DNA from: Bacteroidales bacterium
Lineage (GTDB): Bacteria; Bacteroidota; Bacteroidia; Bacteroidales; Marinifilaceae
Length of the DNA stretch: 64,000 nucleotides
NCBI GenBank assembly: GCA_015061245.1
Contig: SUWY01000010.1
Span: 1,301-65,300 of the forward strand
Direction of reading: 5' to 3'
Part shown: piece by piece, positions 1 through 64,000 of the stretch
How the letters are laid out: each line of letters begins with the position of its first letter
Position numbering within the stretch: position 1 is the first letter of the stretch
Position numbers and translations under genes: made by a program
The notes under the pieces: generated by a model
Told to the model about the DNA's origin: nothing
Seen by the model: the letters and a program-made list of their open reading frames with translations, nothing else
Databases searched by the model: none

Positions 1-263
1 ACAATGTTGCTTCGAATTTGTGCAATGCGTGGAGTGTCAATCTCGCCTTTGAATATAGCAACTCCTATTTTGTTTACACGTGTCGAATCAATCTGTTCGA
101 ATTCACGTGAACCCTCTTTTTGTACGTAGAGATATGCCCACTCTCCTTTTGGTAGAGCTCCATAGTAGTCACCTGTAATTACGTAGTATGAATTTGGGTT
201 GTTATCGGAACATCCCATTATCAATGCCACTGCCAATGTCATCAAAAAAGCAAATCTCTTCAT
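1..263 (-). CDS. Lipoprotein, N-terminal part only (gene runs off the window); N-domain resembles the DUF4369-type N-domain of the TlpA-like proteins at 38-41 kb
   Basis: Manual reverse-complement translation from the ATG at 263-261 gives MKRFAFLMTLAVALIMGCSDNNPNSYYVITGDYYGALPKGEWAYLYVQKEGSREFEQIDSTRVNKIGVAIFKGEIDTPRIAQIRSNI, open to position 1. Lipobox LIMGC. The pattern SY.(V/L).(T)G ... (I)D...V.N(G).F.G...P matches the N-termini of ORFs 38226 and 39575. Not in the ORF track because it lacks a stop in the window. Confidence 0.6.
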   Translation of the reverse strand, partial: MKRFAFLMTLAVALIMGCSDNNPNSYYVITGDYYGALPKGEWAYLYVQKEGSREFEQIDSTRVNKIGVAIFKGEIDTPRIAQIRSNI

Positions 264-277
264 ATTCCTAATTATTT

Positions 278-367
278 AACTCCTCACTCCTCACTTCTCA
301 CTCCTCACTCTCCTAACTTCTAACTTCTAACTTCTAACTCCTAACTTCTAACTCCTAACTTTTAACT
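278..367. repeat. 7-nt tandem array A (about 13 units): aactcct, cactcct, cacttct, cactcct, cactctc, then ctaactt/ctaactc x7
   Basis: Read directly and unit boundaries counted by hand. The plus strand is almost pure pyrimidine plus A. The array lies immediately upstream of the minus-strand lipoprotein ATG at 263. Confidence 0.85.
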
Positions 368-412
368 GTTCCCTCCTCACTATACTTCGTTTGGCTCACA
401 AGTTCGCCTGCA

Positions 413-617
413 CTAATAAGGGGGCTTTACTCGCTACGCTGAACCTGAACTCTACCAACCCCCAAACCCCCTTCGCCTTATTCGCTACGCTCATTACGGC
501 TAATAAGGGGGCTTTATTCGCTACGCTGAACCTGAACTCTACCAACCCCCAAACCCCCTTCGCCTTATTCGCTACGCTCATTGCGGCTAATAAGGGGGCT
601 TTACTCGCTACGCTGAA
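413..617. repeat. 87-nt tandem repeat, about 2.35 copies (413-499, 500-586, partial 587-617)
   Basis: The unit is ctaataagggggctttactcgctacgctgaacctgaactctaccaacccccaaacccccttcgccttattcgctacgctcattacgg. Copies 1 and 2 differ at 2 of 87 positions. The subrepeat t(c/t)cgctacgct occurs twice per unit. AAGGGGG and CCCCCTT within a unit are complementary. Confidence 0.9.
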
Positions 618-621
618 TATT

Positions 622-726
622 CACCTCTCACCTTATACCTTTCACCTTTCACCTTTCACCTTGTACCTCTCACCTCTCACCTTATACCTCTCGCCTCTCG
701 CCTTATACCTTTCCCCTCTCCTAACT
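622..726. repeat. 7-nt tandem array B (about 15 units of yacctyt: cacctct, cacctta, taccttt, caccttt ...)
   Basis: Read directly. The period of 7 holds across about 105 nt. The last unit overlaps the smpB stop codon (721-723). Confidence 0.85.
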
Positions 727-1194
727 ATACTTATTATGCGCTTTCATAGCGCGGTCAAGTTCCTTGCGTGAGTCATTCTTTTTGAGGGTTTCGCGCTTGT
801 CATAATCCTTCTTTCCTTTTGCAAGGGCGATATGTATCTTTGCAAACCCCTTGTCATTTAGGAATATGCGTGTTGGAACAATAGTTAAGCCACTCTCCTT
901 AACACTTCTCTCTAATTTGATAAGCTCTTTTCTGCGTAACAGAAGTTTACGTTCGCGACGCTCATTGTGATTGTAGTATGTGCCCAATTTGTATTCGGCA
1001 ATGTATAGACCTTTACACCACAATTCTCCGCGGTGAAAGTAGCAGTATGAATCATTCATGCTGGCTTTGCCTGCACGAATCGATTTGATTTCGGTTCCTG
1101 TAAGAACCATGCCGGCATCGTACTCCTCGATAAATTCATAGTCGAATGATGCTCTTTTGTTGCGTATATTTAATTTGTTTTTTGGGTCGCTCAT
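721..1194 (-). CDS. smpB: SsrA-binding protein SmpB
   Basis: 157-aa ORF. The translation has the SmpB hallmarks ([38 protein letters not shown], basic C-terminal tail). Confidence 0.95.
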
Positions 1195-1769
1195 GATATT
1201 GGTAAATTAAAGAACAGATTTAAGATCCGTTGTATTAAAAATGGGAATGTAACTGTTGTTACGCCAATCAATATAATTGTGTTTAACTTTATTCCTTGCT
1301 CAATGTCCGGTGATGATAGCGTTCCTGCTATGATTGTTCTGATTGAGTAATACAGTGCAATAGCCCCGGCAATAAAACGCCATATATGCAACTCATTTGC
1401 ATAAAAGAGCGATATGGGAACTATAAAGAGAGTGAAGCTGTTTATGATTAGCGGAGCCATGTAGCTCTCTCTTGAATTGCCTAATGGAGAGTCTGTTACA
1501 TAGTAACACGCAATGCCAAGTACACTCCATGCTCCCAAATATAGCGATACAAAATTTATTATGGTTTTGGCAATGGCAATATACCAGGAGTAGTCAATAG
1601 ATAGCACAAAAAATGATGGTATAGAGGCTAATATAAGAATTGGAAGCATGTAGCGATTAATCATGCGACGAGCAGCACCCGATTTCTCTGCAGTTTGGAC
1701 TGAGAATTTCCCCGGGTGTAGATATAGTGTTATGCAATTACGCCAAGCCTCTTTAATTTCGTTGTGCAT
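1191..1769 (-). CDS. Integral membrane protein, about 5 TM segments (Yip1-like; family call tentative)
   Basis: 192-aa hydrophobic ORF overlapping the smpB start by 4 nt, so probably co-transcribed. Confidence 0.7.
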
Positions 1770-1810
1770 TTTTTTTATTCAAACAGCTTTAATATCCCTA
1801 TTCAATTGTG

Positions 1811-1818
1811 CAAAATTA
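1811..1818 (-). promoter_or_regulatory. Bacteroidota -7 promoter box TAATTTTG (minus strand) for the membrane protein-smpB operon
   Basis: Plus-strand CAAAATTA is an exact match to TAnnTTTG on the minus strand, 41 nt upstream of the start codon at 1769. Confidence 0.45.
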
Positions 1819-1919
1819 TAAATTTTTATGGAATAGTATAGGCGCTTTAATCTATTTGTTGAGTACAAACTCAATGGTGGCGCGGATTACAGCGAGTTAA
1901 AAAATATTTTTATAAAAAA

Positions 1920-1945
1920 GTGGGATAAAGTGGGATAATGTGGTA
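1920..1945 (+). promoter_or_regulatory. Putative MraZ operator: three direct repeats GTGGGA / GTGGGA / GTGGTA with exact 10-bp phasing
   Basis: The sequence gtgggataaa gtgggataat gtggtaaag lies 38-63 nt upstream of the mraZ ATG. It matches the GTGG(G) direct-repeat operator architecture described for MraZ autoregulation. Confidence 0.55.
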
Positions 1946-1982
1946 AAGTTTTTATAATTTTACGCTGTATAGTTATCTGAGT

Positions 1983-2429
1983 ATGTTAGCATTTATTGGA
2001 GTATATAATTGTAAGGCGGACAGTAAGTTCCGTGTTTCTGTTCCGGCAATGTTTCGTAAGGTTGCCGATTCAGAGATGCAGAACGTGTGGATTATTCGTC
2101 GTAGCTCTACAGATAACTGTATTGACATGTATCCGCTTAGTGTGTGGAGCGAGTTTCAGCAGAAACTTCGCACTAAGCTTAATCCTATGAAACCTCAGCA
2201 CGCAACATTCTTAAGAGAGTTCTATAGAGATGTGCATATTTTGGAGGCAGATTCCAATGGAAGAATCCTTCTGCCTAAAGCTCTTCTTTTGGAGGTTGGG
2301 ATTGATAAAGAGATGGTGATGGCCGGCTTGGATAACAAGATTCAGATATGGAATCCAGAGTGTTATGAAGCGTTGCGAATGCCACACGAGGAGCTGGCTC
2401 AGCTTATTCAGGAAATTTTTAACGATTAG
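1983..2429 (+). CDS. mraZ: Transcriptional regulator MraZ
   Basis: 148 aa. The N-terminus (…KADSKFRVSVPAMFRK) and second half (DSNGRILLPKALL) give the duplicated SpoVT/AbrB-like MraZ signature. First gene of the dcw cluster. Confidence 0.95.
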   Translation: MLAFIGVYNCKADSKFRVSVPAMFRKVADSEMQNVWIIRRSSTDNCIDMYPLSVWSEFQQKLRTKLNPMKPQHATFLREFYRDVHILEADSNGRILLPKALLLEVGIDKEMVMAGLDNKIQIWNPECYEALRMPHEELAQLIQEIFND

Positions 2430-2432
2430 AGT

Positions 2433-3341
2433 ATGTCAGAATATCACGTTCCGGTTTTGTTAAAACCGTCGGTTGATGGATTGGATATTCATCCCGGTGG
2501 GAAGTATATGGATTTGACCTTTGGAGGTGGTGGCCATTCCCGTGAAATCTTATCGCGTTTGGATAGTGATTCTCAGCTTATGGCTTTCGATCAGGATGTC
2601 GATGCAATTGCAAATTTGCCAGAGGATGAGAGGTTGATTTTTGTGAACCATAATTTCCGCTATTTGGCTAACTTTATGCGTTACTATGGTTGGGACGGAG
2701 TTGATGGTATTTTGGCAGATTTGGGAGTTTCATCGCATGAGTTTGATGAGGCTGATCGAGGCTTCTCGTTCCGTTTTGATGCACCTTTGGATATGCGCAT
2801 GAATCAGAGTGCGGATTTAACTGCCGAGAGGGTTTTGAATGAGTATAGTGTTGATGATTTGAAGAGAATCTTTGCCGATTACGGAGAGATTGATGGTGCA
2901 TATAGAGTGGCAAGTGCTATTGTTCGTTACCGAGAGGAGAGTGAGTTGAAAACTTCCGGCGATTTGCATAAAGCTGTTGAGCGTTTTATTCCTCGTGAGA
3001 AGGAGAAGAAGTTCCTGGCTAAGTTGTATCAGGCTCTTAGAATTGAGGTTAATGGAGAGTTGGAGGTGCTCGAGGAGATGCTTTCAAGTGCAATGAGAGT
3101 TTTGAAACCGGGTGGACGTTTGTCGGTTATTACATATCACTCTCTTGAGGATAGATTGGTTAAGAACTTCTTTAAGTCGGGTAATGCCCAGGGTAAGGTG
3201 GAGAAGGATCCTATTACGGGCAGTGTGAATTTTGACTTCAAGGAGGTGAATCGCAAGGTTATTATTCCAAGCGATGAGGAGATAGCTTTGAATCCTCGCT
3301 CAAGAAGTGCTAAGTTAAGAATTTTGGAGAAGTTGAGATAG
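2433..3341 (+). CDS. rsmH: 16S rRNA (cytosine1402-N4)-methyltransferase RsmH
   Basis: 302 aa. Contains HVPVLL, DLTFGGGGHS, DLGVSSHEFD, and a RSRSAKLR C-terminus. Position after mraZ. Confidence 0.95.
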   Translation: MSEYHVPVLLKPSVDGLDIHPGGKYMDLTFGGGGHSREILSRLDSDSQLMAFDQDVDAIANLPEDERLIFVNHNFRYLANFMRYYGWDGVDGILADLGVSSHEFDEADRGFSFRFDAPLDMRMNQSADLTAERVLNEYSVDDLKRIFADYGEIDGAYRVASAIVRYREESELKTSGDLHKAVERFIPREKEKKFLAKLYQALRIEVNGELEVLEEMLSSAMRVLKPGGRLSVITYHSLEDRLVKNFFKSGNAQGKVEKDPITGSVNFDFKEVNRKVIIPSDEEIALNPRSRSAKLRILEKLR

Positions 3342-3342
3342 T

Positions 3343-3702
3343 ATGGTTAGTAAGATAAAGGAGTGGCTCTCGGCAGAGTCGGTATCTCAAACGTTGAAAG
3401 CGGCCTTCGATGACAAGATTCAGGATATTGATTTGACTGGAAAGGTTGCGAAGAATAGTTTGAATATTATTGTGATTTTTCTGTTGACTATTTTGTATGT
3501 GGCAAATGGTTACTCAATGGAGAAGTTGCAGCGTGAGCATAACAGATTGGAGAGTCAGGTTAACGAGTTGAGATTGCGTGCTGTTGCAACCAATGCAGAG
3601 TTGATGATTTTGCAGAAGGCATCGAATATTTCACAGAGTGTTCAAAATACAGGATTGGAGTTAAAACCGAGCAATGTTGCTCCATATAAATTGAAACGCT
3701 GA
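3343..3702 (+). CDS. ftsL: FtsL-like cell-division protein (bitopic, coiled coil)
   Basis: 119 aa with a single TM segment (LNIIVIFLLTILYVANGY) followed by a leucine-rich coiled coil. Sits in the conserved slot between rsmH and ftsI. Confidence 0.6.
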   Translation: MVSKIKEWLSAESVSQTLKAAFDDKIQDIDLTGKVAKNSLNIIVIFLLTILYVANGYSMEKLQREHNRLESQVNELRLRAVATNAELMILQKASNISQSVQNTGLELKPSNVAPYKLKR

Positions 3703-3703
3703 T

Positions 3704-5842
3704 ATGGCAGGAGAGGGACAAAACGTACAGAGAGGTAAGCGAGGTAGCGCCAGGCAGGAGTTGATTCTAAGAATGGGAATTATTCTTGTCTTGGTTTTGT
3801 GTGCCTTTGTGGCGGTGGCGTTGAGAAGTTTTACCTTGATGACCGTGAAACGAGACTCTCTTATGCAGTATGCCTATAAAGAGACTACAGTTGAGATTCC
3901 TGCGCGCAGAGGTGATATCTTGGCTGCAAATGGGGTGCCTTTGGCAACATCGGTTCCGTTCTATGATATATTTGTAGATATGCGAGAGAATCACATGCAT
4001 GATACAATATTTTATCGCGGAGTTGATAGTTTGGCGCTATGTTTGGCAAATCTGTTCGGGGATAAGGATAAGGCCTCGTACAAGGCATTATTGAACAGAT
4101 CCCGCGATAAGAATAATGGTCATTTATTGATTCATAGAAGAGCAACCTACAATGAGTTGATGGTAATGAAGGGATTCCCTATTTTTAGGCGAGGTCGTCC
4201 GCGTGGAGGTTATATTGTTGAGGAGCGCTCGGAGCGTGTAAGACCTTTGGGTGATATAGGTGCAAGAGTTATAGGTGGCTGTTACCGAAATAATGGAGAG
4301 GGGCACTCCGGATTGGAACTCTATTTTAATGAGCAGTTAAAGGGAGTTCCGGGCGAGGCTTTGGTTCAACGGGCATCGGGTTCTACTATCAAGTCTACAG
4401 TTCTTGAACCTGAAGATGGAGTTACTCTGTTGACAACAATTGATGTTGAGTTGCAAGATGCGCTTAGCTCTTCGTTAATGAAGCATATGATTTATCAGCG
4501 TGCAGATAAGGGGTGTGCCATTTTGATGGAGGTTGAGACCGGAGATATAAAGGCTATCTCCAATTTGTCAAAAGTGGGCGATGGTATTTATGCAGAGAAT
4601 GAGAATATGGCGGTTGAAGGTTTGGGTGAGCCCGGTTCTGTAATGAAAGCTGCAACTTCTATAGCCTTTTTTGAGGATGGATTATTAGCTCCAAATGATA
4701 CTGTGCGCTTAGGAGGTAAGGGGTATTATGTATTTGGCGGAAAGCGTATTACCGATTCTGAGGGGCACGAAGGAATGGATGCTGTGTCGGTGAAGGATAT
4801 GTTTAAATATTCGCTTAACGGAATCTCATTGGTAGCCAATAATTTCTATGGCAAGGAGCCGGCTAAGCTTATCGACCATTGGTACGATATGAAGCTAAAT
4901 GAGAGAACCGGAATTACATTGAAAGGTGAACCTCGTCCGGATATAAAGCATCCAAATGATTCAACATGGGATCGCCATTTTAATAATTTGCCATGGATGT
5001 CTATCGGTTATAGTGTAACCTTGACGCCAATGCAGTTATGTGCCTTTTACAATGCGATAGCAAATGGCGGTCAGCGTATGAAACCAAGGTTGGTAAAGGA
5101 GATTCACCGAGGTGAAGAGGTGTTGGAGTATATCCCGATAGAGGAGGTTGGGTCGAAGATGTATGGAGCTCAGACCAGGGAGTATATGGATACGCTGCTG
5201 TTGGCTGTAGTTGAGGATGAGGGAGGAACGGGACGCAGAATTAAAAGTAAAAATTATAAGATTGCAGGTAAAACGGGAACAGCCCATATCTCTCAAGGTA
5301 GAGCAGGATATGCAAACGGTAAGCGTTGTACTTTTGCCGGATATTTCCCGGCAGATGATCCCAAGTACACCTGTGTAGTTGTAATAGATTTTCCTCGAGT
5401 AAACAGATCCGGAGCTGCGGTATCGGCTCCAGTGTTTAAGGAGATTGCAGACAGAGCGGTTGCAATTATGGCTCGAGAGATTGAGATGGTCAATAACGAT
5501 GATATGGTTATTGCAACTCTTCCTGCAACTAAAAATGGTTATGCTGACGATTTGGAGAAGGTGTGCAACGAGTTTGATATTGAGATAAATCACGTTTCTG
5601 ATGGCGAGTGGGTTAAGGTTGCCGAGAGTAAAGAGGGTAATGCTCTTAATTTTGAGCATTTGACATTGAAGGAGGGGCTTGTCCCGAATGTTGTAGGAAT
5701 GGGAGTTCGTGATGCGGTCTATTTGATAGAGAATGCCGGAATGCGGTGTTCTGTTTCAGGGGTAGGCAGAGTATATTCTCAATCAATACCGTCAGGTTCG
5801 AGAGTTGTAAAAGGTAGAGAGGTTCAGTTGCGATTAAGATAA
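3704..5842 (+). CDS. ftsI: Penicillin-binding protein (class B transpeptidase, FtsI/PBP3-like)
   Basis: 712 aa with an N-terminal TM segment. Transpeptidase motifs SVMK (SxxK), SLN (SxN) and KTGTA are present. Confidence 0.9.
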   Translation: MAGEGQNVQRGKRGSARQELILRMGIILVLVLCAFVAVALRSFTLMTVKRDSLMQYAYKETTVEIPARRGDILAANGVPLATSVPFYDIFVDMRENHMHDTIFYRGVDSLALCLANLFGDKDKASYKALLNRSRDKNNGHLLIHRRATYNELMVMKGFPIFRRGRPRGGYIVEERSERVRPLGDIGARVIGGCYRNNGEGHSGLELYFNEQLKGVPGEALVQRASGSTIKSTVLEPEDGVTLLTTIDVELQDALSSSLMKHMIYQRADKGCAILMEVETGDIKAISNLSKVGDGIYAENENMAVEGLGEPGSVMKAATSIAFFEDGLLAPNDTVRLGGKGYYVFGGKRITDSEGHEGMDAVSVKDMFKYSLNGISLVANNFYGKEPAKLIDHWYDMKLNERTGITLKGEPRPDIKHPNDSTWDRHFNNLPWMSIGYSVTLTPMQLCAFYNAIANGGQRMKPRLVKEIHRGEEVLEYIPIEEVGSKMYGAQTREYMDTLLLAVVEDEGGTGRRIKSKNYKIAGKTGTAHISQGRAGYANGKRCTFAGYFPADDPKYTCVVVIDFPRVNRSGAAVSAPVFKEIADRAVAIMAREIEMVNNDDMVIATLPATKNGYADDLEKVCNEFDIEINHVSDGEWVKVAESKEGNALNFEHLTLKEGLVPNVVGMGVRDAVYLIENAGMRCSVSGVGRVYSQSIPSGSRVVKGREVQLRLR

Positions 5843-5847
5843 CAATT

Positions 5848-7296
5848 ATGAAGATAAGTGCATTGTTGAGTGGAGTTACCACTTTAACTTCGGGTTTTAA
5901 TGGAGATGTTGAGGTTTCCGGAATCCATTTTGATTCCAGAAAGGTTGATAGAGGTTCAATGTTCGTGGCGGTTTGTGGTTACAATGTTGATGGACATAAC
6001 TACATAGCATCGGCAATTGAACGGGGGGCTGTGGCAATTGTTTGTCAAAGAGTGCCAGATGAGCAGACTTTGGGTGTTGAGTATATTGTTGTTGAGGATA
6101 GTTCATTGGCTTTAGGTGTGATTGCATCTAATATGTATGACAACCCATCACGTAAAATGAAACTTGTAGGGGTAACAGGAACGAATGGTAAGACAACAAC
6201 TGCAACCCTAATGTATAAGATGGCTCGTCTTATGGGTTATAAGGCAGGATTGTTATCGACTGTATGTAACTATATTGACGATGAGAAGGTTCCGTCAACA
6301 CATACAACTCCCGATCCAATCGCTATCAATTCATTGATGGCTAAGATGGTTCAAGCAGGGTGTGAGTATTGTTTTATGGAGGTAAGTTCTCATTCTGCAC
6401 ATCAGCATAGAATTGCAGGATTGGATTTTGATGGAGCAATGTTTTCAAATATAACCCATGACCATCTGGATTACCATAAAACATTTAAGAACTATATTGA
6501 GGCCAAGAAGATCTTTTTTGATAATCTTAAGAGCGATGCATTTGCTTTGACCAATCTTGATGATAAGAATGGTATGGTTATGTTGCAAAACACAAAGGCA
6601 AAACGCTATACCTACTCATGTAAGAGAATGGCCGATTTTAATGCCAAAGTGATAGAAAGGCATTTGGATTCAACTCTTTTGGAGTTGGATGGAGAACAGG
6701 TATGGACAAAATTTACAGGCGATTTCAATGCCTATAACCTGTTGGTTGTCTACGCAACCTCAATATTGTTGGGTTTTGCCAAAGATGAGGTTCTTGAAAA
6801 AATCAGTATCTTGGCTCCGGTTGAGGGACGATTTGAGACAATTGTTTCAAAAAGTGGTGTGGTTGCAGTAGTTGATTATGCTCACACTCCCGATGCAGTT
6901 GAGAATGTCTTAAAGACTCTGCAGGCTTTGAAGCGTGATAATAGAATTATTACAGTTGTGGGTGCCGGAGGCGATAGAGATAAAACCAAGCGTCCTGAGA
7001 TGGCGAAGGCTGCATGCGAATTGAGTGATGTGGTAATCCTTACCTCTGATAATCCAAGATCAGAGGAGCCGATGGATATCCTTAACGATATGGTTGCAGG
7101 AGTGCCTGCAGCTAGTACTGAATCCGTTAGGGTTGTTGTCGATAGAGCAGAAGCGATAGGCGAGGCTATTAAGATGGCTGTCAGTGGAGATATTATCCTT
7201 GTTGCCGGTAAGGGACATGAGGATTATCAAGAGATCAAGGGGGTAAAGTATCACTTCTCTGATAAAGAGGTTATTGGTGAAATATTTAATTCATAA
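5848..7296 (+). CDS. murE: UDP-N-acetylmuramoyl-L-alanyl-D-glutamate--2,6-diaminopimelate ligase MurE
   Basis: 482 aa. Contains [11 protein letters not shown] (P-loop), a DNPR motif (TSDNPRSE) and GKGHE. Confidence 0.95.
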
Positions 7297-7301
7297 ACGA
7301 C

Positions 7302-8447
7302 ATGTTATACAGTTTGTTCGAGTTATTGCAGGAGTTGGATGTGCCGGGTGCGGGAGTCTTTAAATATGTGACATTCCGTGCTGCGATGGCGGCTATTTTA
7401 TCGCTCTATTTATCAATTATAGTGGGTAAAAGGGTGATAAAGGTGTTGAAGAGACAGCAGATTGGCGAGGAGATTCGCGATTTGGGACTTGAGGGTCAGA
7501 TGGAGAAGAAGGGAACCCCGACAATGGGAGGAGTTATAATCATCAGCTCAATTTTGATACCGGTTCTTTTGTTGGCCAGATTGTCAAACCCCTACATCAT
7601 AATTATGTTGGTGACAACGATATGGTTGGGAGTTTTAGGTTTTGCTGATGACTATATTAAAGTTTTCCGTAAGGATAAGGAGGGCATGCATGGCCGATTT
7701 AAAATTGTTGGCCAAATAGGGTTAGGAGTTATTGTTGCTGTATCACTTTACTATATCAATAAGGGGGCGGATATAATGACAACAATTCCTTTCTTTAAAA
7801 ATAATGAGTTTAACTATATGTGGCTGACCTCGTGGGCAGGAGATTATAGTAATATTTTGGGTTGGATTGTCTTTGGTCTTTTAGTGATATTTGTTGTAAC
7901 AGCGGTATCGAATGGAGCAAATCTCACAGATGGTTTGGATGGTTTGGCGGCCGGAACCACAGCGCCGGTGGCAGGAACATTGGCAATTTTGGCATACGTA
8001 ACAGGTAGTGTGGTTTGGGCTAACTATTTGGATATCATGTATGTGCCTCGAGTAGAGGAGTTGGCAATATATGGAGCGGCTTTCTTTGGCGCTACAGTGG
8101 GATTCTTGTGGCATAACTCTCATCCTGCTCAGGTCTTTATGGGTGATACCGGAAGTTTGACTATTGGCGGTGTTGTGGCAGTATTTGCAATTATAATTCA
8201 TAAAGAGTTGTTGCTTCCTATTTTGGTAGGAGTATATTTGGTTGAGAATCTGTCGGTTATTATTCAGGTTTCATACTTTAAGTATACAAAGAAAAAGTAT
8301 GGCGAGGGACGTAGAATATTCTTAATGTCTCCTTTGCACCATCACTATCAGAAAAAAGGAATTGCCGAGACTAAGATTGTGGTACGTTTCTGGCTTATTG
8401 CAATTCTATTGGCAGTTGTAACATTGGCAACATTGAAAATCAGATAA
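7302..8447 (+). CDS. mraY: Phospho-N-acetylmuramoyl-pentapeptide transferase MraY
   Basis: 381-aa polytopic membrane protein. Contains [29 protein letters not shown] and PLHHH motifs. Confidence 0.95.
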
Positions 8448-8452
8448 ACGAT

Positions 8453-9790
8453 ATGAGCAGATTGGTTATTTTAGGCGGAGGCGAGAGCGGTGTAGGCGCT
8501 GCTAAGTTGGGTGTAAAACTCGGTTACGATGTCTTCTTGTCCGATAAAGGTAAATTGGCAGAGAAGTATGCAAATCAGCTCAATGAAATGGGAGTTGAGT
8601 ATGAGAGTGGAGTTCATACTGAGGAGAAGATTCTTAATGCCGATTTGGTTATTAAGAGTCCCGGTATCCCTGAAACTGCACCTATGATAGTAGCTCTTCG
8701 TAGTGCAGGTGTAGAAATAATTTCGGAGATTGAGTTTGCAGGAAGAAACAGCAATGCTCGTATGATATGTATCACAGGAAGTAATGGAAAAACTACTACC
8801 ACTCTCTTGACTCACCATCTGTTGACCAGTTCAGGAGTTGATGCCGGTTTGGCTGGAAATGTTGGACATAGTTTGGCCGCTCAGGTTGCTGATAATGCTC
8901 ATGAGTTGTATGTTGTTGAGTTGTCAAGTTTCCAACTTGATGGAATGTATCAATTTAAGGCAGATATTGCCATCTTGACAAACATCACTCCGGACCATTT
9001 GGACAGATATGAGTATAAGTTTGAGAACTATGTAGATTCTAAATTCAGAATTTTACAGAATATGGGCGAGGGCGACCTTTTTATATATGGTCAGGATAGC
9101 CCTGCAGTAAGCGAGAAACTTGCCTCTTTTGCGTCAATAGCTCCTCAGAGTATAGGATTTACATATTGCGAGGAGTCATGTTGTGGAGCGAAAGTTGTTG
9201 GTGATTCTGTTCAGGTTGAGCTGGATGGACGTAAGTTTGCTGTAGATAAGAGTGGAATCAGTATTAAGGGAAGACACAATCTTTATAATGCAATGGCAGC
9301 TATCTGTGCCGTAATGAGAGTAGGTTTGACAGACGAGCAGATTGTAAATGGATTGCAGAGTTTTCCGCAAGTGGAGCATCGCTTGGAGACCGTTTGTGTT
9401 CGTGATGGTGTTACATTTATCAATGATTCTAAGGCAACAAATGTTGACTCTTCGTGGTATGCCCTTGATAGCATGACACAGCCTGTAATTTGGATTGCAG
9501 GTGGAACAGATAAGGGTAATGACTACTCGGTGCTTGATGATTTGGTAAAGGCAAAGGTAAAACGATTGGTGTGTATGGGCTTGGATAATAAAAAACTTAT
9601 AGACCATTTTGGCGGAATGATACCTCTATCTGATACCAATTCGTTGGAGGAGTGTTATGCAGAGTGTGTGAAATATGCCGAGAGTGGCGATGTGGTTCTG
9701 TTGTCGCCATGTTGCGCAAGTTTCGACCTGTTTAAGAATTATGAGAATAGAGGAGAGTTATTTAAAGAGATAGTAAAAAATCATGGGTAG
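8453..9790 (+). CDS. murD: UDP-N-acetylmuramoylalanine--D-glutamate ligase MurD
   Basis: 445 aa. Contains ILGGGESGVGAA (Rossmann fold), ITGSNGKTTT and DSKATN. Confidence 0.95.
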   Translation: MSRLVILGGGESGVGAAKLGVKLGYDVFLSDKGKLAEKYANQLNEMGVEYESGVHTEEKILNADLVIKSPGIPETAPMIVALRSAGVEIISEIEFAGRNSNARMICITGSNGKTTTTLLTHHLLTSSGVDAGLAGNVGHSLAAQVADNAHELYVVELSSFQLDGMYQFKADIAILTNITPDHLDRYEYKFENYVDSKFRILQNMGEGDLFIYGQDSPAVSEKLASFASIAPQSIGFTYCEESCCGAKVVGDSVQVELDGRKFAVDKSGISIKGRHNLYNAMAAICAVMRVGLTDEQIVNGLQSFPQVEHRLETVCVRDGVTFINDSKATNVDSSWYALDSMTQPVIWIAGGTDKGNDYSVLDDLVKAKVKRLVCMGLDNKKLIDHFGGMIPLSDTNSLEECYAECVKYAESGDVVLLSPCCASFDLFKNYENRGELFKEIVKNHG

Positions 9791-11042
9791 TGCATTAGAG
9801 TGGATATGGAGAGAGATTCGTGATATGTTCACGCTCGACTATTGGATTCCAAAGGGAGATAAACTTTTGTGGATTCCTATAATCATATTGGCTTTATCAT
9901 CGCTGTTGTTTATCTATTCATCGACAGGTTATTTGGCCAGTCGTTTGAATGGGGGTGCAATGGCTTACTATTTGTGGAAACAGATTATCTTTCTTATTGC
10001 AGGATATGTAGTTATTATGGTGGTACAAAGACGCTCCTTTAAGGCTGTAATTGACTATGTGCCATGGTTCTTGCTATTTGGAATAGGTTTGATGATTCTG
10101 GCATGGATATTGGGCGATGCCAAAAATAGTGCAGGTAGATGGATTGTGTTGGGACCTATAAGTTTTCAACCGTCAGAGGTGGTTAAGTTGGCAACTATAA
10201 TGTTTATAGCAAGGGATATATCATATAACCAAACAGCAGAGGGCTATAATTTTAGCTGGAAGAGAATGATATTGCCGCTTTTTGCGATACTCTTGATTTT
10301 CAAAGATAATATCTCTACTGCTATTTTATTGTCAGGAACCTGTTTTATGATGATATGTATTGGTAGATTACCATGGAGACAGATTGCAAAGGTGGTAGCG
10401 ATTGCCATAGGTGGTATTGCAATTCTGGTAGGTTCGTTGCTGGCTATCCCAGATTCAACTATTAATGCCTTGAAAGATAACGAGGTACTAAAGCGTATCC
10501 CGACAGCACAGTCGCGAATAAAGACATTCTTCGATCCTGTACCACTCGAAGAGATGGAGTTGCAGGAGATTCGAGATTCCCAATCTATTCAGGCTCAGAT
10601 AACCGTAGCATCGGGAGGAGTTTTGGGAAAAGGACCGGGAAACAGTATTCAGGGAATAAAGTTGCCCGAGGTCTATTCCGATTTTATCTTTGCTATAATT
10701 CTTGAGGAGACCGGCTTGTGGGGTATGGCATTGATAATGATAATGTACTCGATAATGTTGATATCGGCATTTAGGGTGCTGTTTAAGTGCAAGTCGCTGT
10801 TTTTAGGACTTTTAGTTGTTGGAATTGTAATGTGTTTGCTTTTCCAGACAATAATTCATATGTTTGTATGCGTGGGATTATTCCCAGTGACAGGTCAAAC
10901 ATTACCCCTGTTAAGTAAAGGTGGAACATCGACTCTTATAGTGTGTTTGGAGTTGGGAATTTTGCTTGGGGTTAGTAATATGATTCAACAAGAGGAGCAA
11001 CAACAGTTGGCAATGAATCAGAGTGCCAATAATAATGAGTAG
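9783..11042 (+). CDS. ftsW: SEDS-family peptidoglycan glycosyltransferase FtsW
   Basis: 419-aa polytopic membrane protein. SEDS-type motifs are present (QPSEVVKL, PEVYSDFIFA, PLLSKGGTS). Overlaps murD by 8 nt (ATGGGTAG). Confidence 0.9.
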   Translation: MGSALEWIWREIRDMFTLDYWIPKGDKLLWIPIIILALSSLLFIYSSTGYLASRLNGGAMAYYLWKQIIFLIAGYVVIMVVQRRSFKAVIDYVPWFLLFGIGLMILAWILGDAKNSAGRWIVLGPISFQPSEVVKLATIMFIARDISYNQTAEGYNFSWKRMILPLFAILLIFKDNISTAILLSGTCFMMICIGRLPWRQIAKVVAIAIGGIAILVGSLLAIPDSTINALKDNEVLKRIPTAQSRIKTFFDPVPLEEMELQEIRDSQSIQAQITVASGGVLGKGPGNSIQGIKLPEVYSDFIFAIILEETGLWGMALIMIMYSIMLISAFRVLFKCKSLFLGLLVVGIVMCLLFQTIIHMFVCVGLFPVTGQTLPLLSKGGTSTLIVCLELGILLGVSNMIQQEEQQQLAMNQSANNNE

Positions 11043-12147
11043 AGTTATGGGTAAAAGAGTAATTGTTTGTGGAGGTGGTACCGGAGGCCATATCTTTCCG
11101 GCATTGAGTATTGCGAATGCATTGAAAAGATTGGAGCCGGGTATAGAGATATTGTATGTGGGAGCTTTGGGCAGAATGGAGATGGAGAAGGTGCCTGAAG
11201 CAGGATACAAAATTATAGGATTACCTGTAATGGGGTTGAAACGTAAGTTGACACTTCAAAATATTAAGGTCCTTATCAATCTGTTCAAGAGCCTTAGAAT
11301 GGCTAAGAGAATATTGAATGAGTTTAAGCCCGATGTGGTTGTGGGTGTTGGAGGATATGCCAGTGGACCTATGGGTAAAGTTGCTGCTAAAGGCGGAGTG
11401 CCTTTGTTGTTACAGGAGCAGAATTCGTATGCAGGTGTGACTAATAAATTGTTGGGAAAACGTGCATCGAAGATATGTGTTGCTTATGATGGAATGGAGC
11501 GTTTCTTCCCTGCCGATAAGATTGTAAAGACCGGAAATCCTGTCCGCAAAGATCTTTTGGAGGCATTGGAACATAAGAGCGAGGCTATTGAATATTATGG
11601 TTTGGACCCCCAAAAGAAGACTCTGTTGATTACTGGTGGTAGTTTGGGTGCCGGAACAATAAATAGTGCTATTGAGCACTCATTGTCTAAGATTGCTGAG
11701 TGGAGTGATGTTCAGGTGTTGTGGCAGTGTGGTGGTTATTACTACGAGGAATTGAAGGAGCGGGTGGCTGATAAGTTGCCTGGTAATGTTAAGTTGATGC
11801 CATTCTTGAAGAGAATGGATTATGCCTATGCCGTGGCGGATTTGGTTGTTGCTCGTGCGGGTGCAAGTACAATCTCGGAGTTATGTCTTTTAGGTAAGGC
11901 TGCAATTCTTGTGCCCTCGCCCAATGTTGCAGAAGATCATCAAACAAAAAATGCAATGGCTCTTGTTAATAAGGGGGCTGCAGTTATGGTTAAGGATTCT
12001 GATGCCGATAAAATGTTGTGCAGTAGAGTAGAAGAGATTATAGATAATGACAAAATGTTACTATCTTTACGAAGTGAAATTAAGAAACTGGCCTTTATGG
12101 ACTCGGATGAGGTTATTGCTAAAGAGGTATTGGCTTTGATTAAGTAA
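11035..12147 (+). CDS. murG: UDP-N-acetylglucosamine--N-acetylmuramyl-(pentapeptide) pyrophosphoryl-undecaprenol GlcNAc transferase MurG
   Basis: Contains GGGTGGHIFPAL. The ORF track starts at a GTG at 11023. I prefer the ATG at 11035 (MSRVMGKRVIV...) because it gives the same 8-nt ATGRGTAG stop/start overlap seen at murD/ftsW. The ATG at 11047 is also possible. Confidence 0.9.
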   Translation: MSRVMGKRVIVCGGGTGGHIFPALSIANALKRLEPGIEILYVGALGRMEMEKVPEAGYKIIGLPVMGLKRKLTLQNIKVLINLFKSLRMAKRILNEFKPDVVVGVGGYASGPMGKVAAKGGVPLLLQEQNSYAGVTNKLLGKRASKICVAYDGMERFFPADKIVKTGNPVRKDLLEALEHKSEAIEYYGLDPQKKTLLITGGSLGAGTINSAIEHSLSKIAEWSDVQVLWQCGGYYYEELKERVADKLPGNVKLMPFLKRMDYAYAVADLVVARAGASTISELCLLGKAAILVPSPNVAEDHQTKNAMALVNKGAAVMVKDSDADKMLCSRVEEIIDNDKMLLSLRSEIKKLAFMDSDEVIAKEVLALIK

Positions 12148-12150
12148 TTT

Positions 12151-13551
12151 ATGGAAAAGGTTGATTTAAAAGATATTCAGTTTGTCTATTTCTTGGGAAT
12201 TGGAGGAATAGGTATGAGTGCTTTGGCCAGATATTTTAAGGCTAAAGGGTTTGAGGTTGCCGGTTATGATAGAACAAGAACTCCATTGACCCAAAAATTG
12301 GAACAGGAGGGTATTATGGTAAACTATACTGATCAGGTTGCCGAGATTCCATTCAAGTATCGCGATAATAAAACAACTTTGTTGGTGTATACTCCGGCAA
12401 TTCCTAAGGATAATTTGCAATTGCAGTGGTTTTTGAATCATGGATTTGAACCTCACAAGCGTGCAGAGGTGCTTGGGATGTTGTCAAAGATGGGTAAGGC
12501 ATTGTGTATTGCCGGTACACATGGAAAGACAACCACAACAACTATGTTGACCTATTTGTTACAAAGTTCTCATGTAGGTTGTAGTGCCTTTCTTGGTGGA
12601 ATTTCCAAGAATTACAATACAAATTTGATTCTGAATCCGAAGTCAGATTACATTGTGGTTGAGGCAGATGAGTATGATCGCTCATTTTTGCATTTAGAGC
12701 CTGAGATGGCTGCTATAACCGCGATGGACAATGATCACATGGATATATATGGCACTCGTGAGTCTATGCTCGATGCTTTTGCTCAATTTGCATCGCAGGT
12801 TCGTTCAGGAGGAGCCCTTTTCCTAAAGCATGGATTGGAGTTGCAAGGTCAATTTGCTTCGCAGACAAAGGTTACAGGTAGTTATGGTGTTGAGTGTGGT
12901 GCCGATTATGAGGCTCAAAATTTGAGATTGGTAGATTCAAAGTTTGAGTTTGATTTCCACTCTCCGGAGTGTGATATTAAGGGATTGCGATTGGGAGTTC
13001 CGGGAAGAATGAATGTTGAGAATGTCACTATTGCAATTGCTATAGCATTACGATGTGGAGTTACCCCCGATGAGATTCGTGAAGCCCTTCCGAACTTTGA
13101 GGGAGTTGTTCGTCGATTTAATCTGCATTCAGAGAGTGCAGTTGGTAAGTATGTAGATGATTATGCACACCATCCTGAAGAGATTCGTGCTACTTTGAAC
13201 GTAGCTCGTGAGATATGGCCAAATGAGAAGTTGACAGTTATATTCCAGCCTCACCTATATACCAGAACTCGCGATTTGTATGTTGAGTTTGCAGAGACAC
13301 TTTCAATTGCCGATAAGGTAATTTTGACTGAAATATATCCAGCACGAGAGGAGCCTATACCTGGAATAACCAGTGAGATTATTTTGGAACGTTTGGCTGC
13401 AGATACAGAGAAAGTGTTGGTTCCTAAGGCTGAGTTGATGGAGTATTTGAATAAAAAATTTGATGGAGGTGTATTGTTGACTTTGGGCGCTGGTAATATT
13501 GATCAACTAATACCCGAAATTAAGGAGTGGATGAAGTGGCGTAAACCATAA
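12151..13551 (+). CDS. murC: UDP-N-acetylmuramate--L-alanine ligase MurC
   Basis: 466 aa. Contains FLGIGGIGMSALA, AGTHGKTTTT and DDYAHHP. Confidence 0.95.
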   Translation: MEKVDLKDIQFVYFLGIGGIGMSALARYFKAKGFEVAGYDRTRTPLTQKLEQEGIMVNYTDQVAEIPFKYRDNKTTLLVYTPAIPKDNLQLQWFLNHGFEPHKRAEVLGMLSKMGKALCIAGTHGKTTTTTMLTYLLQSSHVGCSAFLGGISKNYNTNLILNPKSDYIVVEADEYDRSFLHLEPEMAAITAMDNDHMDIYGTRESMLDAFAQFASQVRSGGALFLKHGLELQGQFASQTKVTGSYGVECGADYEAQNLRLVDSKFEFDFHSPECDIKGLRLGVPGRMNVENVTIAIAIALRCGVTPDEIREALPNFEGVVRRFNLHSESAVGKYVDDYAHHPEEIRATLNVAREIWPNEKLTVIFQPHLYTRTRDLYVEFAETLSIADKVILTEIYPAREEPIPGITSEIILERLAADTEKVLVPKAELMEYLNKKFDGGVLLTLGAGNIDQLIPEIKEWMKWRKP

Positions 13552-13556
13552 GTATC

Positions 13557-14288
13557 ATGAAAAGAATATTTGCATTGATTGTCATATTGCTGTTGATGGC
13601 CTATATGGGAGTGGCCCTCTTCTATGCTTCCAACAAGCATAAGGAGGTGCTGTATAGTGGTATGAGTATCAGTGTGAATCAAGTTGAGATGAATTCATTG
13701 ATAGATACCCTGACTATCTCAAGATTGATTGAGTCTCGTTTTGGCTCTTTTGAGGGACAATTGATATGTGCTATTAATACTGATACAATCGTTAACTATC
13801 TAAAGGGATTGGAGCAGGTAAAAGATGCCGGAGTCTATTTTTCCCAACAGGGTAGGATGTATATTACAATAGAGCAACATGAACCTCTCTTCAGAGTCTA
13901 TCCTAACGGAGGAGCTCCCTATGCAATTGATGAAAAGGGCGAGGTTATGCCAATTCGTGGTTCTGCAGCATTTCGCTCAATTGTAGTAACGGGAGCTGTT
14001 ACAAAGGAGATGGTCAAGAGCCAGGTTGTTGATTTGGTTGAATATATCAATGCCGACAGAGTGTGGAGGGCAATGTTTGAGCAGATTCATGTTGAGGAGT
14101 CGGGAGATTACATTTTGGTTCCCAATATTGCCAATATAAAGATAAGATTGGGAAGTTTGGATGAGATGGATTTAAAGTTTGAAAATTTACGTCTCTATTT
14201 GGAGCAAGGTGTGGATAAGAGAGGTTGGAGTGCATACAAAGAGATTAATTTGAAATTTACAAACCAGGTAGTAGGGGTTAAGCGATAG
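13557..14288 (+). CDS. ftsQ: Cell-division protein FtsQ (POTRA-containing)
   Basis: 243 aa with an N-terminal TM segment (IFALIVILLLMAYMGVALFY). Sits in the conserved slot between murC and ftsA. Confidence 0.75.
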   Translation: MKRIFALIVILLLMAYMGVALFYASNKHKEVLYSGMSISVNQVEMNSLIDTLTISRLIESRFGSFEGQLICAINTDTIVNYLKGLEQVKDAGVYFSQQGRMYITIEQHEPLFRVYPNGGAPYAIDEKGEVMPIRGSAAFRSIVVTGAVTKEMVKSQVVDLVEYINADRVWRAMFEQIHVEESGDYILVPNIANIKIRLGSLDEMDLKFENLRLYLEQGVDKRGWSAYKEINLKFTNQVVGVKR

Positions 14289-14290
14289 AT

Positions 14291-15424
14291 ATGGAGACAA
14301 GAGTTTCAATAGAGATAGGAAATCAGACCATTGTTGCGGCATTTGGTTATGTGTCGGATTCGGCAACTGTAAAGTTGAATGAGGTTGCTATGGCCCCTAC
14401 CGAAGGGTATGAGAATGGCAAGATTATTGATAAGCCGGCTTTGATGCAGGTCTTATATGATCTGGTCAATAGAGTTACAAAACAGACCTCGCTCAGAAGT
14501 GCAGCAATTCAGTTCGTAATGCCGGCTGAAGTTGTACAGAGAGTAGAACATACAGTTAATTTGAAGAGTGTAAAGCTTTTAGATAAGAAAAGCCTTCGTG
14601 AGGCTGCAGCTCAATGTAAGAAGGAGATAACTTTGCAAGAGGGATATGATATTATTGATATGATTCCAAGCAAAGTAGTGGTGAATGGAGAGGAACGTTC
14701 AACCGTAAATATAGAGTCGGCAGCCAATGTGGAGCTAACATGGAGCGTTTTTGTTGTTCCCGAGAGTGTTATGACGGAGTGGATGGAGCTTTTCGATATA
14801 TTTAAGGCTGATTCGATAAATTTCATTCCATACGAAAGAGCGTGTGGCGAGGCTTTTGCAGTGTTTGGAGGCTCAAAGGAGTTGTCGATAGTGGATTTGG
14901 GAGCTGAGAGTGAGCGTGTATTGAATTTTACAGGAGGTTTGTTAAAGGTTTCTGAGCGATTGAGGCTTGGCGCTGATACCATTGATCAGGATATTACATG
15001 GGCATATAAATTACCATTAGAAGATGCCCGAGAACTGAAACTATCACATGGAGAGGCTCTGTTGTATACATGTAAAATGGATTATGTTCCCCTTCCTGAT
15101 GGCTTGAACGAGTGTAAAACAAAAGAGTTAATGGTGGTGATTCAGAGCCGTTTAGAGGAACTTTATGAGGGAGTGATTTACATTCTACAACAAAATGGTT
15201 GTCGAGGTGGCAATGTTGTTTTAATAGGTGGTGGTAATAATCTTAAGAATAGCGATCTTCTTTTTAAGATGTTGTCCGGGATGACTGTAATTCCTACTAA
15301 GTATATGGCACAGGCAAAATCAGAGAGTGATTTGATGGTTAAGGAGTTTGCAGTAGCAGTTGGAGCCTTGGGTAGTGAGACTCAAGAAGATGAGCCGGTT
15401 AAGAGTAAATGGTTCCCATGGTAA
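14291..15424 (+). CDS. ftsA: Cell-division protein FtsA (actin-like), divergent
   Basis: 377 aa. Aligns by eye to the FtsA blocks: phosphate-1 SIEIGNQTI, phosphate-2 region IVDLGAESERV, LGADTIDQDI, adenosine motif VVLIGGGNNL, and an amphipathic C-terminus KSKWFPW. Confidence 0.8.
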   Translation: METRVSIEIGNQTIVAAFGYVSDSATVKLNEVAMAPTEGYENGKIIDKPALMQVLYDLVNRVTKQTSLRSAAIQFVMPAEVVQRVEHTVNLKSVKLLDKKSLREAAAQCKKEITLQEGYDIIDMIPSKVVVNGEERSTVNIESAANVELTWSVFVVPESVMTEWMELFDIFKADSINFIPYERACGEAFAVFGGSKELSIVDLGAESERVLNFTGGLLKVSERLRLGADTIDQDITWAYKLPLEDARELKLSHGEALLYTCKMDYVPLPDGLNECKTKELMVVIQSRLEELYEGVIYILQQNGCRGGNVVLIGGGNNLKNSDLLFKMLSGMTVIPTKYMAQAKSESDLMVKEFAVAVGALGSETQEDEPVKSKWFPW

Positions 15425-15442
15425 AATGATGAAATTTGGGTT

Positions 15443-16855
15443 ATGAGTTCATATATCGATATAGAGGATTTAAGTGGCCGAGTTAATGAAGAGGAGGCCC
15501 CTATAATTAAAGTTATGGGTGTTGGAGGTGGAGGTTCCAATGCTGTAAACCACATGGCCAGAGTCGGAATTAAGAACGTAGAGTTTATTATATGTAATAC
15601 CGATATTCAAGCTCTGCGTGAAAGCCCCATAAAGAATAGAATTCAGATTGGTAAGGATTTGACCGAGGGACTTGGTGCAGGATGTTTGCCAGAGAAGGGT
15701 AAGAATGCAATAATTGAGAGTGCCGATGATATTCGTGCTCTTCTTGAGAAGAATACAAAAGTCTTGTTCATTACAGCCGGTATGGGTGGTGGAACAGGAA
15801 CAGGTGCTGCACCTCAGATTGCTAAGATAGCTCATGAGATGGGAATCTTAACCATAGGTATTGTTTCAGTGCCATTTGAGTTTGAGGGAGAGAAGAAGTT
15901 GAAACAAGCGATGGAGGGGATTGACGAGTTGGAGAGTTATGTCGATACTATTTCAATAATTGTCAATGATCGTCTGCTTGATGAGAATTACTCGGTTCCA
16001 TTGTCAACTGCCTTTGCCATGGCTGATGATGTCTTGGCTATGGCGGCTAAAAGTATTGCCGATGTCATAATGATGCCGGGTTACATTAATGTTGATCTTC
16101 GTGATGTATGTACTGTAATGCGTGACAAGGGTGTAGCATTGATTGGAAATGGAGTTGGTGAGGGTGAAAATCGTGCAATAGATGCGGTAAAAGCTGCGCT
16201 ATACTCGCCTCTATTGAAGGATCAGGATATCAAAGGGGCTGCCTATGTTTTGATACATATTCAATATGGTCCAAACGAGGTTACCATTCAGGAGCATGAT
16301 GATATAACCGATTACGTATTGAGTAAGGTTGGTCAATTGACAAATGTTATTTGGGGAACAGCCTATGATGAAGAGCTTGGAGATAAGTTGAGAGTATCTG
16401 TTGTAGCTACCGGTTTTAATAGAAGTTCAATTAATGAGGTGCGTCAGCTTTCGGGTAGCACTAAGCAACCACGAGTAATGAGGGTAGAGAAAAAGCATAC
16501 GCAGAGCGTTGAGACTGAGTTTAATGTAGTTCCAAAGCAGAGCGATTTGACAATGAAGATCGAGGACTCGGCAGCAATTGAGGCAAAGGCTCGAGAGCAG
16601 CGTGAACGTAAGGAGCGTGAACAGGCAGAGCGTGAGAGAAGGGAACAGGAGTTGCGTAAGAGGATAGAGCATGAGCAACAACAAAATAAGATTCAGAACC
16701 AGACTCAGGATAGAGATTTTCAACTTGATGATGACGATTTTGAAGCACCTCAAAAAGAGCAGAGTTCTAAGAGTATAACGAGTGCAGAAGCCGTTGATAA
16801 ATGGTTTAAGAATAAGTTAGGCGGAGGCGAAGGAGTTGATTTTGAGTTAGATTAA
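15443..16855 (+). CDS. ftsZ: Cell-division GTPase FtsZ, copy 1 (long charged linker)
   Basis: 470 aa. Contains IIKVMGVGGGGSNAV, GMGGGTGTGAAP, GYINVDLRDV (T7 loop), VVATGF, then an E/R/K/Q-rich linker, ending DKWFKNKLGGGEGVDFELD. Confidence 0.9.
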   Translation: MSSYIDIEDLSGRVNEEEAPIIKVMGVGGGGSNAVNHMARVGIKNVEFIICNTDIQALRESPIKNRIQIGKDLTEGLGAGCLPEKGKNAIIESADDIRALLEKNTKVLFITAGMGGGTGTGAAPQIAKIAHEMGILTIGIVSVPFEFEGEKKLKQAMEGIDELESYVDTISIIVNDRLLDENYSVPLSTAFAMADDVLAMAAKSIADVIMMPGYINVDLRDVCTVMRDKGVALIGNGVGEGENRAIDAVKAALYSPLLKDQDIKGAAYVLIHIQYGPNEVTIQEHDDITDYVLSKVGQLTNVIWGTAYDEELGDKLRVSVVATGFNRSSINEVRQLSGSTKQPRVMRVEKKHTQSVETEFNVVPKQSDLTMKIEDSAAIEAKAREQRERKEREQAERERREQELRKRIEHEQQQNKIQNQTQDRDFQLDDDDFEAPQKEQSSKSITSAEAVDKWFKNKLGGGEGVDFELD

Positions 16856-16866
16856 AATGTAACGAT

Positions 16867-18003
16867 ATGGCAGAAGGAATGATTAATTTCGATTTAAGTG
16901 AGGATCGTCCCAATATCATCAAGGTTATTGGCGTTGGTGGCGGTGGCGGTAATGCTGTTCGTTACATGGCCCAAAAGGGAATTGTCGACGTTGATTTCGT
17001 TATATGTAACACAGATAAGCAGGTAACCCAAAAGGATGATTTGAATATCGAGTATATTCAGATTGGAGAGGAGTGTACCAATGGTTATGGAGCTGGTAAT
17101 GATCCCAATATAGGTAAAGAGGCGGCTGAAGAGAGCATAGAACAGATAAAGAGCGTGTTGAGCGGTGATACTAAAATGGTATTTATAACTGCTGCTATGG
17201 GAGGAGGTACAGGAACAGGAGCTGCTCCGATTATAGCTAAAACAGCTAAAGATATGGGTCGTTTGGTGGTAGGTGTTGTTACAGTGCCTGCCCGTTTTGA
17301 GGGACCTATTCGTGTCAATAATGCCAAGGCCGGTGTTGAGGCTATGGAGAGTGTTGTGGATTGTTTGATTGTTATTGAGAATGACAGAATTAAGCGTATT
17401 CATAAAAACTCAACACTGTCGCACGCCTTCTCGCAGGCTAATGAGGTGCTATTAACTGCAGCCAAAGGAATTGCCGAGATTATTACATTGTCGGGATATA
17501 TAAATGTAGACTTTGCCGATGTTAAGACCGTTATGGAGAATAGCGGAGTTGCTATTATGGGAGCAGCTAAGGCAGAGGGTGAAGATAGAGCTATCACGGC
17601 AATTAAAGATGCCCTTGAGAGTCCGCTTTTGAGCAATGATATTTTGGGCGCAAAAAATATTCTCTTCAATATTACCTCGGGCGAGGATGAGGTTCGTACC
17701 GATGAGTTGTTGAAGATTACCCGTTATATAATTCAAAAAGTAGGCGATAAGGCTTCTGTTATATGGGGAGTTGGTCGTGATATGAGTTTGGGGAAGGCTC
17801 TTTCGATAACAGTTATTGCAACAGGTTATCCTAAAGGATTGTTTAATATTGCAAATAACGGAAATGAGCGTAAGCCAATTACCGTAGAGCTGAATTATGT
17901 GACACTAACCCCTAATCTGTCCGAGACTGAGCGTTTAAGTTTGATAAATGAGCCGGCTTATAAGCGTCGCGGACAGATATTGAGAGTAACACATGGAGAT
18001 TAA
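16867..18003 (+). CDS. FtsZ paralog, copy 2 (short tail)
   Basis: 378 aa. Contains IIKVIGVGGGGGNAV, AMGGGTGTGAAP, GYINVDFADVKTVM, GEDRA and VIATGY. The tail contains NEPAYKRRGQ. Confidence 0.85.
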   Translation: MAEGMINFDLSEDRPNIIKVIGVGGGGGNAVRYMAQKGIVDVDFVICNTDKQVTQKDDLNIEYIQIGEECTNGYGAGNDPNIGKEAAEESIEQIKSVLSGDTKMVFITAAMGGGTGTGAAPIIAKTAKDMGRLVVGVVTVPARFEGPIRVNNAKAGVEAMESVVDCLIVIENDRIKRIHKNSTLSHAFSQANEVLLTAAKGIAEIITLSGYINVDFADVKTVMENSGVAIMGAAKAEGEDRAITAIKDALESPLLSNDILGAKNILFNITSGEDEVRTDELLKITRYIIQKVGDKASVIWGVGRDMSLGKALSITVIATGYPKGLFNIANNGNERKPITVELNYVTLTPNLSETERLSLINEPAYKRRGQILRVTHGD

Positions 18004-18015
18004 AGAGTATATAGA

Positions 18016-19803
18016 ATGGAGAAATTTAGAGCGTTAGGATTATCTGAGGATATTTTAAAGGGAATAGAGGAGTTGGGATTTGAGACTCCAACACCAATAC
18101 AGGAGAGAGTTATTCCGGTTGTTTTGTCGGGTTGCGAAGATTTGGTTGCACTTGCACAGACAGGAACAGGAAAGACAGCTGCATTTGGATTACCCTTATT
18201 ACAATCTTTAGATCTTGATAGTAAATCGATACAAGCTTTGATTTTGAGCCCTACTCGGGAGCTGTGTGTTCAGATATGTAACGATTTGATTAAATATTCG
18301 AAGTATCTGCCTCAAGTTAAGTGCACTGCAGTTTATGGAGGTACAGATATTCGTAAACAGATAAATACCATAGAGAAGGGGGTACATATTCTTGTGGCAA
18401 CTCCCGGACGTTTGTGCGATTTGATTCGTCGCGAGGCTGTAAATATAAATCAGGTACGTTGGGTAGTTCTTGATGAGGCTGATGAGATGTTGAATATGGG
18501 TTTCCAGGAGGATCTGAATTTTATTCTCGAGGAGACACCCAAGGAGAGAAATACCTTCCTTTTCTCTGCAACTATGCCTGTTGAGGTTGAGAGAATTGCT
18601 AAAAACTATTTGAAAAATCCACAGGAGATTACTACCGGAAAGAGAAATCAGGGCGCCGATACTGTCAGCCATATTTACTATCAGGTTATGGCAAAGGATT
18701 GCTATGAAACATTACGTAGAGTGATTGACTGTGAGCCGGATATGTATGCAATTATCTTTACTCGCACTAAGAATGATGCACGCGATATAGTTAAGAAATT
18801 GCAGAAGGATGGTGTTGATTGCGATGCTCTTCATGGAGATCTGAGTCAAGCTCAGCGTGATGATGTTATGTCACGTTTCAGAGCAAAACTGCTAAAGGTG
18901 CTTGTAGCTACCGATGTGGCGGCACGAGGTTTGGATGTTGATAATTTGACCCATGTAATCAATTATAATCTGCCCGAGGATATTGAGAGTTATACCCATA
19001 GAAGTGGTAGAACAGGACGTGCAGGTAAGGAGGGAATATCGGTATCTATTATCAATGCTCGTGAGAGTGGCAAGATTCGCAGATTGGAGAAGATGTTGCG
19101 TCGTCCGTTTACCTTCTGCAAGGTACCTAGTGGTGAAGATGTTGGTCGTGCTCAGTTACACTATTATGCAGATAAGGTGGTAACCGTTGAGCCTAAGGAG
19201 GATGTAGATAAGTATGTAGGCGAACTGTTTGCCAAGTTCCAGGAGATGGATAAAGAGATGCTTATTCGTAAGGTCTTTGCATATGAGTTTGGAAAGTTGC
19301 TGAAGAAATACAGAAATGCTAAAGATTTGAATATCATGGATGCTCCTAAGCCTAAGGGAGAGCAGAATGATCGTTCTACATATAAGGTGTTCTCGATTAA
19401 TGTTGGTAGAAATGATGGTTTCTCTCCACGTAGCTTGATGGAGATTATCAACTATTGTGCTCCACGCAGAGGTATGGATATAGGAGGTATCAGAGTGGGT
19501 AATGATGAGACCAAGTTCGAGATTGATGTGGATGGAGTTAAGAACTTTCCAAGGTTCTTTAACGGTATTCAGTTCGAGGATACTCTAATTAAGGTAAAGG
19601 AGCTTGATGAGGAGCCGGTATCAACACCTAAGGTAAAGAAGGAGCGATGGAGCAAAGAGCGTCGTGATAGAGGCGAGGGTAAGTCTGAGCGTAAGCGTGG
19701 AGATAAGCGTTCGAAACGTAATAACACTGCTCAGAATAAATACAGACGAGCTAATGCTGAAGGAGCAAAGAGAAATAGTAAGGGTGGTAAACGAGGTAAA
19801 TAG
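18016..19803 (+). CDS. DEAD-box ATP-dependent RNA helicase with DbpA-type RNA-binding domain and basic tail
   Basis: 595 aa. Q-motif region, AQTGTGKT, DEAD, SAT, HRSGRTGRAG; C-terminal VFSINVGRNDGF...IRVGNDETKFEI; K/R-rich end. Confidence 0.9.
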   Translation: MEKFRALGLSEDILKGIEELGFETPTPIQERVIPVVLSGCEDLVALAQTGTGKTAAFGLPLLQSLDLDSKSIQALILSPTRELCVQICNDLIKYSKYLPQVKCTAVYGGTDIRKQINTIEKGVHILVATPGRLCDLIRREAVNINQVRWVVLDEADEMLNMGFQEDLNFILEETPKERNTFLFSATMPVEVERIAKNYLKNPQEITTGKRNQGADTVSHIYYQVMAKDCYETLRRVIDCEPDMYAIIFTRTKNDARDIVKKLQKDGVDCDALHGDLSQAQRDDVMSRFRAKLLKVLVATDVAARGLDVDNLTHVINYNLPEDIESYTHRSGRTGRAGKEGISVSIINARESGKIRRLEKMLRRPFTFCKVPSGEDVGRAQLHYYADKVVTVEPKEDVDKYVGELFAKFQEMDKEMLIRKVFAYEFGKLLKKYRNAKDLNIMDAPKPKGEQNDRSTYKVFSINVGRNDGFSPRSLMEIINYCAPRRGMDIGGIRVGNDETKFEIDVDGVKNFPRFFNGIQFEDTLIKVKELDEEPVSTPKVKKERWSKERRDRGEGKSERKRGDKRSKRNNTAQNKYRRANAEGAKRNSKGGKRGK

Positions 19804-19811
19804 CAGACAAT

Positions 19812-20408
19812 ATGGAGATTACAAAGGCAGAATTTGTTATGAGCAATAGCTCTTTGGCAAAGTGTCCGCGTGAGGATCGCAAAGAGTATGCTTTCATTGG
19901 ACGATCTAATGTTGGAAAGTCTTCGTTGATAAATATGTTGACTCGCCGAAAGAATCTGGCAAAGACAGCGGCAAAGCCCGGTAAGACTCAGTTGATTAAC
20001 CACTTTCTGGTTAATGATGAGTGGTTTTTGGTTGATTTGCCCGGATATGGATATGCTGCAACCTCAAAGGGATTGCGTCGAGATTTTGGAAAGATGATTA
20101 GCGATTATGTACTGAAACGTGATAACCTTGTCTGTCTCTTTGTGTTGGTAGATAGTCGCTTGAAACCTCAAGCTATTGATTTGGATTTTATGCGTTGGTT
20201 GGGAGAGTCACAGATTCCGTTTGCTATGGTATTTACCAAGGCGGATAAGTTGACTGCCAATGAGAAGCGCAACTGTATAAATGCCTATAGTAAGGAGATG
20301 TTGCAGGAGTGGGAGAGTATGCCTCCATGTTTCCTGACATCGTCAGAGAAGGGTATTGGCAGAGCTGAGTTACTTGAATATATTGACTCGCTCAATAAGA
20401 TGGAGTAG
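19812..20408 (+). CDS. engB: Ribosome-biogenesis GTPase EngB/YihA
   Basis: 198 aa. G1 GRSNVGKSS, G3 DLPGYGYA, G4 TKADK. Confidence 0.9.
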   Translation: MEITKAEFVMSNSSLAKCPREDRKEYAFIGRSNVGKSSLINMLTRRKNLAKTAAKPGKTQLINHFLVNDEWFLVDLPGYGYAATSKGLRRDFGKMISDYVLKRDNLVCLFVLVDSRLKPQAIDLDFMRWLGESQIPFAMVFTKADKLTANEKRNCINAYSKEMLQEWESMPPCFLTSSEKGIGRAELLEYIDSLNKME

Positions 20409-20410
20409 AG

Positions 20411-21721
20411 ATGGATAAGCCAATTTCGCTATATGAGTTGAACTGTCGCATTAAAGCTATTGTCAGTGGTGCGATTCCGGCGGTGTGGATAACTGCCGAG
20501 ATAGCGGAATTGAATTTGAATCGTTCGGGTCACTGTTATTTACAGTTGGCTGATAAAGGTGAGAAGAGTGAGCAGCCTATTGCAGTGGCCAGGGCTACTG
20601 TGTGGGCTTCAACCTATAGATTGATATCGTCCTATTTTGTGCAGGTAACCGGGCGTACATTGGAGAGAGGTATGCGGGTTATGTTGTTGGTTGAGCCCAT
20701 CTTTCATGAACTTTATGGCTTTTCGCTTAACGTTAAGAATATTGAGCCCTCGTTTACAATAGGAGATCTTGAGCGTAGAAGAAGAGAGATTCTGGAACAG
20801 TTGAAGAGTGATGGAGTTATAGATATGAACCGCTCTTTGGAGTTCCCTGTTTTTCCGAAGCGTATTGCTGTGATTTCATCGCACACTGCGGCCGGTTGGG
20901 GCGATTTCAAAACACATCTTGCCGAAAATAGTTATGGTTATACCTTTAATATAAAGCTTTTTCCGGCAATTATGCAGGGTGATGGAGCAGAGAGTAGTCT
21001 GCTTAATGCTTTTGATCTGTTAGCTGAGGAGGTTGAGAATTTTGACGCTGTTGTTATAATTCGTGGTGGAGGTTCGCAGACCGATTTGGGCTGTTTTGAT
21101 TCCTATAATCTTGCAAGTTATGTGGCGCAGTTCCCAATTCCGGTTATCTCCGGTATAGGCCATGAGCGCGATGTGACGGTTATTGATTATGTGGCCCATA
21201 CCAGGGTAAAAACGCCTACTGCTGCAGCAGATCTATTTATTGAAGCTTTTGTAACTTGTGACGCTCTTTGTCGTAATATGGCAGAGAGACTAAAGCGTGT
21301 GGTTAACTCGATTGTCTCAGATGAGAAACTTTACAATGAGCGTTTGACAAACCGCTTTGCTACCAAAGTAAAGGATAGATTGTCGAGCGAGGCCTCGCTC
21401 ATCAATCTGTATAGGCAAAAGGCGCTCTCGAATATGGTGTCGACCGTCGAGCGTAGAAAAGAGAGGCTTAATATGGCGGCAGTGAGAGTTAAGGGAGCAG
21501 TGAGACAGAGTTTAATTAAGAACGGAAACCGTTTGGAGAAGAGTGAATTGGTTGTGCGCTATTCAGACCCTGTTAGAGTTTTGGAGCGAGGTTACTCAAT
21601 TGCTCTGCATGACGGTAAAGCTGTTAGGAGTGCAAAAGAGTTAAAGCGTGGAGATTGCGTTACTATGCGTTTTGCTGATGGATATGTAGAAACTACTGTA
21701 AATAAGGAATATGGAGAATAA
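20411..21721 (+). CDS. xseA: Exodeoxyribonuclease VII large subunit
   Basis: 436 aa. N-terminal OB fold (VWITAEIAELNLNRSGHCYLQL), IIRGGGS, GIGHERD. Confidence 0.9.
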   Translation: MDKPISLYELNCRIKAIVSGAIPAVWITAEIAELNLNRSGHCYLQLADKGEKSEQPIAVARATVWASTYRLISSYFVQVTGRTLERGMRVMLLVEPIFHELYGFSLNVKNIEPSFTIGDLERRRREILEQLKSDGVIDMNRSLEFPVFPKRIAVISSHTAAGWGDFKTHLAENSYGYTFNIKLFPAIMQGDGAESSLLNAFDLLAEEVENFDAVVIIRGGGSQTDLGCFDSYNLASYVAQFPIPVISGIGHERDVTVIDYVAHTRVKTPTAAADLFIEAFVTCDALCRNMAERLKRVVNSIVSDEKLYNERLTNRFATKVKDRLSSEASLINLYRQKALSNMVSTVERRKERLNMAAVRVKGAVRQSLIKNGNRLEKSELVVRYSDPVRVLERGYSIALHDGKAVRSAKELKRGDCVTMRFADGYVETTVNKEYGE

Positions 21722-21908
21722 ATTAACCTATAAAGAGGCGCTTGCAGAGATTGAACAGATTGTTTCAAATCTCGAGAATGATAAGTTGGATATAGACCAG
21801 TTGTCGGTTGCTGTAAAGCGGGTTACCGAGCTTATCAAATTTTGCAAGGATAAATTGAAAGAGACAAGCGATGAGGTTGAAAAGACCTTACAAAGTTTGG
21901 ATTTATAA
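21711..21908 (+). CDS. xseB: Exodeoxyribonuclease VII small subunit
   Basis: 65-aa helical protein (TYKEALAEIEQIVSNLEN...). Overlaps the xseA end by 11 nt. Confidence 0.85.
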   Translation: MENKLTYKEALAEIEQIVSNLENDKLDIDQLSVAVKRVTELIKFCKDKLKETSDEVEKTLQSLDL

Positions 21909-21916
21909 TACAAGGT

Positions 21917-23296
21917 ATGCGTAGAGTTCTGCTCCTTATAGTTGCTCTATTGTTGTGCAGAGCGGTTGTGGCTCAGCCATCCGAGGCTTTGCGTGCTCTT
22001 CTTGCCGATACAACATTGCGTTGGGCATCGGTAGGTGTTGATGTGAGAAGTGTTGAGAGGGGCAACCATATTCTGGAGTATAATTCTCACTTGGCTTTGG
22101 TTCCGGCATCGGTTACAAAGTTGATTTCTACTGCCTTTGCGTTAGATGTGTGTGGTCAGAATTTTACAGTCGAGACCAAAGTTTATCGTGAAGGCGATGT
22201 TTTTAATAACTACTTGAATGGCTCGCTGATTATCTACTCATCGGGCGACCCCACATTGGATTCAAAATATTTTCCTGAAAGAGCCTTTATGAGAAGAGTG
22301 ATTGCCTCTTTGAAGGAGCAGGGGATAAATAGCGTTTCAGATATCAGATTTATGCCCTTGGTTCCATATCAGGGTAGATATACCGGAGCTTGGTTAAGCG
22401 AAGATGTTGCAAACTATTATGGTGCAAGTTGGATGCCGTTCAATTGGCATGATAATAGTTGTAAGATAACTCTTCGTAGTGATTCAAAGCATAGTTATAT
22501 GGTTTCGGAAGAGCCATCGGCTGAGAGTTGTAATTACAGGTGTACCGTTAAGGTAAAGGGTGGCGTTAAACCCGATGTTTGGATATATGGAGGCGCTAAC
22601 GGATACCGTGAAATAAGAGGTGAAATGGCGCCAAATATGCCAAGCTACTCAGTAAATGGTGCAATGGGTTTTCCTGAAGAGTATTTTAAATCTGAGTTTA
22701 ACAAGGTAACAAATCGCCCGCACGTTATCGAGGCAAAACAAAAGAGCGGTAACAGAGTGTTGGTAGCCTCGTATCTCTCTCCTACATTTGCCGAGATAGT
22801 GTCGATAGCCAATAAACGAAGTGTGAATCTCTATGTAGAGGCGCTTGCTAATATTGCAGCAAGCAAGATTCCGGGCGAGGACTCCTATTGTGATAAGATA
22901 GAGAGTTGGCTTGCGCCTATATGTTCTGATTGTAGAGGTGTAGTTATGAAAGATGCCTGTGGTCTGGCTCCCTTGAACAGAATTCCGGTTTCTGTATTTA
23001 CCGATTTGTTGTTATGGAGCAGGGGAAAATGGGATGGCGCTTTTGATAATTCGCTCGCTGTAGTTGGAGATACCGGTACCTTGAAGAATTTCGCAAAGAG
23101 TTATCCATATCTAAATGGCAGAGTAATGGCTAAAAGTGGCTCAATGTCGGGAGTTCGAGCTTTGTCGGGCTATATAATTGCAAAGAGTGGCAAGCAGTAT
23201 GCTTTTACCATAATTGCCAATGGCTTTACTGCGGCAGGTTCCGATGTAATGGGTAGCTTTGCTACATTCTTGAATAAGTTATATCACGAGTTGTAA
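21917..23296 (+). CDS. dacB: D-alanyl-D-alanine carboxypeptidase/endopeptidase (PBP4 / S13 family)
   Basis: 459 aa with a signal peptide. Contains SVTK (SxxK), YSSGDP and KSGSMSG (KTG-like). Confidence 0.8.
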   Translation: MRRVLLLIVALLLCRAVVAQPSEALRALLADTTLRWASVGVDVRSVERGNHILEYNSHLALVPASVTKLISTAFALDVCGQNFTVETKVYREGDVFNNYLNGSLIIYSSGDPTLDSKYFPERAFMRRVIASLKEQGINSVSDIRFMPLVPYQGRYTGAWLSEDVANYYGASWMPFNWHDNSCKITLRSDSKHSYMVSEEPSAESCNYRCTVKVKGGVKPDVWIYGGANGYREIRGEMAPNMPSYSVNGAMGFPEEYFKSEFNKVTNRPHVIEAKQKSGNRVLVASYLSPTFAEIVSIANKRSVNLYVEALANIAASKIPGEDSYCDKIESWLAPICSDCRGVVMKDACGLAPLNRIPVSVFTDLLLWSRGKWDGAFDNSLAVVGDTGTLKNFAKSYPYLNGRVMAKSGSMSGVRALSGYIIAKSGKQYAFTIIANGFTAAGSDVMGSFATFLNKLYHEL

Positions 23297-23300
23297 TCTT

Positions 23301-23909
23301 TTACTTGAACAAGGTGCGATTAATGATGGATTTGCCAAGGGTAAGTTCGTCAGTGTAGTCCAATTCGTTACCAACAGAGATTCCCTTAGCAATTGCACTT
23401 AGTTTAATGTTTAATTCGGCAGGAATTTTTTTGCTGATATAAAAGGCTGTAGAGTCGCCCTCGACAGTTGCGCTTAGGGCGAAAATAATCTCCTCTACCT
23501 TCTCATTTTGAAGCCTCGCCAATAATGATGCAATATTTAAATCATTTGGACCAATAGCATCGATTGGTGATATAACGCCACCAAGTACATGGTATACTCC
23601 TCGGAACTGTCCTGTTCGTTCTATGGCCAGAATATCTTTGATGTTTTCTACTACACATATTGTGCTTTTGTCGCGTCGGGGATTTTTGCATATCTCACAC
23701 ATATCATCTTCGCAGATATTGTGACACACACTGCATGAATGCAAATCTGTCTTTAGCGCTGATATAGCATTAAGAAAACGGGTAACCTCGGAATCGCCCC
23801 TTTTAATAATGCTTAATGCATACTTCAGGGCGGTTCTTCTGCCAACTCCGGGTAGGAGGGCGAATTGATCTATCGCCCTCTCCAATATCTTTGATGCGCT
23901 ATTCTCCAT
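23301..23909 (-). CDS. recR: Recombination protein RecR
   Basis: 202 aa. HhH LPGVGRRTA, C4 zinc finger CSVCHNICEDDMCEIC, Toprim VVENIKDILAIE. Confidence 0.95.
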   Translation of the reverse strand: MENSASKILERAIDQFALLPGVGRRTALKYALSIIKRGDSEVTRFLNAISALKTDLHSCSVCHNICEDDMCEICKNPRRDKSTICVVENIKDILAIERTGQFRGVYHVLGGVISPIDAIGPNDLNIASLLARLQNEKVEEIIFALSATVEGDSTAFYISKKIPAELNIKLSAIAKGISVGNELDYTDELTLGKSIINRTLFK

Positions 23910-25660
23910 TATTGCTCCTCTTCGGGGAAACGAATATCACGAATAATCATCTGGATATCGCTTCTTCCCATAAATCTGTTCTCTTGTAGTGAGTAGCAGA
24001 TATCGAATTGTTTGCCTTTTGAAATCTTCGAGTACAAACGTCCCATTCCAAAAGCAATACCACTACGCTCATTATTGGCACCACTTCTAGTCTCAATGTT
24101 ACCTACAACTGTTAGTTTGAGGTGCTGATGCTCAATGTTTTTACCTACAATTTGTGACTTGCCGAAATAGTCTTGCACCTCATCGGTTTCGAACACAGGA
24201 ATTGTGTTGTTTGGTCCGAATGGGGCAAACTTCTCCAACATTTCGTAAAAATCGGGAGTAATATCCTCCAGGTGCAATTTTGCATCGATGTTGATTTGTG
24301 GGCGCAACATCTCCTCGTCAATAGTCTCTGCAACAATGCGCTCAAATTTCTCCTTGAACTTCTCTATGTTTTCCGGTTTTATTGTCAAACCGGCAGCATA
24401 TTTGTGCCCTCCATAGTTCTCAAGGAATTCACTACATTGCGAAATTGCATTATATAGGTCGAATCCCTCAACTGAACGTGCAGAACCTGTTGCATAACCA
24501 TTTGAATTTGTCAAGATAATAGTAGGCCTGTAGAAAGACTCTGTTAATCTTGATGCAACAATACCCACAACACCTTTGTGCCATTGAGGATTATATAGAA
24601 CGGTAGTCTTCTTTGACTCTGCGGCAACCTCACTCTTAATCTTGTTGATAGCCTCTTCGGTAATGTTGTGGTCAAGTTTTTTGCGCTCATCATTGTAGCT
24701 ATTGATAGTGCGGGCAATATTTTCAGCCTTTTCTCTATTCTCAGCTACAAGCAAATCAACTGCTCTTTGGCCTGACTCAACTCTTCCTGCGGCATTAATG
24801 CGCGGTCCAATCTTAAAGACAATATCGTTAATAGATATGCTCTTATCAATTTTAAGAGTGTCTATAATAGTTTTCAAACCCAAACTTGGGTTTGTATTTA
24901 GTTGCTTAAGACCATAATAGGCTAAAATTCTGTTCTCACCTGTGATAGGAACAATATCGCTTGCAATGCTTACACATAGCAAGTCCAACAATTCATACAC
25001 TTCACTCTGCGGTCTTCCCTTCTTAATGCCGTATGCTTGAACCAACTTAAAGGCTACACCACAACCACTCAACCATTTGTATGGATAGTTGCAGTCCTCT
25101 CTTTGTGGGTCCAATACAGCTACAGCTGCAGGAATCTCATCGCCTGGAGTGTGATGGTCGCAGATAATAATGTCAATGCCTTTTGATTTGGCATACTCCA
25201 CCTTGTCGACATCTTTAATGCCGCAATCAGTGATAATCAATAGACTTACTCCCGTGTCGGCAGCGTAGTCTATTCCCTTCTTTGAAACGCCATACCCCTC
25301 GTCGTAGCGATCAGGGACATAATAGTCCACCAATCCACGCTGACAAAAACGGTGTAGATATTTGCACAACACGGCCACAGCCGAGCATCCGTCCACATCG
25401 TAATCGCCAAATACCAGAATTCTTTCTCCCTTTTGGATTGCACGATCAAGCCTCTCTACGGCTTGCTCCATATCCTTCATCAAAAAAGGATTATGCAACT
25501 GTTCCAATTTCGGATTAAAGAAATCTAAAGCCTCTTCATAACTCTCTATTCCCCGCTGGATGAGCAAATTAGCCACCACGGGATTACAATTTAACCTACT
25601 CGATAATTCTGATACTTTTTTCTCGTCGGGGGTTGCGTTAACAACCCATCGCTTGTTCAT
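23909..25660 (-). CDS. recJ: Single-stranded-DNA-specific exonuclease RecJ
   Basis: DHH motifs (FGDYDVDG, ITDCG, DHH in CDHHTP) and a DHHA1 domain. The ORF is open to 25714, but I place the start at the ATG at 25660 (MNKRWVV...). The upstream 18 codons look non-conserved. The stop overlaps the recR start by 1 nt. Confidence 0.88.
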   Translation of the reverse strand: MNKRWVVNATPDEKKVSELSSRLNCNPVVANLLIQRGIESYEEALDFFNPKLEQLHNPFLMKDMEQAVERLDRAIQKGERILVFGDYDVDGCSAVAVLCKYLHRFCQRGLVDYYVPDRYDEGYGVSKKGIDYAADTGVSLLIITDCGIKDVDKVEYAKSKGIDIIICDHHTPGDEIPAAVAVLDPQREDCNYPYKWLSGCGVAFKLVQAYGIKKGRPQSEVYELLDLLCVSIASDIVPITGENRILAYYGLKQLNTNPSLGLKTIIDTLKIDKSISINDIVFKIGPRINAAGRVESGQRAVDLLVAENREKAENIARTINSYNDERKKLDHNITEEAINKIKSEVAAESKKTTVLYNPQWHKGVVGIVASRLTESFYRPTIILTNSNGYATGSARSVEGFDLYNAISQCSEFLENYGGHKYAAGLTIKPENIEKFKEKFERIVAETIDEEMLRPQINIDAKLHLEDITPDFYEMLEKFAPFGPNNTIPVFETDEVQDYFGKSQIVGKNIEHQHLKLTVVGNIETRSGANNERSGIAFGMGRLYSKISKGKQFDICYSLQENRFMGRSDIQMIIRDIRFPEEEQ

Positions 25661-25721
25661 TATTTTTTTATTTACTATTTTTTCAAATTTGGGACAAAAA
25701 TGCACAAAATTCATCGAATTT

Positions 25722-25753
25722 CAAAGATAAATAGGAGAAAATATTTATCTTTG
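25722..25753. promoter_or_regulatory. Perfect 12-bp inverted repeat caaagataaata-N8-tatttatctttg containing back-to-back -7 boxes (TATCTTTG on each strand) for recJ and lysS
   Basis: Read directly. Each arm contains an exact TAnnTTTG facing its gene. Confidence 0.5.
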
Positions 25754-25810
25754 TCCGTTAATAGTTCACTTTTGTGGCTAAATGTTTGAAAATAAAGAGA
25801 AATTGAAAAT

Positions 25811-27535
25811 ATGAGTCTATTAGAGTTAAGCGAGCAAGAGATTATTCGTAGAGGAGCGCTAAAAGAGTTTGAAAAGTTAGGAATTGAACCATATCCTGCA
25901 GCAGAATTTCCTGTTACAGGTAAGGCTGCTGAGATAAAAGAGAGATTTGTGGATGGAGGAGAGGAGTCTTTTGAGATTACTGTTGCAGGAAGAATGATGA
26001 GCCGCAGAATCATGGGTAAAGCTTCCTTCTTTGAACTTCAGGACTCAACCGGAAGAATTCAGGTTTATGTGAGCCGAGACGATGTGTCAACCGACGAGAA
26101 TTCTACAGAATACAATGTAGTTTTCAAGAAACTTATGGATATCGGAGATATTGTCGGAGTTGAGGGATTTGTATTCAGAACACAAACCGGAGAAATCTCG
26201 GTTCATGCCAAGAAGATTACAATGTTGTCTAAATCGTTGCGTCCACTTCCAATTGTGAAGGAGAAAGATGGAAAGTTGTTTGATGCTTTTACCGATCCTG
26301 AGCAGCGTTATCGTCAAAGATATTTGGATTTGATTGTTAATCCGGGAGTGAAAGAGACATTCCGTAAGCGTACTTTGATGATCAATTCAATAAGAAATTT
26401 CTTTAATGAACAAGGATATTTGGAGGTAGAGACTCCTGTTTTGCAAGCAATTCCCGGAGGTGCATCTGCTCGTCCTTTCATTACTCACCACAATGCGTTG
26501 GATATTCCTCTCTACTTGAGAATTGCCAATGAGTTGTATTTGAAGCGTTTGATTGTAGGTGGCTTTGACGGAGTGTACGAGTTTTCACGCAACTTCAGAA
26601 ATGAGGGAATGGACAGAACCCACAACCCAGAGTTTACCTGTATGGAGATTTATGTTTCATACAAGGATTACAACTGGATGATGAACTTTACCGAGGAGAT
26701 GATTGAGCGTGCATGTATGGCTGTAAACGGAACAACCGAGGTGACTGTTGGTGATCAGCAAATTTCGTTCAAGCGTCCTTTCCGTCGCGTGAGAATGGCC
26801 GATGCAATTAAAGAGCATACCGGTTATGACATTGAGACAATGAGCGAGGCCGATCTTTTTGAGGCCTGTAAAAAGCTTGGTATTCAGGTTGATGAGACAA
26901 TGGGTAAGGGTAAGTTGATTGATGAGATGTTTGGTGAGACTTGTGAGTCATTATATGTTCAGCCAACATTTATTTATGATTATCCAAAAGAGATGTCTCC
27001 TCTAACTAAAAAGCACAGAACAAATCCGGATTTGACAGAGCGTTTTGAGCTGTTTGTTAATGGTAAGGAGTTGGCAAATGCATATTCAGAATTGAATGAT
27101 CCTATTGATCAGCTTGATCGTTTCCAGCAGCAGATGAAGCTTTTGGAGCGTGGTGATGATGAGGCAATGTATATCGATTACGACTTTGTGCGTGCCTTGG
27201 AGTATGGTATGCCTCCTACCAGTGGAATGGGTATTGGAATTGACCGTTTGTGTATGTTGTTGACAAACAATGTATCTATTCAGGATGTATTGTTGTTCCC
27301 ACAAATGAAACCAGAGAAGCGTGCGGTAATAGATTCTGATGATAAGTTTATCGAGGCAGGAGTGCCTGCTGAGTGGGTAGCTGTCGTTAAGAAGGCTGGT
27401 TACACAACTGTTGCTGCTTTGAAGGCAGTTGAGAATCCCAATAAGTTGCACCAGGATTTGTGTGCAATCAATAAAAAGGAGAAGCTTGGTTTGCAGGCTC
27501 CAAAACCCGAAGATGTAAAACTTTGGATAGCTTAA
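25811..27535 (+). CDS. lysS: Lysine--tRNA ligase (class II) with about 70-aa C-terminal extension
   Basis: 574 aa. OB-fold N-domain and class II motifs ([16 protein letters not shown]). Confidence 0.95.
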
Positions 27536-27536
27536 C

Positions 27537-28565
27537 ATGAAACATAATACGGTACAATATATGGTTGATATCCCGGAAAATCCACGAATAGCTCTTATTG
27601 GTGGAGGTAGTTGGGCAACTGCAATAGCTAAGATATTGATGGATAACCATCCTCAGCTTAGCTGGTTTATGCGTAATATAGATTCAATCAAGGCATTCAA
27701 AAAGTTGAGGCACAATCCTCGCTATTTGTGTTCGGTTGATTTTGATATTGAAAGAATCCACTTTTCGGATGATATCAACGCAATTGTAAAGAAGGCTGAT
27801 GTTGTTGTTCTGTGTGTGCCGAGTGCCTTTATGCGAAATGTTTTGTCAAAGGTGACAGTCTCAATGCAGAATAAGGTTATTATCTCAGCTATCAAAGGAT
27901 TGGTGTCGGATGATAACGAGACTGTAGTTGATTATTTGGCAAATACATTTAATGTGCCGTTGGATCACATGGTTGCGCTTTCCGGACCGTGCCATGCTGA
28001 AGAGGTTGCCTCTGAAAGATTGTCTTTCTTGACATTTGCTTCGCCATCGACCAAGATTGCAAGAAGAGCTGCTCAACTATTTGAGAATGCATACGTCCGT
28101 ACCACAATTACCGATGATGTCTTTGGTGTAGAGTATGCGGCAATTATGAAGAATATCTATGCTATTGCTGCAGGAATATGTCATGGATTGCGCTATGGAG
28201 ATAACTTCCAGGCTGTTTTGGTTTCAAATGCAATTCAGGAGATGGAGCGTTTTATGGAGGCTGTTATGCCACATCAGCGTGAGATTAAGGCTTCTGTATA
28301 TTTGGGAGATTTGCTTGTTACATGTTATTCACAGTTTAGCCGTAACAGAACGTTCGGAACAATGATAGGTAAGGGGTATTCGGTGAAATCGGCTCAGATG
28401 GAAATGCTTATGATTGCAGAGGGATATTATGCAGTGAAGGGAATCAAAGAGGTTTGTGAGCAGCATAAGTTGGATTTGCCTATCGTTAATGCAGTATATA
28501 ACATTCTATACGAGAGAATCAGTCCTGTTGTAGAGATTCATTTGTTGACTGAAGTTTTACGCTAA
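27537..28565 (+). CDS. gpsA: NAD(P)H-dependent glycerol-3-phosphate dehydrogenase
   Basis: 342 aa. Contains IALIGGGSWATAIA (Rossmann fold), SGPCHAEEV and NIYAIAAG. Confidence 0.9.
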   Translation: MKHNTVQYMVDIPENPRIALIGGGSWATAIAKILMDNHPQLSWFMRNIDSIKAFKKLRHNPRYLCSVDFDIERIHFSDDINAIVKKADVVVLCVPSAFMRNVLSKVTVSMQNKVIISAIKGLVSDDNETVVDYLANTFNVPLDHMVALSGPCHAEEVASERLSFLTFASPSTKIARRAAQLFENAYVRTTITDDVFGVEYAAIMKNIYAIAAGICHGLRYGDNFQAVLVSNAIQEMERFMEAVMPHQREIKASVYLGDLLVTCYSQFSRNRTFGTMIGKGYSVKSAQMEMLMIAEGYYAVKGIKEVCEQHKLDLPIVNAVYNILYERISPVVEIHLLTEVLR

Positions 28566-28567
28566 TC

Positions 28568-29773
28568 ATGAGTAATTTTAGATTAATTCAAGTTACTGAT
28601 AGTAATACGGAAAAGGCGTTTTACGACCTGCCGGTTGAGTTGTATAAGGGTAATAAGTGTTGGGTACATCCGCTTCGTGGAGATATGCAATCTGTATTTG
28701 ATACAGATAAGAACCCTCTATACAAAGCCGGAGGTGAGTTGTGCCGATGGATATTGGTCGATTCTGCTGATAGGTGTATTGGCCGTGTGGCTGCATTTAT
28801 AAATCCTACCTCTTATAATGTTGATGGATATAAGGTGGGTCAGATGGGTTTCTTTGAGTGCATTAATGATGCAGAGGCTGCAAAGATGCTTATAGACCAA
28901 GCTAAAGAGTGGTTGATTGAGCGCAATATGGATTGTATGGAGGGCCCTGTCAATTTCGGTGAGCGTATGATGTGGTGGGGTTTGATGAATAAGGGATTTG
29001 ACGAGACCCCTGTTTATGGAATGCCATATACTCATGAGTATTACGTTAAGTTTTTTGAGGATTACGGTTTTAAGAACTACTATAATCAATATGGCTGTCG
29101 TACTAAATTGGTTAGCGAGAGCTTGAATAAAGTGGTTATCTGGAAAGCAGATAGAATTCTTCGTGATCCTAACTATAAGGTGCTAACCTTTGCTCAGGTT
29201 GGTGAGAAGATGGCTATCGAGACTATTCTTACCGTATACAACAAGGCTTGGAATTTAGAGGTGCATGGAGTAAAGGGCGCTGATAGAGCAGAGATTATGG
29301 CTCTGTATAAGAGTTTGAAACCTGTTATAGATAAGAACCTAATCTATTTTGCTTATTACAATGATGAGCCTATAGGATTCTTCTTGATGTTCCCTGAGAT
29401 GAATCAGGTGTTTAAGAAATTACATGGTAAAGTTGATTTTATAGGGGCAATTAGGTTGTTGTATGCGTTGAAGTTCAAGAAGATTCATGTTGCACTGGGA
29501 CAGTTGTTTGGTATTGTTCCAGAGTTCCAGAATAAGGGAGTTGAGGCTGCATTGATTAAGAAATTCTATGATAATATAGTGGTGCAAAAGAGTCACTATG
29601 AGTATCTTGAATTGAATTGGATGGGTGATTTTAATCCTCCTATGGTCCATTTGATGGATTATATCGGAGCTAAGCAGATTCGAATCTATGTAACTTATCG
29701 CTACATGATAAATGATAAAATTCCTTTTGAGCGTGCAGTTGACAGAATGATGCGCTTAAAGACTCAGGAGTAA
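28568..29773 (+). CDS. Conserved hypothetical protein, probable GNAT-fold acyltransferase (family call tentative)
   Basis: 401 aa. The C-terminal half has a GNAT motif-A-like segment, FGIVPEFQNKGVEAALI. Confidence 0.5.
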   Translation: MSNFRLIQVTDSNTEKAFYDLPVELYKGNKCWVHPLRGDMQSVFDTDKNPLYKAGGELCRWILVDSADRCIGRVAAFINPTSYNVDGYKVGQMGFFECINDAEAAKMLIDQAKEWLIERNMDCMEGPVNFGERMMWWGLMNKGFDETPVYGMPYTHEYYVKFFEDYGFKNYYNQYGCRTKLVSESLNKVVIWKADRILRDPNYKVLTFAQVGEKMAIETILTVYNKAWNLEVHGVKGADRAEIMALYKSLKPVIDKNLIYFAYYNDEPIGFFLMFPEMNQVFKKLHGKVDFIGAIRLLYALKFKKIHVALGQLFGIVPEFQNKGVEAALIKKFYDNIVVQKSHYEYLELNWMGDFNPPMVHLMDYIGAKQIRIYVTYRYMINDKIPFERAVDRMMRLKTQE

Positions 29774-29808
29774 TAAAAAAAAAGTTGAGCAATTGCTCAA
29801 CTTTTTTA
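29774..29808. terminator. Bidirectional intrinsic terminator between convergent genes
   Basis: An A-run, then the hairpin agttgagc-aatt-gctcaact, then a T-run. Confidence 0.75.
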
Positions 29809-29814
29809 TTGCTA

Positions 29815-32013
29815 TTAGTGTCCGTGCTTACAGTGGAATTGCAGTCGCATCAAACGCAACTCCTCTTCGGTGTAATCCCCATCGAATTCATCGTAAGCCT
29901 CTGAAATATTATCGGTGTCGGAATCACGGAAGTAGTCCATGATCTCCTCTTGTTGATCCTTGTCTAACAGTAGATTCATGTAGTAGTCAATGTCCAACTT
30001 AGTGCCCGAGAATACAATAGCTTCCATCTCTTTAATCAACTCCTCGAAATCAAGATTCTGCTGGCTTGCAATATCTTCAAGGTCTATCTTGCGGTCAATA
30101 CATTGAATGATTGCCACTTTATATTTTGATTTATTGGCAACGGTTTTGAATACCAAATCTTGTGCTCGCTCAATTTCGTTGTCCTCGACATACTTCTTGA
30201 TTACCTCTGCGAACTCTTTTCCGTATTTATTTGCCTTTCCAATACCAACTCCCTGAATATTAGCCAACTCGTCGATGGTTATAGGATAGTTTGTACACAT
30301 ATCCTCGAGTGAGGGATCCTGGAATATAACGTATGGTGGCAGGTTGTTATCCTTTGCAATCTTTTTACGCAAGTCCTTTAGGATTGAGAATAGAGTATCA
30401 TCAAGTGCTGAAACTCCACCCTTCTGCTCTTGTAGCTTGTCCTCAACCTCGTCCTCGTAGTCGTGGTCATCCATAAGCATAAAATCAACCGGTTTCTTGA
30501 TAAAGGCCTCGCCCTCTTTGGTCAATTTTATAATTCCATATTGCTCAATATCCTTTTCTGTATATCCTGCAATAGATGCTCTGCGGTAAACCATATTCCA
30601 GAACTGTTTGCTCTTGTCTGAGCCGGCACCATAAAGTTCCAATTGGTCGTGTTCGTATGATTTTATATGAGAGTCCATCTCTCCTCGAAGGATATTTACA
30701 AGGTGTTCCACTTTGAACTTCTCTCCTACATCCTTTATAAGTTGTAATGCATCTACAACATACTCCTTCCCCTCGAACTCTTTTTTAGGGTAGAGACAAT
30801 TATCACAACATCCACAATTCTCTTCCATATAATTTTCTCCAAAATAGTGTAGCAAAACCTTTCTACGGCAAATGCTGCTTTCGGCATATGAGACAGTTTC
30901 GTGTAGCAACAACTTGCCAACCTCTTGTTCGGCAACAGGTTTGCCTTGCATAAATTTTTCTAATTTCTGAATATCTTTATAACTATAATAAGCAATACAG
31001 ATTCCTTCGCCTCCATCGCGGCCGGCGCGACCTGTCTCTTGATAGTAGCCCTCAAGGCTCTTAGGAATCTCATAGTGAATAACAAATCGAACATCCGGCT
31101 TGTCAATACCCATTCCGAAAGCAATTGTGGCCACAATTACATCAATCTCCTCCATGAGGAAGTGGTCTTGGGTTGCGCTGCGAGATGCTGCATCCATTCC
31201 TGCGTGATATGCTTCAGCTTTAATGCCATTCATACGTAGGATTTCTGCAAGTTCCTCTACCGTCTTTCTGCTTAGACAGTATATAATTCCTGATTTGCCT
31301 TCGTGATTTTTAATGAATTTGATCAAATCCTTCTGTTGGTCCACTTTTGGGCGTACCTCGTAGTAAAGATTTGGTCGATTGAAAGATGATTTAAATACCT
31401 GAGCATCGAGCATTTCGAGGTTCTTCTGAATATCGTTCTGAACCTTAGGTGTCGCTGTTGCTGTTAGGGCAATGATGGGGGCCTTGCCTATCTCCTCGAC
31501 AATTGGACGTATTCTTCTGTACTCTGTACGGAAATCGTGTCCCCATTCAGATATACAGTGGGCCTCGTCAACTGCAAAGAATGATACCTTAACCTTTTGC
31601 AAAAACTCTACATTGCTCTCTTTTGTCAATGACTCGGGAGCTACGTATAGAAGTTTTGTTTTGCCGGCAAGGACATCCTCTTTAACCTTCTGAATCTCAC
31701 TCTTGGTTAGAGATGAGTTCATGAAATGAGCAACTCCCGCCTCGGTTGAGAAAGAACGCATGGCGTCGACCTGATTTTTCATTAAGGCAATAAGGGGGGA
31801 GATGACAATAGCAGTGCCATCGAGCAATAGTGCCGGTAACTGGTAGCATAGAGATTTTCCGCCACCGGTTGGCATTAGCACAAATGTGTTGTTCCCGGCC
31901 AATACATTTCTTATAATGGCCTCTTGGTTCCCCTTAAATTGATCAAATCCGAACAGCTCTTTTAGTTTGGCATGTAGATCGATCTTAGATAAATCAGTTT
32001 TAGCCATAAGCAA
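29815..32013 (-). CDS. recQ: ATP-dependent DNA helicase RecQ
   Basis: 732 aa. Contains MPTGGGKS, DEAHCISEWGHDFR, a Zn-binding Cys cluster, and RQC and C-terminal HRDC regions. The start may be the second ATG at 32007. Confidence 0.95.
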   Translation of the reverse strand: MLMAKTDLSKIDLHAKLKELFGFDQFKGNQEAIIRNVLAGNNTFVLMPTGGGKSLCYQLPALLLDGTAIVISPLIALMKNQVDAMRSFSTEAGVAHFMNSSLTKSEIQKVKEDVLAGKTKLLYVAPESLTKESNVEFLQKVKVSFFAVDEAHCISEWGHDFRTEYRRIRPIVEEIGKAPIIALTATATPKVQNDIQKNLEMLDAQVFKSSFNRPNLYYEVRPKVDQQKDLIKFIKNHEGKSGIIYCLSRKTVEELAEILRMNGIKAEAYHAGMDAASRSATQDHFLMEEIDVIVATIAFGMGIDKPDVRFVIHYEIPKSLEGYYQETGRAGRDGGEGICIAYYSYKDIQKLEKFMQGKPVAEQEVGKLLLHETVSYAESSICRRKVLLHYFGENYMEENCGCCDNCLYPKKEFEGKEYVVDALQLIKDVGEKFKVEHLVNILRGEMDSHIKSYEHDQLELYGAGSDKSKQFWNMVYRRASIAGYTEKDIEQYGIIKLTKEGEAFIKKPVDFMLMDDHDYEDEVEDKLQEQKGGVSALDDTLFSILKDLRKKIAKDNNLPPYVIFQDPSLEDMCTNYPITIDELANIQGVGIGKANKYGKEFAEVIKKYVEDNEIERAQDLVFKTVANKSKYKVAIIQCIDRKIDLEDIASQQNLDFEELIKEMEAIVFSGTKLDIDYYMNLLLDKDQQEEIMDYFRDSDTDNISEAYDEFDGDYTEEELRLMRLQFHCKHGH

Positions 32014-32041
32014 TTCCTTGTTTCAAACCATCTCTTTTATG

Positions 32042-32049
32042 CAAAATTA
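32042..32049 (-). promoter_or_regulatory. -7 box TAATTTTG (minus strand) for recQ
   Basis: Plus-strand CAAAATTA, an exact match to the consensus, about 28 nt upstream of the recQ start. Confidence 0.45.
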
Positions 32050-32093
32050 TATTTTATTTCAAAATCTTCACTATCGAGGAGAAAAAAAATGTG

Positions 32094-32101
32094 TAATTTT
32101 G
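32094..32101 (+). promoter_or_regulatory. -7 box TAATTTTG for kpsF
   Basis: Exact TAnnTTTG, 43 nt upstream of the ATG at 32145. Confidence 0.45.
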
Positions 32102-32144
32102 TCACGAATAATTTTTTATTCAGAGTGATTTTATCTAATAAGAG

Positions 32145-33116
32145 GTGCATATGGTTGATATTAAGCAGGTTGCAAAACGAGTGATAGTTGAGGAGGCAAA
32201 TACTATTGCCAACCTGGAACATTTCATTGATGATGATTTTGTTAAAGTAGTGGAACTTATTCTCCATACAAAGGGGCGTGTTGTGGTCTCTGGAGTTGGG
32301 AAAAGTGCAATTGTCGCACAAAAATTGGTGGCAACTCTTAATTCAACGGGAACTCCGGCGCTTTTTATGCATGCTGCCGATGCTGTGCATGGCGATTTAG
32401 GTATGATCTGTCCCGATGATGTTGTAATATGTTTGTCAAATAGTGGAAACACTCCCGAGATAAAATCATTGATACCTTTAATAAAGAATCTCGATAACGA
32501 GAATATTGTTGCTATGGTTAGCAATAGAGAGTCCTATTTGGCAAAAAATGCAGCCTATATCTTGCAGGCTTATGTTGAGCGTGAGGCAGATCCTAATAAC
32601 CTCGCCCCAACAAATTCAACTACTGCGCAGTTGGTAATGGCCGATGCTCTTGCAATTGCGTTGATTGAGTGTCGCCAATTCTCAAGCAACGATTTTGCCA
32701 AATATCATCCTGGAGGCTCTTTGGGTAAGCGCCTTAGAACAAGAGTGTCTGATATTTTTGATAAAGATAATAGACCAATGGTTGCCCCGGAAGATTTGTT
32801 GAGACAGGTCATTGTGGCAATGTCTGCAGGTCGTTTGGGTGCTGTTGCCGTTACAAATGAGAAGAACGAATTGCTTGGAATTGTAACCGATGGTGATTTG
32901 CGTCGTATGTTGGAGAGGCATAGTGATATTGAAACTTTGAAGGCAGGCGATATTATGACCAAAACTCCCAAGTGTATATCTGCCGATGAGTTGGCGTATA
33001 ACGCTTTCAAAGTAATGGAGCAGAATAGCATTACACAGTTGGTTGTAACCAATGAGTGTGGTTGTTACTGTGGAATGATACACTTGCATGATATTCTAAA
33101 AGAGGGAATAGTGTAA
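32145..33116 (+). CDS. kpsF: KpsF/GutQ-family arabinose-5-phosphate isomerase (SIS + tandem CBS)
   Basis: 323 aa. SIS motif VVVSGVGKSAIVAQK; C-terminal CBS pair. Confidence 0.85.
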   Translation: MHMVDIKQVAKRVIVEEANTIANLEHFIDDDFVKVVELILHTKGRVVVSGVGKSAIVAQKLVATLNSTGTPALFMHAADAVHGDLGMICPDDVVICLSNSGNTPEIKSLIPLIKNLDNENIVAMVSNRESYLAKNAAYILQAYVEREADPNNLAPTNSTTAQLVMADALAIALIECRQFSSNDFAKYHPGGSLGKRLRTRVSDIFDKDNRPMVAPEDLLRQVIVAMSAGRLGAVAVTNEKNELLGIVTDGDLRRMLERHSDIETLKAGDIMTKTPKCISADELAYNAFKVMEQNSITQLVVTNECGCYCGMIHLHDILKEGIV

Positions 33117-33121
33117 TTTCA

Positions 33122-35641
33122 TTGAAAAGTCATAGCGGAAATATTGTATTTGGAGTACGATGGCTCTTAATAGTTCTGTTGTCTCTAGTTGTAGGGAGAA
33201 TTAATGCTCAGTCATCGACCCGTATAAGGGGAGTCGTTACAGATTCCGCAACAGGAGAGCCTATACCATTGGTAAATGTATTCTTTCCGGGAACAGATGT
33301 GGGGATAACTACCAACTTTGAAGGAGAGTACTTTCTTGATACCAAAATTGAGGCCTCGCTTATCAAAATTTCTTGTGTAGGTTATAAAACAAAACAAATC
33401 AGGGTTGTTAAGGGAAGTTTTAATCAATTGGATGTAAAACTAGTTCCAGATATTCAAGAGTTAGCTACGGTAACTGTTCGTCCGGGCGTAAATCCTGCCT
33501 TTGCTGTTTTGGATAGCATTTCAAAGTATAAGAGGAGAAATAATCCGGATAAGTATGATTATTTCTGCAAAACATATACTCGTATGGAATTGGATGCAAC
33601 CAATATAAATCCCTACTTTAAAAATAAAAGGTTGCAACGCGATTTTGGGTTCATTTTTCAATATATGGATACATCGGCCATTACCGGCAAGCCTTTTTTG
33701 CCTGTGATGATTACCGAAGGAGCTTCCGATTATTATTATCGCAGCTCTCCATTGATGAAGCGTGAGATTGTTACCGGTAGTAAAATTTCAGGGGTGAAAA
33801 CAGACTATACTTTTGCTCAGTTTACCGGACAACTTCATCAGAAGGCCAATTTCTATGACAACTTTTTGGATCTCTTTGAGGTGAGATTTGTCAGCCCGCT
33901 GTGTGAAACAGGTAAAATGTATTACGACTATTTTTTGGTGGATAGTGTAAAGCGAGAAGGAAGAAAGGTCTATACAATGCGTTTCCATCCGAAGAGTTAT
34001 TCTGTTCCAACTATGGATGGCGAATTAAAAATTGATTCCACTACATGGGCATTGGTCTCTGCAACGGCCTCTTTGGGTAAAAAGGTTAATGTGAATTGGC
34101 TGAGACATTTGGTTTTGAGAGCAGAGTATGATTTACTTGAAGAGCATAATGTTTGGTTTCCTAAACGTGACGAGATGTTTGCTGATTTCTCTATTTTCCA
34201 GAGTGATTCATCGAAATTGATATCGTTCCTTGGACGTAGGCATATTGACTACATGGAACCAAAATTGAATCCTGAATTTCCCAAAGAGATTCTAAAGCTT
34301 GACAATGATGTGACAATGCCCAAAGATGTGCTGGATAGGGATTCGCTCTTTTGGGATTCGGTGCGCCCATATCAATTAAGTAAACGTGAGGAGGATATAT
34401 TTTTAATGGTTGATTCTGTAAAGAGTGTGCCATTATATCACTCTATTGAAACGGTATTGGAGACTGCTTTCTTTGGTTATTTCGAGACAAAGTATTTAGG
34501 ATTTGGTCCATATTACAAGTTGTTCAGCTATAATGGAGTTGAGGGGGCGAGGTTTCAATTGGGATTGCGTACCACAGAGGATTTCAGTAAAAAAGTTAGG
34601 CTCTCAGTATATGGAGCTTATGGAACGAAAGATAATAAATGGAAAGGCGGTGGTGATATTCTTTATCAATTTAATACTCAGCCATTTTCTCAGCTTAGAT
34701 TTAGCTATAAAAATGATGTTGATCAGATAGGTGCGGGTTTTAATGCTTTGACTGAGAGCAATATTTTGAGCACAGCACTATCGCGTGGGGATAACGATAA
34801 GTTGACCCCTGTAGAGCATGTTGCATTGGAGTATGAGAAAGAGTGGAAAGAGGGGTTTGATAACACCTTTGGAGTTTCGTATTCTCGAGTTAAACCAACT
34901 CACAAGGTGCCTTTTATTACCCCAGCGGGAGACTCCTTGAGTTGTGTCAGCACATTGGCTTTTGCATTAAAAACACGTTTGGCGTGGAATGAGATATGGA
35001 TTCGTTCTGATTTTTCAAGAACAACTCTTTCTTGTCCATATCCGCGAGTCGGTTTGGATTTAACTTACGGAGTTAAGGGGACTTTTAAAAATGATTTCAA
35101 CTATCTAAAGAGTGTTTTGTGGTCGCAATATGATTTCTATATAGCTCCTTTGGGTTATTCAGATCTCTACTTAAGCGTGGGTAAGATATGGGGAAAAGTT
35201 CCCTATCCTTTATTGAAGATTCACGAGGGTAATGGAACATATTTCTATGACAAGTATGCATTTTCGTGTATGAATTACTATGAGTTTGCATCAGATGTCT
35301 GGGCAACCTTAATGTGGGAACACCATTTTCGTGGTTTCTTTTTGGGGAAGATTCCTTTGTTGAAAAAGTTAAAATGGCGTGAGGTTGTTACATATAAGGT
35401 TTTGTGGGGCACTCTCTCAAACAAAAACAATGGTGCCGGCCCGAATTCCGAGGCAGTGTTGCTATTTCCTGCAGGAATGTCTAAGGTGGGTAAACCGTAT
35501 ATGGAGTTTGGTGTTGGTATTGAGAATATCTTCAGGATATTTAGAGTAGATGCGGTGTGGCGTTTAACTCATCGAGAACAGGTTCAGGGAATTAAACATC
35601 AGAATTTTGCTCTCAATGTTTCGGTACATCTAAGTTTTTAG
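33122..35641 (+). CDS. Large secreted/outer-membrane protein with N-terminal carboxypeptidase-regulatory-like domain (DUF5686-like)
   Basis: 839 aa. Signal peptide, then [38 protein letters not shown] (CarboxypepD_reg signature). Apparent TTG start; no in-frame ATG precedes the signal peptide. Confidence 0.6.
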
Positions 35642-35655
35642 TTACCTTTGCACTC

Positions 35656-36390
35656 ATGAAATTAAGAGCAGAAGAGTTAGTTAAGAAATATAAGAGTCGT
35701 ACAGTTGTTCGCGGTGTCTCTTTTGAGGTTGAACAGGGCGAGATTGTAGGATTGTTGGGTCCAAACGGAGCAGGAAAGACCACTTCGTTCTATATGATTG
35801 TGGGCTTGATTATCCCTAATGGGGGTAGGGTTTTCTTGGATGAGCGTGAGATAACCAAGGAGCCTATGTACAGACGAGCTCAACTTGGAGTTGGATATTT
35901 GGCTCAGGAGGCATCGGTGTTCCGCCGTTTGAGTGTCGAGGATAACATTAAGGCTGTCCTTGAGATGAGTGATATGAGTAAGGAGGAGCAGGCGGAGCGA
36001 TTGGAGGAGATGCTTGATGAGTTTGGTTTGCAGCATATCCGTAAGAGCCTGGGAATTCAGTTGTCAGGAGGTGAGCGTAGAAGAACCGAGATTGCTCGTG
36101 CACTATCTATTCGTCCTAAATTTATTCTTCTAGACGAACCATTTGCGGGCGTCGATCCAATTGCCGTTGAGGATATCCAGAGTATTGTTAGAAAATTAAA
36201 GGATAAGAATATCGGTATTCTTATTACAGACCATAATGTTCAGGAGACTCTTTCAATCACTGATCGTGCATATCTGCTATATGATGGAAAGATTTTGCAG
36301 GCAGGAACTGCAGAAGATTTGGCAGCTGATCCGGAGGTGCGTAGAGTATATCTTGGTAAGAATTTTGAGTTACGCAGAAAGAGTGATTGA
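35656..36390 (+). CDS. lptB: LPS export ABC transporter ATP-binding protein LptB
   Basis: 244 aa. Walker [10 protein letters not shown], signature LSGGERRR, Walker B ILLDEP, LptB-type C-terminus [10 protein letters not shown]. Confidence 0.9.
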
Positions 36391-36394
36391 ATAG

Positions 36395-38131
36395 ATGAGT
36401 AATGTTATAGTTGTGAAAGGTGGTAGATGTGTACGGATTTTAGTGGTAAGTGCTCTATTGATAGCACTTGCTGCTTTTTTTGTTGGTTGTAGTAAAGAAA
36501 ATAGACGACCTAAAACGGTACCATCAACTCCAATCGTAATTGATTTCCAGGCACTATTTACAAAATCGGTGCAAGCTATAATGGAGACTCGATATACCGA
36601 TGCTGTAAGACTCTTCGACGCAGCAGAAAATCATGCTGTTAATTTGCCGCCAAGAGCAAAAGCTGCCTATTTGATTCAAAGAGCGCAGGCAGAAGCAATG
36701 CTTTTTCGTGGTCATGAAGCTAATAAACATTTGACAGAGGCTGATTCAATCACCCGAAGATATGGACTTGACTCTTTGCGTTGTCTGATGTATAATGCCT
36801 ATGGTATTATGGCTCAAAATACCGAATCAGATAGATATGCAGCGCTGGAGTACTATATACAAGGAATAAATTTGGCAAGGGCTGTAGGATATGACTATAT
36901 GAGAGCCATATTATCGACAAATGCGGCATGGCTCTTTTTGTTGGATCGTGATATGAGTGGTTTAGTCTATGCCGAGTGGTGTTATAATTATGCGTTAGAG
37001 AATAAAATTGATAATGCAATATATTGTGGAGCTCTTACTACTGCTCAATTCTATACACTGCAGAATAGATTAGATGAGTCTGAAGAACTGTTGAATGTTG
37101 CCAAGGAGGCTGCAGAGAGGTGTGCTGTGGCAGATTTGACAGAGCTATACATGGCTTATGGAGATTGTTATGCTGCGATGGGTGAAGATGAATTGGCCCA
37201 TGAAAATTTTAATAAAGCAATATCATACAGTCATGTAGCAATGGTTGATTATACATTCTTTGCCTATGTTCACTATGCAGATTATCTATTAACAAGTAGC
37301 AGGTATACCGATGCCATTACAAATATGAGTAGAGGTTTAGAGTATGTCATGCACCACCATCTTCAGGTAGAGCGCCCGCGAGCATATAATATAATGGCGT
37401 CGGCTTATGACAAACTAGGTCGAAGCGATAGTGCCTCATACTACCGCAATCGTTCATCTTTAGAGAGTGAATCTCTTCACAGACGTGATTTAAGTAACGT
37501 TAAGAAGAATCTGATTACAAAATATGAGCATGAACATAGGTTGGAAATTGCAGAGATGGAGTTGAAAACCATGCGAGAGCGCTTGTGGCTCTATATCACA
37601 ATATTTGTTTTGATGTTTGTCGCTTTGTTTGTATCAATTATTTCTAGAAATAGAAAGGTAAGATTGTATAAGCAGTTGGTTGCTCGTGAGGTTGAGTGGA
37701 ATAAAGAGAAGAGCAGATTAGAGCAAAGGGAGGTTGTATCCTCTGCAAATGAGGAGATTGCTGAGGGTAAGGTAAGTGATAATGATAAACTGCTATTTGA
37801 CAAAATTGATAAAAAGATGAGGGTTGAGAAGTTATATAAAGATCCCTATTTAGGACGTGATAAATTAGCAGAACTTCTTCAAACCAACAGAACTTATATA
37901 TCGAAGGCTATTAATAGCGTAAGGGGAGAATCAGTCTCAAAATATATAGCAATGTATAGATTGGAGGCAGCAAGTAAAGCGTTATCTGATGTTGATGATA
38001 ATACCCCTATTAAAGATATTGCTGCAGAGTTAGGATTTACATCGTTAAGTACATTTTACTCTTTATTTAAGGAGAGGTATGAAATGTCTCCCGATAAGTT
38101 TCGTAAATATGCACGTGAGCATGAAGAGTAG
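36395..38131 (+). CDS. Membrane-anchored one-component regulator: N-terminal signal/lipobox, TPR-like extracytoplasmic region, one TM helix, coiled coil, C-terminal AraC-type HTH
   Basis: 578 aa. ALAAFFVGCSKEN near the N-terminus. TM segment LWLYITIFVLMFVALFVSIIS at about aa 395-415. The C-terminal roughly 100 aa fit the AraC/XylS HTH pattern (LAELLQTNRTYISKAI...IKDIAAELGFTSLSTFYSLFKERYEMSPDKFR). Confidence 0.75.
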   Translation: MSNVIVVKGGRCVRILVVSALLIALAAFFVGCSKENRRPKTVPSTPIVIDFQALFTKSVQAIMETRYTDAVRLFDAAENHAVNLPPRAKAAYLIQRAQAEAMLFRGHEANKHLTEADSITRRYGLDSLRCLMYNAYGIMAQNTESDRYAALEYYIQGINLARAVGYDYMRAILSTNAAWLFLLDRDMSGLVYAEWCYNYALENKIDNAIYCGALTTAQFYTLQNRLDESEELLNVAKEAAERCAVADLTELYMAYGDCYAAMGEDELAHENFNKAISYSHVAMVDYTFFAYVHYADYLLTSSRYTDAITNMSRGLEYVMHHHLQVERPRAYNIMASAYDKLGRSDSASYYRNRSSLESESLHRRDLSNVKKNLITKYEHEHRLEIAEMELKTMRERLWLYITIFVLMFVALFVSIISRNRKVRLYKQLVAREVEWNKEKSRLEQREVVSSANEEIAEGKVSDNDKLLFDKIDKKMRVEKLYKDPYLGRDKLAELLQTNRTYISKAINSVRGESVSKYIAMYRLEAASKALSDVDDNTPIKDIAAELGFTSLSTFYSLFKERYEMSPDKFRKYAREHEE

Positions 38132-38142
38132 TGTATGATTCT

Positions 38143-38199
38143 TATTTTGGCAATTGGCAAATTAGGAGTTGACATAGAGATCTTTTTTATCTTACTTTG
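38143..38199 (+). promoter_or_regulatory. Promoter with conserved 22-nt upstream box TATTTTGGCAATTGGCAAATTA, -33 TTG (38169-38171) and -7 TTACTTTG (38192-38199)
   Basis: One of three copies with identical internal spacing (see findings). Confidence 0.6.
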
Positions 38200-38225
38200 C
38201 TCAAAATTTAAAACTTGTAGATGAT

Positions 38226-39377
38226 ATGTTTAAAAAGAGCACATTTTGGATAGTGGGAGTTATATTTGCGTTATGCGCATGTAGCACTACACAAAAATCT
38301 TATACATTAACAGGTACTGTTAATGGAGTTGTTGATGGTACAATAGTAGAGATTATTCCTACAGCTACACATCAAGATGAAAAACCAATTGCTATAGTTG
38401 AGATAAATGGAGGGAAGTTTATTGCAACCGGTAGTGTAGAGTTTCCTATAGCTTGTCTATTGCATATAGGTGAGAATGGTTATCATACATTTATGCTTGA
38501 GAACTCAGACATTATTGCTGATGTTAAACTTAGTGATGATGGTTATGTAAGCTCTGCTGATATTCAGGGCTCTCAGAGTAATGATGTTTTTGAGAAAAAA
38601 ATGGCTTTCCGTGATACTTTAAATGATATGCATGCAAAGTATCATGAGGAGTATAGTAAAGCTATAGCTGCAGCAGATGCTGAACCAAATAAGGAAAAGG
38701 CTGCCAAGATGAAGCAGGAGGCTTATCAGGTTATGGCAAAGGCTGAAGGCGATTTCTTTGATAATGTTGAGGTTGTGATGATGCGTAACTTCCGTGCTAA
38801 TGGTGATGATTTTTGGGGACCTCTTTTGGTACTTCATAATATGAACTATTTTACTGAGGGAGATACAACATTTATTAATCTTTATAACTCATTCTCAGAT
38901 AAAGCAAAAGAGAGTTATTATGGTCAAGCATTGAAGAGAGAGTTGTTCCCTCCAACTTTAGTTGGCAAACAGGTTCCTGAAATGACCGGAATAGACAAAA
39001 ATGGTGTAGAACAATCATTAAAGGAGCTATGCAAGGGTAAGAAATATGTTGTAATCGACTTTTGGGCAAGTTGGTGCGGTCCTTGTAGAAAATCTATTCC
39101 TGCTTTGAAAGAGTTCTATGCAAAATATGCACCCAAAGGAGTTGAGATTATAGGAATCTCTATAGATAAGCGCGAGGCAGATTGGAAAAAAGCTTTGGAG
39201 CAAGAGCAGTTGCCTTGGCCAAATATCTTGGATAATCAAAGTGTGAATTCATCACTATTCCTTGTTCGTGCAGTTCCAACCATGTATGTGGTTGATGAGA
39301 ATGGCATTGTTCAGAGTAAGGACTTCTATGATGCAGATGAACGAGCTAAATGGTGTGAGATTTTTGACAAATTGTAA
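38226..39377 (+). CDS. TlpA/AhpC-TSA-family thiol:disulfide oxidoreductase lipoprotein with DUF4369-like N-domain (paralog 1)
   Basis: 383 aa. Lipobox FALCAC; thioredoxin active site WASWCGPC. Confidence 0.85.
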   Translation: MFKKSTFWIVGVIFALCACSTTQKSYTLTGTVNGVVDGTIVEIIPTATHQDEKPIAIVEINGGKFIATGSVEFPIACLLHIGENGYHTFMLENSDIIADVKLSDDGYVSSADIQGSQSNDVFEKKMAFRDTLNDMHAKYHEEYSKAIAAADAEPNKEKAAKMKQEAYQVMAKAEGDFFDNVEVVMMRNFRANGDDFWGPLLVLHNMNYFTEGDTTFINLYNSFSDKAKESYYGQALKRELFPPTLVGKQVPEMTGIDKNGVEQSLKELCKGKKYVVIDFWASWCGPCRKSIPALKEFYAKYAPKGVEIIGISIDKREADWKKALEQEQLPWPNILDNQSVNSSLFLVRAVPTMYVVDENGIVQSKDFYDADERAKWCEIFDKL

Positions 39378-39418
39378 GAGTTGTTTTCTATTATAGTTTT
39401 ATTCGTTAGTATTTGAGT

Positions 39419-39457
39419 CGTGGGGAGCGTCGTGAGATGTCTCCCCACGTTTTGTAT
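39419..39457 (+). terminator. Intrinsic terminator after TlpA paralog 1
   Basis: Hairpin cgtggggag-N13-ctccccacg followed by ttttgtatt. Confidence 0.6.
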
Positions 39458-39490
39458 TACCTGAGTTTCAGTGAATTAATGTGAGAGTGT

Positions 39491-39547
39491 TATTTTGACA
39501 ATTGGCAAATTACTAATTGTGAATATAGTCTCTTTAAGTTTACTTTG
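39491..39547 (+). promoter_or_regulatory. Promoter with conserved 22-nt box TATTTTGACAATTGGCAAATTA, -33 TTG (39517-39519) and -7 TTACTTTG (39540-39547)
   Basis: Second copy, with the same spacing as at 38143. Confidence 0.6.
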
Positions 39548-39574
39548 CGATGTTATAAAATTTAAAATTATAGA

Positions 39575-40726
39575 ATGAAACAGAGAATGGTAATATGGGC
39601 AATTGGCCTATTGTTGGTATTTGGTTCATGTGGAACTAATTCCAAATCCTACGTGCTGAGTGGAGAAATTAGTGGAGTTAAGGATGGGGCAATTATAGAG
39701 ATAATTCCATCGGCAACACATAAGAGTGAAAATCCAATTGCGGTAGATACCGTTAAGAATGGGGCATTTGAAATTATAGGGGCGGTTGATCAGCCAACGG
39801 CTTGTATTGTTCGAGTGAATGATAAGGGATATTATCGTTTTATGCTTGAAAATGCGAATATCACAATGAATATAGCGGTTGGCGAGAACGGAAATTATGA
39901 AACCGTAGAGGTGTTAGGCTCTCCATATACCGATATATATAAACAGAAGATGTACTTTAGAGACTCAATGGATGCCCTTCGAGATAAATATATAGAAAAA
40001 TATTATCAAGAGGTGGCTAAGGCCGATGCTGAGCCGGACAAAACAAAAGCAGAAGAGATAAGAAAAGCTGCCTATGATGCGAGAAATGAGGCAGACTCAA
40101 AGTTTATTGAGGAGTTTAATAGAGTTGCGTACAAAAACTATGAGGCTAATGGCGATGATTTCTGGGGGCCACTTGTAATACTATGTAATAGAGCGTATTT
40201 TCGTCCGGAGGAACCAGAGTTACAGGTGATATACGAGGGTTTTTCTAATAAGGCAAAAGAGAGTTACTATGGACAAATATTAAAAGGGCAACTCTATCCA
40301 CCAACTCTTGTTGGAAATGCACTCCCTGATATGAATGCAATTGATAAGAATGGGGTACAACAATCTTTAAAGGAGTTGTGTAAAGGTAATAAGTATGTTA
40401 TTATCGATTTCTGGGCAAGTTGGTGTGGCCCGTGCAGACGATCAATACCTGCGCTCAAAGAATTTTATGCTAAATATGCTCCCAAAGGAGTTGAGATAAT
40501 TGGTATCTCGATTGATAAGCGTGAGGCTGATTGGCAGAAGGCTTTAGAGCAAGAGCAGTTGCCCTGGCCCAATATTTTGGATGTAGAGTATGTAAACGGA
40601 ACAAAGTTCTACGTTAAATCGATCCCAACTATGTTGGTGGTTGATGAAAATGGAGTAGTTCAAAGTAACAAGTTCTATGACCAAGAGGAGCGTGCAAAAT
40701 GGTGTGAAATATTTGATAAGCTATAA
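39575..40726 (+). CDS. TlpA/AhpC-TSA-family thiol:disulfide oxidoreductase lipoprotein with DUF4369-like N-domain (paralog 2)
   Basis: 383 aa. Lipobox VFGSCG; WASWCGPC. The C-terminal domain is nearly identical in protein sequence to paralog 1. Confidence 0.85.
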   Translation: MKQRMVIWAIGLLLVFGSCGTNSKSYVLSGEISGVKDGAIIEIIPSATHKSENPIAVDTVKNGAFEIIGAVDQPTACIVRVNDKGYYRFMLENANITMNIAVGENGNYETVEVLGSPYTDIYKQKMYFRDSMDALRDKYIEKYYQEVAKADAEPDKTKAEEIRKAAYDARNEADSKFIEEFNRVAYKNYEANGDDFWGPLVILCNRAYFRPEEPELQVIYEGFSNKAKESYYGQILKGQLYPPTLVGNALPDMNAIDKNGVQQSLKELCKGNKYVIIDFWASWCGPCRRSIPALKEFYAKYAPKGVEIIGISIDKREADWQKALEQEQLPWPNILDVEYVNGTKFYVKSIPTMLVVDENGVVQSNKFYDQEERAKWCEIFDKL

Positions 40727-40843
40727 GGTTGTAAAGTATCATACTTAAACATATAGATAATTATTTGGTAATCTTTAAGCATAGAAGAAGGTATTGTTTT
40801 GATTCTAAGATGCAGATTGTTAAGTAATTGTATATGTATCTGC

Positions 40844-40900
40844 TATTTTGGCAATTGACAAATTAAGTATTGTAGGCCTTTTTGAATTATATTTCCTTTG
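40844..40900 (+). promoter_or_regulatory. Promoter with conserved 22-nt box TATTTTGGCAATTGACAAATTA, -33 TTG (40870-40872) and -7 TTCCTTTG (40893-40900)
   Basis: Third copy, in front of the SusC-like operon, with the same spacing. Confidence 0.6.
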
Positions 40901-40931
40901 TGAAAAATTACTTTTTTTAACATAACCAAAA

Positions 40932-43900
40932 ATGAGTACAAAAATGAAAATGCAAAACAGCTGGTTAAAGGTGCCTAAATGTTTAGTTGCACTTTTGACT
41001 ATCATTTCTCTGATGTGCTCCCTAAATTATGGCGTAAGCGCCCAAAGTGGAGTGCGTACAATTACCGGAGTTGTTAAAGATATCCGCGGCGAGGTTATCC
41101 CAGGAGCTTCAGTGATTGTTGTGGTAGAGAAAGATCAACCGATTAGAGGAACTGCAACCGATGAGAATGGTGCATTCAAGTTGTCAGTAACCTCAATGGA
41201 CAAAGCGTTCGAAGTGTCATTCGTTGGAATGGAGACACAGCAGGTTTCAATTACATCTTCAAATGAGTATACTGTAGTTATGGACGAGGACTCACAATTG
41301 TTGAAAGATGTTGTTGTAACGGGAGTTTTTGAGCGTAAGGCAAACAGCTACACCGGAGCTGTAACGACAGTAAGTGCCGAGGATTTGCAATTGGTGGGTA
41401 ACACTAACGTATTGCAGAGTTTGTCTGTTATAGATCCATCGTTCATGATTGTTGAGAATCTATCTGCAGGATCTAACCCAAATGCTCTTCCTGAGATTCA
41501 GATGCGTGGTCAGTCAGGATTTGATAACAATGAGCCTTTGTTTATTCTTGACGGATTTGAGACAACTTTGACAGCGATTATGGATCTTGACATGAATATG
41601 GTAAATAGTGTTACCTTGTTGAAGGATGCTACTGCAAAAGCTATTTATGGTGCTAAGGCTGCTAACGGAGTTGTAGTTGTTGAGACAAAACGTCCAGAGA
41701 AGGGTAAGTTGAGAGTCAGCTATACAGGAAGCGTTGATGTTGAGACACCGGATTTGAGCAGTTACAACTTGACAAATGCTGAGGAGAAGTTGCAGGCAGA
41801 GAAGTTGGCAGGTTTCTATACTTCAGAGAATGCTATGACTCAAATTAGCCTTGATCAGACATATACAAAGATGCTTCAGAAAATTGAGGCTGGTGTAAAT
41901 ACAGACTGGATGGCTCAACCATTGAGAAACGGTGTGGGTCAGAAACACTCAGTATATCTTGATGGAGGTGATGGGGCAACTACATACCAGGCTAACCTTG
42001 CATACAATCAGGTAAATGGAGTTATGGATGAGTCATATCGTAAGACTATCAATGGATCGTTGTCAATTGTTTATCGAACCGATAAGTTTATGTTCAGAAA
42101 TAAACTTAGTGTTGATGATAACAGAACACAGGAGTCACCATACGGAACATTTGCTCAATATACTCTTATGAACCCTTATAATGAGTTGGAGGATGAAAGT
42201 GGTCAGATGCCTGAGATGTACACTGGTATTGTTACTCAATACAACCCATTGCACAATGGTAAGATTGGCTCATACAATAAGACGAACTACACAAGTGTAA
42301 CAAACAATACATATCTGGAGTATCGTCCAATTGAGCCTTTGAGAATTACTGCTCAATTCGGAGTTACCGTTAAAAATTCTGGAGCAGATAACTTCAAGCC
42401 TGCAGCACATACAGACTTCTTGTCATATACAGGAGATAAGCTATATCGTGCAGGTTCATACTACGATATGAACAGAAAGGATAATAGTTGGACAGCACAG
42501 GTTGGTGTTCAGTACTCTTTGACAAAGGATAAACACCTATTCTTCGTAAACGGTCAGGTTAATGCAAGCCAGACTAAATATACATACAGCACAATGAATG
42601 CTGAGGGATTCCCAAATAAGAATCTGTCTCACGTATCTTCTGCTGTTCAGTATGCAGAGAATACAACACCTGGTGGTGGAGAGGGAATCTATCGTGATTT
42701 TGGATTCATCGCATCAGCTAACTACTCATTTGATGAGAAGTATTTGTTCGATGCCAACTTGCGTTTGACCGGTTCTTCTCAGTTTGGAGCAGATAATCGT
42801 TGGGGATTGTTCTGGTCATTGGGAGCAGGATGGAATGTTCACCGCGAGAACTTCTTGAAAGAGTCAACATGGTTGGAGCGTTTGAAGATTCGTTTCTCAA
42901 CAGGTTATACCGGATCACAAGGATTCAACACATACGATGCAATTGCAACTTTGAACTACAACATGGATGCACAATATAATGGAATGTTGGGTTCATACGT
43001 AACACGTTTGGCAAATCCAAGTTTGCAGTGGCAGAAAAAGTATGATACTAACGTAGGAGTTGACTTTTCGGTACTTAATGGTATCGTTTCTGGACGTTTC
43101 GATTGGTATAAGGCAACAACTAAGGGTTTGACTACATCAATTACAACTCCAGGTTCTACAGGATTTGTAAGTTATGTTGATAACCTTGGAGAGTCTGAGA
43201 ATAAGGGATATGAGGCCTATTTGAATGTACGTTTGTGGCAGCAGCCTCGCTCAAGAAGCTTTGTAAGTATCTACTCTTCATTGGCATCTAATACAAATAC
43301 CTTGAAGAAGATTGCCAACTCATTGAAGCAGCAGAATGATATGTCTGATGCAGCAATGAATGATACAAAGAGTGTTAACCTTGCAACTCGTTACGAGGAG
43401 GGACAATCTTTGAATACTATTTGGGCTGTTAAGTCATTAGGTATTGATCCTCAGTCTGGTAGAGAGTTGTATGTAAGACCTGACGGTTCTTTGACATACG
43501 AGTGGAATGCTGCAGATCAAGTGGCATGTGGTATTGATCTTCCAAAGATTTCAGGAAACTTTGGTTTGAATGCAGAGTGCCACGGAGCCGGAATCAATAT
43601 GACATTCACATATAGAACCGGAGGTCAGATGTATAACAGTACATTGGTATCAAAGGTAGAGAATGCAAATGTTCGTTACAATGTTGATAAGCGAGTTTTG
43701 ACCGACCGTTGGAGTAAACCAGGCGATGAGGTTCGTTTCAAATCAATTGCTGACCAGTCAGCAACTCAGCCAACTTCTCGTTTTGTAGAGGATTACACTT
43801 TGGTAAACTTCGCTACAATGAGTGTTTACTACGATTTCCGTGAGTGTAACTTTGTTAAGAACTCATTCTTGCAGAAGTTGAAAGCTACATTCTATGTGAA

Positions 43901-43994
43901 TGATTTGGCTACATGGTCATCAGTTAAGGTTGAGAGAGGTACTGCATATCCATATGCTCACACATACTCATTCTCTCTATCTGCAACATTTTAA
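40932..43994 (+). CDS. SusC/RagA-family TonB-dependent outer-membrane transporter
   Basis: 1020 aa. Signal peptide, CarboxypepD_reg domain (ITGVVKDIRGEVIPGASVIVV), TonB-box/plug (DVVVTGVFERK..., LFILDGFE, LKDATAKAIYGAKAANGVVVVETKRP), and a C-terminal aromatic residue. No STN/anti-sigma signalling domain is visible. Confidence 0.9.
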   Translation: MSTKMKMQNSWLKVPKCLVALLTIISLMCSLNYGVSAQSGVRTITGVVKDIRGEVIPGASVIVVVEKDQPIRGTATDENGAFKLSVTSMDKAFEVSFVGMETQQVSITSSNEYTVVMDEDSQLLKDVVVTGVFERKANSYTGAVTTVSAEDLQLVGNTNVLQSLSVIDPSFMIVENLSAGSNPNALPEIQMRGQSGFDNNEPLFILDGFETTLTAIMDLDMNMVNSVTLLKDATAKAIYGAKAANGVVVVETKRPEKGKLRVSYTGSVDVETPDLSSYNLTNAEEKLQAEKLAGFYTSENAMTQISLDQTYTKMLQKIEAGVNTDWMAQPLRNGVGQKHSVYLDGGDGATTYQANLAYNQVNGVMDESYRKTINGSLSIVYRTDKFMFRNKLSVDDNRTQESPYGTFAQYTLMNPYNELEDESGQMPEMYTGIVTQYNPLHNGKIGSYNKTNYTSVTNNTYLEYRPIEPLRITAQFGVTVKNSGADNFKPAAHTDFLSYTGDKLYRAGSYYDMNRKDNSWTAQVGVQYSLTKDKHLFFVNGQVNASQTKYTYSTMNAEGFPNKNLSHVSSAVQYAENTTPGGGEGIYRDFGFIASANYSFDEKYLFDANLRLTGSSQFGADNRWGLFWSLGAGWNVHRENFLKESTWLERLKIRFSTGYTGSQGFNTYDAIATLNYNMDAQYNGMLGSYVTRLANPSLQWQKKYDTNVGVDFSVLNGIVSGRFDWYKATTKGLTTSITTPGSTGFVSYVDNLGESENKGYEAYLNVRLWQQPRSRSFVSIYSSLASNTNTLKKIANSLKQQNDMSDAAMNDTKSVNLATRYEEGQSLNTIWAVKSLGIDPQSGRELYVRPDGSLTYEWNAADQVACGIDLPKISGNFGLNAECHGAGINMTFTYRTGGQMYNSTLVSKVENANVRYNVDKRVLTDRWSKPGDEVRFKSIADQSATQPTSRFVEDYTLVNFATMSVYYDFRECNFVKNSFLQKLKATFYVNDLATWSSVKVERGTAYPYAHTYSFSLSATF

Positions 43995-44010
43995 TTAAAG
44001 GTTAGTGAAT

Positions 44011-45465
44011 ATGAAGTTAGTTAATAAAATAAGTACTTTAGCTGTTGTAGCACTTGGAACATTTGCTTTAAGTGGTTGCAACGATTGGTTCGATGCTCGT
44101 TCAGAGTCTGAGATCTATGCAGAGGAGCACTTTGCGAACCAGAGCGGATTTGCAGATCAATTGACAGGTGCATACACCTCAATGATCTCTACTTCACTAT
44201 ATGGAATGAATAGTACTTTCGGATTGATGGAGGTGCTTTCACAAAACTATGATATCAATACCTCAAACTCAACATATACAACTGCTGCATCATATGATTA
44301 TGAGGCTGTAGCTGTTAAGAGTATGATTGAGAATATGTGGAATAAGTCATACAATGTTATTGCAAACTTGAATCTTATGTTGCAGTACATTGATAATGGA
44401 ACATATTTTGATCAGGGTAACTACGAGATGTATAAAGGAGCCGCATTAGGTTTGCGTGCATTTTTGCATTTCGATTTGATGCGTCAGTTTGCTCCAATGC
44501 CAAAGAGTGAGCCTAATACGTTGTCTATTCCATACGTTAAGGAGTATACAACTCAGGTAACTCCTCAGTCAACAGTTGCTGAGAATATGGCAAATATCAA
44601 AGCTGATTTGAAGGCTGCAATGGAGTTGTTGCAGGTAGATCCGATTTACACATCAACTGCAGATAGCGCATATTATGTAAGAAGCGATGCTCAGATTCGT
44701 TTTAATTACTATGCAGCATTGGCAACTCTTGCTCGCGTGTACCAGTGGGAGGGCAATATTGATAGTGCAAGAATCTGTGCAGAGCAGGTAATTAATGATG
44801 ATAAGTTCTCATGGGTTCACTATACTTCAGTAACAACATCTCATGCTTATGAGCGTGACGTATTGTTCTCGCCTGAGCATATCTTCCGTTTGTATTACTA
44901 CGATATGGAGAGTGCAGCAAACAACTATTTCCATACCTATTCTGGTCAGGAGAATCCAAATTTGTTGTCTCCAAATGAGGCTAAGATTCTTGATATCTAT
45001 GAGGTAAATACCGCTGCATTAGGAGGAGATTATCGTAATCAATATTGGTATATTTACGATGGTGGAGCTGAGAGATGTCTGGCTAAATTCTGGCAACCGG
45101 AGGGAGGAAGATACCTAAACCAAATGCCTCTAATCAGAAAGAGCGAGATGTACTATATTGCTGCAGAGAGTTATGCTAATAGTGATCCAAACTATGCTGC
45201 AAAATTGTTGAATGAGGTTCGTGCAAACAGAGGTTTGGCAAATGAGACAATTCCTATCTTGGATACTTTGAATGCAACTCCTGAGTATATCAATAATGAG
45301 GTTTACAAAGAGATGCGTAAGGAGTTAATAGGAGAGGGACAGATGTTCTACTACTATAAGAGACATGGATACGAGACAATACCGGGTTCTGCTGTAAGTG
45401 CAGGTCGCGATGTATATGTATTCGATATGCCTGAGAATGAGATAGAGTTTGGTGATCGTAAATAA
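44011..45465 (+). CDS. SusD/RagB-family nutrient-binding outer-membrane lipoprotein
   Basis: Lipobox FALSGCNDW. The position immediately after SusC, the length and TPR-like helical composition fit the family. The ORF track starts at a GTG at 44005; the ATG at 44011 (MKLVNK...) is preferred. Confidence 0.85.
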   Translation: MKLVNKISTLAVVALGTFALSGCNDWFDARSESEIYAEEHFANQSGFADQLTGAYTSMISTSLYGMNSTFGLMEVLSQNYDINTSNSTYTTAASYDYEAVAVKSMIENMWNKSYNVIANLNLMLQYIDNGTYFDQGNYEMYKGAALGLRAFLHFDLMRQFAPMPKSEPNTLSIPYVKEYTTQVTPQSTVAENMANIKADLKAAMELLQVDPIYTSTADSAYYVRSDAQIRFNYYAALATLARVYQWEGNIDSARICAEQVINDDKFSWVHYTSVTTSHAYERDVLFSPEHIFRLYYYDMESAANNYFHTYSGQENPNLLSPNEAKILDIYEVNTAALGGDYRNQYWYIYDGGAERCLAKFWQPEGGRYLNQMPLIRKSEMYYIAAESYANSDPNYAAKLLNEVRANRGLANETIPILDTLNATPEYINNEVYKEMRKELIGEGQMFYYYKRHGYETIPGSAVSAGRDVYVFDMPENEIEFGDRK

Positions 45466-45477
45466 AAAAAGAATATT

Positions 45478-46191
45478 ATGAAACTAAATAAAATTTTGGG
45501 CGCTACAGCTCTTTTATTGGCTCTTTTCTCATGCGAGAATGATCCATATCGTTGGGAGGGTTCTGCGTACGCAAGAATTGTAGGTCCTGAGAATTGGACA
45601 TTGCAGACCGACTCAATGGAGTTTACCTTTGCAAGATATGCAACCGATGTTACAGAGTATGTTGTAAATGCTGAAATTAAGTTAATAGGTATTGCAGCCG
45701 ATTATGATCGCAATGTTGTGTTGAAGGTTGCTGATGAGCAGACTACTGCAGAGAGTGCTATGTACTCTTTTGAGACAAATGTTGTAGTTCCGGCTGGAGA
45801 GGTGGTTGCTCCATGTGACATTACATTAAAGCGTTCTGCGAAGTTGCAGGATTCAACTTATCGTTTGAAGATTGTGGTTACCGATGAGGGTGAAATAACT
45901 TCAGGTGTTGGAGAGTGGAATCAGTTGACAATTATCTTCTCAGATCAGTTGGCTAAACCAACAAACTGGGATGAGTATTTGTCTCAGTTCTTTGGCGAGT
46001 ATAGCGAGGTTAAGTATAGATTTATTATCTCTACAACCGGAGTAACAGAATTTACATACGGTCAAGAGGGTGGTATGACTTGGGGAGAGATGTATAACTT
46101 CTCTGTAACTATGGCGAATGCCTTGGAGGAGTACAACGAAACTCATGCAACTCCTATGACTGATGAGAATGGTAAACTTGTAACCTTCTAA
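45478..46191 (+). CDS. Surface lipoprotein, DUF4843-like (family call by context and size)
   Basis: 237 aa. Lipobox LALFSCEND. Third gene of the SusC/D operon, as in SusCD-DUF4843-PKD-like loci. Confidence 0.55.
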   Translation: MKLNKILGATALLLALFSCENDPYRWEGSAYARIVGPENWTLQTDSMEFTFARYATDVTEYVVNAEIKLIGIAADYDRNVVLKVADEQTTAESAMYSFETNVVVPAGEVVAPCDITLKRSAKLQDSTYRLKIVVTDEGEITSGVGEWNQLTIIFSDQLAKPTNWDEYLSQFFGEYSEVKYRFIISTTGVTEFTYGQEGGMTWGEMYNFSVTMANALEEYNETHATPMTDENGKLVTF

Positions 46192-47783
46192 TGATTATTG
46201 TGATGAATAAGATTTTTAAAGGAATATTATCACTCTCAATGGTTGCAGCTATAATGGTAGCTTGTGATCAGGATGAGGGTAACTATAGTTACGATTACGA
46301 GAACGTAACTAAGATAACTATTGACACAACCGGAGTTGACCGCTCAGAGTTGTGGGGATGGGCAGTTGGCGATACTATCGATTTCTGTCCAAATGTATAC
46401 ACCACAGGCGATACAGCAGACTTGAAGTACTACTACTTTGTTACTGCATCAAATTACCAACCTATTCAGGATGGTAATGCACTGGTATATCCTCCTGCTG
46501 ATACAATCAGTAAGGGTAAAGACCTTCACTACATAGTAGATTTGACCCCTGGAGAGTCATATAGATTATACTTTATGGTCGAGGATACTAAGATTGGAGC
46601 AAAGGCATTTATGATGTTGTCAAGCTGGTTGTCTATCCCAATTAATGGAGAGGTAATTGGAATCTATTGTGCACATCAGAAAGATGGACACTTCGAGATT
46701 GACGTTGTTCGCTCTGATAAAGCTTTGATTCTTGGTTCTGGTCGTGATACTGCTATCTGGTCTAAGAACCACCCAACCGATCTGTTCCAGTCAGTTATTA
46801 TCGACTTTAAGTGGTCATCTGCAGGACACTGGTTCTATATGTTCCTTGAGGATGGAACAGCAAAGCGTATCAATCCAGTAGCGTTGGCATATATGGATGA
46901 GAGCTGGGAGGATATGTTCTATGAGGCTCCTGTTTACAATCCACAGGGTATAGCGACAGCTAATGGATGTGACTTCCTTATCAACGATGGCAAGATGCAT
47001 GTATTGTATAACTCAATAGCTGGAGATAGAAGATTCCCTGCTCCTGTAACAGGTTCTGATAATATTGCACCTTGGTTCAATACCGAGACAATTACAAGCT
47101 GGGGACACTTGGAGGGAGCTATTGATGCATACCAGATTGTTTACGATGCAGATAAAAATGCCTTCAGACCATACTATAATCAGGCAACTTCATTGGCTGG
47201 ATTTGCTCCATCGGTTGCAGATGCTCAGTTCGATGTAAATAACGTTGAGGGTGAGATGCTGTATGGTGCAACATTCAACGGCACCGAGTCTATGTATATA
47301 ATGAAGAATGGCTCTGCTTGTGATTTATATGTTGCATGTTTCAACAATGTTAAGGATGAGGGAAATTTGGCTCGTAAGAAGGTGTCTTTGGCAGGATGCC
47401 CTGGAATTACAGAGGCTAACGGCTTTACATCAACAACAGCCGGTTCTGCATTCTTCTACTCAACAGGAAATAAGGTATATTCATTCTCTTACTCTACAGG
47501 TCAGACTGAGGCTCACCTTTTGTGGGAAGGAGAAGAGGGCGATGAGGCGACTGCTCTATGTTTGTTGAGTGTTGGAGGTTTCCCAACTGCAGGTTCTATC
47601 CTTTGGTTCGGAGTTTGGAATGAGACAACTCAGAAGGGTAAGTTGGTTGAGTTTGAGATTGATCCTGTTGCAGGAACTGCCAGCAATATGTGGGGACCAA
47701 TGTTTGCAGGAACTGAGGAGAATCCTATAATTTACGAGGATTTCGGTAAGATTCAGGCAATTACTGAGTACAATGGTTATTAA
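46191..47783 (+). CDS. Surface lipoprotein, PKD-like/beta-propeller-like family (tentative)
   Basis: 530 aa. Lipobox IMVACDQDE. The start overlaps the previous stop (TAATG); an alternative ATG is at 46203. Confidence 0.5.
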   Translation: MIIVMNKIFKGILSLSMVAAIMVACDQDEGNYSYDYENVTKITIDTTGVDRSELWGWAVGDTIDFCPNVYTTGDTADLKYYYFVTASNYQPIQDGNALVYPPADTISKGKDLHYIVDLTPGESYRLYFMVEDTKIGAKAFMMLSSWLSIPINGEVIGIYCAHQKDGHFEIDVVRSDKALILGSGRDTAIWSKNHPTDLFQSVIIDFKWSSAGHWFYMFLEDGTAKRINPVALAYMDESWEDMFYEAPVYNPQGIATANGCDFLINDGKMHVLYNSIAGDRRFPAPVTGSDNIAPWFNTETITSWGHLEGAIDAYQIVYDADKNAFRPYYNQATSLAGFAPSVADAQFDVNNVEGEMLYGATFNGTESMYIMKNGSACDLYVACFNNVKDEGNLARKKVSLAGCPGITEANGFTSTTAGSAFFYSTGNKVYSFSYSTGQTEAHLLWEGEEGDEATALCLLSVGGFPTAGSILWFGVWNETTQKGKLVEFEIDPVAGTASNMWGPMFAGTEENPIIYEDFGKIQAITEYNGY

Positions 47784-47808
47784 TCATTTGTAGCTGACTA
47801 ATATTTCA

Positions 47809-47842
47809 GGTGGTAGGACAAAATAGGTCCTACCACTTTTTT
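47809..47842 (+). terminator. Intrinsic terminator of the SusC/D operon
   Basis: Hairpin ggtggtaggac-aaaatag-gtcctaccac followed by tttttt. Confidence 0.7.
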
Positions 47843-47898
47843 AAAAATTATTTTTGAAAAAAAACGCACTTTTTGTTTGTAGGTTTAAAATAAAGCAT

Positions 47899-47906
47899 TA
47901 CCTTTG
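47899..47906 (+). promoter_or_regulatory. -7 box TACCTTTG for tRNA-Leu
   Basis: Exact TAnnTTTG, 17 nt upstream of the mature tRNA 5' end. Confidence 0.5.
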
Positions 47907-47923
47907 CATCGCAAATCTTTGAA

Positions 47924-48005
47924 GCGGGTGTGGTGAAATTGGTAGACACGGTAGACTTAGGATCTACTGCCGCGAGGCTTGGGGGTTCGAGTCCCTTCAC
48001 CCGTA
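47924..48005 (+). tRNA. tRNA-Leu (anticodon TAG), class II with long variable arm; CCA not encoded
   Basis: Hand fold: acceptor gcgggtg/cacccgt (G1-U72 wobble), D-stem gtg/cac, anticodon stem gtaga/tctac with loop cTTAGga, variable arm gcc-gcga-ggc, T-arm ggggg-ttcgagt-ccctt, discriminator A. Confidence 0.9.
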
Positions 48006-48016
48006 CTTTTCTTATG

Positions 48017-48050
48017 AAGAGATACTTTTAAGGTATCTCTTTTTATTTTT
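48017..48050 (+). terminator. Intrinsic terminator after tRNA-Leu
   Basis: Hairpin agagatac-ttttaag-gtatctct followed by ttttattttt. Confidence 0.6.
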
Positions 48051-48088
48051 ATATACTTTTAGAGTTTGTATATTGTTTTTTTTTCTAT

Positions 48089-48096
48089 TAAATTTG
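48089..48096 (+). promoter_or_regulatory. -7 box TAAATTTG for tig
   Basis: Exact TAnnTTTG, 62 nt upstream of the ATG at 48159. Confidence 0.45.
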
Positions 48097-48158
48097 CATC
48101 GTCAAAAATGGGTATAGGACTTTCCGTCCGTATTTAATTTAAATTTTCTATTCAAAAA

Positions 48159-49496
48159 ATGAATGTTACTAAAAATCAGATTGATGAGCTAAATGCTACA
48201 ATCACTGTCGAGGTATGTAAGGCAGATTATGCCGCAGATGTTGAGAAACAGTTGAAAAAATATCAGCAAAGTGCACAAATCCCTGGTTTTCGTAAGGGAA
48301 AGGCCCCATTCGGTATGATTAAAAAGATGTATGGAGACTCTTTGACCGGTGAGGCTATCAACAATGTGCTTGCAACCAACCTTAACAAATACATCAAGGA
48401 GAACGATTTGAATATCATGGGACAACCACTTCCCAACACAACCATCCAGAAGCCAATTGATATGGAGGCAGAGACAATGGAGTTTGTATATGATATTGCT
48501 TTGGCTCCTGCAATGAACGTTGAGCTTTCTAAGCGAGAGAAGATTGTTTACTACTCAATCGATGTTACCGAGGAGATGGTAAACAAGCAGATTGAGATGA
48601 TTTGCCAGCAGAATGGCTCTTTGGTTGATGTTGAGGAGGCTACCGACAACGAGTTTATCAAGGGAGAGGTTATTGAGCTTGGTAAGGAGAATGGAATCAA
48701 GAATGAGGAGGCTTCTTTGTCATTGCATTACTTGAAGGACGAGGATACAAAGGCTGCTTTCAAGGGTAAGAAGATTGGCGATGTTGTTGAGTATGATGCA
48801 TTGAAAGCTCACCCAAATCCAACTGACTTGGCTGCTATGTTGGGAGTTAAGAAGGAGGAGCTTGAGGGATTCGGTCCAATGGTATCTTTCACTATCAAAG
48901 AGATGAAGCGTCATCAGGCTGCTACTTTAGGCGAGGAGTTGTATGCAAGAACATACGGAGCTGAGGTAGTAAAGACTGAGGAGGAGTTCAAGGCTAAGGT
49001 AAAATCAGATATCGAGAATCAGTTGAAGGGACACTCAGAGTACCGTTTCACAATCGATGCTAAGGCTAAGTTGTTGAAGAAGAATGCTGATGTTCAGCTA
49101 CCAGAGGAGTTCTTGAAGAGATGGATTCTTGCTGTAAACGAGAAGATGACTGCCGAGGAGGTTGAGAAGGACTTCGAGGGATTCCGTGAGGAGTTTAAGT
49201 GGCAGTTGATTAAGTCTGCTATCTTGAAAGCTGCCGGTAAGCAGGTTGAGGATGCAGATGTAAAGGCTTGTGCACGTGAGCTTGCAGCTGCTCAATTGCA
49301 ACAGTTTGGTCTTTATGGTATGACCGATGAGCAACTTGACGGTTTTGCAGATCGCTTGTTGCAGGATGAGCGTCAGAGAGAGGGTTTATTGGATCGCGCA
49401 GTAGAGAATAAAGTGTTTGCTGTTGTGAAGGAGAGTGTGAAGTTGGATGAGCAATCTATCTCTATGGACGATTTCCAGAAATTGTTTGAAAAGTAA
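48159..49496 (+). CDS. tig: Trigger factor
   Basis: 445 aa. The ribosome-binding signature GFRKGKAP is near the N-terminus; acidic helical C-domain. Confidence 0.95.
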   Translation: MNVTKNQIDELNATITVEVCKADYAADVEKQLKKYQQSAQIPGFRKGKAPFGMIKKMYGDSLTGEAINNVLATNLNKYIKENDLNIMGQPLPNTTIQKPIDMEAETMEFVYDIALAPAMNVELSKREKIVYYSIDVTEEMVNKQIEMICQQNGSLVDVEEATDNEFIKGEVIELGKENGIKNEEASLSLHYLKDEDTKAAFKGKKIGDVVEYDALKAHPNPTDLAAMLGVKKEELEGFGPMVSFTIKEMKRHQAATLGEELYARTYGAEVVKTEEEFKAKVKSDIENQLKGHSEYRFTIDAKAKLLKKNADVQLPEEFLKRWILAVNEKMTAEEVEKDFEGFREEFKWQLIKSAILKAAGKQVEDADVKACARELAAAQLQQFGLYGMTDEQLDGFADRLLQDERQREGLLDRAVENKVFAVVKESVKLDEQSISMDDFQKLFEK

Positions 49497-49508
49497 TTTT
49501 TTAACGAT

Positions 49509-50942
49509 ATGATGAAACACATTTTTAAATGTGCCATGTTAGCCGCAGCATCAGCGGCTATTTTGGTTTCATGTAAACCGGCACTGCCAGAGGGAAAGGC
49601 AATCTACATCCCACGAGAGTTTGATACTGTGGATTTCTACAATCCAGAGAGTGAGTACAGCTATGACAGAATGGCTTATACCGATGATATCGTAGTCTTC
49701 TGGCAAAAGGGATTTGGTAAGGAGCTTACCAATGTTCCTGCGTTAGAGGGTACTGATATGAATGTAGATTTGGAGAGAATCTTGAATAAGACTCAAAGCT
49801 TCTACAACTTCTTTAAGGATACCATGAAGTTCATTCAGCCGGGTTCTAAGGCTGATACCTTCAGAATGATGGTTATGTTGAACTACTCATTGGAGGGAAC
49901 TGCTTACGGAGGTGACTATGATGGTAAGATTGGTGCTTTGTGGGTAACTCCATTGCGTTTGCGCGATGAGAAGTTGAATTGTATTGCTCACGAGTTGGGA
50001 CACTCATTCCAGGCTCAGTTGGTTATCGATAATGGTTCAAGAACCGGCGAGGGTGCTATTTATGAGATGACTTCACAGTGGATGTTGTGGCAGGTAAATC
50101 CTGATTGGATTACTGACGAGAATTACCACTGGGTAGATTTCATGAAGCAGACTCACTTTGCTTTCATGCACCACGCAAATATCTACCACTCTCCATACGT
50201 ATTGGAGTACTGGTCTGATAAGCACGGTGTAGAGTTCATTGCTAACTTGTGGAGAGCTTTCACTCCTGAGGAGGATGTAGTATCTACATATAAGAGAATT
50301 ACAGGAATCAATCAGGAGCAGTTCAATGCTGAGATGTACGATGCAGCTACAAAGTTCATGACTTATGACATGCCACGTGTACGTGAGAATGCTAAGCCAT
50401 ACGCTAACAAGCACACTTCTGCAATGACAAAGCAGTATGGTGGATGGTATAAGATTGATGCTTCAAGAACACCTCAGAACTATGGATATAACGGAATTGA
50501 GTTGGAGGTTCCTGCTCCAGGTAAGACTGTAACAGTTCAGTTCGAGGGATTGGTTAATGAGGTTCCTTCTATCTATCAGGGTGTAGCTGGTTGGAGATAT
50601 GGTTTGGTTGCAGTACCAAAGAGTGGTGCTCCTATCTATACCGAGATGGTAAGCGATACAAAGGGTAAGGTATCTTATACTGCTCCTGCCGGTGAGGAGT
50701 TGGCTCACTTGTGGTTGGTAGTATTGGGAGCTCCAAGCGAGCACGAGAATAAGGCATTCCGTCGTCCGGATCCAAAGGATTTTGTTCCAGATTCAGAGTT
50801 GAGCCACGAGGAGATTGCTCCAAGTGCTGGTGGTCCAGAGGATCAGAAGACAATTCGTCGCAGAAGAGCACAGAAACCTACTGCTGAGTATCCATTCAGA
50901 ATTAAGGTTACCAATTCAAAACCTATCTGCGAGATTAAGTAA
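49509..50942 (+). CDS. Putative secreted zinc metallopeptidase lipoprotein (HExxH)
   Basis: 477 aa. Lipobox ILVSCKP; HELGH in CIAHELGHSFQ; basic, proline-rich C-terminal region. Confidence 0.55.
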   Translation: MMKHIFKCAMLAAASAAILVSCKPALPEGKAIYIPREFDTVDFYNPESEYSYDRMAYTDDIVVFWQKGFGKELTNVPALEGTDMNVDLERILNKTQSFYNFFKDTMKFIQPGSKADTFRMMVMLNYSLEGTAYGGDYDGKIGALWVTPLRLRDEKLNCIAHELGHSFQAQLVIDNGSRTGEGAIYEMTSQWMLWQVNPDWITDENYHWVDFMKQTHFAFMHHANIYHSPYVLEYWSDKHGVEFIANLWRAFTPEEDVVSTYKRITGINQEQFNAEMYDAATKFMTYDMPRVRENAKPYANKHTSAMTKQYGGWYKIDASRTPQNYGYNGIELEVPAPGKTVTVQFEGLVNEVPSIYQGVAGWRYGLVAVPKSGAPIYTEMVSDTKGKVSYTAPAGEELAHLWLVVLGAPSEHENKAFRRPDPKDFVPDSELSHEEIAPSAGGPEDQKTIRRRRAQKPTAEYPFRIKVTNSKPICEIK

Positions 50943-50960
50943 AATAGATTAGTTCTATAA

Positions 50961-50998
50961 ATTATGAGGGCGACTTACAAATAAGTCGCCCTCATAAT
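50961..50998. terminator. Bidirectional terminator hairpin (16-bp stem) between convergent genes
   Basis: attatgagggcgactt-acaaat-aagtcgccctcataat, followed by ttt. It abuts the GT2 stop codon. Confidence 0.7.
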
Positions 50999-50999
50999 T

Positions 51000-52316
51000 T
51001 TAGTGGTTGATACGGTTTTGTAGTTCAATGGTTCGAAGCCAATCTTTGTAGGTATTGAAACGGTTCAACTTCTCTATTGGAAGCGAGGCATCGGAGTTGC
51101 CCTCCCAGCGTCTGCACAGATATAGCGGTTCATATATTCTGCCTAGTTTATACTCTCCGCAGATTCTTATTCCGACAGCATAGTCCTCGCCATAACTGAC
51201 ATTTGGGAAGCCAATTTCTCGGATGATTGGAGTGTAGAAAGCTCTTGGTGCACCAAGTCCATTAATTCGGAGTGCATTATTCATGCCGTTGGTATCGCTC
51301 CACTCTTTATGGTCAATAATTCCGGGAGGTAACTCCTCTAACTTAAAGTTTACCATTTGATAGCTACCTACAACCATAGCGCATTGCTCTTTGATAAAAC
51401 ATTCGCGAATGCGTGATATAACATTCTCATCTATATAAAGGTCATCGCTATCTAATTGGATTGCGTATCTTCCGCACTCTTTATGACGTATTGCCAAATC
51501 CCAACATCCTCCAATGCCTAAGTCCTTTGCTTCAGGGATTACGTGAACAATTCTCTTGTCGCTGACGGCAAGATTACTTAGGATTTGAGATGTGTTATCG
51601 GTAGAGTGGTTATCTACAATGATTATATTGAATGGGAATTCAGCCTTTTGACTAAGTACTGATTTAACTGCGTCGGCAATTGTCTTTTCTCGATTGAAGA
51701 CCGGAATGATAACACTTACCTCATTGTTAAAATGGTCCTCTTGAGTGTCAATCTTTTTCATTGGAGGAGTGATGTATGCTCCAACTCTTTTCAAGTAGTT
51801 TGAAAAAATCTCTTCCATTTCAATTTGAACCTCTCTGTTGCGAGGATTGACATAGTCAAATTGTTTCTCTCCTGATTTTCGTGAATCATACTCTTCTTCG
51901 GTGTATAACATTTCAGGAATGTGGTGAATTTTGCCACTTTGGCTAATTCGGAGACGCAAATCGTATATTGCACCATAGTTCAATTCGCTCTCATTCTCGT
52001 TAATAGCTTTTTTTACGCTCTCTGTTTTGCAATATGCAATGGCACCAAAATCGAAATCGTCACGAACAGAACCCTTTTGGTATTCGATTGTCGGATTGGG
52101 AGTTGTGGTTCCGTTTAAGGCTTTTCTATAGTCACAATATATCCAATCGGCATTTGTCGCTTTTGCAACCTGCTCCATGCGGATTTGCCAATTAGAGTCA
52201 AGAGTTACTTTTGTAGGACGAATACCCAGTATGAAATATTCTGACGAAACCTCGCCAATAGCCTCTTTCAAGGCTGAGCTGGATTGGTTTTTAGGTATAA
52301 TTATCTCTCTATTCAT
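51000..52316 (-). CDS. Family-2 glycosyltransferase with an extra N-terminal domain of about 190 aa
   Basis: 438 aa. The GT-A core is [24 protein letters not shown] ... [10 protein letters not shown] ... QLDSDD. Confidence 0.8.
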
Positions 52317-52340
52317 AATTCTTATTTTTACTATCTCCTA

Positions 52341-52348
52341 CAAAGTTA
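52341..52348 (-). promoter_or_regulatory. -7 box TAACTTTG (minus strand) for the GT2 gene
   Basis: Plus-strand CAAAGTTA, an exact match to the consensus, 24 nt upstream of the start at 52316. Confidence 0.45.
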
Positions 52349-52479
52349 CTCTTTTTTCTTTCTTTATTAACGATTAAGTAAATATTTGGAGTTTTAATAA
52401 AAAATTGCGAAATTGCACTCTTGATTTGTTGGAGTAACTCCACTTATGTAAAGATATTAACTAAGATAAATAATAGGGT

Positions 52480-53826
52480 ATGAAGAGATTTTTTAAATTT
52501 TGTTGTGTGGCCGTTTTAGCAATGGCTTGTGCAACTCCGCTAATGGCTCAGAATAGTGTGCCAATGATGCGTATGGGTGGAAATATGAGTGCACCACAAG
52601 GTGGAGTATTATATGGACGTCTAAGCAAAATGCCGAATATCTCAAAGATCAGGAAGATTGAGACTCCAAGATTTGCAGAGAAGTATGAGGTGTTTATTGA
52701 GCAGGAGTTGGATCAGGTAAATAAGAATGCCGGTAAGTTCTTGCAGAGAGTTATTGTTTGTCACCGTGGATTTGACCGTCCAACAGTTTTGGTAACTGAG
52801 GGTTATGAGGCAAATAGAAATACATCGCCTGGTTATACCGATGAGTTGGCAGAGTTGTTTAATGCAAATATTGTAGTTGCAGAGTATAGATATTTTGCAA
52901 AGTCTATGCCTGAGCCATGTAATTGGGACTACTTGACAGTTGAGAATTCATTGTATGATTTGCACAATATCCGTCAAACATTTGGAGAGTTGTATAAGGG
53001 TAAATGGATCTCTACAGGAATTAGTAAGGGTGGTCAGACAACAATGTTCTATAGAGCTAAATTCCCTAATGATGTAGATATCTCTGTTCCTTATGTTGCA
53101 CCTTTGAACAAGGGTATCGAGGATGGTCGCCATGAGAAGTTCCTTGCTAAGGAGGTGGCCGATGAGAAGAGCCGTCAGATAGTATTGGATTTCCAGATGG
53201 AGATGATGAAGCGTAAGGCAGAGTTGCTTCCAATGTTTAAGGCTCACTGCGACGCAAAGGGTTATGAGTTCCGTTTGCCAATCGAGGAGGTTTATGATTA
53301 CGATGTAATGGAGTACTCTTTTGCTCACTGGCAGTGGGGATTGCCAATTGATAAGGTTCCAGGAGCTGATGCTACCAATGAGGAGATTTTCAAATATGCG
53401 ATAGGAATTTTGGAGCCAAACTATTTTGCAAAGCAGACCCCTTACACTTCATTTAATGTGCAGGCTGTTCGTGAGTTGGGTTACTATGGCTATGATATGA
53501 AGCCATTTAAGAAGTATATGGATATTAAGAGTCCAAAGGATTATATGCGTCGTTTGATGATTATCGAGGAGCTTAGTGGAGATGAGTTTGATAAGACTCT
53601 TTATAAGGATACTAAGAAGTTCTTAAAGAAGAATGATCCTAAGATGATCTATATCTATGGTGAGTATGATCCATGGAGTGCATCAGGTGTTATGGATTTG
53701 AAGAATAAAGAGAATATCAAAATCTATGTTCACCCTGGAGGAAGCCACTCAACAAGAATCAATTCATTTGCAGAGCCTAAGAAATCAGAGATTATCAATA
53801 CAATCAAGGGTTGGCTTGAAGAGTAA
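52480..53826 (+). CDS. Secreted alpha/beta-hydrolase-type serine peptidase (S28/S37-like; family tentative)
   Basis: 448 aa. Signal peptide MKRFFKFCCVAVLAMACATPLMAQ; nucleophile elbow GISKGG. Confidence 0.55.
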   Translation: MKRFFKFCCVAVLAMACATPLMAQNSVPMMRMGGNMSAPQGGVLYGRLSKMPNISKIRKIETPRFAEKYEVFIEQELDQVNKNAGKFLQRVIVCHRGFDRPTVLVTEGYEANRNTSPGYTDELAELFNANIVVAEYRYFAKSMPEPCNWDYLTVENSLYDLHNIRQTFGELYKGKWISTGISKGGQTTMFYRAKFPNDVDISVPYVAPLNKGIEDGRHEKFLAKEVADEKSRQIVLDFQMEMMKRKAELLPMFKAHCDAKGYEFRLPIEEVYDYDVMEYSFAHWQWGLPIDKVPGADATNEEIFKYAIGILEPNYFAKQTPYTSFNVQAVRELGYYGYDMKPFKKYMDIKSPKDYMRRLMIIEELSGDEFDKTLYKDTKKFLKKNDPKMIYIYGEYDPWSASGVMDLKNKENIKIYVHPGGSHSTRINSFAEPKKSEIINTIKGWLEE

Positions 53827-54277
53827 GTTCGGATAGTGCTTGGAGCGAGGTCTCATAATCGAAACCTCGCCCAAGGGCATAACGAAGTAGCTTGTTTTTA
53901 AGCTCTACAATATCTTTAGCTTTAGTGCTACGTGCCTTGTTCTTTAACAGAGCAAGGCACTGTTCTTTGTGACTGTTGTTATCAATTTGGTTTATTGCTT
54001 CAGTAATGATGGCTGTGTTTATATGTTTCATACGAAGCATGGCAATAATCTTCTGTTTACCCCATTTGTTGAATTGAAATTTGTCGTTGGCATATGCCAT
54101 AGCATAGCGTTCGTCATTAATCATATTCAAACTCTTTAATATGGCAATTATCTCCTCGGTATCATTGGTTGAGATTGTTGTGCGCGATAACTTTTCACGA
54201 ATGTCAAATTCGCAATATTCACGACGACTGCACGATGCAGCCATTTTGTTAAGAATTTTTTTGCTTATCTCATCCAT
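53804..54277 (-). CDS. recX: RecA regulator RecX
   Basis: 157-aa helical-repeat protein (EFDIREKL..., ERYAMAYANDKF..., LLRYALGRGFDYE). Confidence 0.8.
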   Translation of the reverse strand: MDEISKKILNKMAASCSRREYCEFDIREKLSRTTISTNDTEEIIAILKSLNMINDERYAMAYANDKFQFNKWGKQKIIAMLRMKHINTAIITEAINQIDNNSHKEQCLALLKNKARSTKAKDIVELKNKLLRYALGRGFDYETSLQALSELTLQANP

Positions 54278-55119
54278 TTGGCGCGTACAATTCTATCGTT
54301 GTTGAAGTTATCTTTATAAAGTTCTATTTTGCAATAGCCTATCTCCTGTAGCATGTTGCAACACTCTTTACCATACGCACGGTTAATTTCAAACCATAAC
54401 TCTCCGCCATTTTCGAGATGTTTTGTTCCGAACTGCGCAATTCTCCTATAGAATAGTAGTGGATTGGTGTCAGGAACAAAGAGGGCAGAGTGGGGTTCGT
54501 GCTCAAGGACTCGTCTCTCCATCTCCTGTTTTTCACTCTCGGTGATATATGGAGGGTTGCTGACTATAATGTTGTATTGCTCAAATCTATAGTTCTCCCA
54601 ATTTAGTATATCGGCTTCAATAAATTTAATCTCTACATTGTGACTCTCTGCATTTTGTTGTGCAATGCCAAGAGCCTCTTTGCTGATATCGCAAGCTGTA
54701 ACTTTAGCCCTCTCTATTTTTTTTGCTAGTGCTATTGCAATGGCTCCGCTGCCGGTTCCTATATCTAGAATTGTTACTGAAGATTTGTCTGTTTTAGCAA
54801 CCCTTTGAACTAACTCTTCGGTTTCCGGGCGAGGAATCAGTGTTGATGTGTCAACTTTTAATTTCAAACCCATAAACAGTTCATATCCAAAAATGTATTG
54901 AAGAGGTTCGCCCATGGATAGCCGTTTAAGAATATCTTTAATCCTCTTTACCGATTCGCTGGGTAACTGCTGGTCGTAATTTATAACCTGTTGAGTAAAA
55001 CTCCAACCTTGACACTCTTCAAATATTATACGAAGAGTGGCTTTAATCTCCGTTATGTCATATTCGGGAGATAAAAGTGTTTGGGCATAGTTGCTAATTG
55101 TTCGGATAGTTTCACTCAT
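54265..55119 (-). CDS. prmC: Release-factor glutamine N5-methyltransferase PrmC (HemK)
   Basis: 284 aa. SAM motif ILDIGTGSGAIAI; NPPY catalytic motif. Confidence 0.9.
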   Translation of the reverse strand: MSETIRTISNYAQTLLSPEYDITEIKATLRIIFEECQGWSFTQQVINYDQQLPSESVKRIKDILKRLSMGEPLQYIFGYELFMGLKLKVDTSTLIPRPETEELVQRVAKTDKSSVTILDIGTGSGAIAIALAKKIERAKVTACDISKEALGIAQQNAESHNVEIKFIEADILNWENYRFEQYNIIVSNPPYITESEKQEMERRVLEHEPHSALFVPDTNPLLFYRRIAQFGTKHLENGGELWFEINRAYGKECCNMLQEIGYCKIELYKDNFNNDRIVRAKWMR

Positions 55120-55124
55120 ATTTG

Positions 55125-55132
55125 CAAAGGTA
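55125..55132 (-). promoter_or_regulatory. -7 box TACCTTTG (minus strand) only 5 nt upstream of the prmC ATG
   Basis: Plus-strand CAAAGGTA, an exact match to the consensus. Confidence 0.4.
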
Positions 55133-55146
55133 AAGAAACTTTTTCA

Positions 55147-55154
55147 TACCTTTG
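55147..55154 (+). promoter_or_regulatory. -7 box TACCTTTG for cls
   Basis: Exact TAnnTTTG, 45 nt upstream of the cls start. Confidence 0.45.
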
Positions 55155-55199
55155 TAAAGTTAAGTCAGTTTATGGTGTGAACTTCAAACATAACTTGAC

Positions 55200-56651
55200 G
55201 TGGATTTGAATTGGAGTTTTTGGGTCGCTTTGGCCCTATTGGTTGCCTACATCATATTGTTGTTGGGCGAGATTAGCCGATTGATATTGGAGAACAGAAA
55301 TCCGGTACGCACATTGGCGTGGATTGTTGTGCTCATAACTCTCCCTTTTATAGGTATTTTCCTCTTTTATCATTTGGGTTTGGATTACCGTAAGAAGAAG
55401 ATTTTCAATCTGAAGAGTATGTATGATATGCGTTGGTTGCAATATATGAGCGAGGATCAACGTGAACTTCTTAAGAAACAGAAGATATTGAAAGGGAGAC
55501 GAATGGCTACCGAACGTAAACTGATGACACTTCTTTTGAATAACAACAAGGCTCTTTTGACTCTTAATAACCGAATGGAGGTATACAATAATGGAGTTGA
55601 TTCCTTTATGTCTATCTTTAAGGCTATTAGCAGTGCTCGAAATTTTATCCATCTGGAGTTCTATATTGTTGAGGAGGGAGAGTTGGCAAGTCGACTTCAT
55701 TCACTACTTCTTGCTAAGTTGCGCGAGGGGGTTGAGGTGCGCTTTATTTATGATGATGTAGGTTCGTGGAGTCTGTCTCAGAACTATGTTGAAACTCTGA
55801 AAAAGGCAGGGGCAGAGATATACCCATTTTTGCCATTGATGATTCATAGAAAGAAGGCAAATTACAGAAATCATAGAAAGATTGTGGTTGTTGACGGCGA
55901 GATGGCCTTTATGGGAGGAGTGAATGTTGCTGATAGGTATGTTGCTGGTTCGAATATCGGTTTGTGGCGCGATACATTGATTAGAGTTGAGGGTGAGGCT
56001 GTGACCTCGCTCCAAATTATTTTTCTGATAGATTGGTTATTTGTAAGTGGAGAGATGCTGATTAACAGAGATTTTTATATGCCTTTACCCCAAACTTCCG
56101 GAGATTCAATGGCTCAAGTTATTGCTTCTGGACCGGATAGTGATTGGGATTCAATACATCAGGCATACGTTGCATTGGTAAATATGGCAGAGGAGTATGT
56201 ATATATATCAACTCCATATTTTATGCCTGGCGATGTTATGCTTAATGCTTTAAAGAGTGCGGCTATGAGTGGAGTTGATGTGATGTTGATGTTGCCGGCT
56301 AAGAGTGATACTTTTATAACGTATTGGTGCTCAAGATCATTTGTTGAGGAGCTTTTGAATGCGCATGTAAAGGTGTTCTTTTTTAAGCCTGGAATTAACC
56401 ATAGTAAGGTAATCTCTGTTGATGGGAAGCTTGCTGCAGTGGGAAGTGCCAATATGGATTTAAGGAGCCTGGAGCAAAATTTTGAGGTAAGTATGATTAT
56501 CTATGATAAGCAGGTTGTTCAGGTGATTGAACAGGATTTTATAGATGATTTGACTTTGTGTAGCGAGATTTCGCTTGAAAAATGGAGTAGTAGAAAACGA
56601 ATGGATCAGGTAAAGGAGTCGTTCTGTCGTCTCTTTACCCCAATTTTATAA
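55200..56651 (+). CDS. cls: Cardiolipin synthase (two HKD motifs)
   Basis: 483 aa. Two N-terminal TM segments; HKD motifs NHRKIVVVDG and NHSKVISVDG. GTG start, because the nearest upstream ATG (55172) hits a stop after two codons. Confidence 0.9.
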   Translation: MDLNWSFWVALALLVAYIILLLGEISRLILENRNPVRTLAWIVVLITLPFIGIFLFYHLGLDYRKKKIFNLKSMYDMRWLQYMSEDQRELLKKQKILKGRRMATERKLMTLLLNNNKALLTLNNRMEVYNNGVDSFMSIFKAISSARNFIHLEFYIVEEGELASRLHSLLLAKLREGVEVRFIYDDVGSWSLSQNYVETLKKAGAEIYPFLPLMIHRKKANYRNHRKIVVVDGEMAFMGGVNVADRYVAGSNIGLWRDTLIRVEGEAVTSLQIIFLIDWLFVSGEMLINRDFYMPLPQTSGDSMAQVIASGPDSDWDSIHQAYVALVNMAEEYVYISTPYFMPGDVMLNALKSAAMSGVDVMLMLPAKSDTFITYWCSRSFVEELLNAHVKVFFFKPGINHSKVISVDGKLAAVGSANMDLRSLEQNFEVSMIIYDKQVVQVIEQDFIDDLTLCSEISLEKWSSRKRMDQVKESFCRLFTPIL

Positions 56652-56658
56652 TTGAGTT

Positions 56659-59115
56659 ATGTATTCAAAAGAGAAGATATCGAAAGAGTTGAATTGCTCA
56701 CCTCTAGTAGATGGCGATGATTTTTTAATGGGTAGTGTGTCGCTCGATAGCAGAACAGTTACAAATCCCTCGAAAACACTCTTTTTTGCAGTTGGAGGTA
56801 GCAATCATAATGGGCATGATTTTATACCCAAGCTATATAAGATTGGATGTAGAGCATTTGTTGTTGAGGAGTGGCGCGATGAGTTTGCTACAATGACGGG
56901 GGCAAATTTCTGGAGAGTTGCCTCTTCTGTTAAGGCGTTGCAATTGTTAGCCTCTTCATACAGAAGAGAGTTATCAATGAAGATTGTTGCTGTGGCCGGT
57001 AGTAATGGTAAGACAATCGTAAAGGAGTGGTTATATCAGATTTTGTCAGGTAGTGTTGATGTTTTCCGTAGCCCTCGTAGTTATAACTCTCAAATAGGAG
57101 TGCCACTCTCAGTTTTGGCTATACCGGAATCGGCAGATGTGGCTGTAATTGAGGCGGGAATCTCTTTGCCGGGAGAGATGTTCAATTTAAAGCGGATAAT
57201 AGAACCCCGGTATGGAATCTTTACCAATATTGGCGATGCTCATGGTGAGAACTTTGCCAATCAGGATGAGAAATTGAAGGAGAAACTTTCACTCTTTGTT
57301 GATTGTGACTCTTTGGTTTGTAAAAGTGGTGTGATACTTCCAGATTTTTTGAAATCGCAACTGCCGAATGTGAAGTTGATGATGTGGGGGTATGATGAGA
57401 GTTGCGATATTCAGATCCTTAACCTCGAGCGTAAATCTGCGAGAACTTTGGTTGAGTTGAAATATGCCGGTAGCGTGGAGAGATTGTCAATGCCGTTTAT
57501 TGATGAGGCCTCGTTCGAAAACTGCATGAATGTAGTTACAATGCTTTGCAAATTGGGTATTCCTTTTGAGACTATTGCTGAAGGGGTGAAGAGTTTGCAG
57601 CCAGTGGCAATGCGTATGGAGATAAAGCAGGGGGTTGGAAACTCGTTGCTGATACAGGATTATTATAACTCAGATCCGGAATCTTTCAAGATGGCTCTTC
57701 AGAGTATGCAGTTGCATGGAGCAAATAGAAGGCGAGTGGTGGTACTTTCAGATTTTGTGGGAATATCACGGAATGGACTGCGTCTATATGGAAAGGTTGC
57801 CAACCAGCTGGTGAGCAGTGGAGTTTCACTTTTTATTGGAATTGGTAAGGAGTTGTCTTCACATAGAGCACTGTTTCATGGAATGGAGTGTCGATTTTAT
57901 GAGAGTACAGATGAGTTTTTGAAGGTAGAGAGTACCGAGTGTTTCAATAATTCTGTCGTTCTTTTGAAAGGAGCAAGAAAATACAGATTCGAGTATATAG
58001 CAGCTAAATTACAGCAACAGGCTCATAAGACTGTATTGGAGGTGGATTTGGATGCAATGAGAAGAAATTTGAATCACTTCCGCTCTTTGGTTCCTGCATC
58101 GACAAAGTTCGCAGTAATGGTTAAGGCATTCACTTATGGGTGTGGAGGAGCAGAGATTGCGTCAATGTTACAATATCAAGGTGTTGATTATTTGATGGTT
58201 GCTTTTGCTGACGAGGGTATAGAGTTGCGCTCGGCCGGAATATCTACTCATATAGGTGTAATGAATCCAGAGTCAGAAACATTCGATAAGATGGTTGAGT
58301 TCAATCTGGAGCCGGAGATATTTTCTTTGGATATGTTGCGCGAGTTTGATAGCGTGGCTCAACGTCATGGGGCGCAAAACTATCCAATTCATATCAAGTT
58401 GAATAGTGGAATGAACCGTTCCGGCTTTGATAGAGAGGAGTTGGATGAACTTTTGCAATTCTTCAATACAAAACGAGCAGTTAAGATTGCTTCTATATTC
58501 AGCCATTTGGCAGGTGCAGATGAAGCGTGTCATGATGCATTTACCTTGGAGCAGATTGAGCGTTTTGACTCGATGAGCAACTTAATTATAGCAAAGTTTG
58601 ACTATAAGATAGTTAGACATATCCTTAACTCTGCAGGTATAGAAAGATTTCCGCAATACCACTACGATATGGTGCGTTTGGGTATAGGAATACATGGAAT
58701 TAGTGCTGCCGGAGCCATTCTGGAGCCTGTGGCAACCTTCAAAACACATATTGCTGCAATTAGAAACGTTAAGTCATCTGAGAGTGTCGGTTATGGCCGT
58801 AAGGGAGAGTTGACCAGAGATTCAAGAGTTGCAGTTATTTTAGTTGGCTATGCAGATGGTTTGGATCGTCACCTCAGTTGTGGAGTTGGGGAGATGTGCG
58901 TGCGAGGTCACAGAGTTCCAATCCTTGGAAATATATGTATGGATGCCTGTATGTTAGATGTTACTGATTTCCCTGATATAGAGGTTGGTGATGAGGTTGA
59001 GATATTTGGAAAATCGATATCCATAGTTGAAATTGCTGATAAATTGAATACTATTCCCTATGAGGTGATTACCGGTATCTCTCGCAGGGTGCGTCGTCTG
59101 TTTTTTAAAGAGTGA
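56659..59115 (+). CDS. murF: Bifunctional UDP-MurNAc-tripeptide--D-Ala-D-Ala ligase (MurF) / alanine racemase (Alr)
   Basis: 818 aa. N-terminal Mur ligase (AVAGSNGKT). The C-terminal roughly 370 aa are an alanine racemase (AVMVKAFTYGCG PLP-lysine motif, VGYGR). Confidence 0.9.
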   Translation: MYSKEKISKELNCSPLVDGDDFLMGSVSLDSRTVTNPSKTLFFAVGGSNHNGHDFIPKLYKIGCRAFVVEEWRDEFATMTGANFWRVASSVKALQLLASSYRRELSMKIVAVAGSNGKTIVKEWLYQILSGSVDVFRSPRSYNSQIGVPLSVLAIPESADVAVIEAGISLPGEMFNLKRIIEPRYGIFTNIGDAHGENFANQDEKLKEKLSLFVDCDSLVCKSGVILPDFLKSQLPNVKLMMWGYDESCDIQILNLERKSARTLVELKYAGSVERLSMPFIDEASFENCMNVVTMLCKLGIPFETIAEGVKSLQPVAMRMEIKQGVGNSLLIQDYYNSDPESFKMALQSMQLHGANRRRVVVLSDFVGISRNGLRLYGKVANQLVSSGVSLFIGIGKELSSHRALFHGMECRFYESTDEFLKVESTECFNNSVVLLKGARKYRFEYIAAKLQQQAHKTVLEVDLDAMRRNLNHFRSLVPASTKFAVMVKAFTYGCGGAEIASMLQYQGVDYLMVAFADEGIELRSAGISTHIGVMNPESETFDKMVEFNLEPEIFSLDMLREFDSVAQRHGAQNYPIHIKLNSGMNRSGFDREELDELLQFFNTKRAVKIASIFSHLAGADEACHDAFTLEQIERFDSMSNLIIAKFDYKIVRHILNSAGIERFPQYHYDMVRLGIGIHGISAAGAILEPVATFKTHIAAIRNVKSSESVGYGRKGELTRDSRVAVILVGYADGLDRHLSCGVGEMCVRGHRVPILGNICMDACMLDVTDFPDIEVGDEVEIFGKSISIVEIADKLNTIPYEVITGISRRVRRLFFKE

Positions 59116-62100
59116 TTATGGAGATTAAGGATATATTGATACCTTTTCAAAAGTGCGATGCTGTAGAGAAGATAGCTTTCGAGTATAGCTCAATGCCAAC
59201 ATTTAAAGGAAGACTTCGTAATGGTGCGGGTTCTCAGGTAGCTATGTTGGTGGCTTCCTCTTTGCGTAAAGTGAATAGTATGCATATTGCTGTGCTTGCT
59301 GATCGCGAGGATGCGGCATACTTTTATAATGATTTATCTCTTTTTTTAGGTAAGGAGGTGCAGTTGCTACCTTCATCATATAGGAGAGTTATAAACTCTG
59401 AGGAGAAGGATACCGATGCCGTACTTGTAAGGACAGAGGTGTTGGATTTGATGCGTCGTGGTAAAATCAAGGTGTTGGTTACGTACCCCGAGGCGTTGGC
59501 CGAGAAAGTTGTTAGTAAAGCAGAGCTTGATAAGAACTCATTGTTGCTGAAAAAGGGAGAGAGTATCGCTATAACCGAGTTGGAGAAGTTTCTTTACGAT
59601 AACCGCTTTGAGAGGTGTGATTTTGTGTATGAGCCAGGGCAATTCTCGGTGCGTGGAGGAATTGTTGATATTTTTTCGTTCTCGGAGGAGCGACCTGTGC
59701 GTATAGATTTTTTTGGCGATGAGATAGATTCTATAAGATTCTTCGATGTTGAAACTCAACTCTCAGATGAGTTGTCGGATCAAATCTCTATTGTGCCTGA
59801 TATGAGTGACGGAGTTGGCTCCTATACTTATACGGATCTTCTTGAGTGGTTGCCGGCAAAGGGGTGTTGGTGGATTCAGAATGGATTGTATATGCACGAC
59901 AGAATAAAGAGTCTGTGTGAAAATGGAGCAAAAGAGTTGTTGACCGATGCAGATACAATAGTTAAATTTCTGACTCGTTCCTTTGTTTTGGAGTGGGGGC
60001 CTGACCTCTTTTTCCGTGGCAAGGATATTGATTTGCGAGGAGAAGTTCAGCCTGTGATAAATAAGAAGTTTGAGATTCTTGCTGACACACTACGCTTGAG
60101 AATGGAGAATGGATATAAAATATATATCTGTTCTACCAATGAGATGCAGATAAACAGAATCAGAGATATATTTAAGGATCTTCATTATGATATTGATTTT
60201 ACTGCAGTAAAAGGAACAATTCATGAGGGTTTTGCTGATAGGGTAGTGAAGTGTTGTTTCTATACAGAGCATCAGATTTTTGATAGATATCATAAGTATC
60301 GTCTGCAAGCCTCGCGCGTACGCAAAGGTCGTGAAACGATCAGTATAAGTGAGTTGCAGAATTTGCATCCGGGAGATTATGTTGTGCACGTCGATCACGG
60401 CATTGGCCGTTTTGGAGGATTGACAAAGATTGATGTTGGAGGTAAGGTTCAAGAGGCAATCCGATTGGTTTATAAGAATAATGCAGAGCTTTTTGTAGGG
60501 CTTCACTCTCTTCATAAAATTGCCAAATATAAGGGTAAAGATGGCGAGACTCCAATTATACACCGCTTGGGTGGTGAGGCATGGAATCGCTTGAAACAAA
60601 AGACAAAGAGTAGAGTTAAAGACATCGCCCGTGAATTAATTGCCCTCTATGCCAAACGAAAGCATGAGCCTGCGTATGCCTACTCGCATGATAGTTATCT
60701 GCAGGATGAAATGGAGGCCTCGTTCATGTATGAAGAGACTCCGGACCAATTGAAGGCTATTGAGGCAGTAAAGCACGATATGGAGCAGGCCCGGGTTATG
60801 GATAGATTGGTATGCGGAGATGTAGGTTTTGGAAAGACCGAGGTTGCAATGCGTGCAGCCTTTAAGGCGGCATGCGATGGTAAGCAGGTGGCCTTGCTTG
60901 TCCCTACTACGGTTTTGGCGTATCAACACTATAACTCATTCAAGAAACGATTAGAGGATTTACCGTGCAGGGTGGAGTATATCAGTCGTATGAGAAAGAG
61001 TGCTGATATAAAGAGAGTTTTGGCAGATTTAAAAGAGGGGAAGGTTGATATTGTAATTGGAACACACCGTTTGACAGGAAAGGATGTGCAATTTAAGGAT
61101 CTCGGTTTGTTGATTATAGATGAGGAGCAGAAGTTTGGAGTGAGTGTCAAGGAGAAGTTGAAAAAAATGAAACTCAATGTTGACACCTTGACAATGACGG
61201 CAACCCCTATTCCAAGAACATTGCAGTTCTCTTTGATGGGAGCGCGCGATATGTCGATTATCAGAACTGCACCACCAAACCGATATCCTATTGTGACAGA
61301 GTTGCACCGTTTTGATGATGATGTAATCCGCGAAGCTATTCAGTATGAGATTTCCAGAAATGGTCAGGTCTTCTTTATTCACAATAGGGTAGATACAATT
61401 TATGAGGTTCAAATCATGCTTCATAGATTATTGCCTAAGGTTAAGAGTGTTGTGGCGCATGGACAGATGCCGGGAGAGCAACTTGAGCAGGTTATGCACG
61501 ACTTTGTCCGTGGAGATTATGATGTGTTGATTGCTACGACAATCATTGAGTCGGGTTTGGATATACCGAATGCAAATACCATTATCATAAATCAGGCGCA
61601 GAATTATGGATTGAGTGATTTGCACCAGCTACGAGGCAGGGTTGGTCGCTCAAACAAAAAGGCTTTCTGTTATCTGTTGACCCCTCCATTGGATATGGTA
61701 AATCCTGATTCTCGAAGAAGATTAAAAGCTATTGAGGATTTTAGTGGCTTGGGCAGTGGTTTTAATATTGCAATGCAGGATCTTGATATCCGTGGAGCAG
61801 GAAATATTTTGGGAGCTGAGCAGAGTGGATTTATAGCAGAAATAGGTTACGAGACCTATCAGAGAATATTGAACGAGGCTATTCGTGAGTTAAGGAGTGA
61901 GGAGTTTCCAGAGATGGAGCAGGTTGAAGATTCTCCAAAGCAGAGCAAGGGGCTTTTTCTTGCAGAGTGCGTAATAGAGACCGATATGGATGTCCATATA
62001 CCTGAGTACTATGTCGAGAATACAAGTGAAAGAATTAAGCTGTATCGTGAACTTGATAATATGCGCGATGAAACGGAGTTGGAGCAGTTCTCGGTAAAGA

Positions 62101-62435
62101 TGGTTGATAGATTTGGACAACTTCCTGAGCCTTTGGTTAATATGATGAATATTGTCAGAGCCAGATGGCTGTGTGCAGAGTTGGGAGTAGAACGTCTATT
62201 GGTGCGTAATGGCAAAATGACGCTCTATTTTGTAGGTGATGCTAAATCTGCATATTATCGTTCTGATGTGTTTGCCAATATAATTCAGTATGTTACAAGG
62301 CAGGAGCGTAGTTGTTCAATTAATCAGAAAGGGGAGAAACTTACCCTTTTGTTTCCCAATATAACGGGCATTGATGTGATGTATGAAAATGTTCAATCGC
62401 TGTATGAGTACAGCACAAAAGAGCGTGTAAGATGA
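59112..62435 (+). CDS. mfd: Transcription-repair coupling factor Mfd
   Basis: 1107 aa. CarD-like RNA-polymerase-interaction domain (GDYVVHVDHGIGRFGG). Helicase motifs GDVGFGKTEV, DEEQKFG, TATPIPRT and QLRGRVGRS. TRG region. Confidence 0.95.
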   Translation: MIMEIKDILIPFQKCDAVEKIAFEYSSMPTFKGRLRNGAGSQVAMLVASSLRKVNSMHIAVLADREDAAYFYNDLSLFLGKEVQLLPSSYRRVINSEEKDTDAVLVRTEVLDLMRRGKIKVLVTYPEALAEKVVSKAELDKNSLLLKKGESIAITELEKFLYDNRFERCDFVYEPGQFSVRGGIVDIFSFSEERPVRIDFFGDEIDSIRFFDVETQLSDELSDQISIVPDMSDGVGSYTYTDLLEWLPAKGCWWIQNGLYMHDRIKSLCENGAKELLTDADTIVKFLTRSFVLEWGPDLFFRGKDIDLRGEVQPVINKKFEILADTLRLRMENGYKIYICSTNEMQINRIRDIFKDLHYDIDFTAVKGTIHEGFADRVVKCCFYTEHQIFDRYHKYRLQASRVRKGRETISISELQNLHPGDYVVHVDHGIGRFGGLTKIDVGGKVQEAIRLVYKNNAELFVGLHSLHKIAKYKGKDGETPIIHRLGGEAWNRLKQKTKSRVKDIARELIALYAKRKHEPAYAYSHDSYLQDEMEASFMYEETPDQLKAIEAVKHDMEQARVMDRLVCGDVGFGKTEVAMRAAFKAACDGKQVALLVPTTVLAYQHYNSFKKRLEDLPCRVEYISRMRKSADIKRVLADLKEGKVDIVIGTHRLTGKDVQFKDLGLLIIDEEQKFGVSVKEKLKKMKLNVDTLTMTATPIPRTLQFSLMGARDMSIIRTAPPNRYPIVTELHRFDDDVIREAIQYEISRNGQVFFIHNRVDTIYEVQIMLHRLLPKVKSVVAHGQMPGEQLEQVMHDFVRGDYDVLIATTIIESGLDIPNANTIIINQAQNYGLSDLHQLRGRVGRSNKKAFCYLLTPPLDMVNPDSRRRLKAIEDFSGLGSGFNIAMQDLDIRGAGNILGAEQSGFIAEIGYETYQRILNEAIRELRSEEFPEMEQVEDSPKQSKGLFLAECVIETDMDVHIPEYYVENTSERIKLYRELDNMRDETELEQFSVKMVDRFGQLPEPLVNMMNIVRARWLCAELGVERLLVRNGKMTLYFVGDAKSAYYRSDVFANIIQYVTRQERSCSINQKGEKLTLLFPNITGIDVMYENVQSLYEYSTKERVR

Positions 62436-63163
62436 ATGTGCTGATTGATGTAGGAAATACGCGAATGAAGTTTGCGGTTTTCAACAATGGAGAGTTAATA
62501 TACAACAATTCCGGGTATTCGGAGTTGTTGAAATGGCTTACTGCAAATGAGCCTTTGTTGGCGGACTCCCACTTGCTTATCTCCGGAAGTGGAAATATAT
62601 ATAGCAAGGGCTTAAATCAGGTTCGTCAAAAGTTTGCCGCATACGTTGATTATACCAGAGCTAACAAGTTGAAAATTCCATTGTGTATGGAGTATGAAAC
62701 TCCTAAAACCTTGGGGGTTGATAGAGTTGCCGATGCGGTTGCAGCGGTTAAACTTTTCCCGGGAAGGGATATTCTGATTGTTGATGCAGGCACTGCAATA
62801 ACAGTCGATTATGTCAATTGTGATGGCTGTTTTATGGGAGGTAACATATCGCCCGGAGTAGAGATGCGATATAAAGCACTTCACGATTATACTGCTAAAT
62901 TGCCGTTGTTGACGGGGAATGAGATGGTGGCCTCGACAATAGGAAGAAATACCGAAGCTGCAATCCATAACGGAGTTGTGTTAGGGGTGGTTCATGAGGT
63001 GCAAGGATACATTGATCAATTTCTGCAAGAGCGCCCCCATGGGGTGGTTATTTTGACAGGAGGAGATGTTGAATTGTTAAATAGTTGTAAATCTCATAGA
63101 ATTGTATTGCTTCCGGCCCTTCAAATGATAGGTTTAGATGCAATTTTAACAAATAATATTTAG
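62432..63163 (+). CDS. coaX: Type III pantothenate kinase
   Basis: 243 aa. Contains LIDVGNTRMKF, GVDR and DAGTAITVD. Confidence 0.9.
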   Translation: MNVLIDVGNTRMKFAVFNNGELIYNNSGYSELLKWLTANEPLLADSHLLISGSGNIYSKGLNQVRQKFAAYVDYTRANKLKIPLCMEYETPKTLGVDRVADAVAAVKLFPGRDILIVDAGTAITVDYVNCDGCFMGGNISPGVEMRYKALHDYTAKLPLLTGNEMVASTIGRNTEAAIHNGVVLGVVHEVQGYIDQFLQERPHGVVILTGGDVELLNSCKSHRIVLLPALQMIGLDAILTNNI

Positions 63164-63182
63164 AGCAGTGAAAAAAAATGTC

Positions 63183-63190
63183 TAACTTTG
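63183..63190 (+). promoter_or_regulatory. -7 box TAACTTTG for the downstream secreted-protein gene
   Basis: Exact TAnnTTTG, 64 nt upstream of the ATG at 63255. Confidence 0.45.
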
Positions 63191-63254
63191 CAAGGCAGTA
63201 TGCAAGGGAAAAATAGATAGGTTTAAATAATAAAACACAAAGAGAGTAATTGGT

Positions 63255-64000
63255 ATGAAAAAGTTAATGGTAGTAGTATGCGCCATGTGCATGATGAGCG
63301 GATCATTGTTTGCACAGAGTGGCACCATTGATTCAAAGTTCGGATTGGATAGTTTGAAAACTCTTCAGATGGCTTCAATCTGTTCTCAGTATGTAAAAAA
63401 CAAGCAGTATGCAGATGCATTGAATTCATGGAGATATTTGTTCTTCAATGCTCCGGCATTCCAGATGCGTACATACATCAATGGAGAGACCATCGTTCGT
63501 GATGCATATAACAGAACGAAAGATGCTAAGTATATTGATACATTGATGATGATCTACGATCAGAGAATTAAATATTTTGGAAAAGATCCAAGATATGGTG
63601 AGGCATATTTGTTGGGAAAGAAGGGTGCTGATTTGTTGAGATATCGTAAGAACAATCGAGAGTCTGTACTTGAGGCATACAACTGTTTCGTTAAGTCATA
63701 CGAAATGACTCAAGGAAAGACCCAACCAAATGTGTTGCGTAACATGTTTAACAGTGCAGGAACATTGTTGAAGATGGAGTCTATGGAGACTTCAGCATAT
63801 GTAGACTTGTATATGAAGTTGACAGACTTTTTGGATAACGCAGTAACAATGGCTAAAGATCCTGCTCCATTCAAGGATGCAAAGGGTGATATTGATGCGA
63901 TGTTTATTGATGCAGGAATTGCAGATTGCGAGATTTTGACAAATGTATTGTCTGCTCGTTACGAGGCAAATCCAACTGATGTTGTTAACTTGAAAGGAAT
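63255..64000 (+). CDS. Secreted helical (TPR-like?) hypothetical protein, N-terminal part only (runs off the window)
   Basis: Manual translation gives MKKLMVVVCAMCMMSGSLFAQSGTIDSKFGLDSLKTLQMASICSQYVKNKQYADALNSWRYLFF..., open to the window end with a signal peptide. Not in the ORF track because it has no stop. Confidence 0.6.
   Translation, partial: MKKLMVVVCAMCMMSGSLFAQSGTIDSKFGLDSLKTLQMASICSQYVKNKQYADALNSWRYLFFNAPAFQMRTYINGETIVRDAYNRTKDAKYIDTLMMIYDQRIKYFGKDPRYGEAYLLGKKGADLLRYRKNNRESVLEAYNCFVKSYEMTQGKTQPNVLRNMFNSAGTLLKMESMETSAYVDLYMKLTDFLDNAVTMAKDPAPFKDAKGDIDAMFIDAGIADCEILTNVLSARYEANPTDVVNLKG

Follow-up and report, generated by a model that had tools for sequence, protein, structure and literature searches.

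Dual and self-anchoring FtsZ systems

To our knowledge, FtsZ is almost always encoded by a single-copy gene in bacteria, and the tie between its filaments and the membrane is central to models of ring function. In the FtsZ pairs of plastids, FtsZ2 (or FtsZA) carries a conserved C-terminal peptide that links it to a membrane tether, FtsZ1 (or FtsZB) does not have this peptide, and both proteins are expected in one ring. A self-anchoring FtsZ has reportedly been engineered by Osawa, Anderson and Erickson in 2008, who are said to have replaced the C-terminal peptide by a membrane-targeting helix, producing FtsZ-mts. Natural cases have also been described. In Odinarchaeota, FtsZ1 anchors directly by its own amphipathic helix, and FtsZ2 is anchored through its tail and SepF (PMC12583498). 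The group 1E FtsZs of Mycoplasma have no FtsA-binding C-terminal peptide and end in an amphipathic helix, which is membrane-binding for M. genitalium (10.1101/2023.08.29.555414). Among the paralogs of Hyphomicrobiales (for instance, FtsZ1 and FtsZ3 of A. tumefaciens and those of Bradyrhizobium), most are truncated after the GTPase domain or a short linker, and the copies outside the dcw operon are classed as duplicates; FtsZ1 of A. tumefaciens is dispensable for division and blocks it when overexpressed, which is consistent with a regulatory role (10.1101/2025.09.29.679267).

The locus described here contains two ftsZ genes, Z1 and Z2, in tandem within the window (the whole stretch of 64,000 nucleotides of Bacteroidales DNA that was analysed, to which all positions refer). 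They form a dual-FtsZ system in the sense of two paralogs that are co-retained across a lineage under purifying selection. As in plastids, two full-length paralogs are kept together and the conserved C-terminal peptide is present in only one of them, Z2. Unlike the plastid genes, however, they lie in tandem in a bacterial dcw operon and derive from an independent duplication, not from common descent with the plastid or archaeal paralog families, as both copies nest within Bacteroidota FtsZ. Additionally, the peptide-less Z1 differs from FtsZ1/FtsZB in that, beyond losing the old tail, it has gained a new and conserved one, predicted to be amphipathic. The likeness to Odinarchaeota lies in dual FtsZs with different modes of attachment (here proposed from sequence), but there an N-terminal helix and the adaptor SepF are used, whereas in our pair the helix would be C-terminal and the adaptor would be FtsA; moreover, the archaeal FtsZ1/FtsZ2 are far older and not orthologous to Z1/Z2. 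Z1 resembles the Mycoplasma group 1E proteins in the loss of the canonical peptide and may also resemble them in its tail, predicted as a terminal amphipathic helix, although those proteins belong to wall-less hosts and are not described in a tandem pair, while Z1 is found in a walled Gram-negative alongside a copy with a canonical tail. With the Hyphomicrobiales paralogs, Z1 and Z2 share a lineage-specific bacterial duplication retained over families, but, in contrast to the truncated proteins of that type, they are full length, tailed and adjacent inside dcw. Finally, Z1 would have the architecture of FtsZ-mts, in which core and linker lead to a terminal amphipathic helix (predicted in Z1) instead of the peptide that binds FtsA; it differs in being a natural protein and in that its predicted helix is FtsA-tail-like rather than MinD-like.

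Two complete ftsZ genes at the end of the dcw cluster

Z1 (15443..16855, + strand, 470 aa) and Z2 (16867..18003, + strand, 378 aa) have exactly the coordinates claimed in the first-pass annotation of this DNA. The spacer between them (16856..16866, + strand, AATGTAACGAT) is 11 nt long, and no terminator-like site was found at or near it. A scan for sigma-70 promoters and intrinsic terminators around both genes, whose coverage does not extend to Bacteroidota promoters, gave nothing above shuffled expectation. The pair closes a complete dcw cluster (2433..14288, + strand, followed by ftsA) in which Pfam identifies, all on the + strand, rsmH (2433-3341), an ftsI-type PBP gene (3704-5842), murE (5848-7296), mraY (7302-8447), murD (8453-9790), ftsW (9783-11042), murG (11023-12147) and murC (12151-13551), and the ORF list adds an ORF of ftsQ size (13557-14288) without a Pfam match. 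The early reading that the pair directly follows ftsA in a tight operon thus agrees with both ORF order and Pfam. Downstream of Z2 lies a gene for a DEAD-box/DbpA-type RNA helicase (18016..19803, + strand, Pfam). Synteny in relatives includes the same upstream dcw order; the helicase is conserved downstream of Z2 in Odoribacteraceae and Marinifilaceae, and yqeY is found there in Prolixibacteraceae.

Both proteins had been called complete FtsZs, and profile searches agree: each contains the Pfam domains Tubulin (PF00091) and FtsZ_C (PF12327), and each scores above the cut-off (295.2 bits) of the ftsZ equivalog model TIGR00065 (Z1, 362 bits; Z2, 328.6 bits). Matches to solved FtsZ structures range from E 1e-78 to 1e-84, and the core of Z1 is modelled by AlphaFold2 with a pLDDT of around 90. 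The GTPase and C-terminal-domain core spans aa 1-326 in Z1, which has no canonical C-terminal peptide, and aa 1-321 in Z2, where it is followed by a short C-terminal region of 56 aa. Every motif quoted originally is found in the translations, i.e., GVGGGGSNAV, GLGAGCLPEKG, GGGTGTGAAP, NVDLRDV and VVATGF in Z1 and GVGGGGGNAV, GYGAGNDPNIG, GGGTGTGAAP, NVDFADV and VIATGY in Z2. The suggestion that Z2 is nearer to textbook motifs is correct for the T3 and T7 loops only: Z1 has the higher score over the whole model, and clade-specific substitutions at positions where FtsZ is otherwise conserved are more numerous in Z2 (6) than in Z1 (4). Those fixed at otherwise invariant positions include TAAMGGG, PARFEGP and ANDVL in Z2 and AAKSIAE in Z1. 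The cores are alike, with the same residue in Z1, Z2 and single-copy Bacteroidota FtsZ at 120 of the 131 resolvable conserved columns. The G-box GGGTGTG and the catalytic T7 loop N-x-D-x-x-D are retained in both clades, and both longitudinal interfaces look intact in Z1 and Z2 when conserved columns are compared, which would permit their co-assembly without proving it.

An estimate that about half of the core was identical is borne out by BLASTP (47% over 312 aa, E 2e-76). When the genes are aligned by codon, they agree at 54% of all nucleotides and at 34% of third positions, with no exact match longer than 11 nt. Consequently, a recent or assembly-derived duplicate is ruled out, and the paralogy is old, as first proposed.

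Conservation of the pair

The pair is not special to this gut Odoribacter genome, but is conserved in Odoribacteraceae/Marinifilaceae and Prolixibacteraceae. The survey found the order ftsA-Z1-Z2 in O. splanchnicus, Culturomica, Butyricimonas, two Marinifilaceae MAGs, an Odoribacter MAG, Prolixibacter bellariivorans and metagenome contigs of Prolixibacteraceae; its carriers include cultured strains. In every pair-bearing genome examined, the two genes are placed directly after ftsA inside the dcw operon, and the other Bacteroidota loci examined have one ftsZ each. A contig scan with very specific Z2 peptide patterns returned mostly distant Firmicutes and CPR FtsZs and missed O. splanchnicus, among others; it was useful only for loci L006-L017 and L056.

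The possibility that the pair is an artefact, either of chimeric assembly or because one copy is a decaying pseudogene, is effectively refuted. The same Z1/Z2 junction is present in no fewer than nine independently assembled genomes or contigs, among them contigs of 2.4 Mb (Butyricimonas) and 5.2 Mb (Prolixibacter), both frames are open, and the dN/dS values (0.050 for Z1 and 0.026 for Z2) indicate strong purifying selection. Furthermore, genome-to-genome distances are nearly equal for both copies (e.g., 0.244/0.237, 0.525/0.521 and 0.359/0.359), and the inner topologies of the Z1 and Z2 clades mirror each other: the copies have diverged in step across genera. These low dN/dS values and equal rates exclude a pseudogene or decaying copy.

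It is also quite improbable that one copy, instead of being a structural subunit of the ring, mainly regulates the other by tuning or inhibiting Z-ring assembly, a role proposed for the extra FtsZ paralogs of Agrobacterium and other Hyphomicrobiales. The non-essential FtsZ1 of A. tumefaciens, whose overexpression blocks division, provides a precedent (10.1101/2025.09.29.679267), and the few substitutions fixed per clade at otherwise invariant positions could be read in the same way. Most Hyphomicrobiales paralogs are truncated, however, and it is the copies outside the dcw operon that are classed there as duplicates, whereas here the core is complete in both copies, each has a linker and a conserved tail, and the two genes lie together in the dcw operon and evolve equally slowly.

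Public genomes already contain the arrangement in their annotation, with both genes simply labelled “cell division protein FtsZ”. The novelty of the pair, which had been said to lapse if such tandems were routinely annotated across the family, is therefore lost for annotation, since the pair is conserved and both types already bear this name. It stands for the literature, as a full-text search found no study of this Bacteroidales pair, nor a described dual-FtsZ divisome in Bacteroidales. Two fused double-FtsZ proteins that were considered as evidence of a heterodimer are irrelevant to Z1/Z2: P0241 is a gene model of eukaryotic style that stretches over 8 kb, and P0251 comes from a locus that is unrelated and has its three FtsZ units outside dcw.

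Origin of the two copies

Phylogeny was addressed with a four-point test and with neighbour-joining trees that were built under two distance corrections and bootstrapped 100 times. The Z1 and Z2 clades are each recovered with high bootstrap values (98% and 97%, respectively). The deep nodes have a support of 0-3% and give no resolution of the relationships among Z1, Z2 and the Prolixibacteraceae copies. Whether Z1 pairs with copy a of Prolixibacteraceae, and Z2 with their copy b, is not settled by the four-point test either (119 versus 77 of 200), and only one column holds a derived residue shared by Z1 and Z2 against other Bacteroidota FtsZ, which is uninformative. Both copies fall among Bacteroidota FtsZs, farther from the sampled Firmicutes, CPR and archaeal sequences.

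We give little credence to the idea that one copy was transferred horizontally from another Bacteroidota lineage and inserted beside the resident ftsZ, with no duplication in place. Z1 and Z2 are not sisters in the neighbour-joining trees, and their mean distance (0.70) exceeds that among other Bacteroidota FtsZs (0.57), as transfer would have it; this non-sister placement, however, depends on the deep nodes that the trees do not resolve, and the Bacteroidota FtsZs nearest to Z1 and to Z2 are the same slowly evolving ones, as would fit a pair of long branches off one node. The composition of both genes is native, with GC (0.424 in Z1, 0.423 in Z2) and GC3 (0.365 and 0.361) equal to those of neighbouring genes, so the acquisition that had been raised at first as an option finds no positive support. 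The head-to-tail placement in the same operon is, additionally, the product expected of a tandem duplication. A single event of this kind, with breakpoints in the linkers of ftsA and ftsZ, would account jointly for the gene order and for the FtsA-like tail of Z1 described below, and offers one testable origin, through capture of the 3' end of ftsA.

The C-terminal regions

Comparison of the copies in the first-pass annotation was limited to the cores and overlooked the C-terminal tails, which are the most informative difference between them. In single-copy Bacteroidota FtsZs the tail reads PAYxRR...NNSFLHDNVD. Z2 is missing the NNSFLHDNVD extension and keeps PAYKRR alone on a short linker, its conserved peptide being EPAYKRR (17950..17970, + strand, aa 362-368); Z2-type proteins in general end in (E/I/V)PA(Y/F)(K/E)RR. 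By its sequence, this peptide is the counterpart of the PAYxRR of single-copy Bacteroidota FtsZs and of the C-terminal peptide (P-x-F/Y-hydrophobic/basic-R/K) with which model FtsZs bind FtsA, ZipA and similar partners; that PAYKRR would bind the very divergent FtsA of this genome is assumed from model organisms. In Prolixibacteraceae, copy b has the full ancestral tail and copy a has a Z1-type tail.

The Z1 region is very different. No PAYxRR-like peptide was seen in the tails inspected of this Z1, of Z1-type proteins or of Prolixibacteraceae copies a. The core is followed by an ER/K-rich linker (16568..16720, + strand, aa 376-426, AKAREQRERKEREQAERERREQELRKR...) that is predicted to form a single long alpha-helix, with AlphaFold2 mean pLDDT values of 88-97 in 10-residue blocks over residues 381-420. 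The terminal tail (16781..16852, + strand) consists of a predicted amphipathic helix (aa 447-458, S-AEAVDKWFKNK) and GGGEGVDFELD. This helix is short and only moderately amphipathic, and AlphaFold2 predicts it with a pLDDT of about 60. Its hydrophobic moment is 0.57, compared with a 95th percentile of 0.54 for Z1's own windows; Z1-type tails have values of 0.57-0.61, and the FtsA tails examined range from 0.34 to 0.78, except for the very short one of this genome (0.18). Across 36 proteins of the Z1 type or of Prolixibacteraceae copy a, W454 does not vary, and the tail consensus is WFxxKxGxLFSxD.

The link between these tails and those of FtsA is based only on pairwise alignments controlled by shuffling and on a rare terminal motif. 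The FtsA tail of L098, a single-ftsZ relative, is similar to Z1-type tails (p 0.001-0.01), while against Z2 and canonical FtsZ tails the same control gives p > 0.6. D(S/P/T)EM is the common ending of the L098 FtsA tail and of the Z1-type tails in Odoribacter, Butyricimonas and Culturomica. The terminal motif [LIFMV][LIFMV][SA]D.DME[LIMV] is shared by FtsA and copy a in Prolixibacteraceae, and six-frame ORFs totalling 639,000 residues contain no other occurrence of it. Profile HMMs of FtsA tails do not retrieve Z1 tails, nor the reverse, and the much diverged Z1 tail of this genome (VDKWFKNKLGGGEGVDFELD) has no significant similarity to FtsA tails (p 0.08-0.9).

An explanation that we judge unlikely is that the Z1 tail is a short linear motif for a protein partner, also used by FtsA, so that the two FtsZs recruit different divisome partners and Z1 has no membrane anchor of its own. 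The most specific sharing between FtsA and copy a in Prolixibacteraceae is indeed the acidic end L(I/F)(S/A)D.DME(M/L/I), and not the hydrophobic face; the D(S/P/T)EM ending and the only moderate hydrophobic moments point in the same direction. Nevertheless, conservation in the Z1 tail is highest at W454 and the hydrophobic/basic pattern WFxxKxGxLF, FtsA tails of this W-F form are membrane-targeting helices in model bacteria, and the analysis turned up no candidate partner.

A possible division of labour in membrane attachment

Somewhat better than even, in our opinion, are the chances that an old tandem duplication of ftsZ was followed by divergence of the C-terminal tails, which split membrane and divisome attachment between two working FtsZs. 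The duplication would have taken place within the dcw operon, in a lineage of Bacteroidia to which at least Odoribacteraceae/Marinifilaceae and Prolixibacteraceae belong. Both products would still hydrolyse GTP, polymerise, be co-transcribed with ftsA and act in division. Z2 would be the descendant of the canonical copy, and it is probably recruited via FtsA because the PAYKRR peptide has been kept. In Z1, the peptide would have been lost and the long rigid ER/K helix would end in a short W-F amphipathic helix of the FtsA-tail type, through which the protein most likely attaches to the membrane directly. From these tails and cores, we infer binding of Z2 to FtsA, binding of Z1 to the membrane and co-assembly of both, and mixed or adjacent filaments would then have two independent anchors.

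Two full FtsZs kept for a long time in one operon, with anchoring apparently split between them, would give bacteria an equivalent of the plastid and archaeal systems, and in culturable organisms. Members of the lineage include Odoribacter splanchnicus, Butyricimonas and Culturomica, which are common commensals of the human gut and can be cultured, as well as the free-living Prolixibacter, and Prolixibacteraceae may represent an intermediate stage in which the ancestral tail is still complete on the second copy. In annotation, a plain “ftsZ” should not serve for both genes.

FtsA in the pair-bearing lineage

The ftsA gene of the window (14291..15424, + strand, 377 aa) is strongly divergent and its product ends in a short W-F peptide (...EPVKSKWFPW). 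It scores 33.5 bits with Pfam FtsA and 68.7 bits with TIGR01174 (cut-off 175.85), compared with 377-397 bits for the latter in single-ftsZ Bacteroidota. Intermediate values are obtained in a Prolixibacteraceae-type contig (316) and in Odoribacter and Butyricimonas (163-171). By these model scores, FtsA is strikingly degenerate in this lineage. Its dN/dS is 0.083 (versus L006). All genomes with the pair still encode an FtsA with a terminal amphipathic peptide of its own, so the need for a second anchor on Z1 is not obvious.

The degeneration of FtsA, together with the unusual rigid ER/K linker and new tail of Z1, might also suggest that one copy has left division for another role in membrane remodelling or cell shape, like archaeal CetZ or magnetotactic FtsZm. 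This is very improbable, since both genes are found within the dcw operon right after ftsA in every genome examined and both proteins score as FtsZ equivalogs.

A tentative and rather doubtful extension of the tandem duplication is that it created a natural chimera of FtsZ and the FtsA membrane-targeting sequence in one step. Its immediate product would have been an intact ftsA, followed by an FtsZ core in frame with the FtsA membrane-targeting tail (Z1) and by a canonical ftsZ (Z2). FtsA would subsequently have lost constraint because the Z ring was now partly self-anchoring, and the lineage would be in transition to FtsA-independent tethering. If this capture of the FtsA tail were true, Z1 would correspond, as a natural protein, to the engineered FtsZ-mts that has served in liposome reconstitution, and FtsA would be an essential adaptor that decays once its client has gained the adaptor's function. 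The observation cited for the loss of constraint on FtsA is the fall in its model score, from about 380-400 bits in single-ftsZ Bacteroidota down to 69 in this genome.

The two ftsZ genes of the window

Two ORFs with FtsZ domain matches lie one behind the other on the + strand of the window: Z1, at 15443-16855 (470 aa), and Z2, at 16867-18003 (378 aa), separated by a spacer of 11 nt. The first-pass annotation had described them as tandem, intact FtsZ ORFs, and the coordinates and every motif that it quoted were found where it had implied. Both proteins contain the Pfam Tubulin and FtsZ_C domains, both exceed the curated cut-off (295.2 bits) of the NCBIfam ftsZ equivalog model TIGR00065 (362 bits for Z1 and 328.6 for Z2), and both match all solved FtsZ structures, with E values of about 1e-78 to 1e-84. 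Additionally, the FtsZ core is confident in the AlphaFold2 model of Z1. BLASTP finds the two proteins 47% identical across 312 aligned residues (E 2e-76), in line with the estimate of about half of the core positions, and the pair is, as had been claimed, not a recent duplicate: the DNA of the two cores agrees at 54% of all positions and at 34% of third positions, and no exact match between them is longer than 11 nt.

The genes found 5′ of the pair are, in order, rsmH, ftsI, murE, mraY, murD, ftsW, murG, murC, an ftsQ-sized ORF and ftsA, and a DEAD-box helicase gene is located 3′ of Z2. Neither the ORF in the ftsQ position (13557-14288, 243 aa) nor its counterparts in relatives (241 aa) had any match in Pfam or NCBIfam.

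Maintenance of both copies

When the window was compared with L006, the closest relative locus used, dN/dS was 0.050 for Z1, 0.026 for Z2 and 0.083 for ftsA, with high dS values (1.4-1.8). Genome-to-genome distances are nearly equal for Z1 and Z2 (e.g., 0.244/0.237, 0.525/0.521 and 0.359/0.359), and the branching order of the Z1 clade mirrors that of the Z2 clade. Among the 131 columns with a clear consensus in Z1, Z2 and other Bacteroidota FtsZ, 120 are identical across the three groups, including the G-box and the N-x-D-x-x-D of the T7 loop, and clade-specific changes are few (four in Z1 and six in Z2). The GC and GC3 of both genes are those of their neighbours, and neither gene looks degenerate or foreign. 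The finding is real and robust, and both genes are almost certainly functional, conserved paralogs.

Distribution of the pair

Proteins of one Odoribacter sp. MAG (P0121 and P0010) are identical or nearly identical to those of the window. [quoted passage not shown] In Prolixibacter bellariivorans and Prolixibacteraceae metagenome contigs, the order is ftsA-copy a-copy b-yqeY, where copies a and b are the upstream and downstream FtsZ, and a pair is present on one additional contig. A single ftsZ is found beside ftsA at other Bacteroidota loci (L008-L017) and at L098, a relative that shares its flanking genes with Prolixibacter. As the pair recurs across O. splanchnicus, Culturomica, Butyricimonas, Marinifilaceae MAGs and Prolixibacteraceae, with the same gene order in several other genomes, a chimeric assembly can be excluded. 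As a feature of this window, the pair has little novelty, since it occurs throughout the family and can be seen in public annotation.

Differentiation of the C-terminal tails

Single-copy Bacteroidota FtsZs have a long linker and a conserved peptide of the form E-x-x-PAY-x-RR; some 35 residues further on, they finish in the strongly conserved NNSFLHDNVD (seen at L008-L017, at L098 and in the representative proteins P0243-P0263). In form, PAYxRR is the equivalent of the C-terminal peptide through which model FtsZs bind FtsA and ZipA. In Z2-type proteins, the linker is short and the sequence stops soon after (E/I/V)PA(Y/F)(K/E)RR, which in the window is EPAYKRR at aa 362-368, and the NNSFLHDNVD end is missing from both Z1 and Z2 of the window.

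No PAYxRR-type peptide was found in Z1-type proteins, which have a highly charged ER/K linker. FtsZ linkers are usually described as disordered; that of the window Z1 (16568-16720, aa 376-426) is predicted by AlphaFold2 to form a single 51-residue α-helix, with a block-mean pLDDT of 88-97 over residues 381-420. Similarly charged linkers occur in other Z1-type proteins. A second, short helix is predicted at aa 447-458 of Z1, followed by an acidic C-terminal stretch. In a set of 36 proteins, of the Z1 type or Prolixibacteraceae copy a, the tail follows the consensus WFxxKxGxLFSxD, whose tryptophan (W454 of the window Z1) never varies.

In Prolixibacteraceae, copy a carries the W-F tail and copy b retains the complete ancestral one (PAYxRR...NNSFLHDKAD), which is an intermediate state. 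It marks the downstream gene, Z2 in the window, as having descended from the canonical ftsZ, and the upstream one, Z1, as the modified copy. As a matter of sequence, the tails are very probably partitioned between Z1 and Z2 in the way described here.

FtsA and its likeness to the Z1 tail

The ftsA gene of the window (14291-15424) is extremely divergent, and its product scores 68.7 bits with the FtsA model TIGR01174 (cut-off 175.85). The FtsAs of single-ftsZ Bacteroidota reach 377-397 bits, and across the pair-bearing lineages the match declines by grade, from 316 bits in the Prolixibacteraceae-type contig L095 to 163 in O. splanchnicus and 171 in Butyricimonas and, finally, to the value of the window. 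The terminal hydrophobic peptide of FtsA is retained, and the dN/dS of the gene indicates that it is still under purifying selection. This gradient would fit a relaxed or shifted constraint on FtsA after one FtsZ gained its own anchor.

At all loci examined, the C-terminus of FtsA is an amphipathic peptide like those described as its membrane-targeting helix. The hydrophobic moments of the Z1 tails of the window, O. splanchnicus and Butyricimonas (0.57-0.61) exceed the 95th percentile of windows within Z1 (0.54) and are comparable to those of the FtsA tails examined (0.34-0.78), with the exception of the very short FtsA tail of the window (0.18). There is also more specific similarity. In Prolixibacteraceae, FtsA shares the end [LIFMV][LIFMV][SA]D.DME[LIMV] with the copy a of its own genome, and this motif did not occur elsewhere in the six-frame ORFs of all fetched loci, 639,000 residues in total. 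In shuffling tests, whose p-values are per comparison and involve mutually related sequences, Prolixibacteraceae FtsA tails aligned with copy-a tails and the Z1 tail of locus L094 with p of 0.001-0.009. Likewise, L098, the relative with one ftsZ, has an FtsA tail (...DLFGNIKRGIAGIFEEKDSEM) that aligned with the Z1 tails of O. splanchnicus, Culturomica, Butyricimonas and L094 and with copy-a tails (p 0.001-0.01), and that gave p > 0.6 with Z2 tails and one canonical FtsZ tail.

Homology between the Z1 and FtsA tails is proposed here as a supported hypothesis and not as a result, because of the nature of these p-values, because profile HMMs of either set of tails do not retrieve the other, and because the Z1 tail of the window itself has drifted out of significance in comparisons with FtsA tails. 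Direct binding of Z1 to the membrane comes close to an even chance, and the derivation of its tail from ftsA is somewhat doubtful.

Origin of the pair

The pair could have arisen through one tandem duplication that broke on the left within the ftsA linker and on the right within the ftsZ linker. This would leave ftsA intact and place after it an FtsZ core with the FtsA tail fused to it, then the original intergenic region and an intact canonical ftsZ; a single event would thus explain the gene order, the identity of the tails and the intermediate seen in Prolixibacteraceae.

In neighbour-joining trees, bootstrap support for monophyly was 98% for Z1, 97% for Z2, 100% for copy a (with at most five extra leaves permitted) and 100% for copy b, and the nodes joining these four groups had no bootstrap resolution. 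In a four-point test, the grouping of Z1 with copy a and of Z2 with copy b was preferred by only 119 to 77 of 200. The same single-copy sequences, which evolve slowly, lie closest to all four groups, as would fit long branches arising from nearby nodes. On a putative single origin of the Odoribacteraceae and Prolixibacteraceae pairs, the core phylogeny is neutral. Horizontal acquisition of one copy, which the first-pass annotation had offered beside an old paralogy, has no positive support and appears improbable.

Comparison with other FtsZ pairs

The nearest known systems are plastid FtsZ1/FtsZ2, archaeal FtsZ1/FtsZ2, certain Mycoplasma FtsZs and the extra paralogs of Hyphomicrobiales. Among the archaea, notably in Odinarchaeota, one paralog is membrane-bound via its own helix and the other via its tail and SepF (PMC12583498); in Mycoplasma FtsZs, the FtsA-binding peptide is replaced by a membrane-binding helix (10.1101/2023.08.29.555414); and the paralogs of Hyphomicrobiales are mostly truncated and encoded outside the dcw operon (10.1101/2025.09.29.679267). 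The window pair is an independent, bacterial version, encoded within the operon and full-length, with a new tail. A full-text literature search found no description of two ftsZ genes in Odoribacter, Butyricimonas, Prolixibacter or any Bacteroidota, in keeping with the first-pass annotation, which was aware of no dual-FtsZ divisome in Bacteroidales; such pairs are likewise not mentioned in a broad FtsZ-family phylogeny or in a recent survey of bacterial ftsZ duplications. As biology, the Z1/Z2 pair appears undescribed, and its interest derives from the differentiation of the tails, the Prolixibacteraceae intermediate, the possible capture of an FtsA tail and the decay of FtsA.

Other arrangements were also observed. 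At L086 (3684-6134, GCA_002754915.1), a tandem ftsZ pair follows ftsA and precedes yqeY; its copies are 0.77 apart, neither clusters clearly with Z1 or Z2, and the first has a lysine-rich linker and ends in ...RTLFSE. At L089 (4001-7670) and L090 (GCA_009995055.1; JGI 3300025786), outside the dcw context, an 826-aa ORF fuses two complete FtsZ units in-frame and is followed by a third FtsZ gene (350 aa). Finally, the top-scoring representative for Z2 is an 840-aa eukaryote-style gene model that spans 8 kb of a 317-kb contig and joins two FtsZ units (L088, 2367-10503, GCA_949281275.1), which may be a modelling artefact or represent organelle-type FtsZ genes.

Follow-up and report, generated by a model that had tools for sequence, protein, structure and literature searches.

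A 22-bp near-palindromic box that recurs at three promoters within a 64-kb stretch of gut Bacteroidales DNA (the window, the whole stretch analysed) is probably the operator through which an adjacent regulator activates these promoters, and this regulator, encoded just upstream, very probably docks on it (Table 1). As modelled from the sequence, the regulator would be a single-polypeptide, membrane-spanning transducer comprising (i) a TPR sensor, (ii) one transmembrane helix, and (iii) an AraC-type output. A signal sensed by the periplasmic domain would lead the DNA-binding domain to occupy the dyad-symmetric box, with its centre ca. 50.5 bp 5' of each predicted start and its edge 4 bp from the -33 TTG, where the regulator would aid the primary-sigma RNA polymerase at three promoters with sub-optimal -7 boxes, predicted to drive tlpA1, tlpA2, and susC-susD-DUF4843-PKD. 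Physical binding, activation, start sites, stoichiometry, and the signal are parts of the model that we infer.

The motif TATTTTGRCAATTGRCAAATTA matches the plus strand of the window exactly three times, compared with a chance expectation of 0.01 matches in dinucleotide shuffles, and an unbiased repeat search of the window recovers the identical three-copy family; no further site is found in the 64 kb at up to 3 mismatches, both strands searched. Every copy of the 22-bp box is followed by N4-TTG-N20-TT[AC]CTTTG. The pairwise identity among the three copies reaches 91-95% for the box, 100% for the TTG, and 88-100% for the -7 box, whereas the flanks display just 15-46% overall, namely 30-43% in the 30 nt 5' of the boxes, 25% in the N4, 15-40% in the 20-nt spacer, and 31-46% in the 26 nt downstream. 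Elements alike at a fixed spacing within unlike flanks imply that the conservation is element-specific, in full agreement with the sequence-only reading, which had claimed three boxes at identical distances from a TTG and a -7 box, unconserved sequence in between, and no other copy in the window. A weight matrix built on 12 sites (35.7 bits) assigns a score of 36 to all three boxes; the next-best site in the 64 kb is intragenic and scores 14.5, and the remainder score below 8. Weaker matches to the core (16330, 26516, 53341, and others) were dismissed, all being intragenic with low matrix scores.

Table 1. Features of the regulator locus in window coordinates
Feature	Coordinates	Strand	Description
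lptB	35656..36390	+	LPS export ABC ATPase; TIGR04406, 375 bits vs cut-off 240
Regulator gene	36395..38131	+	578 aa; Pfam HTH_18 + HTH_AraC
Box 1	38143..38164	+	TATTTTGGCAATTGGCAAATTA; proposed operator, tlpA1 promoter; ca. -61 to -40
Predicted tlpA1 core promoter	38169..38199	+	TTG (38169-71), 20-nt spacer, TTACTTTG (38192-99); predicted start ca. 38204
tlpA1	38226..39377	+	DUF4369 + TlpA/ResA-like thiol:disulfide oxidoreductase lipoprotein
Intrinsic terminator after tlpA1	39419..39455	+	G+C-rich hairpin then TTTTGT; z -3.6
Box 2	39491..39512	+	TATTTTGACAATTGGCAAATTA; proposed operator, tlpA2 promoter
Predicted tlpA2 core promoter	39517..39547	+	TTG (39517-19), N20, TTACTTTG (39540-47); predicted start ca. 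39552
tlpA2	39575..40726	+	tlpA1 paralogue, 56% amino-acid identity
Box 3	40844..40865	+	TATTTTGGCAATTGACAAATTA; proposed operator, susC operon promoter
Predicted susC core promoter	40870..40900	+	TTG (40870-72), N20, TTCCTTTG (40893-900); predicted start ca. 40905
Target operon susC-susD-DUF4843-PKD	40932..47783	+	
susC	40932..43994	+	without STN domain; TIGR04056, 587 bits (cut-off 368)
susD	44005..45465	+	SusD-like_3 and SusD_RagB
DUF4843 gene	45478..46191	+	
PKD-like gene	46191..47783	+	
Intrinsic terminator closing susC operon	47810..47842	+	z -2.95

The promoters were assigned by consensus matching, with the -7 box put at -12 to -5 (PMC9723704). Compared to the Bacteroidota -33 TTG / -7 TAnnTTTG consensus (ca. 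19-21 bp apart), all three match in spacing and in the TTTG and carry T at position 2 of the -7 box, where the consensus has A; the TTG-N20-TTACTTTG/TTCCTTTG arrangement is also compatible with the F. psychrophilum variant TAnnTTGY. The consensus TAnnTTTG is enriched ca. six-fold in the intergenic DNA of the window, and most other recognisable promoters there obey it. The start codons follow the -7 boxes by 26, 27, and 31 nt, respectively, the gene caller placing the susC start 12 nt further downstream.

The regulator gene begins 4 nt after the lptB stop, a synteny kept in relatives (an ABC_tran gene lies 5' of the regulator in L079, L081, L083, and L115), and is apparently cotranscribed with kdsD, a DUF5686 gene, and lptB. 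No box was found in the window upstream of this operon, so autoregulation is not obvious. The terminator after tlpA1, kept in L040, L080, and L076, makes tlpA2 a transcription unit of its own. Regarding the PUL definition, the adjacent susC/susD pair is present, but linked carbohydrate-active enzymes are not, no glycoside hydrolase domain occurring among the operon partners, and the substrate of the locus may be other than a glycan. The sole Rfam match is a tRNA at 47924-48005.

At its N-terminus, the regulator carries a hydrophobic or lipobox segment that serves as signal or lipoprotein anchor. A periplasmic TPR-like superhelix is predicted at ca. aa 50-362, and beyond it runs a long stalk helix whose single membrane segment (ca. 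aa 397-417) precedes RNRKVR. The protein ends in an AraC-type bipartite HTH (ca. aa 488-576) on the cytoplasmic side. This HTH matches HTH_18 (62.4 bits, cut-off 33.6) and HTH_AraC (36.6 bits, cut-off 26.6) at aa 491-571 and aligns to residues 20-104 of SoxS, 45-124 of RamA, and 28-112 of MarA, with the ca. 100-aa C-terminal domain and two HTH motifs that define AraC/XylS membership; Pfam detects no domain other than the TPR and the AraC-type HTH in the 578 aa. The AF2 model (mean pLDDT 77) displays a predicted topology that fits a periplasm-to-cytoplasm one-component regulator, and the closest structures to its TPR part are LGN, Rap, and NprR (Foldseek E 1e-6 to 3e-4). Given the membrane tether and the long stalk helix, the regulator is probably dimeric.

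Comparison with five related lineages (L040/L079, L080, L081, L082, and L083), whose regulators are 56-72% identical to that of the window, delimits the footprint of the box. Although four-fold degenerate sites are saturated (34-47% identity), the box retains 18-22 of its 22 bases and is therefore under purifying selection; N4-TTG-N20/21-T[AT]nnTTTG is kept in 14 of 14 sites, and in every relative the box sits immediately 5' of the -33 TTG, as described initially. Within the subfamily, identity is 82-87% over the C-terminal 110 aa of the regulator (the DNA-binding domain) vs 51-68% over the remainder. As to symmetry, the box had been described both as a tandem direct repeat and as an imperfect dyad around CAATTG; the dyad is favoured and the direct repeat less so, on account of the perfect palindromes in L083 (TTGTCAATTGACAA) and in the more distant L122 and of the switch of the purine positions to pyrimidines in L082. 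Purine/purine positions make the boxes of the window imperfect palindromes.

It is a very remote prospect that the box serves no protein and either forms a hairpin or terminator, is left over from promoter duplication or gene conversion, or acts as a recombination site that alters the tlpA copy number. CAATTG palindromes can indeed be terminators, as exemplified in the window at 29778-29807 (dG -20, z -5.3), and the L122 element folds well; the three boxes, however, fold inconsistently (z -2.2, -1.25, and +1.4), no Rfam family overlaps them, and their sequence is conserved beyond pairing potential, mismatched purine positions included. Similarly, the close relative L076 lacks both tlpA2 and box 2, as a recombination site might predict, but box-to-box recombination as the source of tlpA2 presence/absence was rejected because the deletion end-points in L076 do not fit. 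Duplication had been judged unable to explain all three copies, and this argument gains force: the tlpA paralogues are old (56%), the flanks are unrelated, the box also precedes an unrelated gene and persists through saturated divergence, and L082, the most distant relative with the tlpA copy lost, still keeps the susC copy.

The search across genomes, which covered exact or near-exact copies, defines the extent of the proposed regulon. The pattern ATTTTGNCAATTGNCAAATT, scanned in 185,579 species-representative genomes, yields 78 loci, with the promoter architecture in L040 and L076 only; these two encode a regulator homologue, as does none of 107 other pattern-matching loci. The remaining 76 of the 78 fall in unrelated taxa by chance, most of them intragenic, without promoter or regulator, and a genome-wide regulon was rejected on this search. 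No additional exact copy was found in the L040 and L076 genomes, and in JGI metagenomes alignment of the regulator reveals no relative, and the box-plus-TTG pattern gives 31 matches, 0 of 31 with a -7 box. The box and promoter being confined to one locus in this search, the regulon appears local, comprising tlpA1, tlpA2, and susC-susD-DUF4843-PKD; further degenerate targets may exist. Of the candidate regulon that the sequence-only reading proposed to delimit by motif search, the three shared promoters and the tie of the architecture to the regulator stand, and no wider membership emerged among exact or near-exact copies.

The family of the regulator numbers at least 200 representatives (50%-identity clusters, E<=1e-30, full length), and its recognition helices are conserved. 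Six distant members were sampled, 24-33% identical to the regulator of the window, and all six display a CAATTG-centred element in the intergenic region adjoining the regulator gene (joint chance ca. 3e-8, rising to 1e-5 if the background rate is set three-fold higher), three of them directly 5' of SusC-SusD-DUF4843 or SusC-SusD-TlpA genes. The CAATTG lies 43-44 nt from the sole T[ATC]nnTTTG in the seven window-subfamily sites measured and 53-54 nt from it in four of five distant loci, one helical turn more; at the distant L124 locus, no -7 box is recognisable at that phased spacing. The L122 element is a 24-bp perfect palindrome that also forms a stable hairpin (z -4.2) and could be a terminator. 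No description of this family or motif was found in the literature searched, and the similar boxes of distant relatives point to a regulator class without a description found. We put slightly short of even the chance that this is a widespread Bacteroidales class in which a periplasmic TPR sensor, a transmembrane helix, and an AraC output switch on SusC/SusD-DUF4843-PKD-TlpA-type loci via a CAATTG two-fold operator phase-locked at ca. -50.5 or -61; the substrates of such loci could be peptides or disulfide-rich molecules.

These comparisons bear on which protein reads the box. Half-sites of 7-11 bp in a 22-bp dyad are the textbook signature of homodimeric HTH proteins, more so than of AraC-type ones, and an unlinked factor, either a dimeric HTH protein or a global regulator, might bind it, the AraC-type gene being a bystander. 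This is distinctly improbable, given that the box occurs solely in regulator-carrying genomes, solely at the regulator locus, and that distant homologues in other genomic contexts adjoin CAATTG dyads as well. The Bacteroides Crp-like (BT4338) regulon was also considered and rejected, TATTTTGRCAATTGRCAAATTA not matching the 22-bp palindrome wwwTATGTTnTAnAACATAwww. The HTH domain of the adjacent gene, named at the outset as the candidate binder, is strongly supported by its exclusive co-occurrence with the box, by being the most conserved part of the regulator, and by the analogous CAATTG sites of distant members.

Regarding the direction of control, the site evidence itself carries none, and the AraC family includes some repressors and some proteins with both actions; the adjacent regulator could thus sit on the box as a repressor or dual regulator, e.g., distorting the DNA near -33 until the signal releases it, at promoters that might function unaided, the -33 TTG and -7 TTTG being intact at all sites. 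However, the box stops 4 bp 5' of the -33 element without overlapping the core promoter, the shift by a whole helical turn in distant relatives is typical of activator face-of-helix contacts, and position 2 of the -7 boxes departs from TAnnTTTG, a consensus that most other recognisable promoters of the window follow; together, these points make repression unlikely. Activation by the adjacent regulator remains the preferred reading. AraC-type domains usually read asymmetric 17-20 bp sites, singly or in direct or inverted repeats, beside or over the upstream promoter element; the 22-bp length and the 4-bp distance to the -33 TTG suit such a site, but the dyad symmetry is atypical. A compact two-fold symmetric site of 22 bp would not be predicted from the AraC fold and, by this analogy, would count against the model; an AraC-type domain reading a compact palindrome, if true, would be mechanistically unusual.

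Control of gene expression in gut Bacteroidota is understood mainly via HTCS, ECF sigma/anti-sigma pairs, and SusR, and many susC/susD loci, notably those without glycoside hydrolases, have no known regulator and no known substrate. Here, a sensor-regulator is precisely paired with a proposed DNA site. A candidate rule for the whole family, in which the CAATTG dyad keeps phase with the -7 box, could (i) suggest the targets of hundreds of uncharacterised 'helix-turn-helix domain-containing proteins' from Bacteroides and its relatives, (ii) help to build inducible promoters, and (iii) help to probe what SusC/SusD-DUF4843-PKD-TlpA loci import.

Among known systems, the sensor resembles RRNPP-type Rap/NprR and LGN/Pins in its TPR superhelix of ca. 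330-360 residues, but those proteins are cytoplasmic, with identities of just 12-15%; the modelled resemblance may be shared by TPR superhelices in general and is no proof of a peptide ligand. As in ToxR, an inner-membrane-tethered DNA-binding domain would pass a periplasmic signal directly, without phosphorelay. ToxR carries an N-terminal cytoplasmic winged-helix domain, so the topology is reversed, and the DNA-binding fold, the sensor fold, and the phylum differ. With the MarA/SoxS/Rob/RamA type of class I / class II activation, the regulator shares a DNA-binding domain that aligns nearly full length, a single proposed site of ca. 20 bp immediately 5' of the upstream promoter element, and a site position that moves by whole helical turns between promoters. 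Marboxes are asymmetric, degenerate, and read by a soluble monomer, whereas the box is dyad-symmetric and nearly invariant, the regulator is predicted to be membrane-tethered, and the predicted promoter follows the Bacteroidota -33/-7 layout.

Like HTCS, the regulator unites sensor, membrane anchor, and AraC-type output in one protein and would control an adjacent susC/susD pair; unlike them, it contains no histidine kinase, phosphoacceptor, or receiver domain (Pfam, AF2 model), and its sensor is a TPR superhelix instead of a beta-propeller/Y_Y_Y or periplasmic-binding fold. For Bacteroides HTCS with an AraC-type output, the sites have been predicted to repeat directly at ca. 21 bp centre to centre (PMC3878776). 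An equivalent second half-site ca. 21 bp upstream is impossible at tlpA1, where the box starts 11 nt past the regulator stop, and no conserved sequence occurs upstream of the box in any alignment.

SusR (BT3705) spans the inner membrane as one polypeptide, with its sensor in the periplasm and an HTH at the cytoplasmic C-terminus; its gene adjoins the susC/susD operon it activates, and it acts from sites 5' of more than one promoter. Its DNA-binding domain is described as unlike known families, and its motifs are predicted to repeat directly at a spacing of 67 or 77 bp (PMC3878776). The regulator is SusR-like in its predicted membrane-spanning layout, its C-terminal HTH, and the susC/susD genes downstream. 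On the other hand, its DNA-binding domain is a standard AraC-type bipartite HTH, its site is a compact 22-bp dyad, and its targets include thiol:disulfide oxidoreductases and no glycoside hydrolase. Set apart by the description of SusR, it is unlikely to be a member of the SusR homology group. A TPR-TM-GerE protein of L119 is similar to the regulator only marginally, in the juxtamembrane region (E 0.015). The proposed system overturns no principle; it represents a local regulon whose logic is familiar, a variant of SusR/HTCS-like control.

The 22-mer TATTTTGRCAATTGRCAAATTA has three exact matches in the 64-kb window, against 0.01 expected from shuffles of the window, and the same three-copy family is recovered by an unbiased repeat search. 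Every copy is followed by 4 nt, a TTG, 20 nt and a -7 element (TTACTTTG, TTACTTTG and TTCCTTTG after boxes 1, 2 and 3), bearing out in every detail the three-copy box at fixed promoter spacing described in the sequence-only reading. As also claimed there, the window holds no further copy, and conservation is element-specific: no other site lies at up to three mismatches, and the copies are 91-95% identical in the box and 88-100% in the TTG and -7 elements, versus 15-46% in the N4, the 20-nt spacer and the flanks (30 nt on the upstream and 26 nt on the downstream side). A weight matrix comprising 12 sites gives 36 bits to each of the three boxes, with an intragenic runner-up at 14.5 and all remaining window sites below 8. 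Within tlpA2, the stretch coding for the signal peptide contains a weak fourth box-like sequence, which would span roughly +41 to +60 of the predicted transcript and is probably due to chance. No Rfam family overlaps the boxes, and the Bacteroides Crp-like motif, considered as the identity of the box, differs from it.

Locations of the features discussed (window coordinates unless a locus, L, is named)
Feature	Location	Strand	Remarks
Apparent kdsD-DUF5686-lptB operon	32145-38131		regulator gene last
Regulator ORF	36395-38131	+	begins 4 nt past lptB
Box 1 (tlpA1)	38143	+	predicted start near 38204
Box 2 (tlpA2)	39491	+	predicted start near 39552
Box 3 (susC)	40844	+	predicted start near 40905
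Box-like ATATGGGCAATTGGCCTATT	39593-39612		80% identical to box; weight-matrix score 6.4
susC leader motif TTTTTTAACATAACC	40901-40931; L040 6689-6718; L082 3275-3300		between -7 box and susC start codon
tlpA1-spacer hairpin	L040 3892-3918; L080 2073-2098		GGAGTTG-N4/5-(C)AACTCC, then T-run (8 in L040, 6 in L080)
tlpA2 difference	39378-40843; L076 1480-1860		in L076, ~120 nt of unrelated sequence between tlpA1 terminator and box 3
tRNA	47924-48005	+	Rfam RF00005, 53 bits; between susC-operon terminator and trigger-factor gene
Palindrome AAAAAAGTTGAGCAATTGCTCAACTTTTTT	29778-29807		perfect, CAATTG-centred, between two convergent genes; dG -20 kcal/mol, z -5.3
Repeats upstream of P0007 gene	L128 585-780		window-type core TTGACAATTGCCAG, several TTGTCAAT / TAATTGTC
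Tandem AAAACGTAAAAC-like units	L129 9825-9912		intergenic, between regulator homologue and rbfA
TPR-TM-GerE gene, Bacteroides intestinalis	L119 182-1960	-	592 aa; LuxR/GerE-type HTH

In Flavobacterium psychrophilum, dRNA-seq places the sigma-A -7 box TAnnTTTG at -12 to -5 (PMC9723704); by this rule, which underlies the predicted starts in the table, the expected positions are -35 to -33 for the TTG and -61 to -40 for the box, whose centre would fall at -50.5. Intergenic DNA of the window shows about six-fold enrichment of TAnnTTTG, and the first two -7 positions are TT in the three box-linked promoters versus TA in most other recognisable window promoters, a composition that would fit activator-requiring promoters. 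The box-linked promoters also match the TAnnTTGY variant (PMC9723704), so that the sigma factor is assigned without certainty. We infer activation rather than repression from where the site lies, from its helical phasing and from -7 boxes that are sub-optimal; action of the same regulator as a repressor on the box is a possible alternative.

Downstream of the regulator gene, tlpA1 and tlpA2 encode paralogous DUF4369+TlpA/ResA-like thiol:disulfide oxidoreductases (56% identical), followed by susC-susD-DUF4843-PKD-like, with a SusC devoid of the STN domain. Terminators lie behind tlpA1 (a strong one) and behind the PKD-like gene, so the boxes head three separate transcription units. The window shows strong strand asymmetry (G 24.6% vs C 16.2% on the + strand), with nearly all genes on that strand. 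L076, a Marinifilaceae MAG locus encoding a regulator with 98% identity to that of the window, lacks tlpA2, box 2 and its promoter, and tlpA copy number therefore differs among close relatives; the end-points of this difference are not box-to-box.

Only five close relatives of the regulator are found among 5.8 billion proteins, 56-72% identical to it, and the order lptB-regulator-tlpA(1-2)-susC is retained on their contigs and in L040, an uncultured Odoribacter locus that came from a genome scan. Although identity at four-fold degenerate sites is at saturation (34-47%), L040/L079 and L080 comprise three boxes with 21-22 of the 22 bases kept, L081 keeps 20/22, and N4-TTG-N20/21-T[AT]nnTTTG is present in 14/14 sites. 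In L082, tlpA begins only 38 nt after the regulator gene with no box in front, and the susC box is retained as TAATTTGTCAATTGCCGAATTA, with both purine positions changed to pyrimidines; the L083 box, TATATTGTCAATTGACAAATTA, has a perfectly palindromic core. These two sequences disfavour an oriented direct repeat as the conserved symmetry. Of the two symmetries first noted, the dyad is, as judged from these sites, the conserved feature: a tandem pair of TTGNCAA heptamers, each palindromic, with CAATTG at the centre. The susC leader motif, kept in L040, L080 and L082 down to 58% regulator identity, unlike the promoter spacer, may act in translation initiation or as a regulatory element of the leader. 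The tlpA1-spacer hairpin of L040 and L080, only weakly developed in the window, is terminator-like, presumably serving the regulator gene from within the next promoter.

The pattern ATTTTGNCAATTGNCAAATT, scanned in one genome per species across 185,579 species, returned 78 loci, only L040 and L076 of which display the promoter architecture, both with matches confined to the regulator-tlpA-susC locus. These two are also the only ones of 109 DNA-pattern-scan loci to encode a regulator homologue, and neither regulator nor box with promoter was found in JGI metagenomes. With box-plus-promoter at one locus per genome, the candidate regulon appears local: as far as exact matching and MAG completeness allow, it comprises the three adjacent units and does not spread beyond the locus.

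The regulator gene follows those of a KdsD-like isomerase, DUF5686 and lptB (TIGR04406, 375 bits). The lptB-regulator junction is kept in relatives whose contigs reach that far, which, with the operon-end position, points to constitutive expression together with the LPS-export genes and perhaps to a cell-envelope link. The protein comprises (i) an N-terminal hydrophobic or lipobox segment, (ii) a TPR-like region, (iii) a hydrophobic helix, LWLYITIFVLMFVALFVSIIS, followed by RNRKVR, and (iv) a complete C-terminal AraC-type bipartite HTH whose alignment spans nearly all of SoxS, RamA and MarA. The AlphaFold model (pLDDT 77) displays a 16-helix superhelix at residues 51-362, most closely resembling LGN/Pins, Rap and NprR, a single continuous helix (366-443) passing through the membrane segment, and a seven-helix DNA-binding domain (488-576). 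The C-terminal 110 residues are 82-87% identical among relatives versus 51-68% elsewhere, paralleling the invariance of the box.

A full HMMER search with the regulator recovers at least 200 representatives of 50%-identity clusters at E<=1e-30; of the best 150, nearly all have 520-640 aa and align at 24-33% identity through most of the protein, and both recognition helices (TNRTYLSxxIN, GFxSxxTFY) are conserved family-wide. Genomic contexts were fetched for six members: susC-susD-DUF4843 directly follows P0010 and P0013, whereas P0012 lies upstream of susC-susD-DUF4369/TlpA, P0011 upstream of BACON and M43-peptidase genes, P0007 upstream of an uncharacterised gene, and P0020 divergent from an operon ending in an AhpC/TSA thioredoxin-like gene. 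All six loci carry a CAATTG-centred element in the intergenic region adjoining the regulator gene: CAAAAACGGCAATTGCCGTTTTTG in L122, a 24-bp perfect palindrome, CCGACAATTGTCGC in L119, ACGGCAATTGACGA in L124, AAACAGCAATTGTTGAAA in L126, AAAAAGCAATTGCTGATTTT in L128, and AATCAATTGTTAA in L129, together with the box-like AAATTTGCAAATTGTCAAATTTG, one base off exact CAATTG. The joint probability is ~3e-8 at the pooled genic CAATTG frequency and 1e-5 with background tripled. Within 90 nt there is a single T[ATC]nnTTTG, 43-44 nt past CAATTG in the seven window-subfamily sites measured and 53-54 nt past it, one helical turn further, in L119, L122, L126 and L128, which would centre the distant elements at -60.5 or -61.5; L124 has none within that range. 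At the sequence level, these sites tie the box to the TPR-TM-AraC type of regulator independently of the window's own repeats. The repeats upstream of the P0007 gene may reflect autoregulation in that lineage. The TPR-TM-GerE gene of L119, encoding a second membrane-type regulator of matching layout, lies ~4 kb from the TPR-TM-AraC gene and adjoins a 1162-aa RGI-lyase-like gene; its product shows only marginal juxtamembrane similarity to the window regulator (E 0.015), and output domains may be swapped on a common chassis.

Co-occurrence of box and regulator, together with the family-level CAATTG sites, supports the regulator HTH as candidate binder of the box and contradicts binding by an unlinked dimeric HTH protein, even though a dyad suits such a protein better than an AraC fold. 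CAATTG-centred palindromes can also terminate transcription: AAAAAAGTTGAGCAATTGCTCAACTTTTTT is a bidirectional intrinsic terminator, a warning that not every such palindrome is an operator, and the L122 palindrome folds well. As an account of the window boxes, a hairpin or terminator fails, given their folding z of -2.2, -1.25 and +1.4 and a conservation of sequence, not pairing.

The first overall interpretation is upheld with two refinements, the local regulon and the dyad as conserved symmetry. In the proposed mechanism, the TPR groove of a membrane-tethered one-component regulator would sense something periplasmic, and the regulator would then bind the dyad that immediately precedes the -33 element, keeping to one face of the helix, and so activate tlpA1, tlpA2 and the susC operon. 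Speculatively, the substrate is a peptide or disulfide-containing, in view of the periplasmic thiol:disulfide reductases, a SusC/D importer without glycoside hydrolases and the Rap/NprR-like sensor fold.

Literature searches found no paper on a TPR-TM-AraC regulator family or a CAATTG-centred motif. The SusR-like regulators and AraC-output HTCS of Bacteroides follow the same logic, each being a membrane-anchored protein, encoded next to susC/susD, with a periplasmic sensor and a DNA-binding output. Compared to HTCS, the window regulator lacks kinase and receiver domains, whereas compared to SusR its DNA-binding domain is AraC-type. Its predicted site is compact and palindromic, in contrast to those predicted for the HTCS and SusR-like classes, which are direct repeats spaced at 21 or 67-77 bp (PMC3878776).
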